The notes under the pieces are model-generated. The model made no database searches. It had not been told where the DNA came from and was given only the letters and a program-made list of their open reading frames with translations. The position numbers were made by a program, and so were the translations under genes. A stretch of 58,096 bases of DNA, the filler included, from Dugesia japonica (lineage: Eukaryota): NCBI GenBank assembly GCA_001938525.1. It is 5 parts of 5 records of this genome, joined end to end, with 100 filler letters (N's around TTAATTAATTAA, not from the genome) between each part and the next. Parts side by side here need not be neighbours in the genome. Positions count along the whole stretch, not along the records: positions 48,431 to 58,096 come from MQRL01648355.1; 4 more parts are not named here. One strand, 5' to 3'. Position 1 is the stretch's first letter. The number at the start of each line of letters is the position of its first letter. This document shows, piece after piece, positions 1 to 58,096 of this stretch.

Positions 1-28579: not shown

Positions 28580-28679
28580 NNNNNNNNNNNNNNNNNNNNN
28601 NNNNNNNNNNNNNNNNNNNNNNNTTAATTAATTAANNNNNNNNNNNNNNNNNNNNNNNNNNNNNNNNNNNNNNNNNNNN
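28580..28679. other. Artificial contig spacer
   Basis: 44 N + TTAATTAATTAA + 44 N. Confidence 0.95.
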
Positions 28680-29327
28680 TTATTTCTTAAAATGTTGGGT
28701 GGAAAAATGATAGAAGATTTGAATAAATTTGATTGGGTTCTGTCCCAACAATACTTTAACTTTTAAAATTTATATAATATCTGTTATTTTTAATCGGTAT
28801 GTAATATATTAACGAATGTTAGCTAGTAATTTTTGAATTTTTTCTGGTATTATTATTCGATTATTTAAATAAACAAAATTCGAAATCTGTTTTAAAAATT
28901 TTTTATTTAAATTTAGTCAAAGTTAGATTTATTAAAATTAAAAAATAATATTATACTTAAGATTGAAGTTTTGAAGAATGATAACTTGTTTAAATAATGC
29001 AAATTAAGAACATCTTATTTTTCTTAAATAAAATTGAATTTTGTTGAATATATTATTAAATGATTTTTCGTAGATGGGCAGATTTATTTTATTATTTTTT
29101 GTTATTTTCTACATTTTTCAGGAACTTTCTATACCCTTTTGGTATGAAATATAATTTTTCGATTGGTTGAATGATACCAATTAGCCAGAATATTTTACAC
29201 GTTAATAAATTCTTATTATCGGAATAACAGAATTAATTAAATAATTCATTCTTTTTGAAATATATAGAAACTTTCTTCCTCGGTAACTCATTAAACTTAA
29301 TGTCGATTCGTCTTATTATGATTTTAA

Positions 29328-31653
29328 CCCTAATGTGAACCCCTTGGTACCGAGTAATGAGTTTGGATAGTTTATTTAATTTCTGGTTTGCCATTTTAAG
29401 TATTCCTCTATCAAGTTGTTAGACATACATTATTGTAATTTTTATTAACTGGGGTAGAGATTCCATAGATATTTTTTGGTTGTATAAAATACACCTCCTT
29501 ATGGGCATCCAATTAAACTAATATGAAAACATGAACCTATTTTCAGGTTTAAAACAAATAGTTTCTTGTATCTGAATAAAAAAAAGTAAAATATATTTTT
29601 AGATAACATATTTTTATTCTTAATTAATTACGATAACCACATTTTGTAATAGCAAACAGATGTTCATCGCATACCGAAACGTTACAATAAACTCCCTTGC
29701 AGGTTTGACCTGAGAAATCGATGGTATGTTGATTAGCTACTCCAACAGATATTCAATTGCCAGTTCGATCGTAAAATTTCTATTTACATTTGCCGTATTC
29801 GCTTTTTTATTTATTTTTGGCATAGCCAATTGCTTTGCGAGGTCTTTTTAAAAGTTTCGAAGTGCTCTGGTAATTTTATTCCAATTAGAGTTATTTTCAT
29901 GGAAACAAACATATAGCTGCTAGAGCTGCTACATCGATTTTATTGAAAAAAGGCAACTGGCCACCTTAGTGTTCGATGTTTTGTGATGTAGCTACTTAGC
30001 ATTTGATCCATAGTGTCAACCCCACCTTTGTACAGTGATATTATTCAATTACCTCCGATTTTCTTTTGGAATCCTATGACACATTTTTAATACAATGTGT
30101 AGTAGACAGAAATATAACCGCTTTGTCTTTTTCCCGTAAATATGAACACAACATAATATCATCATCAAATATACAAATATCTTTTGCATAAAAAAGCTGC
30201 TATTTAAATCTTGTTCGATTAACCTGTGCAGATTCCAATTTTTTAACTACGACTACTTCATCATCGTCTGACAAACCACTTTCAAGATCCCAATTGATTT
30301 TAATATTATCATTATTATTTTGATCATGAGCATCTTCAACATCAGAAGAGATAAATGTTCTTCATCATCAGAATTTTCATATTCACTTAAATCACTACTA
30401 CAATAATAAAGCTCATTCAAATATTGTTTGCTGTCGCTCATAAGTCATTTGGTGAAAACTTATTTTTCCACTCCTCATTTTTACTAAAAAATTAATATTT
30501 ACATAACCAGTTTTCAAAATTAATTATGAAGACACTAGTAATAATTTGCACAATGCCTTCTATGAAGTTTCAAATAAAACTAATTANNNNNNNNNNNNNN
30601 NNNNAATAAATCATTACATCATGTTCAAATAATTATTTAGAATAATAAAATATGATTTACCGTTAGATAAAGTTTTGCTCATATTAATTTTTTTCTTTTT
30701 ATTTATGACTTCTAATAAAATATAATTATATTATATGTTGGGGAAAACCAAAATCAAGATTAACACACAGCAAACAAATCACATGCACATATTTATATAA
30801 CATAAAGAACAAACGGAACACCCGGTACCTCAACATCCAAGATCAATCAACCAACCAATTCAAAAGCATCCAATACTCCAACACCCAACAATTGATCCGA
30901 AATCTAATTGATTTTATCAATCCGAACCTTAATTGATTTTCTTAATTGTAAATTTTTATTATTATCAATCTGAACTTTAATTGATTTTTATTTAATTGAT
31001 TTTTATTATTATGTTTTATCATTTATTTGATTTGTATAATTTATCACAAAATTTTTAAACAATGTATATTTGGAATTTTCAAATCATGTACAAAATTTTT
31101 AATATAAANNNNNNNNNNNNNNNNNNNNNNNNNNNNNNNNNNNNNNNNNNNNNNNNNNNNNNNNNNNNNNNNNTGATTGATGTTTAATGGAATTTTTATA
31201 ATATTTTGGTAAATTTATGGAAAATTTTTGTAAGTTATATTTATTTTTGTATGATGATCATTTAAATTATGCATGATATTTTGGTATAAATAGTGATTGA
31301 AATTTTAGTCAATCACCCTCTTTTTCTTTAAGTCATACAACAGTTTGAATTGTCTTTCAATTCACAACTGGTACTAAAAATATTATCGCCTGTAATTTAA
31401 ATATAATTTGAATTTAAAAACGTAATTTTATTTTTATTCTTTTATAAGGTCTACTATATACTATATTTATAATCTATATTATCTATAATAAACATATTAA
31501 GGCTTATAGGAATTTATTATAGACTTTAATATATTAGGATTTTTTACAATTAATAGTTAAACTCACGCACTGTTGACTTATCTTGGCCAAATCCCCCAAG
31601 GTATCTCAACATATAAAACACTTGTTACCCGGGTACCACGGGTAACCTGTGAT
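29328..31653 (-). mobile_element. piggyBac transposon, internally deleted, containing a solo LTR
   Basis: TTAA-CCC left end. Inverted subterminal motif ACCCCTTGGTACCGAGTAA vs rc ACCCGTGGTACCCGGGTAA. Transposase remnant at 29640-30441: acidic N-terminus, KGGVDTMDQMLSSY..RTLRWPVAFF, Cys-rich C-terminus (C..YCNVSVCDEH). Confidence 0.85.
30736..31611. mobile_element. Solo LTR (876 bp)
   Basis: TGTTGGG...CTCAACA termini with a 4-bp TATA duplication on both sides. A related sequence starts at 36987. Confidence 0.7.
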
Positions 31654-31959
31654 TTAAGTTTTTTTCATTCCTACAGAAGCATTAAACGAACTTGATTAAA
31701 TTTATTATTAATTGTATTATTAAAAGAAAATATTGTTACTTTAGTTAGTTAATTAATGATATTCATATTTATATTCGATTTATAGTAAATAAATCACTAG
31801 ACCATACACAACAAGTAATGTAAGAGTTAGATAATTATTTAGAAATTAAAGTTAGGTTCTATTTCATATTATGAATCTAAAAGCATAAATTCATTTAACA
31901 TAAAATATGTTACTCATTTAAAAAATTTATCATTTTTAAAAATGCAAATATTTAATAAA

Positions 31960-32117
31960 TTCCTGAAAGACTGGTCGAAAATTCGGATAACTAGTAAAAA
32001 AAAAGAAATACAAAGAAAAAAACAACATTTTGATCGAAGTTTTTAATTAAATGAAATTCCAAATGCGATCAATGATTAAGTTCAACAATTATTCTTGCTA
32101 CAATTGTAATTGTATTA
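31960..32117 (+). repeat. Diverged copy of the Penelope-like hammerhead repeat
   Basis: TTCCTGAAAGACTGGTCGAAA...TTTTGATCGAAG...GATCAATGATTAAGTTCAACAATTATTCTTG, colinear with the other copies. Confidence 0.55.
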
Positions 32118-34137
32118 AATTGTATAAATACTATTAAATTTAGTTTAAACAATTAATTTTGTTAATTATTTAACTTCATTAAATGTTTTTTAAAAATTTG
32201 TCGGGATAAAACCCAATCATGTTTATCAACATCAACTAAAAAGAACGGATGAACGAAAATTATAAATAAAATGTGAATATAATGTAAATTTAATTAAATC
32301 AAAGTATTATTTGTACAACTACTAGCAATTATCAAAAAAAACCCATAAATTATTCAAAATGAAGAGGAAAGATCAATAATGTCGATTTTTTCTGAAAAAA
32401 TAAAAGAAAGTCACCAGAAACAGAAATAAATTCACAAAATATAAACTCAAAAATATCAAAATATAGCCCAATTAATTTACATAAATCCATCAATCAGGAT
32501 AGAGTGATGGTTTCAGAAAGGGTATAAAAAACCGAGATTTTAATCAAAACCATCCTTAAAAAAAGAAAGTTTAAGCGCTTGTCTTTTGATAATTTCAAAT
32601 TAAAAAAAATCGTCAATCTATATCGAAATTAATTCGAAGTTAAAGAAATTTAATTAACAAACGATTCTCCTATACAACAGATAATCGTCAAAAAAGTTTT
32701 TGCAAGCCAATTATTGTGAATTTCAGTAAAACTTCTGGAGATTAATCTTGCATCTATCTCTACCAGGAAACTCTATTATCCAGTAAATTGCCCAATTTAG
32801 TTTTTGCAAGATNAATTATTGGGAATCATCAGATCCAGTTTAACCAGCAGTCTATTAGAAAATTGCTCTATTCGGTTAATCCTCACTCAGCATCTCTCAC
32901 TGTGGAAAATTGTCCAATTTAGTTTTTGCATTATCAATTGTTGGGAATTAACCAACATCTGTTTCACCTACGGCCCGGTCGAACATTTGGAGTCGAAGTG
33001 CAGATTGCTGCCAGCTTTGATGGGCAAATGGCTACCACAACAAACTGGTCCGGGCATGTGAAATCTTACAAGAGAAAATCGAAATGCTCGCATTCGAAAT
33101 GTCGCAGGTCAGGTGGCAAAACGTCGAATATACCGAGTAGTAAATTAGATCAGACTTATTATGCCTCAAATCAAATTTTTGTCTATTGTTTGATTTGTAT
33201 TAGTTATGTTATCATTATTGGAGATTCATTGAATTGTTCATAAATCATGGACATATTTGTCCTGAAGTGATTTTTATTATTAAAATATTTGTTCAATTTA
33301 TGATTTGGTTATTATGATAAAACTATCCACCTAGTTTTACTATTGGCTCAGTGATTATTAATTATTGCCTGTTTCGTCTTATTTAAAATAAGTTTTTGTT
33401 GGAGGATTGTGTTGATCTAATGGTACTATTTGCCAATAACAGGAACGAGGAAAGATAACTGTTTCCAGTGGGTATCTTCCCTGGTTCGTGTTATAAAACG
33501 GAAAAAATGATAGGCCTCAGGTCGGAGAAATCGTCTCAAAATTATCAATTTGTAGTACTAAATATTATTAAGATTTCACTAATATACTTATTTATTTTGA
33601 TTGTTATTAATTGTTGGTCATTTGTTAGATAGTAAATAGGAGACGAAACCTCAAGCGGCCTCGATATATTTGGCCCTATATTGACAGTAATGGAACATAT
33701 TATATTGAATGGTCAGAGGTTCAGAGCATGATCCACCAGGAGAATAATATTGTGCCGAGGCAACTTCAGATTTAAATGCCGATTTGGAGATCGCGAATCT
33801 GCGAATTGCTATCCTGGAGGAAAATGTGCGGCTCCTCACGACCCAACAGGGGCATGTCACAGAGATGGCTAAATGCTTGTGTTTTTAAGGTATGCCACTA
33901 GACGAGATCGATTGGATTTATTTAATTATGGAAATAATCGAATATGAAGACCGTCGAGATTCAACTCAAGTTATTCAAAATCCTAAAAACCCAACCAATA
34001 TTATAAAATCATTCTTTAAACCAGCCGTCAGTAACCAATAACTCGCGGATCACCAAGTCAACAGAAAATTATTTCAAGTCATCCACTTAAGTTCCGCAAA
34101 TAAAGTATAATGTATAAAAATATATTATAAACAAACA

Positions 34138-34730
34138 TGAAACGAACATTTTGAGAAAATATAAATAATAAGAGGGGGTTATTATACATGATTATTAGAA
34201 TTTACAAAGTATTATCATGCAATAATGTATCTGAAGCTATAAATATGTAAAAAAAACAATGTTTATTAGAAAATTTAAAATCTGAATATGGTGAAAATGT
34301 AAATGCTAAATTTACAAAATTTAAACATTCATTTTTTGATGTTTATGATGATATTACACACGTATTTATTGGTGCAATTGGAATTGGAAAAACTACATTT
34401 TCATTAGCACATTTTAGAAAACCTGTACTTGTTACTAATCTACAATCATTTAATTTAGCAACTGAAAATAATAACGGTATAGTAATTGATGATATAGATT
34501 TTAGAAAGTGGCCTGTAACTGAACTTATTCATTAATATGATTGCGAATATGATTATATGATAGATTTTAAATACAGTACAGCACGTATTCCAAAACGAAT
34601 GCCTCGTATAATATGTATCAATGATGTAGCTATGCTTTATCCATATGATATATTAAATTGTACAAAGGAAGCACTTGATCGTAGGCTACAAATTCATATA
34701 TATTTATATTTAAATTTATTTAATTTAGCG
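34138..34730 (+). pseudogene. CRESS-DNA-virus Rep-like SF3 helicase (endogenous viral element)
   Basis: Walker A GAIGIGKT (34371), AHFRKPVLV, Walker B GIVIDDIDF, W P..IH, KYSTARIP..MPRIICIN (motif C), EALDRR arginine finger. One in-frame stop at 34533. No HUH nuclease motifs recognisable. Confidence 0.85.
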
Positions 34731-34851
34731 AAAGACGAGCAAATTAGACAATCCGATGACTCAAGTAAAGGAACGTACGTCTCATATTCTAGATCGGAGC
34801 AATCGATTACCAAATCTGCCCGTGGATATGGACGCATAAACTGTCCTCAGT

Positions 34852-35510
34852 GTGATCATGAATTATCGCTTAGTATTTATTCTAATGTTAAAAAATATGA
34901 ATTTTATGGATTATAATAAATTTGTAGTGTATGGCCAGCTTTGTAAATTTCTTACGGATTTTATTAGTAATGATACTTTTAATTTTAATAACCAATTACA
35001 TAACATTCTTGACAATTTTATCCAAAAACATAATCTCAATATTACGGAAATATTTAATCCCCTCCATTATCGTCTGTGTGCAATTGGTCTTGTACTATTG
35101 CTTCAATCCGGCAAAACAACTTGTATATTACTTGATGGCACCTCTAATGCAGGCAAGTTCCTTTTCATGAAGATATTCAGTGCAGGTTTATATGTAGGAA
35201 GTTTCTCATTAATTCATATGCAATCTGAATTTTGTTTCTATAATCTTATAAATAAACAAATTGGAATTGGAAGAAGTAACATTAGATGCAAAAAATGGTG
35301 ATTATTTTAAACAATTAATTGAAAATTCTCCATTCTTTCATGTCGGTGTTAAATATGGACCTAAAGCACAATTAAAACCAATGCTATTTGGAACTATGTT
35401 TCCAGTGCCAAAGAAGCTATATTAAATCGATGTATCTATTTACCTTGTACTCATGAAGTAACTCTTGATATCAATGTTAATCTTAATAATTATTTAGAAG
35501 AATTTAAAAA
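34852..35510 (+). pseudogene. Parvoviral NS1 / papillomavirus E1-type SF3 helicase (endogenous viral element)
   Basis: GKTTCILLDGTSNAGK Walker A (35137) and SEFCFYNL; after frameshifts, IGI.EEVT Walker B, YFKQL, VGVKY, EAILNRC. Confidence 0.85.
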
Positions 35511-36986
35511 AGTAAAAATTGATATGTTAAATAGTTTTTTTATTATTTATTATTTTATAAGTAAAGTTATATTATAGAAATATTCTATATTTAAACAACC
35601 ACATACATACACAAATAAATCAACAAATCAGAACATTGAGTGATAATATATGTAATTAATCTATATTTAAACATTCTTTATAAAAAAAAATAAATGCTGA
35701 ATCATGCCCGTGGTTCGGTAGAACCTTGAGGTGTAAATACTGAAACTATCCAACGAATTTTATAAACTAAATCAAATGAAATCGAGTTTTTTCACAATAA
35801 CATTAAATATCAATAATTCTTTCTCATTTAAAAATTTGATATAAAGAGAATGATAAAAATAAAAACCGAAAGAATGCTCCATTAAATATTTCAACCTAAA
35901 TCTAGTTTCATTAAACAGTTCCACTTGATTCATTCAAGTGTTTCCAAAATGGGAAGAGTAAAATATTTCTCAAAAAGTAAGCTAAATTAAAAATTATAAT
36001 TCGGTTATTTTATTGGAAGAACTATGTAGATTATATAAACGTTTAGCTCCTATAAAAGTGTATACAAAGTTCAGATTCAATTTGACAGGGTCAGAAACGA
36101 AGTTTTTGATAAGTATATTATGCTGAGTTTCAGAGGAGAGTCGGTAATTTTAAATCCAGAGTGCTTTACGATTTCCTATAATTTAGAGTCTTATTCTGAG
36201 CTGGTACGAGTTGAAATAGTTTTCCTACGATCTCCCATCTAAGCAAATATGTTTGTGGACAATCTCAATATAAACTTATTTATCCTAATTACTTCGCCTG
36301 CTTTCATAGAAGTTTAGAAAATGAATTAGTTAAATAAAAGATTAGATTACCCTCGTGATAATGAAATATTCGATTATGCAATGAAATACAATTAATTCGC
36401 AAATGTATTTGAATGATTGAATATGAGATTGATAGTGAACCGAATTGTTATGGTTGAGTTCGTTATTATCGTTTTTTGAATGATTTTTTATTGCCTATTA
36501 AGTGTGGTCCAAACTTGATGAGACATGAATTCATATCATGTAACCATAAAAACAGGCAATAATTAAAAGAATTAATTAAAAATGTTTGACTGAAATTCAT
36601 TCAATCAAGAAAATTAAATAAGAAAACCAAGGGCTTATAAAATATACTTTTCAGTTAAATCATACTATTATTTATACTAAGACTAAAAATGAAAATATTA
36701 AAAGAAAAATATACAAAAATCGTGAAACAAATTAATGAAATATCATAAACCAAAAAAAGGGAAATAAAGTCACTAACAAATTTATTAAGTTAGAACGCAA
36801 TTCAGCCCCAGCAACAGATAATTTTTAAAAAAAGAATTGACGAATGGTCAAAGTTATCAAGAAAAAATAAAAAATATTATGAATTATAATTAAAAAACAT
36901 AGATAAGATCGTCAACTTATTAAGTAAAATCAAAATGGAAGATAATGAAACAAACCAATTTGAAATAAAATCAAACCATAAAGTTG

Positions 36987-37458
36987 TGTTGGGGAAAGCA
37001 GACCTTAAAAAATCAAATAAAAGACAACACAATCATACATTGCATAAAACACAAACATACAGAACACAACAAACAGCCAACCATTCAATTAAGGAATCCG
37101 ATCGATTCAATGCAATCCAATCAATCCATTCCATCAATCCACTATTCAAAGATGAAGAAAAACTAACAAAGTTATTTTGATAATACCCTATTGTGTATCG
37201 AGAATAACTTATAATTGTGACTTGTTTGTATTTTTATATTTTTATCGAATTGTATAAATCAAATTGTAATACAATTTTTTCAAATTTTTATAAATTATCG
37301 ACAACTGTAAAGTTCAATTGACAATTGAAAACTGTAAAATATTTAATCGATTATTTACAATAAAATTTGATCAATTAATCGATTTTGGATAATTATTAAA
37401 GGGTAATTTTATTTAATTTATGTAGCAATTTTATTTAATATTTATGATTTTATGAAAA
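36987..37458. mobile_element. Truncated LTR related to 30736-31611
   Basis: Begins TGTTGGGGAAA followed by the same CA-rich tract; cut by the contig end. Confidence 0.45.
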
Positions 37459-37558
37459 NNNNNNNNNNNNNNNNNNNNNNNNNNNNNNNNNNNNNNNNNN
37501 NNTTAATTAATTAANNNNNNNNNNNNNNNNNNNNNNNNNNNNNNNNNNNNNNNNNNNN
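37459..37558. other. Artificial contig spacer
   Basis: 44 N + TTAATTAATTAA + 44 N. Confidence 0.95.
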
Positions 37559-38455
37559 AAAATAGATTATTATTTTTATCAAATCCAATATTATCAGTCT
37601 TTAATCCTAGTATTATGAATCTAGGTCTATATAGTTGGTTTCCTAATTTTACAGAATAATTATTTTCACTCAAAATTGAAATCCTACCTGTTACCCTTTC
37701 CCAGAAGCTTACTTGAATTGATTTATTTGTGGACATTCTTTCTAAATAATTTAATTCTACTTTAAGGTTTAAGGTCCACTCTGAAATGTGAAGTTCAAGG
37801 GTATTAATTTTAATTGTTGCTTTATGATCCTTCTTTTCAAAGAATATTAATTCATCTTGTTAATTTTTTATACAATCCAATTGAATAGTAACCTATTATA
37901 ATTCTGTAAGAAACCAAAAAGAATTTTTAAAGGGTAATAACCTTCATACTGGGTTGAATATAATTTGTTTCTTTTAGTAAAGCTTGAATGATCTATTGTT
38001 CCGGTTTTTACATCTGGTATATACCCATAACTCATAGTACAAGGTAACCTATAAATGTCATACATTATTAAATTTAACATAGTAAAAGCTATCCCCACAA
38101 TTTCCAGATCTTCAACTGTTGATGATCCANNNNNNNNNNNNNNNNNNNNNNNNNNNNNNNNNNNNNNNNNNNNNNNNNNTTTCAATCTCATGGAATTGAA
38201 TAAATTAGGAAACCAATTATTCTCTAGTGTAACATCTGTTTCGGTAGCATCTAAATAATTAATTCCAACTTTGTAATACAACTTTGAATTTCCAATGTCT
38301 AGGGGATTGGTTTATTGTAGTGATTGAAATGTTATTTCCCCAGACTTGTTTAAATTGTTAATTGAACCACTAGTTGGACTAATCTTCAATAAATCATTTT
38401 TAGTTTGTAAGTGTAGAAATTTATTGTTTGCCTCTAACTTCATGTAATAACCATT
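37559..38455 (-). pseudogene. Polinton/adintovirus double-jelly-roll major capsid protein (lineage A), decayed and truncated
   Basis: NLNKSGEITF, LYYKV, LENNWFPNLFNSMRL, GSSTVEDLEIVG..TM, YPLKILFGFLQNYNRL, RPRFIILGLKT match the pattern of Polinton capsid proteins. Confidence 0.7.
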
Positions 38456-38571
38456 TTTCTAAAACATTTATTTAACCTTTACCCTTATATTTATCTACTT
38501 TGTCCATTTGATGATTTTTGTTCAATGGATATCTTTTTATCTTTTAAATATAACAACAAGCGACATCATTT

Positions 38572-39096
38572 CTAAATCTTGCTGGAACGGCTTATTCGTG
38601 TTATTTTTTCATTTAAATTTTTATGGTTTATTTCTGTTTCACTAAATAATTGTAACCATATATCAGTAGATAATTTAATATTATTCTTTGCAATTATGGT
38701 TGATTTAAAGCCGGGCATTACTACAGTCTTTGGTTTTAATTCTAATTTAGATTGTTCCCTTAACTTGTTATGTTCATCTCTTTCTTTCTGTAGTTGATTT
38801 TTAAATTCATCTAATATTTTACATGCTTCTTCATGTTTTTGTGCAAAATTTTTCATAAGTAATCCTCTACAATCCGATTCTGTGCTTTTACATAAAACAA
38901 TAGTAATTAATACTTTTTTACCTTCGCTATCTTTACATTTCTCAATTTTAGTCAAAATCTCTTTCATTATGTTTAACCTCTCATTAACAAACTCTTTTGT
39001 AATTGGAATTTTACTAAACTTTTCAACTTCTTCTATAATCATATTTGTAACATCCTCTACATTTTTTAATGTCTCAAATAAAATATTTAATGTCAC
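38572..39096 (-). CDS. Uncharacterised helical/coiled-coil ORF (174 aa), probably Polinton accessory
   Basis: Uninterrupted K/E-rich ORF directly upstream of and co-oriented with the capsid gene. The start codon is uncertain. Confidence 0.55.
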   Translation of the reverse strand: MTLNILFETLKNVEDVTNMIIEEVEKFSKIPITKEFVNERLNIMKEILTKIEKCKDSEGKKVLITIVLCKSTESDCRGLLMKNFAQKHEEACKILDEFKNQLQKERDEHNKLREQSKLELKPKTVVMPGFKSTIIAKNNIKLSTDIWLQLFSETEINHKNLNEKITRISRSSKI

Positions 39097-39175
39097 AGAA
39101 TAGTTTTCTTTACTGCTTGCAATTTTCTATACTAATAATTTGAGCTAATGAAAATATGCTTACGGTAAGGTAAGA

Positions 39176-39343
39176 AAACAGTAAGGTATGGAAACAGTAT
39201 GGATACAGTAAGGTATGGAAACGGTATAAGAACAGTGTCGAAACAGAATAGAAACAGTATGGAAACAATATGGAAATAGTATGGAAACAGTATGAAAACA
39301 GTATGGAAACAGTATGGAAACAGTATGGTATGGAAACAGTATG
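39176..39343. repeat. Tandem 11-bp array (AAACAGTATGG)n, about 14 units
   Basis: Direct reading; lies between two divergent ORFs. Confidence 0.9.
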
Positions 39344-39367
39344 ATAATTATTTTCAAACTATAATAA

Positions 39368-39757
39368 ATGGCTTGTATTGATTCTAAATTTTATCATATT
39401 TTATCTTCTTATGATTTTATCAATCATTCAGTATCTCGTTTTGTCGACAAATACAATTTAAGTAAAAAATCTGTAAGGAAATATCTAAACATGTATAAGA
39501 TTCCATATAATAAGAAAAATAGAGCCATAAATCAAAATAGAAGTGTTGATGGAACATTTTCATCTTTGATAAAACGATTTGAAGAACCTAAAGAAATTAA
39601 ACCTATTGAAAATAAAGATCCAATACAAAAATTTATTCAAGATACAACTAAAACTAAAAATCAGAAACATAGACATGAAAACAAACCTAATATTGATTAT
39701 TCCAAAATATCTAAAAAAGAATTTTTTAATGAACTTAAAAATAATATTATTATATAA
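39368..39757 (+). CDS. 129-aa basic protein with an N-terminal helix-turn-helix-like segment
   Basis: Intact ATG-to-stop ORF; SVSRFVDKYNLSKKSVRKYL fits an HTH pattern. Confidence 0.55.
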   Translation: MACIDSKFYHILSSYDFINHSVSRFVDKYNLSKKSVRKYLNMYKIPYNKKNRAINQNRSVDGTFSSLIKRFEEPKEIKPIENKDPIQKFIQDTTKTKNQKHRHENKPNIDYSKISKKEFFNELKNNIII

Positions 39758-39963
39758 TAAACCCATCACTATAACTCACCACTTAAACCTTTTTTACCCT
39801 TTCTTTGCTGGACTTTTTTATAAAAACTTTTAAAACCACCTTTTCTTCTTTGTTTCTGGTTTAATATTTTCGTTTAATATTTTAGTTTAATATTTTTTAT
39901 CGATTTTCGTTTCTTTTATAAGTTTTTTTATTCTGGGAAAAATCATCGATCATCGATACTTCA

Positions 39964-40136
39964 AGTAGTAGGGAAATGATGAGTTAGACCCCCTCTCCTA
40001 ATAGCCTCGCTCGGTTTCTACGGTTTTTTAACTAAAAAGTGGTGTTTTTCTCACAAATCACTATCCACCATTTTCCGCTTCCAAAACAGGCCCTTGTGGC
40101 TATGGGGGGGGTCTAACTCGTCATTTCCCTACTACT
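39964..40136. mobile_element. 173-bp element bounded by Polinton-type AGTAGT terminal inverted repeats
   Basis: AGTAGTAGGGAAATGATGAGTTAGACCCCC ... GGGGGTCTAACTCGTCATTTCCCTACTACT (29/30 match). Confidence 0.75.
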
Positions 40137-41150
40137 GATACTTTATTGTATATTAAAGTAAAGGTTTTTGATAAGACTGGTGAAGATTTGACTGACACTC
40201 ATGATGCAATTCCGAGTAATTATATGTTACATANNNNNNNNNNNNNNNNNNNNNNNNNNNNTAATAATGTCAAAATTGAAGGGGGAAATGGATCTTATCT
40301 TCACAAAGAAATAATTTAAACTATAATAAATTATAATGGTGATAGTAAAAATAATTCTTGCAGCAATGGGATATAGATCAGAAGCAGATAGAAAACGTCT
40401 ATTGTAAAATCAAAACAATTGGCTCTATGAGGTTCTTTGCAACTCGATTTCATGGATCAACCGAAATACCTTATTCCTGGTGCCAGTGTTCGTATTCGAT
40501 CGAAACGATCATCTTCAAAGATTTATTTGGAATCTGCAGCTAATGAACCTAAAGATGTATTACTAGATGCAAAGTTAATGGTTAGACGTATACAAGTTGA
40601 ACCATTAGTACTAACTGCTCATCAAATAGGACTAAAAAGCAAAATTCTGTTTATTCAATAAGAACCAAGGAAGTCGTTGCATTTGCAATTAGTAAAGATA
40701 GTTCATTGTTTTATAAAGAACAAATTTTTGGTGATCGACAATTACGTATCTTTATTTTGGTTACATTTCAAAGAGGTGAACAATATAATGTTAGGTAAAG
40801 AATCTTGAGTTCAACATTTCAAAATTTAGATGCTGTTTCCGTTTTCTTGATTAAAAACACTGATTTTTGAGAAATATATACTCAATATTTTACAAACGAT
40901 AATTATGCTACAAGATAAATGCAATCTATGGTAAGAAATATGAGGTATTTGGATAAGAATATGAATTGCGGAATAAAACTTAGTAATTTTAAGAATAATT
41001 ATCCCTTATTTACATTTTTTCTTCAGAATCAATTACTTCAACAAGTAAATTTGAGATTGGATATCATGTTTGCCAAAGCTTTAACAACATCAGTATATGT
41101 TGTCATGAAGAAATTCAAATTAAAGACAATGGAGCAGTATTGGTGTAAAC
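40137..41150 (+). pseudogene. Polinton/Maverick major capsid protein (lineage B), decayed, 5'-truncated
   Basis: DTLLYIKVKV, PSNYMLH, LQLDFMDQPKYLIPG.SVRI, LLDAKLMVRRI.V...VL.AH, F..NYPLFTF, NLRLDI.FAKAL. Confidence 0.85.
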
Positions 41151-42185
41151 AATCCAATAAAGTAAGAGTTATTTTTTAATTTATTTTTTAATTTATTAGT
41201 TCTATTCAGATTAAACGGAGTGCATCAAAGTTAGTTGGATCAGTATTTTTCATTAAACATTGCCTTAATTGAGAATACTCATACAACAAATCTATGTGGA
41301 GAACATTAGATGGCTGTTTACTTGAGAGACAACACTAATTATTATAATGAAGCTCCATCACAGATGAAATTTTCATTTGCTTGTATTTGTAGTATACAAA
41401 ATATATGTTTTATTGACAAAAAATCTTGGTCATTTTCTTAAATAATACTAAGAAAAGTACTCTTTTAATTAAACTTATTAATATTTATATTATTTATTTA
41501 TATTTTGCATGGTTATTATGTAAGCAATACACTTATAAACCATATACAGTTGTAAAACAATTTACTTATAAGTTTTTGTTATATAAATAATGCAAGAAAT
41601 AAACAAAATTATTATTCAAATCTATTTATTAAACAATAAAACAAAAATAATAATAATTACTTCAATTCCTATTAAACAAATAAAATAACACAGCGGATGC
41701 AAATAGAGTTACAACAAATTTAGTTCTCTATTGGCTCTTCAATTCTTCCTTAATTTCTTCGATGAATATTGATTGGGAAATGAATTCAACATAGTCACGT
41801 TTACTCAAAAGACCATTGTCGATCCTGCTTAGAAATTGAATTTCATCAACTGGTAATTTTATCTGTTAATTTTTTAATTTTTCTTTTGACTTGATTCATT
41901 GTGATAATAACTTTGAATCGTAAAAGTGACTTATCTTACAAAACCTGCGGTCTATATACTTGCTGCGAATCACACATACTCTTTATTTGTTAGTTTCTAT
42001 TGGTCGTTACATGTTTTAAATGAAGTGAATGGTTATTACTCATTTTGATTTATATGATTGGGTGTAATTTGTTTTAAATGATATGATTTGTTAGATAAAG
42101 TCATATATTCATGAACGTGACGAAAGCATGCAATGTGCATGACGTGAGCATGCATTTTACATGGTTACCTCATATTACACGGTGA

Positions 42186-42690
42186 TTGTGTAAATAATAT
42201 ACTCATAAATCCTATAATACATGGTTTTGTGTAAATAATACAAGGTAACCATGCAAATAGTACATTCATAACCCTATACACTCATTAACAATATGTAAAT
42301 AATACACTTATTAACCCTATATAATTATAAAAATATTTTCATATAGGTTTTTATATAGACTTATTAGATATATATTGAAAGGTTCCATAAATTTATTATT
42401 TCTATGAAAAGTGTTCTATGCTTTTATCATTTTGTATAGAAACGTTCCCGGCTAATATGTTTTGTTTAGAAAATTACTTTACTAATATGATTTTATTTGG
42501 AAAATTACATCATCAATATGTTTTTTATAAAAGAATTGCGTAGTTAATATGTATTTTATAAGAAAATGTCATCAATGATATGTTTTACTTTGGAAAATTA
42601 CATCGCCAATATGTTTTTAAAGAAAAATTGCATTGTTAATATGTTTTATTATAGAAACTTGTAATAGTTAATATGTTTTTATAGAAAAAG
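42186..42690. repeat. Two degenerate minisatellites (GTAAATAATAYACTCATAA.CCCTATA-type; ~31-bp AATATGTTTT..GAAAATT units)
   Basis: About 3-5 units at 42186-42322 and about 8 units at 42454-42690. Confidence 0.7.
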
Positions 42691-43239
42691 TTATTTGTTT
42701 TAATCATTTTGTAACAAAGGTTTTAATTTAAATATTTTATTTTTGTAAATATCACAAAAACTTTCCTCTTTGAAGTTCTTTAATAGTTATATTTTATCAT
42801 GGTAATTAAATTTAAATTTTAGACTGCCCAATATCTTTGCAATAATATCAAAAATATCAATATCTTGCAATAATTTAAAGACTGTTCAAAATGAATCAAT
42901 ACAACCAAATATCATACATAAATAGTAAAGACTCAAAAAAAGTCAATACTGACCAATCTCTTGCAAAAAATAAAAACTGACCATATAATACAAAATATAA
43001 GAACTACCAAAATGTTTTTTGTTAATGAGTTCAATAGAGATGCAACTCAGATGCAACACAGGTGCAACATACACTGAAAATCACGTTCCTGGGAATTTTT
43101 ATTGACTTTTTAGTAAACCTTTAATAAATGCAATATAGGATGTAAATTGTACTGCGGCGCCACTATTTCTCTACTAGATGTGTTAAATAGTTGGTCTTTT
43201 ACCATAAGCTCTAATAATATTTCTAGTTTAATATCCTTA

Positions 43240-45120
43240 CTCTCCAAGAAAGACTATCTGTGTCTCCTTCCACTATATTGATCTTACATTTTTCTTCTCT
43301 ACCATATTTTTCCTCGATATACTGAAGCTAGTAGATTCTCAATTTCAACAAATCTAATATTTTCTGTCCTTTATCTCAACACATATCTCAACACATATTC
43401 TTTATTCAACTGAAATGCTATTACGTCGTTGTTGATTTTGATTGTTTTCCTAAACTATGGATTTCATACGTAGGTTAATAGATTATTAGCTGAATTTCAT
43501 GTTTTAAGATTCATTCTTTTCTTTAGATTTTCGATGGATTTAACATTTAGTGCATAAATCAGCAGTTTATAATAGTTTTTGTTTAATTCTGTTTTTATCA
43601 ATACACTGTTTTTATCTATGTAATCTTTGAAAATAGGTGCCTGAGTGAAGTTTACTGCACTATGAACATGTGTTACTTGCACACCTAAATGCAAAAAAAT
43701 TTAATAAAAATTTATATGAATCAATAAATTAAATTGATATTTTTGATTGATGAGCAATCAGACAAAGTTTTTCTGTGGTTTTTGGAATACATGAAATATT
43801 TCATTTTGTGAATTTGACTAAGTTTATACTTGAGAATATGATGGAGATTGTGAAACACTACTGGTAACAATTTGATTATTTTTCTACATAGATTGCATTT
43901 GTTACAATCAGCACCAAAGTATTTCCCTGAGAAATGATTATGATCACGAACTGTTTTGCCTATCATCTTTTCACATAAATGGCATATTTTAACTGCAGCA
44001 AAGACAATTTCTTCAGCTCTTGATATATTCATTTTCTTTCGTCCATTTTGAATATGGTATTTATTACTTGTAATTTCTTATAATTTTTTCATAAACTTTT
44101 AAATACAGTCTTCTCAATAAACTGACTGAATTTCGCAACGTTATTACATATGTTTACTAACAATAGTCTAGCTGAAATTGGAAGATTCTTTTGAAAATAT
44201 TTGTCATATTTCAACGACACTGATTCAAAATCATCGTAAATGGCAAACAGTGAAGTTATTATTTTCCAATGATTTTTAAACTCCAATTTTGGATCATTTG
44301 GTGTGGTGTACATTGTGGTATTTGTTTGAATCTTGCTGCACATAGGTTCGTGTTTTTTGTAAGTTATACTGTTTTTGAACCCATTGAGACAATTGGTGCA
44401 CCATGTTGATTGAATTCCTACACTATAGTTTTTTTGTCTCGGTTTATTAGATAATTTTAATTAATTACTAACTTGTAATGAAAGTTTTCACCGTTTTTCA
44501 ATAGTAAAAGATTAATTATTTGCCCATCTTCTACTTTTGATCTATGATTAATGTAAAAATTTGGATGCTTCATATCAACATCATAATCTTCGATTAATTG
44601 AAAGTTCTTTGAGAAGATATTGGTGATATTTCCTGGATTTTGTTGCCCAAAAAATTGGAATATTTGCCAATTTCAAAGGCATATCCTTTTAATCAAATGC
44701 TAGTTCAGACGTGTATTTTTTATATTTTGCTGGTTAATGCTTATTTCTTTCTTCAACTATATCTTGTTTCAGAATAGCAAGAATGCTGTATATAAAACAT
44801 AGATTGTCATTGTTTTTGACGTTAACAACGGTTCTTTTTTTTAAAGTTTTTTGTGTTGGAATGAAACTACTTACTGAAAGTCTACGGACATTGCTGAATT
44901 TAGTTATTTTGAAATTAGTTTTCAAAATATCTTGAATATCTAGTTTGAACCAATTTCATTTCTAATCGTTATCTTCTCATTTAACTATTTAATCCTTTCT
45001 TCAAAAAATGTTTCAACCAAAGAAACTACTTGATTTGATATTCTACAAGTTTTAATATCTTTATCTCTTAGAAAGTCAACAGTATTATTATATTAGTCGT
45101 TGTTTGATCTAATACTGGTT
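43240..45120 (-). pseudogene. Polinton protein-primed DNA polymerase B remnant 1 (N-terminal region fused to a palm fragment; large internal deletion)
   Basis: SSFIP..L....VVNVKNNDNLCF.YSILA; FKNHWK....FAIYDDFES; CHLC..VRDHNHFSGKYFGA.CNKCNL; PVVFHNL; FTQAPIFKDYIDKN; YKLL..ALNVKSIENLKKR; GDTDS. Confidence 0.9.
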
Positions 45121-45676
45121 TCCGTCTTGCTATCTTAGTTGGGGGGATGGAGTTTATAATGTGTTAATAAATGTTATGCAATAAATCTTTTTTAATGAAA
45201 ATTTGTTTTTATTTTTTCATTTTAAACATAATTTTTAATTAAACATTATCTTTTTAATTACCTGCTTCAATTGTTGGTAATAATTTAAGTTCTAGTACAA
45301 AATACTTTTTATCAATATTTGTCAACATTTCTTCTATAATAAGATCCAAATTCATTGTTAATAAAACATCCTATTTCATTTTGTTTATATTTAACATGAA
45401 AATGCATACACAATGCATGTTTTGGTTATGTTTATAAAAAGAACTTAATAAATAAATAATAAGAAATTATAATAGCATTTTTTCTTAAAAAAATATTTAC
45501 ATTTCACAATTTTAAGTTCTAAGGAGAACGTGTTATACTTTCACAATGTTTTTGTTTTCGTTTTCTTTTTTCATTATAATCTAAATATAAATAATTAAAA
45601 TGACAGTTAAAAACAAATAAATAAATACCTTTGTTTGAGGTTTTGTTCTTGACGAGGCTGGACCAAATGTACGATT

Positions 45677-46680
45677 TTAAGGGGAAAAACTATTTAATAG
45701 TATAGTGCCATATGGGACACTTTTATATTTGTCAACCCTAATGAGCTTATCGTCTGTATTTGTCAGTGCTAATTTATTAGACTTAATGCTATACAAATGA
45801 TGATTTTTTATGCTTATCCTAAATTGTTTCACTGAGACTGATTTGTTTACATTATAACAGTCAAGGTAAGATTGATGAGAACTTTCTGTGTTTTCAATGT
45901 TGTCTTTTGCTCTCATGCTTCTCTAATCGCTGAGCAGGCTATAACATTCCAGCCTCAAAAATACCCATTCTTGATACTTTAGCATTTATTCTCATCTTTA
46001 AATTTCCCCATTACTGAATTTATGCTGTTACAATAAAGGGTACGATCTTTATCATAATTTAAAGTATCAAGTAACTGATCTGTTATAGTTTTTAATTTAA
46101 TAATATTTATTTCTAGAAAAAAACTATATGTATCACCAACTACAATATTAATTTTACAATTAAATTTCTTCTTCTTAAACTCAATGTACTGAAGTTTGTA
46201 CATTTTAATTTTGAGAGGTCAAGTACAGTTTGCCCTATGTTGCTCGGATGATCAAAACAAACTTTATTCTTATTGAGAATAACAGCTATTAAATCATCAT
46301 CAATTTTTGTGGTTTTCTTAAATCTGGATTTTGATGTGTATGTAATCAACTTTTTCACTGAATTACATAAGCGCAGATTAATCCCATTCTTAAGATTCTC
46401 AACTGACTGTCCATGTAAATTGTAGTTTAAAAGTATATGATAGTTTTCATCAAATTCTGTATCGCAATTTGAATTGTATTTGTATTAATGTAATTTTCAA
46501 AAATTGAGGCCTGTCTAAATTTAACAACTCTATAAACCTCTGTTACTCAAACCCCTAAACTTAAGTACATTGGCAATAATCTCCAGTGCACTTGGCGAAG
46601 TGCATTAGCATTAATTTTCTCATTTTCTAACCGGAGGAGCTCCTATTATTTGCTGCAACCAGTAAATCGTTCAAATAATC
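45677..46680 (-). pseudogene. Polinton pPolB remnant 2 (C-terminal palm/thumb)
   Basis: SVENLR, FDHPSNIGQTVLDLSK, GDTYSF, LDTLNY, MGKFKDE, HHLYSIKSNKLAL..TDDK, SVPYG. Confidence 0.9.
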
Positions 46681-46685
46681 GTGTA

Positions 46686-47445
46686 CAATATCGTCCATAT
46701 GTTTTGAGCCACCTTATAAAAATGCACATAATAGTAGATTAATTAAATTAATTGTTTTATGATTTGAAATATTTTAATTTAGATATATGGTGATGTTAGC
46801 TTTATATTTCATTAAAAATTTATTATCTCAAATAATTATTGTATAATTAATAAAATACATTTGTTATAATAAGCCGTTTTTTAAAAGTTTTGATATTATT
46901 TAAATACATAAACTATTTTAAAGTATTCATTAATTTTTTAGGTAAAAACTATATTTACAATATTTTACTCATTGTTACCTAATATATTCTTATAATTTTA
47001 GAAATAATTTAGTTAAACATGGCTCGGATATCGATAGATATTAGGAAATTAGTCATTTAAAAATTGAAAGAGGGTTTGTCTCAGTGGAAAGTTGCAATTC
47101 TACGTAATAATTCAAGGTATGCTGTACAACATATTATACTCAAGACAAAACAACATAAAACATTGGGAAATCTATTTAAAAGTGGCCGAAAACCGGAAAA
47201 TACACAAAGATCTGAAAGATCACTTATATCAAAGAAATATCCCCAGAAAACAGCACGTCAGCTTTTGATTGATTAGAAAACAAGCCTAACTTCTTCAGTT
47301 AGTATTGTCAAGCGTATTATGAGAAATTGCGGCTTGTTTGGATTTATTGCAGTAACGAAACATTTATTATATGAGCGACAAATTAAGAATCGCTTAAAGT
47401 GTTGCAAAGACTATGGTAACCTGATTCATTCTTTATGGAATGACG
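46686..47445 (+). mobile_element. Tc1-type transposon 5' part
   Basis: TA-CAATATCGTCCATATGTTTTGAGCACC TIR-like start interrupting pPolB. MARISIDIRKLVI..LKEGLSQWKVA, SGR, PQKTARQL, R.K.CK form a bipartite HTH region from 47020. Confidence 0.8.
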
Positions 47446-47678
47446 TCAGATTAGGATAGAACTATATATACAATAAAATCGCAGTATAGTAAGTGTATTG
47501 ATGATGATTCCACTGTATCAGCACAAAACAGTTATAGTTTGGGTGATGACATCACTGTGTCAGTGCATTCCAGTTAGGGTTTGGAATCGAAACCTTGGAT
47601 GAAATTCTGATAAAACGAAGCACTTTACTACAGTAATCCTTTAAACAATGTATATGCAGTATTTTATTTGGTATATAA

Positions 47679-47689
47679 TGGTATCAGAG
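47679..47689 (+). other. Possible tRNA-iMet primer-binding site (TGGTATCAGAG) following a ~235-bp LTR-like segment
   Basis: Canonical PBS 11-mer; no LTR pair or gag detected. Confidence 0.3.
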
Positions 47690-48330
47690 TTTCTTTCTTA
47701 TTAATTAAATATTATTATTTAATTTTAGTTATAACTATTATTATTAAAAAGGTTCAAATGCAATACACCCACTTCAGCGAGAACGAAGCATTTTTCGGAA
47801 CTAAGCTTTTGGATTACATATAGACAACTTTCAATTCTGAATCAAATGCTACCAAATTCAAAATCCTACGTCTATTTTCAGCCAAGCAAAATTTTTAATA
47901 AATCAATTTTGAAATTGAAAGCATTTTCTACTGAAATGTATAAGACTCTACATTTTTCAAACTGCTTTGTCATCGGGTGGACTTGAAGAGGTAGTTTTAT
48001 GCGCTACTATCTACCTACTGTTGTTAATAGTTTTAAAAGTTGGGACTGAATGTATGAAATATGAACTAATATCAATATTTTTGGACTAATTTTATATAAA
48101 TACAACCAAACATCGATAAAACATAGTATAATTTTATATTCACATCTAGTATGTTTATTAAGTCATGTAGAAAAATATAAAGATCTCATAAGGAACATAT
48201 CAATTTTGTTTTTTGGTGGGAAAGAAAGTTAGCTACTATGTTATCAGGTCATTTAATATATTAAACATGTTTATCAAATCAGGATAAATATTTAATCAAT
48301 CTTCATTGACGATTCTATGGTTCTTTCATT

Positions 48331-48430
48331 NNNNNNNNNNNNNNNNNNNNNNNNNNNNNNNNNNNNNNNNNNNNTTAATTAATTAANNNNNNNNNNNNNN
48401 NNNNNNNNNNNNNNNNNNNNNNNNNNNNNN
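48331..48430. other. Artificial contig spacer
   Basis: 44 N + TTAATTAATTAA + 44 N. Confidence 0.95.
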
Positions 48431-48571
48431 GTAACTCATATTTATCAATTTGATTTATGATCATTTTGTTTATACATTTCTATAATTGAAATTTGTATGA
48501 GTCATCTTCTTTGTTCACGTTTTGCACTGTTCTTGCTTCATGTATGTATTGATCATGTCTTCTGCATTGAT

Positions 48572-49004
48572 TTAGTTTTTCCTAATTAAATTATTCAAAT
48601 TAGATATTACAAAATCGACTTGAGGTTGATAATCCAATGTTTTGATTCCAGCAAAGACTAATTTTTTTCTTATGAAAATACATTTACACAGACTTGATTG
48701 AATTTTAATAATTTAGGTTCATACATACATTTAGTTCTTTTTGCTAAATCATATAAATTGATTGAATATCCCATATTGATAACGACTGTATTCGACTGTA
48801 GTTGAATATCTTTGATATCATATTGTAAATATTTTCTTTTCAATGTTTTTTACACCCCATGATTCTACATCTTCTAGATTTGAAAACTACTAAAGTATAT
48901 TTTCCCGTTTTGTCAACAACTTGTGATGGCCTGCCAACTGAAAAATTCATTTTTCTTGTAACCTCTTGTGAAACTTTGCCTCTGTAATTAATATTTTCAA
49001 TCAT
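48572..49004 (-). pseudogene. TATA-binding-protein (TBP)-like gene, intronless, two frameshifts and one stop
   Basis: Manual translation: MIENINYRG...YTLVVFKSRRCRIMGCKK / IQLQSNTVVINMGYSINLYDLAKRTKCMYEPKL..FNQVCVNVFS* / KLVFAGIKT. This matches both TBP repeats (ALIFSSGKMVCTGAK; IQNMV..D..F.IRLE.L..YEPELF..LLIFVSGKVVLTGAK). Confidence 0.75.
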
Positions 49005-49047
49005 AATTATATCAATAAATTTTTAAAAAGTGAATATATACATATAC

Positions 49048-49706
49048 ATGAACAATAATTTAATTGATACATTAAAACAAACAATAATTGAATAAAGAAA
49101 TGATGCTGTTTATCAAATTGCCGGTCGAAGTGAAAGTGGAAAAACTCTATTTGTGTGTAAATTATTGAAATCAAAACTATTCAAATCAAAATTCAACAAA
49201 ATATATTGGCATAGAGGAGCTGATGAAGAACATGGATTAACTCAATTCAAATTCTGTGATATAAAAATGAAAATTATAAACGGTTTTTTTGAGAATTAGA
49301 GCAAGAGATTAACTAAAGGTGGTGTGATTGTTGTTGATGATTTGTATCAGGAAGCAAACAAAAAAATGACTTTAACAATTTATTCACCAAGATATCAAGA
49401 CATTGTAATGTGACTGTAATATTTATTACTCAGAATCTATTCCATCAAGGAGGTGGCCATAAAACTCGTAATTTAAATATACAATATTTGGTTGTATTTG
49501 AAAATCCAAGAGATCAAACAGTTGTTGATTTTCTTGCAAGACAAGCATATCTAAGCAATAGGCAATTTCTTTTGGATTCATTCAAAAATGCAACAGTAAA
49601 TCCACATGAATATCTTTTTATGGACTTTACATAACAATGTTCAGATGAACTTAGAGTGAGAACTGATATTTTCAATCCAAATGGTGTTATCTTATATAAA
49701 CAATAA
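49048..49706 (+). pseudogene. Polinton A32/FtsK-like packaging ATPase
   Basis: IAGRSESGKT Walker A, VIVVDDL Walker B, LFTKISRH.NVTVIFITQNLF, LNIQYLVVFENPRD, P.EYLFMD, LRVRTDIF. Confidence 0.93.
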
Positions 49707-50049
49707 ATGTAATTTCTTATTTCATTTACAAATGTCGAAATTTACTAAACTAATAGTTGATCAACTCAAGAATAAAATGATTAAATAAGATAAAAATCCA
49801 AAAGATATTTAATAAAGAAGACAACCAACAAGTCGGCAAAGATTGTTATTAAAAAGAAGAAACAATNNNNNNNNNNNNNNNNNNNNNNNNNNNNNNNNNN
49901 NNNNNNNNNNNNNNNNNNNNNNNNNNNNNNNNNNNNNNNNNNNNNNNNNNNNNNNNNNNNNNNNNNNNNNNNNNNNNNNNNNNNNNNNNNNNNNNNNNNN
50001 NNNNNNNNNNNNNNNNNNNNNNNNNNNNNNNNNNNNNNNNNNNNNNNTC

Positions 50050-50310
50050 TAGAGCCAAAATGTTGCAACCATTTTCATCATTTGTTGTTGACGATTTACT
50101 AGAGTTTATTGTAAACATAGTTCGTAGTAATGCAGTTATAAGAAAAGTTAGAAAACAAGCATAGGAAAAACATAAAAGATAATTGCTTTTACTTGAACAT
50201 ACCAAGAATGAAAAATTAAATTTAGAAAATATTATACAAACAACATCGCGGCTTTATCGCTACATTACTACCTATTGTATTGGCTTCATTAGGTCTAACA
50301 AATTTTTCAT
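50050..50310 (+). pseudogene. Small conserved Polinton ORF (basic, C-terminal LLPI motif)
   Basis: VNIV.SN, KHKR.L..L and LLPIVLASL, lying between ATPase and integrase; decayed. Confidence 0.45.
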
Positions 50311-50380
50311 AAACAATATATACCAAATTTGATATAAACAATGGGAAATTAAGAATCATTACCTAGAATTAATCTAAGAT

Positions 50381-51410
50381 TTGGATAAAATTGTTGTAAT
50401 GGACAAAACAGAGATGATATGGACAGAACCAAAAATTCTAGCAGGATTCAAACGAGTAGAAAAACTATGGAAAGCAACACAAAATTCGAAAGACAAGATG
50501 CAAAAGTNNNNNNNNNNNNNNNNNNNNNNNNNNNNNNNNNNNNNNNNNNNNNNNNNNCCAATGTTGAAAATATTTCCAACAAGAGCATATAAAACATTTA
50601 ATATTGACAATTTATGGCAAATGGATTTGATGGAAATGATACCTTAATTAATAAGGATTAAAAGTACATTTTAACATGTATCGACGTATTTAGCAAATTT
50701 GCGAGAGCTGTTCTAGTCAAGTCGAAATCTGCAAATGCAATGGAAGCTGCAATCAAGTTAATGATTGACGATGGACATCCTGATAATTTACAAACTGACT
50801 TGGGAAAGGAATTTTACAACTCTAAAGTCAAGAATATCATTTCANNNNNNNNNNNNNNNNNNNNNNNNNNNNNNNNNNNNNNNNNNNNNNNNNNNNNNNN
50901 NNNNNNNNNNNNNNNNNNNNNNNNNNNNNNNAAAAAGTACTTTGTACATACTGGAAATAAAACATGAATACATGTATTTCCGAAAATAATTCATAGTTAT
51001 AATCATACAAATCATAATGGATTGAATGAAGCAAAAACTGTAGATGTATCATCTGAAAATTCAATGAAATTATGGTTATTGAAACAAAAACCGAAAGTTA
51101 TTAAAGAAAACCATAATATAAAGTTGATTATTATGTTAGAATCTCAAAGATATCAGCTTCACCATTTATCAAGAATTGTGATAGTAATTGAAGTGACGAA
51201 GTGTTTTAAATATCGAAAATCAATACCAAGCAGAATCCAATCATGTATGTGATTAAAAAATATGAAGATAATATCATTCAAGGAAAATTCTATGAGCAAG
51301 AATTACAAGTAATTCTCCAACCAACAGTATTTAGAATAGAAAGGAATTTAAAATCAAAGGGAACAAGTATTGATAAAATATTATATGTAAAATGGCATGT
51401 ATACTAAAAA
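50381..51410 (+). pseudogene. Polinton retroviral-type (c-)integrase with a C-terminal chromodomain-like end
   Basis: DNLWQMDL, YILTCIDVFSKFA, LQTDLGKEFYN, SYNHT, DYVRI, IQGKFYEQELQ, FRIE, LYVKW. Confidence 0.93.
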
Positions 51411-51460
51411 CTTACATGAATATCAGTATCTCAAATAGTAAATTCAACAAAGAAGAAAAT

Positions 51461-52492
51461 ATGAACAAAACGAATAATTTCTATACACTTTTACCGAGTA
51501 ATAGTTATCCACTTATTCATCTAGATAACAATGCTAGTAATTTCTATGTCGAACGTCAAAATTCAATTTATTTGAACGGTCAATGGGAAGAGGCTTTGAT
51601 GGATTTCACTTTAATATACTCAGCTTTTCCATTTTATAGTAAATCCAATATTAAATATATATAACAGGAAAAGACGAATGGAAGGAAATACTTGTTACAA
51701 TTGATAATAAGGAAAACAAATTGTGTACCAGTGATGACGATGTTATTCAAATATATGAAAAAGAAAACTTGCATATCAAATTACTACATCATGAAAATGA
51801 ATTGAAATTTGAAAACCTTGAATATGCAAAACGATTTGGATTTGAAAATTTAAATAACGACATAAAAATTGCAGACAAGTTTATTTTCTTTCAAACGTTT
51901 AAAAACGATGATTCAATAGAACCTATAAAAATTAAGTTATTTTATTCAATAGAAACTGTCAATGTCATTCAGTTTAAAGATGATTTGTATATAATAAAAA
52001 TCAAGCAGTTAAATATTAAGCGGAAAATTGTTTTGATATATTTAAAACTCTTTATCTGAAAAACGATGAACCATTTAGATTTTCGCTGTTAGATAATTTT
52101 AAAAGTGTAACATTTGATGGAATTCTAACAAAAAAAACTTGGATTAGTCAAACAAAAGTATTTCCGGGATGAAACAATTGATATTCAAGAAACTGTTGAA
52201 TTCACGGCACCTAAAAAACCGCAATTGTTGAACAATCATCAACAAGTAGCATTATTGAACCTGTTATTGTTGGTGATGTTAGTGTTCCTCTGTTGAAATC
52301 CATATGTGGTTGGAAACGTATGAAGATGATCACGTGGTCCAAATAATTGTTGAAAATTCAATGTATTTACTAATATCCACATCGTTTATAAACAATATCG
52401 AAATCAATATACGGGATGATAACGAAAATTTAATCAATTTTGCTAAAGACTCAAAAACTCATTTAACACTACATTTTCGAAAAAATGTCTAA
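51461..52492 (+). pseudogene. Polinton minor capsid (penton) protein
   Basis: FYTLLPSNS....DNNASNF.V.....I.LNGQWE.AL at the N-terminus; IIEPVIVGDVSVPLL and IEINIRD...LINF......LTLHFRK at the C-terminus. Confidence 0.88.
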
Positions 52493-52678
52493 TCCGGATA
52501 TCATTTCATTGTATAGTACTAGTCAAGCCGGGCGAGAATTACCATACTTTGTAGGAAAATAGTATGGCTCTGGATTGTTGCAAACAACTGATCGATTTGC
52601 TTTACCTATTCTTAGATGTATTGGAGATATTGGTATGAAAACAGTTCAGGATGTGATATCAAATAAATCAAAAATTTT
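52485..52678 (+). pseudogene. Polinton core-protein-like ORF following penton, truncated
   Basis: YSTSQAG.ELPYF.G..YGSGL....RFALPIL...G...V.DV pattern; overlaps the penton stop and is cut at the telomeric tract. Confidence 0.65.
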
Positions 52679-52698
52679 GGGTTAGGGTTAGGGTTAGG
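52679..52698 (+). repeat. Interstitial telomeric tract GGG(TTAGGG)2TTAGG
   Basis: Direct reading; lies exactly at the Polinton/gypsy junction. Confidence 0.85.
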
Positions 52699-52699
52699 T

Positions 52700-53381
52700 G
52701 CGTTTGCCAAATCTGGAATACCTAGTATTCTATTTGCGGGAAATTCTACTGCATTTATAAAATCCTTCAAATTCATACCAACTAGAATGCAGCTATCTAA
52801 AATCTTCTTTATTTTCTCTTTAAAATCTTCGCCATCCTAGTTTCCTGTAATTTGAGCTTCTTGCAACCCATGTGCATGCGCTTGGTAATGTTTGATGCAA
52901 CTGCGTGGAGTAATAATGGAATTGATTATCAGTTCACCGTCAAAATTAAGCACGGTGGCTGAAACTATAGCTGATTCAAATTTTCTTTGAGTGTAACATG
53001 GTAAAAAGCCCCGAAACCTGTTACACAATTTTCCTGTTGCGGGGTTAGAGACAATCGCACAAATGATTTCTGTATTTTAATGTCATTAAAATTGGCATAA
53101 TAAGTCCATGTGAGCTCATTCATAGCTGACCTAATGGCTGGTTTTTCAAAATATAAGACCTCCACAGCGATAATTGCTGTACCTTTGATGCATTAGAAAC
53201 CTATTTTCCTCTCCCTGCTATCTTCATTGATGATCTCCAGGGTGGTATGTTTTTCCAAATATACGGGGGTTGCTATTCCCTATAATGCAACCGTGATTGA
53301 TTTATTGATTGCATGAACTCACAGGTTAGATGTTCTTGGTTCATTTTTCATATCTCTAAATACATTCATAATATTTGCCAT
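52700..53381 (-). pseudogene. DEDDh 3'-5' exonuclease (REXO4/ISG20/REX1-like), decayed and 3'-truncated
   Basis: AIIAVEVL (ExoI-like, first D appears mutated); IVSATVLNFDGELIINSIITP..IKHY..HAHGL..QI; FKEKIKKILDSCILVGMNLKD (ExoII-like). Confidence 0.7.
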
Positions 53382-53429
53382 TTCTCGGCAACATATTGTG
53401 GAGACAAACATGGTTCTTTTTAGAGCATT

Positions 53430-54340
53430 AGGAAATTTGAATTTATTTGGGATTGCCGTTGTCTCATAAGACGTAACTTTTTCAACTTATTCTGTGCTCA
53501 TAGCCACACCGCAATCACACCCATAAAGCCAATTCCTGCTACCAACAATGCTAATACCATCTGAATACGCTTTTGCATTTTGCTGTTAGCCTTGTTATTT
53601 AAGGAGTCGGTGTAGAACAATTACACTGCGCTAAGGCCATTTGAGATGCTACCTTTTCCACGCTAACATTTGTCTGACATGTTTTAATTCTATTCCAGAA
53701 GTTTTTATTTAATTTTCTGGAAATCGGTTTCTTACTAACCGTACCAAACATAACCTTGCTTGATTGTATTTCTTCAGAGAATACCAGATATGTGGCTGTT
53801 GATGCTTCTTTCTGTCGATAATATCTAACTTTTATATCGGAGTTAAGTCCAAAACACCATCTCCAAACATTAACGTTTTTGTTCAAACGAATTATAGAAT
53901 TTAATTTTCCGTGGTAAAGCTCGATTTGTGTTTCCTCCTGCTCTGTTTGTACTTTTGTGAAAAATAGGCATGATCCTTTGTACGATATTACTACTTTGTT
54001 TATTGGCAATGTCGTAAGATACCATCCGGTGGTTCTTACAGTCTCCCCATATACAGATTTGAATTGCTGATACCAACACTGCATAGAATAGGTATAGTTA
54101 GCCTTTAAATTTCTGATATTGACCTCTCTGTTTCTATATCCTATCTTGTAATCTGTTTCTGTTCCATCGGAAATAAACGCTATGTGGTAGTTGAATGTTG
54201 ATTCGACTGTTGTTCTTATAGAGAATTTATGGTACCATCTTCGTAATATTATTTTCTCCATTGGTACTGCTTTGGGTTGAATTTCAATCTGTGCACTGAC
54301 CATATTAAGACTACTTATTATTGCAATAATCATTAATATT
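53430..54340 (-). pseudogene. Env-position type I membrane protein: signal peptide, FN3-like beta-rich ectodomain, TM helix, basic tail
   Basis: ILMIIAIISSLNMVSA/Q signal; NIRNLKANYTYSMQC resembles the FN3 L.P.T.Y motif. After a frameshift near 53610: MVLALLVAGIGFMGVIAVWL then KLKKLRLMRQR. Confidence 0.65.
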
Positions 54341-57130
54341 TGCGAATACGTTTGTGATCTTAGTGGATATCTATTGTTAGATCCTTGAGTGTTTGTTGAA
54401 GACCTTTTTGCCTTGTCCTTGACTTTTATCTCTTTATTTTTAACTTGCTCATCTTTTGTATAATATTTGTTGCATCTATTTGCATGTACTAGTATAAGTT
54501 CTGCTTTTCTGTTAGAACAAAATTGTTAGACTAAATTAGTTTCTGTTGTTTTTAATACCTCATAAGGTTCCTTGTAGTTTCGTACCAACTTCGGTGACAA
54601 ACCTTATGTATTATTATGCCCTTCGAACATTACTAAATCTTGCACTCTTAACTTGTGCGGTTTAGTCTTTTTATCATATGCCTCTTTCATTCCTTCTTGT
54701 GAATATTTAATACTTAAATTAGCTTTTGGCTAAGCTATTTGCATCTTATCTTTTAGTTCAAGCAGATAATTGCTCTCATCAAGGTACTGTGATAATAGTG
54801 TTAAAAATACAAGATCTACCGGCATGTTGCTATTTCTCAAATACATTAAAGGAAACGGTGAATAACCTGTACTTGAATGTACTGCGTTACGATACGCGAG
54901 CAAGCATGTGGGTATGTGAATGTCTCAATCCGTTTGCTCAGAATTGAGATATGATGATAGCATTTGAGCTAATGTTCCATTAAACCTTTCGACTAATCCA
55001 TCCGTCTGAGAATGATATGGAGATGTATTTAATTTTAATATTCCAAAATACTCATTTATTCCTTTTAATAAATTACTCATGAAATCTTTTCCTCTGTCGG
55101 TTAGCAACTTTCTTGGTACTCCATATCGAAAGACTATCTGTTCCACAAAGATTCTAGCCATTGTATCTGCTTTATGGTCCGGCATAGGAAAAGCTTTGGG
55201 CCATTTTGTGAGATAATCCCAGGCTACTAATATAAACTTATTTCCATCATTTGTAGGTTTAAATGGTCCCAACACATCCATCGCTAGAAATTTCATTGGT
55301 GATATTGGAATTGGCATTGGTTTCAATGGTACCCTTGTTTTGGCTCCTGTATTTCGTCTGGTAGTACAAACATTACATGTTTGACACCATTGCTTTACTT
55401 CCTGACGAATTTCCGGCCAAAAATATTTCTGCCTTGGTCTAGAAATTGTTTTTTTGGCTGAGAAATGTCCTCCCAATTGCCCATCATGATATTGTAACAT
55501 CAAAGCATCTCTAAGAGTTTTTGGTACCATTACAACATTATCAGTTGCTTCCTGATATTTCACTAATCCATCTTCTAATAAGAATTTTCCTTGGTTCTTC
55601 GACCAAAACTTTTCAAATTCGACTGGTACTATTTCAGTTTCTAGAACCTGTTTTATTTGATTAATTTCCTCATCCTCGAGTTGAGCCTTGATCACATCGA
55701 CTTGGTTGTTTGCCATTTTAAGAACTGCAAATATTGTTTCTTCTAATCTTCCTTCTTTAATATCTTCAGGCTCATCATCCTGATCCATTCTTGATAATGC
55801 ATCTGCATTTGAGTTCTCTTTTCCTTTTCTGTAAATGATATCTATATCATATGGCTTTAATTTCAATGCCCATCTAATTAGTCTAGATGAATCGTTCTTA
55901 TGCTTCATCAACCATTGTAATGGCTTGTGATCGGTGTAGATTATTATCTTTCTACGCCAAAGATAATGTCTAAATTTATCAATCGCGAATATTACTGCTA
56001 AAGTCTCTAACTCTATCACATCATAATTTTTCTCGTGAGGCTTCAGCCCTCTACTTGCATAAGGTATAGCGCATTCATTACCGTTTTCATCGAGTTGGCC
56101 TAACACAGCCTCAGCTTCTTTATTACTGGCATCCGTCATGACCATGAATTCTTTTTCGAAATTCGGATATTTAAGTATTGGTGCAGATATTAATAGATTC
56201 TTGAGCGTCTCGAACGCGTTTTCCTGTTTAGTTTCCCATACAAATTTAACTCCCAGTTTTTCCACCTGTGTTAAGGGGAATGCTAGGGCTGGAAAATCTC
56301 TAATAAATTTTCTATAATATCCTGCTAATCCTAAGAACTCTTTTATTTGTTTTGGATTCTTTGGTTGAGGAAATTTTTGTACTTTTCTTATATTTGCTGG
56401 ATCAGGTCTTATTCCTTTCCGAGATATTACATGACCCACATAAATGACTTCCTCCTCAGCTAATTTACATTTTGTAGGCTTTAATTTAATGTTTGCTTTT
56501 TATAATCTAGTGAACACCTCTTCCAAATTTCCGAGATGTTCATTGAACGTTTCTGAGAAGACTAATATGTCGTCAATGTATACCATTGCAAATGGCACAT
56601 CTTCTAGGATTTTATTCATGGTTCTTTGAAATGTCTCCGGAGCTCCTGTGAGTCCAAATTNGCATAACATTATACTCGTAATGACCCATATTTATTGAAA
56701 ATGCAGTCATTCTTTTAGTTTCCTCAGTGCATACGATTTGACAAAGTCCTTTTTGTTCATCTCCTACGAAGTAATATAATGCTTTTTTTAATTTATCGAA
56801 TATCCATTTCAATAATGGTAAAGGATGACTGTCCTTGACTGTCACTTCGTTTAATTTACGATAATCATTGCATAATCGTACTGTTCCGTCTTTTTTAGCC
56901 ACAACTATTAATGCGGACTGGAATGGTGATTTACTGTGACTGATAATTTTATATTTTAACATCAGTTTAACTTGCTTTTCTACGTTTGCTTCCAATTTCT
57001 CAGGAAATGGATACGGTCTCAACTTGATTGGTTTATCCGTTGTGAGCACAATTTCATGCTCCAAGATATTTGTTATTCCAAGATCANATTCGTGTTTAGC
57101 GAAAATATGATCAAATTTTCTTAGCAACAT
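54341..57130 (-). pseudogene. pol: Gypsy pol: RT, RNase H, integrase
   Basis: LCNDYRKLN, YIDDILV, FLGLAGYYRKFI, TDAS, TDHKPL, NADALSR, H..GH..C..C zinc finger, AMDVLGP, LTDRG, GLVERFN, PYEV (GPY-like), RYPLR. Confidence 0.97.
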
Positions 57131-57163
57131 ATTTATGAGAATATTTTCTTTTCTAGTTAAAAT

Positions 57164-57933
57164 TTAACTATCGCAACAAGGTGCATCATAGTATTCGATA
57201 TCTGGATCACGTTGCTCTGTAACAGAGAGTTTTGAAGATTTCCCAATTATTTCATCATCTAGTACATAAATAACTTCCATATTTGTATCTGGAAAAAATG
57301 TAATCGGTCTAATGTCTAAATTTTTCAATTTTATTGAAAATCTACCTTCTCTAACCTGGCTGACGCTATAGGTTCTGGGTATAAAATATCTTTCCATTAA
57401 CAGACGATTTGACTCAAACAGTACTTCTCCTTCCTGCTTGAGTGTAGTATTGATAGTACATACAGTTTCTACCATAGGAGGTATCGTGATCTGTCTATCG
57501 ATATAAGCCAAGTGTTTATTGTATTCTTTTTTACGCTTTCTGGTTAACTTTACCAGCTGTCCTGTGGCGCAATCAAAAACCACATCTTTGAGCTTTTTCA
57601 ATACATCCATATCCAATATACTTTCTACTGGACATCTCCTCATGACTTTTATTTCATGTTTTATGTCTTGATCACATAATTTTATATTACAAACTAGATA
57701 TCCAATGATATCTAATTTTCCTCCGTTTTTGCTGCAGTAATGTCTGATTGTTCTTTAATAACATTTGCAGTTTCTGTTTTATTCAGTAGATTGGCTTCTA
57801 CTATTGTTCTGTCTGATCCGAAATCTATCATAGCGTAGACTACATGTCGATTAATTCTTATTTTTATTGTTGGCTTGTGAGCGTATTCTGCATTTACCAT
57901 AAAAGTTGACATAAATGTTGAAATCCCAAACAT
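57164..57933 (-). pseudogene. Gypsy aspartic protease and PR-RT spacer
   Basis: IRINRHVVYAMIDFGSDRTIV (DTG-like) and SILDMDVL (ILG.D-like), followed by a beta-rich spacer ITIPP...IKLKN...PIT. Confidence 0.85.
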
Positions 57934-58096
57934 GTTTTTCTTTGTGTATCAAATTTTAGTTCTGTTTGATTATTCATACCATTTCTTTCTTGTAATTGAT
58001 AGTTTTGATTAAACTAATTTTTTCTAAACTGCTCTGAATTCATATTTGATAAGTTTCTTATTCTAGTTTTCTCTTTTTCCCAGTTTTGAAATCCTT

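What the first reader, a model, noticed from the sequence alone, without database searches (positions are those of the whole stretch)
34138..35510. Endogenous virus-like element with two tandem unrelated SF3 helicases (PEVE-like)
Seen: a CRESS-Rep-type helicase (GAIGIGKT/IDD/RR) is followed within ~150 bp by an NS1/E1-type helicase (GTSNAGK/EE/NRC). A short CPQC-containing segment lies between them, all on one strand and one contig. Established (from memory, to verify): the extrachromosomal element PEVE of the planarian Girardia tigrina was reported to carry a circovirus-Rep-like and a papillomavirus-E1-like helicase, and is otherwise an orphan. Inference: this is a chromosomal fossil of a PEVE-like group of small DNA viruses, which would imply germline integration and a wider family.
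Basis: partly seen in the sequence, partly recalled or inferred. Interest (0 to 1): 0.78.

Follow-up and report, generated by a model that had tools for sequence, protein, structure and literature searches.

The report
Dead fossil of two-helicase planarian-type virus
A broken piece of a small DNA virus related to the planarian element PEVE sits in an animal chromosome with both of PEVE's helicase genes side by side; an integrated relative (PIVE) was reported before, so this adds a compact gene layout to a little-studied group rather than a new kind of virus.

Summary
Observation confirmed. Helicase A (34206-34721) is a CRESS-type Rep helicase (888 hits, best E 5e-31). Helicase B (34897-35577) is a short, nuclease-less SF3 helicase in three frame pieces. 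PEVE's two segments were retrieved and named. A matches PEVE Rep (38%, E 3e-16) and B matches PEVE's small-segment helicase along its length (E 3e-12). Two trees group A with PEVE Rep at 92/92 and 94/90, just under the star threshold. One contig from another run spans both genes at flank depth, so the pair is chromosomal. The copy is dead: two stops, two frameshifts, no nuclease domain, no capsid, no terminal repeats, no RNA over A. The 'orphan' premise is wrong: an integrated relative, PIVE, with both helicase types is in print (PMC3198968). What may be new is the layout: the two frames overlap by 20 nt, whereas PEVE keeps the genes on separate segments. The host and PIVE's own layout could not be checked. 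The scan had no earlier finding on this.

The parts
33081..34143 (.). High-copy repeat of unknown type directly upstream, where the Rep nuclease domain would be expected; limits approximate; not shown to belong to the viral element
   Evidence: Summed contig depth 389-4242 per bin in run X1 against about 11 in the right flank; no Pfam family in six frames; no Rep nuclease match
34206..34721 (+). Relic of a CRESS-type Rep: linker helix, oligomerisation part and SF3 helicase; 5'-truncated (no HUH nuclease); in-frame stops at 34248-34250 and 34533-34535
   Evidence: 888 hits E<=0.001; relatives carry Viral_Rep or Gemini_AL1_M; tblastn span; PEVE Rep 38% over 92 aa, E 3e-16; the 34206-34247 helix alone is not significant
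34371..34394 (+). Walker A of helicase A (GAIGIGKT)
   Evidence: aligned with invariant G/GKT columns
34722..34916 (+). In-frame tail of the Rep frame with CPQC (34842-34853); 37% GC against 25-26% in both helicases; weak likeness to PEVE ORF3L
   Evidence: local score 45, reached by 9 of 3000 shuffles; BLASTP reports no alignment
34897..35577 (+). Relic of a stand-alone, nuclease-less SF3 helicase of PEVE small-segment type (E1/NS1-like), about the length of PEVE's 227-aa protein; three pieces, frameshifts near 35265 and near 35390; start codon inferred from the alignment
   Evidence: PEVE helicase residues 22-123, 126-161 and 172-203 match the three pieces in order (third piece not significant alone); 29% over 140 aa; Atlas features D5_N/DUF5906 0.91-0.92
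35137..35157 (+). Walker A of helicase B (GTSNAGK)
   Evidence: aligned with PEVE's Walker A
35578..37440 (.). Right flank at about single-copy depth; no terminal repeat found
   Evidence: Contigs 35503-37018 (X1) and 35310-36489 (X4) run on from helicase B

Best explanation
A dead chromosomal fragment of one virus-like element of the PEVE/PIVE group, which carried both helicases. SHOWN: both genes match PEVE proteins; they lie in the same order and strand as in PEVE read across its shared repeat; the frames overlap; the copy is chromosomal and broken. INFERRED, how the live element worked: a small ssDNA virus whose HUH-Rep nicked the origin and drove rolling-circle or rolling-hairpin copying. 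Its second, nuclease-less SF3 helicase served as a separate motor, most likely (about 55%) to pump DNA into preformed capsids as AAV's Rep40/52 do, otherwise as an E1-like replication helicase. A DNA form was captured into a repeat-rich chromosome region by Rep nicking or by repair of a break. The nuclease end was then lost where a high-copy repeat now sits, and both genes decayed. The present copy makes no working protein.
For: Both helicases match one 7.6-kb element: Rep E 3e-16, helicase E 3e-12, shuffles at most 27.3 bits; names. B matches PEVE's protein outside the motifs and in length, yet has no real match in the PDB, Pfam or phages (best 32 bits), against 63.5 bits for PEVE. Trees: 6 of 65 rows at 92/92 and 7 of 35 rows at 94/90 hold both the window Rep and PEVE Rep. 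The last 243 nt of PEVE's large segment equal the first 243 nt of the small one, which puts Rep and helicase on one strand 1538 nt apart. The frames overlap by 20 nt, as in compact viral genomes. A 1186-nt contig of run X1 spans 34144-35329 with 0 differences at depth 11.7; the flank contig has 11.4. No RNA depth at 34335-34961 in either RNA run laid. PIVE shows the group integrates. PEVE ORF1L looks like an ssDNA capsid by Atlas features (0.95 Smaco_capsid, 0.92 Denso_VP4). AAV's small Reps lack the origin-binding domain and are needed for efficient packaging (PMC12713660 passages); a profile of B with PEVE's helicase hits E1 (2e-7) and Rep40 (2e-4) in the PDB.
Against: Tree support is below the star threshold, PEVE Rep is a long branch, and the rows were chosen from hits to the window protein. 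Unnamed Reps are closer (42-45%) than PEVE Rep (38%). No tree for helicase B could be built for lack of outgroup sequences. No second locus with both helicases adjacent was found: 1 of 46 fetched loci holds a B-type helicase, PEVE's own small segment, and the DNA around the closest Reps could not be fetched. No terminal repeat and no match to PEVE ORF1L, ORF2L or its 165-aa ORF. The tail between the helicases differs in GC. Only X1 bridges the two genes in one listed contig, and it may be the assembly's own data; X4 leaves 34903-34936 without a listed piece. B has more relatives in the genome than A (variant contigs at 35101-35103: 9-14 in X1, 15 in X4; depth near single-copy at 34335-34543), so B-type pieces may occur alone. 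E1 scores better than Rep40, which does not favour packaging. The packaging role is an analogy only.
Confidence: 0.8

Rival explanations
1. It is simply a decayed copy of PIVE, or a close sibling, the integrated element already in Repbase. This is a narrower form of the best explanation, not an alternative to it; it would make the finding already known.
For: PIVE is integrated, has at least three annotated proteins, and its 1p and 3p group with PEVE's two helicases; the paper calls such sequences numerous in that genome. Related copies exist in the host's DNA. The window is AT-rich (27% GC) and repeat-laden.
Against: The host is coded as 'organism A'. PIVE's sequence and the figure with its layout could not be seen. 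No terminal repeats here, though the figure legend mentions TIRs without saying for which elements.
Confidence: 0.45
2. Chance nesting: a CRESS Rep fossil and an NS1/E1-type fossil inserted separately and ended up adjacent in a repeat graveyard.
For: The window is full of decayed elements. The tail has 37% GC against 25-26%. B-related copies outnumber A-related ones. No second locus with the same tandem was found.
Against: Both genes point to the same rare element. B's only relatives found are PEVE's helicase and one 88% variant. Same strand and order as PEVE, and a 20-nt frame overlap. Depth over the tail is near single-copy, so it is no common inserted repeat.
Confidence: 0.1
3. Helicase B belongs to the decayed Polinton-like element that starts about 1.9 kb downstream, and only A is a small-virus fossil.
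For: DJR-like, endonuclease VII-like and integrase pieces lie at 37.5-51 kb; Atlas features of B's first piece resemble D5-type SF3 clusters.
Against: B matches PEVE's stand-alone helicase from near its start to past motif C; no phage D5-type protein scores above 32 bits; it overlaps the Rep frame.
Confidence: 0.04
4. Assembly artefact, or a co-assembled free virus or episome rather than host chromosome.
For: Short-read style assembly with many gaps; the join between the upstream repeat and Rep (34121-34144) is not bridged by a listed contig.
Against: Zero-difference contigs in two runs of different studies, depth equal to the flank, and a contig that runs about 900 nt past B's stop into the flank; 6 runs of 3 studies hold 0.64-0.81 of the words; stops and frameshifts are the same in those contigs.
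Confidence: 0.03

Closest known systems
[quoted passage not shown]
   Same: A Rep-type helicase and a separate ~220-aa nuclease-less E1/NS1-like helicase, both matching; same order and strand across PEVE's shared repeat.
   Different: PEVE has the genes on two segments, each with 243-nt inverted terminal repeats, intact ORFs, an HUH part and four more ORFs. Here the frames overlap, there is no repeat between or around them, no capsid-like ORF, no nuclease, and the copy is chromosomal and broken. That PEVE is extrachromosomal is from PMC3198968 and recall; the original paper was not held.
PIVE, integrated virus-like element of Schmidtea mediterranea (Repbase Reports 2008, as cited in PMC3198968)
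   Same: Chromosomal, multi-copy, carries both helicase types that group with PEVE's.
   Different: Unknown: sequence and layout not seen. This may be a copy of it.
Unclassified HUH-Reps P0002, P0003, P0005, P0009 (unnamed Logan/ENA contigs, 2.1-4.3 kb) and L046
   Same: Closest Rep relatives, 39-45% identity; same clade as the window Rep.
   Different: They look unbroken and keep a nuclease part, in whole or in part; hosts and neighbouring genes unknown.
AAV Rep40/52 and papillomavirus E1 helicase domain
   Same: SF3 motor domain; PDB hits of the B/PEVE profile. Rep40 also lacks the origin-binding domain.
   Different: Rep40 is a short product of the same gene as Rep68/78, and E1 is one multi-domain protein. 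Here the second motor is its own gene and of another lineage than the Rep.

Membership tests
PEVE (the element itself) | Rep of PEVE type: helicase part | tested here: met
   38% over 92 aa, E 3e-16; trees 92/92 and 94/90
PEVE (the element itself) | Rep with HUH nuclease domain | tested here: not met
   No match upstream by profile or frameshift-aware alignment (15.4 bits, reached by 19 of 150 shuffles)
PEVE (the element itself) | Separate short E1/NS1-like helicase without nuclease | tested here: met
   start and length fit
PEVE (the element itself) | Long inverted terminal repeats | tested here: not met
   None in 31200-37450; best left/right match, a 17-mer, scores 34 against a 95th percentile of 38 in shuffles; PEVE repeat against the flanks not above shuffles (17 to 124 of 300)
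PEVE (the element itself) | Two helicases on separate unique segments | tested here: not met
   Frames overlap at 34897-34916
PEVE (the element itself) | ORF1L, ORF2L and the 165-aa small-segment ORF | tested here: not met
   No tblastn hit better than E 1.1 in the window
PEVE (the element itself) | ORF3L | tested here: inconclusive
   CPQC tail scores 45, 9 of 3000 shuffles, about 0.02 after six ORFs; BLASTP none
PEVE (the element itself) | Extrachromosomal DNA | tested here: not met
   Flank-level depth and contigs into the flank
PIVE-type integrated PEVE relatives | Chromosomal, with both PEVE-type helicases | tested here: met
PIVE-type integrated PEVE relatives | Related copies elsewhere in the host genome | tested here: inconclusive
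   9-15 variant contigs per run at 35101-35103, near single-copy depth over much of A; no genome held
PIVE-type integrated PEVE relatives | Sequence identity and gene order of PIVE itself | not testable with these tools
   Repbase entry and paper figure not available
PIVE-type integrated PEVE relatives | Planarian host | not testable with these tools
   Organism coded; no Rfam hit in the window
Ordinary circular CRESS virus (one Rep, one capsid, stem-loop origin) | Capsid gene and origin beside the Rep | tested here: not met
   The neighbour is a second helicase; one nonanucleotide-like word lies inside B at 35037 (pattern recalled), no capsid family nearby

The most novel reading that the evidence does not exclude
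The fossil preserves a compact, single-segment form of an unclassified ssDNA virus lineage. In it a CRESS-type Rep and a nuclease-less E1/NS1-type helicase are overlapping genes that split replication and packaging between two motors of different origin, served by a smaco/parvo-like capsid (PEVE's ORF1L, not the ORF that GenBank calls capsid). PEVE's two-segment layout would be derived, and the unnamed Logan Reps would be living members, possibly outside planarians.
Probability: 0.2. Interest if true: 0.65.

Novelty: new member of a known kind. Interest (0 to 1): 0.4.

Why it matters
PEVE has stayed unclassified and is rarely cited: 3 papers in the library name it as 'Planaria asexual' and 1 names PIVE with Schmidtea. 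A fossil with both helicases overlapping shows that the pairing is a stable trait of a lineage and not a quirk of one isolate, and it ties unnamed Reps from public sequencing runs to that lineage. If the compact layout recurs, the group becomes a natural test of how small DNA viruses combined Rep, NS1/E1 and capsid modules. If it is a PIVE copy, the gain is small. It is filed under 'integrated PEVE relatives', not as PEVE, since several PEVE features were tested and not met.

Tried and rejected
No whole genome is held, so copies could not be mapped. Pfam, PHROGs and PDB gave no significant hit to either window helicase alone; the nucleoporin hits are noise. Word-indexed searches found nothing for A (63 candidates) or B (558 candidates, longer proteins only); with PEVE's helicase they found 2 of 149 candidates, itself and an 88% variant. 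No plasmid match for A. CPQC tail against a cysteine-rich frame of PEVE's large segment: no alignment. A suspected decayed nuclease upstream was rejected. The 17-nt inverted pair 33358-33374/36550-36566 was rejected as a terminal repeat. The single-sequence model of PEVE ORF1L was useless (pLDDT 31.5), so no fold search was run; phmmer of ORF1L against the PDB found nothing. No RNA holder listed in the run search, which is no evidence; small word shares there may reflect only the upstream repeat. The upstream repeat's frames have no Atlas result. Trees used 65 rows (63 of 150 hits plus window and PEVE) and 35 rows (32 hits, L046, window, PEVE; P0037 dropped for lack of the motif); the one-clade test was not run (one search failed before it). 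A literature search on bidnavirus NS1 found 0 papers. The PEVE paper was not held. Earlier findings of the scan were unrelated.

Full report
1. What is in the sequence. The window is AT-rich (27% GC) and full of decayed mobile elements. No genome is held for it. The finding lies in a stretch without assembly gaps from 31174 to 37458, apart from one N. One + frame carries GAIGIGKT (34371), VIDDID (34482), IICIND (34608) and RR (34680), with in-frame stops at 34248-34250 and 34533-34535. It runs on through CPQC (34842) to a stop at 34914-34916. A second gene begins near 34897 in another frame and carries GTSNAGK (35137). EE (35270) lies in a second frame piece and NRC (35425) in a third, which ends at 35577.

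2. Helicase A. Pfam and the PDB give nothing significant. phmmer against 1.84 billion proteins gives 888 hits at E<=0.001, the best at 5e-31. Of the top 21 hits scanned, 12 show Viral_Rep or Gemini_AL1_M at E<=0.01, most below the curated cut-off. The ten looked up carry no names. Homology spans about 34206-34721. The nuclease domain of these relatives is not found upstream by profile or by a frameshift-aware alignment (19 of 150 shuffles score as high). That region is a high-copy repeat instead: summed depth 389-4242 at 33081-34125 against about 11 in the flank.

3. PEVE retrieved. The Rep alignment's best viral contig was L001, 5699 nt with 243-nt inverted ends. A pattern from that end pulled L045, 1911 nt. 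[quoted passage not shown] PEVE Rep hits A at 38% over 92 aa (E 3e-16). PEVE's 227-aa helicase hits B at 30% over 100 aa plus 37.5% over 48 aa in the next frame (E 3e-12); 100 shuffles reach at most 27.3 bits against 51.6. A profile of that helicase and its 88% variant matches B's three pieces in order: positions 22-123, 126-161 and 172-203, the last not significant alone. The alignment puts PEVE's first residue within one codon of the ATG at 34897. PEVE's helicase scores PPV_E1_C 48 bits and Parvo_NS1 46 bits. B has no real match in the PDB or phages, so PEVE is by far its nearest relative found.

4. Trees. With 65 rows the window Rep sits in a starred five-row clade (97/94) whose sister is PEVE Rep (92/92). 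With 35 rows cut to the helicase and a mixture model, the window Rep, PEVE Rep, L046 and the same four hits form a seven-row group at 94/90, with PEVE on a long branch. This is moderate support from a set chosen by likeness to the window protein. No tree for B was possible.

5. Layout. In PEVE the two helicases are on separate segments. The end of the large segment equals the start of the small one over 243 nt, which places Rep and helicase on one strand 1538 nt apart, with the repeat and a 165-aa ORF between. In the window they have the same order and strand, 175 nt separate the end of Rep homology from B's start, and the frames overlap by 20 nt. No terminal repeat was found, nor ORF1L, ORF2L or the 165-aa ORF. 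The CPQC tail weakly resembles ORF3L (9 of 3000 shuffles, best of all stored proteins compared), but BLASTP does not report it. Its GC is 37% against 25-26% on either side, which fits either a dual-coding viral stretch or an insertion.

6. Chromosomal and dead. Nineteen listed runs of 9 studies hold the stretch or part of it, 18 from organism A; six runs of three studies hold 0.64-0.81 of the words. In run X1 one contig covers 34144-35329 with no differences at depth 11.7, equal to the flank contig at 11.4. In X4, a run of another study, contigs cover 34144-34902, 34937-35329 and 35310-36489. X1 may be the assembly's own data. Two RNA runs, read to about 25% and 6%, show no depth at 34335-34961 and at most 0.55 over B, all from reads that fit only in part. 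Variant contigs at 35101-35103 (9-15 per run) point to other B-like copies; contig depth is not a copy number.

7. Literature. PMC3198968 (seen: term passages, all of section 8, a supplement search and part 13 of 14 of supplement file 1; figures not seen) reports PIVE, an integrated element of Schmidtea mediterranea annotated in Repbase in 2008. Its tree labels place PIVE_3p beside the PEVE large-segment proteins and PIVE_1p beside the small-segment helicase. So integration of this group is known. PMC5618006 (one passage) notes PEVE's E1-like hit. 10.1101/551184, PMC10269781 and PMC6186406 (passages) only cite PEVE. PMC12713660 (passages) describes Rep40/52 in AAV packaging. The PEVE paper was not held, so its own description is recalled. 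Searches found no listing that describes an overlapping Rep-helicase layout or names ORF1L as the capsid; subscription journals, Repbase, figures and bioRxiv supplements were out of reach and may hold this.

8. How it most likely worked. Shown: two PEVE-type helicases, one strand, overlapping frames, chromosomal, broken. Inferred: the live element was a small ssDNA virus. Its HUH-Rep started rolling-circle or rolling-hairpin replication (own knowledge of HUH Reps). PEVE ORF1L resembles ssDNA-virus capsids by Atlas features (0.95 with 205 of 256 features for Smaco_capsid clusters, 0.92 for Denso_VP4), a lead that no structure confirms. A second, nuclease-less SF3 motor then most simply serves packaging, as AAV's small Reps do (about 55%); an E1-like replication role is the alternative, and E1 scores higher. 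Integration by Rep nicking or break repair, loss of the nuclease end at the repeat, and neutral decay give the present state.

9. Verdict. It is not PEVE itself: terminal repeats, two segments, nuclease and other ORFs are not met. It is filed with integrated PEVE relatives of the PIVE kind; there is about a 45% chance that it is a PIVE copy or sibling. The compact layout is the one trait that may be new. Interest 0.4.

Noticed in passing
L001:210-1001 (- strand), PEVE ORF1L NP_476523: Atlas features place it with ssDNA-virus capsids (Smaco_capsid 0.95, Denso_VP4 0.92), whereas GenBank labels the 165-aa small-segment ORF NP_476521 'putative capsid protein'. The real capsid may be mislabelled.
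   Followed up: partly
L001:3818-4944: The Rep match begins about 300 nt upstream of the annotated start and in another frame, so PEVE Rep is probably spliced through a very short intron and longer than NP_476526. P0003 has an in-frame insert at a similar place.
   Followed up: no
window 37503-52059: Decayed Polinton-like element: DJR-like domain at 37503-37856 (E 3.7e-5), endonuclease VII-like piece at 43721-44074 and integrase at 50662-50964; capsid-, polymerase- and ATPase-like pieces at 40431, 46140 and 49341 are recognised from memory only.
   Followed up: partly
window 33081-34143: Unidentified high-copy repeat, 34% GC, with a short coiled-coil-like reading near 33740-33880 and almost no RNA reads.
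   Followed up: partly
window 1265-2532, 4369-6210, 11991-12296, 53599-57754: MULE transposase (E 9.6e-11), mariner-like pieces and gypsy-like reverse transcriptase/integrase frames (the last two by eye), with a 308-aa ORF at 53599-54525 that has no Pfam hit.
   Followed up: no
window 31409-31617 and 32016-32111: Very high-copy short repeats with RNA reads on both strands; the second has three more copies in the window (family D13).
   Followed up: no
window 14560-14659, 28580-28679, 37459-37558, 48331-48430: Gaps of 44 N, 12 letters and 44 N; the one read at 37503-37514 is a TTAA repeat. Probably an assembly spacer between contigs.
   Followed up: no
window 20991-21566 (- strand): 191-codon Ser/Pro/Thr-rich open frame without Pfam hit, possibly a host exon.
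   Followed up: no
P0162, P0159, P0161: Variants of PEVE proteins in a JGI contig (helicase, 88%) and in Logan contigs (ORF3L, Rep), so PEVE-like elements turn up in other public samples.
   Followed up: no

Follow-up and report, generated by a model that had tools for sequence, protein, structure and literature searches.

A shortened TATA-binding protein family among the genes of a Polinton clade and a TATAAAC box before its packaging and capsid genes

Introduction

Viruses that encode a TATA-binding protein (TBP) are known. In TBP, residues of helix 2 in the N-terminal lobe bind TFIIA, Mot1/BTAF1, Brf and TAF1, and two glutamates in the C-terminal lobe bind TFIIB; viral TBPs often lose these glutamates and bring their own TFIIB, according to the sections of Ravarani et al. 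(PMC7221094) that deal with these surfaces. The KSHV protein ORF24 reads a variant TATT box and has a polar DNA face, as set out in part of an article (PMC12529657).

A Polinton-like element with a TBP is also already in print. Figure 5 of Starrett et al. 2021 (PMC8502044; bioRxiv 10.1101/697771) carries a TBP label on its map of MELD viruses with adintovirus-like PolB. The figure legends, section 3.4 (which concerns non-animal datasets) and related passages leave the TBP-carrying element unspecified and describe no family, structure or box, and part of its supplement gave no match to TBP or TATA as a term. An initial annotation of the DNA studied here, which proposed a Polinton encoding its own TBP and was aware of no earlier description, was too strong on the latter point, given that the legend to that figure lists TBP. 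In the Polinton/Maverick/adintovirus literature covered by our search, whose scope excluded most subscription papers, Repbase and bioRxiv supplements, we found neither a helix-less TBP family nor a TATAAAC box, and a fuller description may exist somewhere.

Here, we compare with these systems a TBP-like gene that lies next to the packaging ATPase of a decayed Polinton in Dugesia japonica. The window, by which we mean the whole stretch of DNA that was analysed, is 58,096 nt long and consists of five parts of five records of assembly GCA_001938525.1 joined end to end with filler; neighbouring parts need not be neighbours in the genome, and positions 48,431 to 58,096 come from MQRL01648355.1.

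Methods

A piece of the window's ATPase yielded 138 relatives, and an alignment of 60 led to the best 80 of 262 confirmed metagenome loci, giving 81 loci in all. Locus L001 was rejected as a relative, being an unrelated phage-like contig. A HMMER library search gave 10 matches, two of which (P0126 and P0129) were repetitive artefacts and were removed. Nine of the 120 listed proteins were left out of the family alignment (one duplicate of the L035 protein and eight that were short or over-long). The set of viral-contig TBPs comprised five TBP-like genes from 14 loci. Labels of capsid genes were assigned from size and gene order. Boxes were scored 15–60 nt before the start, and near-identical upstream sequences were merged.

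Results

The window is made up of AT-rich, repeat-laden, eukaryotic-type DNA. Its minus strand contains a broken TBP gene, much as the initial annotation described it: the pieces (49004–48843, 48849–48673 and 48712–48575) are distributed over three frames and separated by two frame breaks, and every motif quoted for the gene was found. Together, these pieces tile the 151-position profile of the family described below from end to end (1–53, 54–119 and 112–150, with E values of 8e-20, 2e-15 and 2e-4), and 126 of 126 tested family proteins match the window at the TBP locus only. The closest family protein shows 73, 53 and 36% identity to the three pieces, and an Atlas search with the window TBP gave TBP clusters as top matches (0.91). 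When the pieces were searched separately, Pfam TBP matched only the middle one, with E = 0.029 and 14.6 bits (cut-off, 22.9), a PDB sequence search with two of them gave no match, and the middle piece retrieved nothing by word search and nothing among viral contigs. The window copy is dead, a broken copy of a real, conserved and shortened TBP, and as such is merely one more occurrence of the TBP-like gene. Over this copy, 0 of 967 and 0 of 21 RNA reads matched at ≥99%; the reads represent related copies only, and their strand is ambiguous. D. japonica holds many diverged copies of the element (5774 and 5399 contigs aligned), and at least one contig bridges positions 48794–49211, covering both TBP and ATPase.

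Table 1. Coordinates of the TBP-like gene, the other Polinton genes and the boxes within the window
Feature	Position	Strand	Remarks
Decayed minimal TBP-like gene	48572..49004	−	Frame breaks near 48845 and near 48665; ~6 codons missing after YEP motif
TATATA	49035..49040	−	31–36 nt before TBP ATG; putative function
TATAAAC-box position of relatives' ATPase	49047..49053	+	Degenerate here; overlaps ATG 49048
A32-like packaging ATPase, decayed	49081..49706	+	Three in-frame stops, one frame break
Intact TATAAAC	49695..49701	+	Within last ATPase codons (YKQ); 38 nt before ATG 49733 of a small basic gene
'core1', decayed ~110-aa conserved gene	50051..50309	+	Partly N-masked; putative core-protein label
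TATAAAC between core1 and integrase region	50333..50339	+	Intact
rve integrase, decayed	50378..51446	+	At least five pieces; rve E 4e-5 on one piece
Penton-like gene, decayed	51446..52489	+	Label putative, based on size and gene order; no Pfam name
pV-like small gene, first 64 codons	52467..52682	+	Match stops where env-like ORF and Gypsy-type pol start
Putative major capsid gene, decayed	40107..41107	+	Same lineage; ~45% identity to relatives
Piece of ~95-aa gene	41731..41865	−	Between TBP and ATPase in five relatives
Polymerase-like gene	43226..46591	−	Two rearranged, partly duplicated piece sets; matches relatives' 1,089–1,218-aa ORFs with endonuclease VII domain

The genes around the TBP belong to a Polinton (Table 1). 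The integrase, penton-like and pV-like genes are on the same contig and are likewise decayed, in keeping with the initial annotation. The window's ATPase shows up to 81% identity to database ATPases over a 97-aa piece, and its relatives carry PF04665; an ATPase of this type and an rve integrase are genes that a Polinton/Maverick (adintovirus) would be expected to carry. Left of the TBP, the window contains rearranged capsid, ~95-aa and polymerase-like pieces from this lineage. The polymerase-like pieces match long ORFs of loci L006, L020 and L059, in which Pfam names endonuclease VII only; by its architecture, this long ORF is a putative protein-primed PolB. An adenain protease was not found in the window and is present in locus L031 (Peptidase_C5, E = 1e-7). 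When the 25 longest of the 549 inverted pairs were inspected, neither terminal inverted repeats nor a target-site duplication stood out, in a copy that is rearranged and has its right end under a retroelement.

Other elements have left traces in the window as well. A Gypsy-type pol with RNase H and integrase (52700–58096, minus strand; Pfam E values to 1e-36) starts where the Polinton match stops, and is followed by a 308-aa ORF with no family match that is possibly env-like. A second, different capsid remnant of double jelly-roll-like type (37506–38311, minus strand; PF21738, E = 2.5e-5) probably comes from another Polinton-type element. Broken ORFs at 34251–35577 contain P-loop-like motifs that resemble SF3 helicases of small ssDNA viruses; Pfam, PHROG and PDB gave no support for these ORFs. 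Between the polymerase-like pieces and the TBP (47061–47600) are fragments reminiscent of a Tc1/mariner transposase, and pieces of MULE (1547–2191) and mariner-type (5623–6210) transposases lie further left.

The initial annotation placed the ATPase ATG at 49048, 43 bp from that of the TBP gene. While the arithmetic is correct, ATG 49048 opens only 15 codons and is then followed by a stop. The start implied by relatives is 49081 or 49087 in 80 of 117 alignments and 49048 in just one, which makes ATG 49048 an unlikely start for the ATPase; with 49081 or 49087, the gap between the two genes is ~80 bp. The TATATA reported for this spacer is present, but its distance from the TBP gene's own ATG argues against the role of a target for the encoded protein, and it is probably the ordinary TATA box of the TBP gene itself. 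An ordinary box, TATA[AT]A, precedes the TBP gene in seven of 11 relatives. Judging from the motifs and their spacing, the ~80-bp spacer most probably contains two promoters arranged back to back. The head-to-head order of TBP and ATPase is not conserved but local to the window copy: in 10 of 13 relatives the TBP gene lies upstream in the same orientation, in two it is divergent with genes between, and in one it lies downstream.

Homologues of the window's TBP pieces occur in 13 of the 81 ATPase-selected loci, and all 13 fall within the 49 loci of the near clade, in which every locus is a partial element. The genes comprise 11 intact ORFs of 144–161 aa (three near-identical) and two broken ones. 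No TBP was found within 3.3 kb upstream in L008 or within 2.5 kb upstream in L012. Of 2763 candidates, 201 matched a profile of the family at E ≤ 1e-5, with a typical size of ~150 aa (median, 152 aa), and PF00352 was found in all 120 listed. Each of 16 aligned family members matches PF00352 at E ≤ 0.1 (best, 5e-18), the first with 58.8 bits against the cut-off of 22.9 that the window's separate pieces fail to reach. No confirmed match was obtained among viral contigs, whether with the family, with the profile of the ATPase or with the TBP of L072 described below. These data show that the TBP-like gene represents a conserved family lying among Polinton genes, a linkage seen in the window and in the 13 loci.

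A quick tree of 62 rows, computed without animal TBP or TRF2, places the window copy among 40 family members (SH-aLRT 96), to which it shows up to 61% identity. All family members group together in this tree (SH-aLRT 97) and are separated from 16 archaeal and four viral-contig TBPs. For nine distinct intact TBP genes, pN was smaller than pS in 36 of 36 pairs, and the identities of TBP and ATPase were correlated (rho = 0.48, P = 0.03, n = 9). In one well-resolved pair, dN/dS was 0.37 for the TBP versus 0.02 for its ATPase.

Several further observations concern the neighbourhood of these genes. Nine ATPase/TBP pairs have a matching source by eye, including the two ATPases closest to that of the window, a hint of further linkage. 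Two loci of a distant Polinton (ATPase identity, ~37%), which have no TATAAAC before the ATPase, carry a different, 174-aa TBP-like gene on the minus strand (L072:124–648 and L073:135–659; Pfam E = 7e-13), which lies upstream of the ATPase in the opposite orientation, beside a dUTPase piece. The position of this gene in the tree is uncertain, and it may have been captured independently or be a relative that is less reduced. A conserved gene of ~120 aa stands beside the TBP in seven of 13 loci (L006, L010, L019, L020, L021, L022 and L035), and three of its copies show, by eye, what looks like a short intron at the 5' end (GT...AG ahead of the ORF). Weak structural leads for it point to T7-type ssDNA-binding proteins (TM <0.55), Pfam gave no match, and the window contains no copy; on these grounds, it was rejected as a TBP partner or stand-in for TFIIB. 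TFIIB was not found among 79 representatives of the 238 ORFs of the near clade, again from partial elements. An ORF of 80–95 aa, which starts with MG and contains a CC pair, overlaps the 5' end of the integrase gene in another frame (L012:3700–3957 and 17 other near-clade loci), and possibly encodes a lipid-modified virion protein. Other captured, host-like genes found upstream of the ATPase in the clade are those for a ubiquitin-conjugating enzyme, a dual-specificity phosphatase, TRAF and RING finger proteins (L006:222–719, L008:190–3328 and L016:1710–2171).

To assess the fold, we modelled the intact protein of L035 from a 120-row alignment (pLDDT 95.9). A Foldseek search with the model gave 44 matches at E ≤ 0.001, with every listed one a TBP chain, and structural alignment placed 145 of 145 residues over positions 164–336 of human TBP, spanning both repeats (Z 14.4, rmsd 2.3; best unrelated fold, Z 7.2). 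By this model, the intact relative folds as a TBP saddle. TBP is expected to have two helices per repeat; the modelled first repeat consists of strands only, with no helix of four or more residues before residue 83, and the helices (83–87 and 131–144) fall in the second repeat, making the protein a predicted variant rather than a canonical TBP. Compared to the 28 archaeal TBPs on which the family was mapped, the linker that follows strand 5 is shortened by ~14 residues. Family alignment and predicted fold thus agree with the original proposal of a minimal, divergent TBP that has a shortened first repeat and lacks an N-terminal tail in a Polinton lineage.

Residues at the functional surfaces are strongly conserved. 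F40, F99 and F115, in register with intercalating Phe residues of TBP, are found in 120 of 120 sequences. At the fourth intercalating position, the first Phe of the N-lobe, no Phe is in register; F20 is kept in 108 of 120 sequences and, from its conservation, may stand in for the missing residue. In TRF2, TATA binding is described as having been lost along with a comparable loss of Phe. The glutamates that bind TFIIB are retained (E95, 118/120; E97, 120/120). Also conserved are N6, R46, M48, C111 and N113 (120/120 each), S70 (119/120) and R103 (118/120). Five of these are near-fixed substitutions relative to archaeal TBP (R46 for V, M48 for T, S70 for N, R103 for V and N113 for L), at positions that face the DNA in TBP structures. 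With that assignment, the DNA face of the viral TBP would be more polar than its archaeal counterpart and nearly invariant. The model indicates that the family has deleted the regulator site of the N-lobe and kept the TFIIB site.

A second conserved feature of the near clade is a box, TATAAAC, which precedes the ATPase gene in 27 of 29 cases, at a distance of 32–52 nt. It is also found before core1 (25/27), the capsid gene (MCP; 5/7) and 'exo' (3/3), but before only three of 10 penton-like and two of seven pV-like genes, and was absent before the TBP (0/11), integrase (0/10) and protease (0/2) genes. Given their shared ancestry, these counts, like those of the TBP, are not phylogenetically independent, and many of the loci appear to come from a single collection series. 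Among distant Polintons, TATAAAC precedes one of 25 ATPase genes, compared to three with TATAAAA and five with TATAAAT; before the near-clade ATPase, TATAAAA is found in 0 of 29. The motif is strongly biased toward the ATPase strand in the near loci (217 versus 9 on the other strand, in 175 kb) and evenly spread in the far loci (8 versus 11, in 110 kb). Of all TATAAAC occurrences, 135 of 217 lie 28–56 nt before a candidate start, compared to seven of 90 for TATAAAA. We conclude that packaging and capsid genes of the clade carry TATAAAC at promoter distance.

The box frequently overlaps the end of the preceding gene, and its spacing was used to ask which gene it belongs to. The distance from TATAAAC to the ATPase ATG has a standard deviation of 3.7 nt, whereas that to the upstream stop has one of 83 nt (27 of 37 loci with an upstream ORF) and extends up to 326 nt. 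The box is thus anchored to the downstream ATG rather than the upstream stop, a pattern that favours a promoter over a 3'-end signal. In places where TATAAAC overlaps coding sequence, it is conserved at the level of the bases and sits in two different frames. The terminal YKQ of the ATPase is coded with the box in 36 of 36 cases, versus 51% expected from codon use, and four of 40 ATPases lack YKQ.

Discussion

The TATAAAC box shared by packaging and capsid genes suggests that these elements activate their late genes themselves. It also lends indirect support to the idea, raised in the initial annotation, that the viral protein could direct host polymerase to structural-gene promoters. We favour, with some confidence, the reading that the viral TBP is a late-promoter factor which uses host TFIIB and Pol II. 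The TBP gene would be read early, by host TBP, from its ordinary TATA box. Its product would bind TATAAAC(A) and recruit host TFIIB and Pol II, turning on the late virion genes. Without helix 2 of the N-lobe, it would be blind to TFIIA, TAF1, Brf1 and the evictor Mot1/BTAF1. Whether a single 150-aa gene runs the entire early-to-late switch, as a minimal TBP with no regulator-binding surface, re-specified to TATAAAC and using host TFIIB and Pol II, we regard as an even question. Certain data speak against a late-promoter role. The link between protein and box is co-occurrence in one clade, which amounts to a single evolutionary event, and the TBP is seen in only 13 of the 49 near-clade loci, albeit partial elements. 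The first Phe of the N-lobe is out of register, few penton-like or pV-like genes and no protease genes are preceded by the box, and dN/dS of the TBP is far above that of the ATPase.

A further point of this kind is that host TBP can bind the variant box: PDB entry 1qn3 is, by its title, wild-type TBP on a C(-25) box. The variant TATAAACG kept 27% activity in Arabidopsis protoplasts, in the relevant part of a published study (PMC10005294). It is therefore conceivable, though in our view unlikely, that TATAAAC is read by host TBP or another viral factor, and that the viral TBP acts as a booster or as a competitor, raising TBP activity in general or sequestering TFIIB to shut down the host. The TFIIB glutamates are indeed the best-kept host-like feature of the protein, and the TBP gene moves within the element and is absent from the sampled part of 36 of 49 near-clade loci. 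However, a decoy would leave the invariant, rewritten DNA face unexplained, and host TBP would not impose a C at the seventh position, where no near-clade ATPase promoter has the TATAAAA alternative.

Improbable, in our estimate, is a non-transcriptional role, in which DNA bending by the viral TBP would serve replication, integration or packaging, with TATAAAC acting as a signal of another kind, such as a polyadenylation-like one. Such a role would fit the frequent coincidence of the box with the upstream gene's end (37 of 39 ATPase ends) and the probable ssDNA-binding gene that often adjoins the TBP (7/13 loci), but not the tracking of the downstream ATG by boxes far from any upstream stop, the lack of a box after the MCP gene (0/7) or the retention of the TFIIB-binding glutamates. 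That the window TBP is a processed pseudogene of host TBP or TRF beside a Polinton ATPase, as its intronless, broken state and a tree without animal TBP or TRF2 might allow, is refuted in substance and can be given hardly any weight, since the family matches, the profile tiling and the tree place it within a Polinton family whose helix-less first repeat it shares and which is under selection (pN < pS), has only 20–28% identity to cellular TBPs, human included, and is present in many diverged copies in the species, with TBP and ATPase bridged by a contig.

If the viral TBP is a late-promoter factor, a dedicated protein and a defined late box would make the timing of Polinton virion genes, and the question of a true viral cycle, testable. 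The family is also a natural experiment on TBP, showing which surfaces can be dropped (the helices on which TFIIA, TAF1, Mot1 and Brf dock) and how minor-groove specificity may be re-tuned. The protein and its box would be a candidate orthogonal TBP–promoter pair, and a simpler, independent parallel to late transcription in herpesviruses.

Compared to cellular TBP (PF00352; 1cdw, 1ytb, 1qn3 and 1mp9), the Polinton protein has the same saddle over 145 residues (Z 13–14.4), a complete second repeat with YEPELFP and three Phe in register. It differs in having a core ~28 residues shorter, no helix in the first repeat, no N-terminal tail, replaced residues on the DNA face and the low identity given above. 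Nucleocytovirus TBPs likewise have the TBP fold (BFVD matches to E = 2e-8) and diverged regulator sites in the N-lobe, as far as the pertinent sections of PMC7221094 describe them, but are mostly longer, share 9–21% identity with the Polinton family, have often lost the glutamates and are accompanied by a viral TFIIB. By analogy, the Polinton TBP most likely works like the TBP mimics of beta- and gammaherpesviruses (KSHV ORF24 and EBV-type BcRF1, with the box TATTWAA), although it is not of the herpesvirus family and BcRF1 is a weak fold match (E = 0.008). Here, too, a nuclear virus without a polymerase has its own TBP-fold factor with a polar face and a variant late box, to judge from the portion of PMC12529657 on these proteins. 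ORF24 is there a large, multidomain member of a six-protein complex that does not have the TFIIB glutamates and binds directly to Pol II, whereas the Polinton protein is a bare 150-aa saddle in which the glutamates are kept.

Follow-up and report, generated by a model that had tools for sequence, protein, structure and literature searches.

A broken Ty3/Gypsy element of Dugesia japonica continues, in its pol frame and past the end of the integrase, into a signal-like segment that is followed by two beta repeats and, beyond a frameshift found in this copy, by a membrane helix. The results showed that this integrase-to-membrane-protein layout is a family feature, conserved across a Pol clade. 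The encoded protein is probably not the envelope fusogen but a second surface protein of the adhesion type. We give a probability of about one half to the reading that this membrane protein with fibronectin type III (FN3) repeats, at the end of the polyprotein, is released by signal peptidase and acts in adhesion or attachment, where it would aid a separate gB-type fusogen between touching cells.

The pol frame and its continuation behind the integrase

The window that was analyzed is a stretch of 58,096 nucleotides (filler included) from assembly GCA_001938525.1, and the element lies in the part taken from MQRL01648355.1. The window is AT-rich (GC about 20–35%) and full of decayed mobile elements.

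The order of protease, reverse transcriptase, RNase H and then integrase identifies the copy in the window as a broken Ty3/Gypsy (Metaviridae) element (Table 1). The protease remnant is 35–37% identical to the protease region of the relatives L001, L002 and L011, and the decayed region from protease to reverse transcriptase is 31–39% identical to relatives. No dUTPase was matched in 56400–58096, a decayed stretch. The pol ORF (54925–56499) and the ORF at 53599–54525, both on the minus strand, lie in the same frame, as an earlier note on this DNA had stated, and four in-frame stops (54925–54927, 54730–54732, 54604–54606 and 54526–54528) stand between them. The same note had described the integrase tail as passing directly into a hydrophobic signal sequence, and this was also borne out: in minus-strand translation the tail reads ...NRYPLRSQTYSQ-ILMIIAIISSLNMVSA-QIEIQ, and the hydrophobic core of the signal lies at 54307–54339 (mean Kyte-Doolittle hydropathy 2.9 over 11 residues). 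One single tblastn segment of the relative P0003 (residues 49–901) started at 56658, passed over the integrase tail and the signal and ended inside repeat 1 at 54070, which at the level of sequence is more than chance.

Table 1. Features of the element and its broken end, in window positions
Feature	Position	Strand	Basis
Aspartyl protease remnant	57712..57948	-	Pfam RVP E 0.12 only
Protease-to-reverse transcriptase region, stops and frameshifts throughout	56500..57754	-	RVT_1 E 1e-15 (one frame)
pol ORF: end of the reverse transcriptase, RNase H, zinc finger and core of the integrase	54925..56499	-	PF17917 E 3e-36, PF17921 E 3e-19, rve E 3e-7
Integrase C-terminal part, pol frame, four stops here	54373..54927	-	Five intact relatives align without frame change
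RYPLRS motif closing the integrase	54355..54372	-	(R/K)YxLR found again in many relatives
Internal signal-like segment	54292..54354	-	Sequence, hydropathy; similar segment in 18/18 listed relative rows
Repeat 1, modelled FN3 fold	54001..54279	-	AlphaFold2 with 21-row alignment, pLDDT 87, seven strands; Foldseek and VIA-align FN3 matches
Repeat 2, probably FN3-like	53746..54009	-	hhalign to relatives' repeat profile
Stalk, with frameshift near 53602 in this copy	53558..53745	-	Sequence, comparison with other copies
Transmembrane helix	53501..53557	-	Hydropathy 2.6 over 19 residues (Kyte-Doolittle); frame differs after break near 53602
Stop (this copy) and basic inside flank	53469..53500	-	Loose ends of organism-B contigs, X1 and X2
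Remnant of separate downstream ORF	52697..53459	-	tblastn E 2e-16 (L002), 1e-14 (L001), 3e-10 and 4e-8 (L011)
Three TTAGGG-type repeats at junction with Polinton-like element	52679..52698	+	Sequence; X1 depth jump

For other copies we used contigs from four public DNA-type runs of two organisms, by which all 30 bins of 52300–55600 were covered. Within the stops 54730–54732 and 54604–54606 the other copies differed from the window in 4/4 runs, and within 54526–54528 in all three runs that covered that place. The earlier note had proposed a check on whether the internal stops occur in other copies; three of the four proved not to be shared, the comparison being confined to these three as the stop 54925–54927 was not among the 40 differences listed per comparison. 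The column of that fourth stop holds Trp in 5/5 intact relatives aligned. Likewise, the stop directly after the helix (53498–53500), which precedes the basic stretch, was altered within the codon in both runs covering the place, and the break at 53602 was absent from an organism-B contig. The copy in the window is dead and makes nothing.

Organism-B contigs also displayed loose ends of 191–206 letters on both sides, and X1 and X2 had loose ends at 53467; together these span 53467–53469, and extra sequence that is missing here is present in other copies at about 53468. Because these loose ends represent an internal deletion at about 53468, the cytoplasmic tail of this copy is unreadable. The depth in X1 from pol to 52633 was 1,633–10,347 (within about six-fold) versus about 20 for single-locus contigs; depth is not equal to copy number, and it points to a multicopy unit that takes in the post-integrase region. 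Left of 52633 the depth in X1 jumps about 100-fold. The 5' part of the element, where gag would be expected, falls beyond the window. The 3' LTR is gone because the element breaks off at 52697 against telomere-type repeats and a Polinton-like element, and no LTR pair was found in the 15 relative contigs examined, all of which are partial.

The remnant next to this break belongs to a downstream ORF with a clade-specific N-terminal domain and a DEDD (REX4/ISG20-like) exonuclease domain, the front and the end of which are missing. Its homology to the DEDD exonucleases (PF00929) is apparent from the downstream ORFs of L001, L002, L005 and L007, which match that family; the remnant itself matched ISG20L2 at E 0.15. 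The set of four acidic DEDD residues is incomplete here, the first D-x-E being absent and the last motif lying past the break; D-x-E is kept in the ORFs of L001, L002, L005 and L007 and lost in several paralogues. We rejected the possibility that the exonuclease serves as the membrane protein's cytoplasmic domain, as the two are separate ORFs in relatives and were joined here by deletion. DEDD exonucleases and short transmembrane proteins have been reported downstream of pol in LTR elements of bdelloid rotifers (PMC5408684). As described there, the rotifer ORF3s are separate ORFs, DEDDy/RNase D-like and without FN3, whereas the present relatives have a membrane protein fused to Pol and a nuclease of REX4/ISG20-like type (PF00929).

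Three RNA runs, 6–26% of each of which was searched, gave 1, 19 and 18 reads, mostly less than 90% alike and stemming from diverged copies. No splice joint was found in these reads, and none of the runs listed as containing the region is on record as RNA. Strong expression found no support in the three runs, in which the reads were too few to rank regions.

Intact relatives and the Pol clade

We refer to a signal-like segment, an ectodomain and a C-terminal membrane helix behind the integrase as a cassette. Relatives were collected by a Pol search for longer proteins, in which 120 of 1,873 matches were listed and one group stood at 46–54% identity. Using an alignment of the post-integrase parts as the query added 8 proteins, 27 metagenome loci and 9 genome loci, and a scan of viral contigs with this alignment found no relative. 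Integrase, signal-like segment and membrane helix were joined in one ORF without a stop in 16 distinct intact relatives (P0004, P0006, P0007, P0008, P0009, P0011, P0013, P0018, L001, L002, L003, L004, L006, L007, L008 and L011; P0011 and L005 are identical). The in-frame fusion to Pol, noticed earlier in the window alone, is thus a family trait shared by intact relatives. P0003/L029 has one stop within the cassette, and L028, P0125 and P0126 end inside it.

A quick maximum-likelihood tree was built from 49 of 108 eligible rows, namely 17 cassette rows and the 32 next most similar ones, with L003, L004, L028 and L009 absent. The window Pol was sister to L006 and L011 (SH-aLRT 97) and fell inside a 19-row clade (support 99). 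Of the 18 other rows in this clade, 16 contain the cassette; the remaining members P0123 and P0026 have none in the protein on record. The same quick tree groups this Pol with env-bearing members of the gB-type errantiviruses of GAG-ENV-POL order. The ectodomains of the relatives contain one to three repeats of about 80–90 residues each, neither of the two repeat profiles matched those of L006, L011, P0009 and P0013, and L001 and P0008 have a second cassette ahead of the protease.

Putative release, modelled fold and tail of the membrane protein

Behind the hydrophobic core of the signal there is a small-residue pattern ending in VSA, with a predicted cut after 54292 that is followed by about 230 residues, and small residues precede the putative cut in most relatives. 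Judged from these sequences, release of the post-integrase protein by signal peptidase is plausible. The transmembrane helix after one frameshift, with a basic inside flank, was recovered as the earlier note had it, except that in this copy a stop lies between the helix and the basic stretch.

An FN3-like, beta-rich ectodomain of about 230 residues had also been proposed, and the FN3 fold stood up to modelling for repeat 1, but the ectodomain comprises two repeats, not one. The model of repeat 1, which rests on an alignment at 4–18% identity to the query, is a seven-strand beta sandwich of the kind that characterizes FN3. When it was submitted to Foldseek, as the earlier note had suggested for the repaired protein, nearly all matches listed were FN3 domains (best E 2e-4, TM 0.5–0.7). 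VIA matched it to fibronectin with a Z of 10.5 and an rmsd of 2.4 over 86 residues, and class II cytokine receptors (IFNAR1, IFNGR and IL-22R) tied with fibronectin at Z 9.5–10.5. FN3 matches led all PDB structure searches with repeat 1. Taken by itself, the window protein had ESM features whose ten best family matches were all from the fn3 clan (top score 0.88), which we regard as a lead only. Folded as a single sequence with AlphaFold, the ectodomain reached a pLDDT of only 33. The model supports a fibronectin type III fold for repeat 1. Repeat 2 is probably FN3-like, as its hhalign score against the relatives' repeat profile (17.1 over 53 columns) was above 150/150 shuffles, at a probability of only 11%. 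In that comparison repeat 1 was not above shuffles; it aligns nearly gap-free to the first repeat of L029.

Pfam fn3 had no match at its cut-off in the window protein, and the relatives gave weak FN3-type matches (P0003, fn3, E 0.21; L007, Fn3_Dep-1, E 0.012). The repeat HMM of the relatives gave 0.1 and 0.4 bits on the window repeats, where shuffles reach 7.5, because the ectodomain repeats diverge so fast. A related repeat profile matched PDB sequences at E 0.17–1.2 only, with the FN3 of IL-2 receptor beta at 0.3. A sequence search with the window ectodomain found 0 matches among 126 candidates and, among 1.84 billion representatives, one, a repetitive protein that was judged unrelated. On the repeats dN/dS was 0.31 (L003/L004) and 0.27 (L005/L007, a pair near saturation) versus 0.00 and 0.04 on the integrase. 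The repeats are under purifying selection, yet evolve much faster than the integrase.

A class I PDZ-binding end (S/T-x-V/I/L, as defined in PMC4810129) was found in 13 of the 18 cassette ORFs, one of which is cut by a contig end, versus 4/113 other Gypsy polyproteins and 1/13 downstream ORFs. The Fisher value of 6e-11, with close kin counted, overstates this enrichment because kin are not independent. The PDZ-type end is kept by tails that are otherwise unlike one another, and the nearest relatives differ, L006 having such an end and L011 lacking it. HTLV-1 Env and rabies G likewise have class I PDZ ends on viral membrane proteins, with no homology to the proteins studied here, and the motif of HTLV-1 Env is reported to help cell-to-cell fusion at the virological synapse (PMC4810129).

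Relation to the envelope fusogen and possible functions

The pre-protease region was scanned in full in three clade members, L001, L002 and L011; L006 and P0003 are cut before it. All three carry a gB-type (Monjiviricetes) fusion glycoprotein (PF24664, E 1e-84 to 1e-94) ahead of the protease. This glycoprotein shares an ORF of 3,200–3,700 residues with Pol, and in L002 and L011 Gag zinc knuckles precede it. Since these members have a fusogen as well, in this clade the FN3 protein comes on top of env and does not replace it, and the proposal of an atypical env-position gene is not supported in that form. By the spacing in L011, the end of Env with its helix would fall about 400 bases beyond the window edge; because the window stops short by that distance, we infer the gB-type env of this element from its relatives and do not see it.

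The ectodomain (about 245 residues, two short repeats and a stalk, with six Cys in the first 230 residues) has neither the several hundred residues nor the conserved disulfide frame of a fusogen and gave no Pfam match, in line with the earlier remark that known fusogen hallmarks are missing. For comparison, an F-type fusogen has about 600 amino acids (PMC5408684). The structure matches listed for the model, which concern repeat 1 only, are FN3-type, and there is no fusogen among the 50 BFVD rows listed, which excludes nothing. To our knowledge, FN3 repeats offer no fusion machinery.

The gene order of L001, L002 and L011 is that of the GAG-ENV-POL errantiviruses with HSV/gB-type Env, which has been reported for Platyhelminthes, Nematoda and Bryozoa and includes Smed_errantivirus_1-6 (PMC13524379). 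By eye, the Env of the three relatives starts with a YQExD-type motif, as do six Schmidtea sequences; this likeness is between the relatives' Env and the Env fragments of that paper's supplement, the window sequence not being part of it. Fibronectin, immunoglobulin, exonuclease and PDZ are not named in its main text, and the searched portions of the paper describe no membrane protein after the integrase. Burro / GYPSM1, a giant planarian Gypsy element, encodes a single very large polyprotein, in which Env lies between Gag and protease in the same frame, and shares ankyrin and ubiquitin-like domains with the present relatives (PMC6431247). It is described as having a size of over 30 kb and BIR, BCL2, MATH and dUTPase domains, none of which was detected here, and its description mentions neither FN3 nor a post-integrase membrane protein; we do not assign the present element to Burro.

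The layout and its conservation, the FN3 model, and the fusogen and PDZ-type ends of the relatives are observations on which a mechanism may be built. One long Gag-Env-Pol chain would cross the ER membrane twice, for Env and then for the FN3 protein, and signal peptidase would free a type I membrane protein in a 1:1 ratio with Pol. Binding of the tail to PDZ scaffolds would hold the protein at junctions or sites of contact, the FN3 repeats, which change fast, would bind the surface of the neighbouring cell, and adhesion of this kind would help the gB-type fusogen to pass the element between touching cells. Herpesvirus entry has two parts, gB acting together with gD and gH/gL. The combination of a fusogen with a separate surface protein is an analogy in working only, not one of homology; unlike the herpesvirus proteins, the putative partner in the relatives is FN3-based and would be cut from the Pol end, and its partnership with Env is conjectural. 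More tentatively, a clade of giant invertebrate errantiviruses may draw a two-component entry system from a single polyprotein: a gB-type fusogen ahead of the protease, and a swappable FN3/Ig adhesin from the integrase end, whose PDZ tail would place it at cell junctions to set up synapse-like contacts for passage from soma to stem or germ cells.

It is also conceivable, if rather unlikely, that the type I FN3 protein is an accessory that modulates the host cell and is not directly involved in transfer. For instance, it might stand in for a cytokine or adhesion receptor as decoy or mimic, block superinfection, or hijack PDZ and tyrosine signalling. The tie of class II cytokine receptors with fibronectin is consistent with this, as are the tails rich in Tyr and Pro, the cargo of the clade (ankyrin, RING, ubiquitin-like and exonuclease domains) and the swapping of the ectodomain for an Ig-like one in P0040 (Ig_3 E 0.024) or a Cys-rich one in P0013. 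However, an FN3 fold in common names no ligand, and as the protein is part of one chain with Gag, Env and Pol, its amount is coupled to the making of particles, while most of the other cargo sits in ORFs of its own.

A membrane anchor and assembly organiser, with the cassette tethering the Pol end, PDZ or PPxY-like motifs choosing the budding site and the repeats as a folded spacer, is improbable. The position of the signal segment directly behind the integrase, the PPSY in the tails of L008 and P0013, and the lower dN/dS of helix plus tail (0.12, versus 0.31 on the repeats, in L003/L004) would suit such a function, but a cleavable signal would part the ectodomain and tail from Pol, and one to three repeats under purifying selection, together with the second cassette of two relatives, seem beyond the needs of an anchor. 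It is very improbable that the FN3 protein is the sole envelope-position gene and has replaced the fusogen in this family: although it occupies the place of env in canonical errantiviruses, the window shows no env, and L006 and P0003 are cut before that region, the gB-type fusogen was found in 3/3 fully scanned members, including L011 as one of the two nearest, and FN3 repeats are not known to offer fusion machinery. That a host exon or unrelated sequence lies by chance in frame behind a dead pol is scarcely credible, since the four stops, the frameshift and the lack of significant ectodomain sequence matches are outweighed by the same layout in the 16 intact relatives, by a depth in X1 that stays within about six-fold from pol to 52633 and far above single-locus contigs, and by stops that other copies do not have.

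The element class is known, and the post-integrase FN3-TM-PDZ protein is apparently undescribed: no such protein was found in the searched portions of the literature, including PMC13524379, PMC6431247, PMC5408684, PMC8532177, PMC11410931 and PMC13238120, with Grohme 2018, Sacco 2022, Repbase and figures outside the comparison. How envelope-bearing retrotransposons choose and reach their target cells is an open question, in which one Env has been assumed. A second surface protein that is conserved and combines receptor-like FN3 repeats with a PDZ-binding tail is a candidate for determining tropism, or for manipulating the host as a mimic of a receptor. As far as the sequence suggests, the ER would process the Pol polyprotein at the end that carries the integrase. 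The case also cautions that a transmembrane gene in the env position is not necessarily an env. Such elements are de-repressed in planarians, tissue by tissue, after PIWI knock-down, according to the data in PMC8532177, which would open the natural protein to a direct search.

Tail-to-tail junction with a Polinton/Maverick-like element

A decayed Polinton/Maverick-like element lies tail to tail with the Gypsy element and contains, besides the domains listed in the table, pieces that we take to be ATPase-like, polB-like, and minor-capsid-like. In sequencing runs, the abundance of its right part was much greater than that of the Gypsy element. At the junction, an ORF from each element, the exonuclease ORF on the Gypsy side and a Polinton-like one on the other, ends abruptly exactly where three TTAGGG-type repeats are found; nowhere else in the window do two exact TTAGGG units stand in tandem. 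The possibility exists that the junction is a break that was healed by telomeric repeats.

Features located in the window
Feature	Position	Strand	E
MULE transposase, mariner-type transposase, second RT fragment	1547-2194, 5308-6210, 11991-12296
Ser/Pro-rich open frame	20991-21566	-
Helicase-like ORF pair	34251-35301	+
Polinton/Maverick-like element	37500-52679
Its double-jelly-roll domain	37503-37856		4e-5
Its endonuclease VII	43724-44077		7e-4
Its integrase core	about 50660-50840		3e-4
Junction repeats	52679-52698

Other decayed elements and open frames

Further decayed mobile elements are present in the window, as are two neighbouring decayed helicase-like ORFs, for which a Pfam search returned no match at E 0.05. 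By their motifs, one of these presumably resembles the Rep of circular ssDNA viruses and the other a parvo/papilloma SF3 helicase, and we take the pair to be reminiscent of the planarian virus-like element PEVE. The Ser/Pro-rich frame (191 codons), which had no match in Pfam, is possibly a host exon.

Domains and reading frames added in relatives

Among relatives of the window Pol, aspartyl-protease-like extra domains follow the integrase in the same ORF in P0007, P0011/L005, L007, P0018, P0026, and P0124, and are accompanied there by ankyrin repeats in P0007, P0011, and L007. Downstream of Pol, the exonuclease ORF family, with a common unnamed N-terminal domain, is clade-wide (L001-L007 and L011); L005 and L007 carry tandem copies, one with and one without a D-x-E motif, and L003 and L004 have an additional RING-finger ORF. 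Two clade members (L028 and L029) were found in contigs deposited as bacterial MAGs, which most likely represent eukaryotic contamination.

The C-terminal 300 residues of P0040, a protein of a neighbouring lineage, have the same post-integrase layout as the cassette clade, with an Ig-like domain in place of FN3 (Ig_3, E 0.024) and without the class I PDZ-binding C-terminus. A second signal-repeat-TM cassette is located upstream of the protease in P0008 (residues 50-230) and in L001 (4700-5400), where it sits between env and protease. With this additional cassette, the L001 and P0008 polyproteins would give three membrane proteins.
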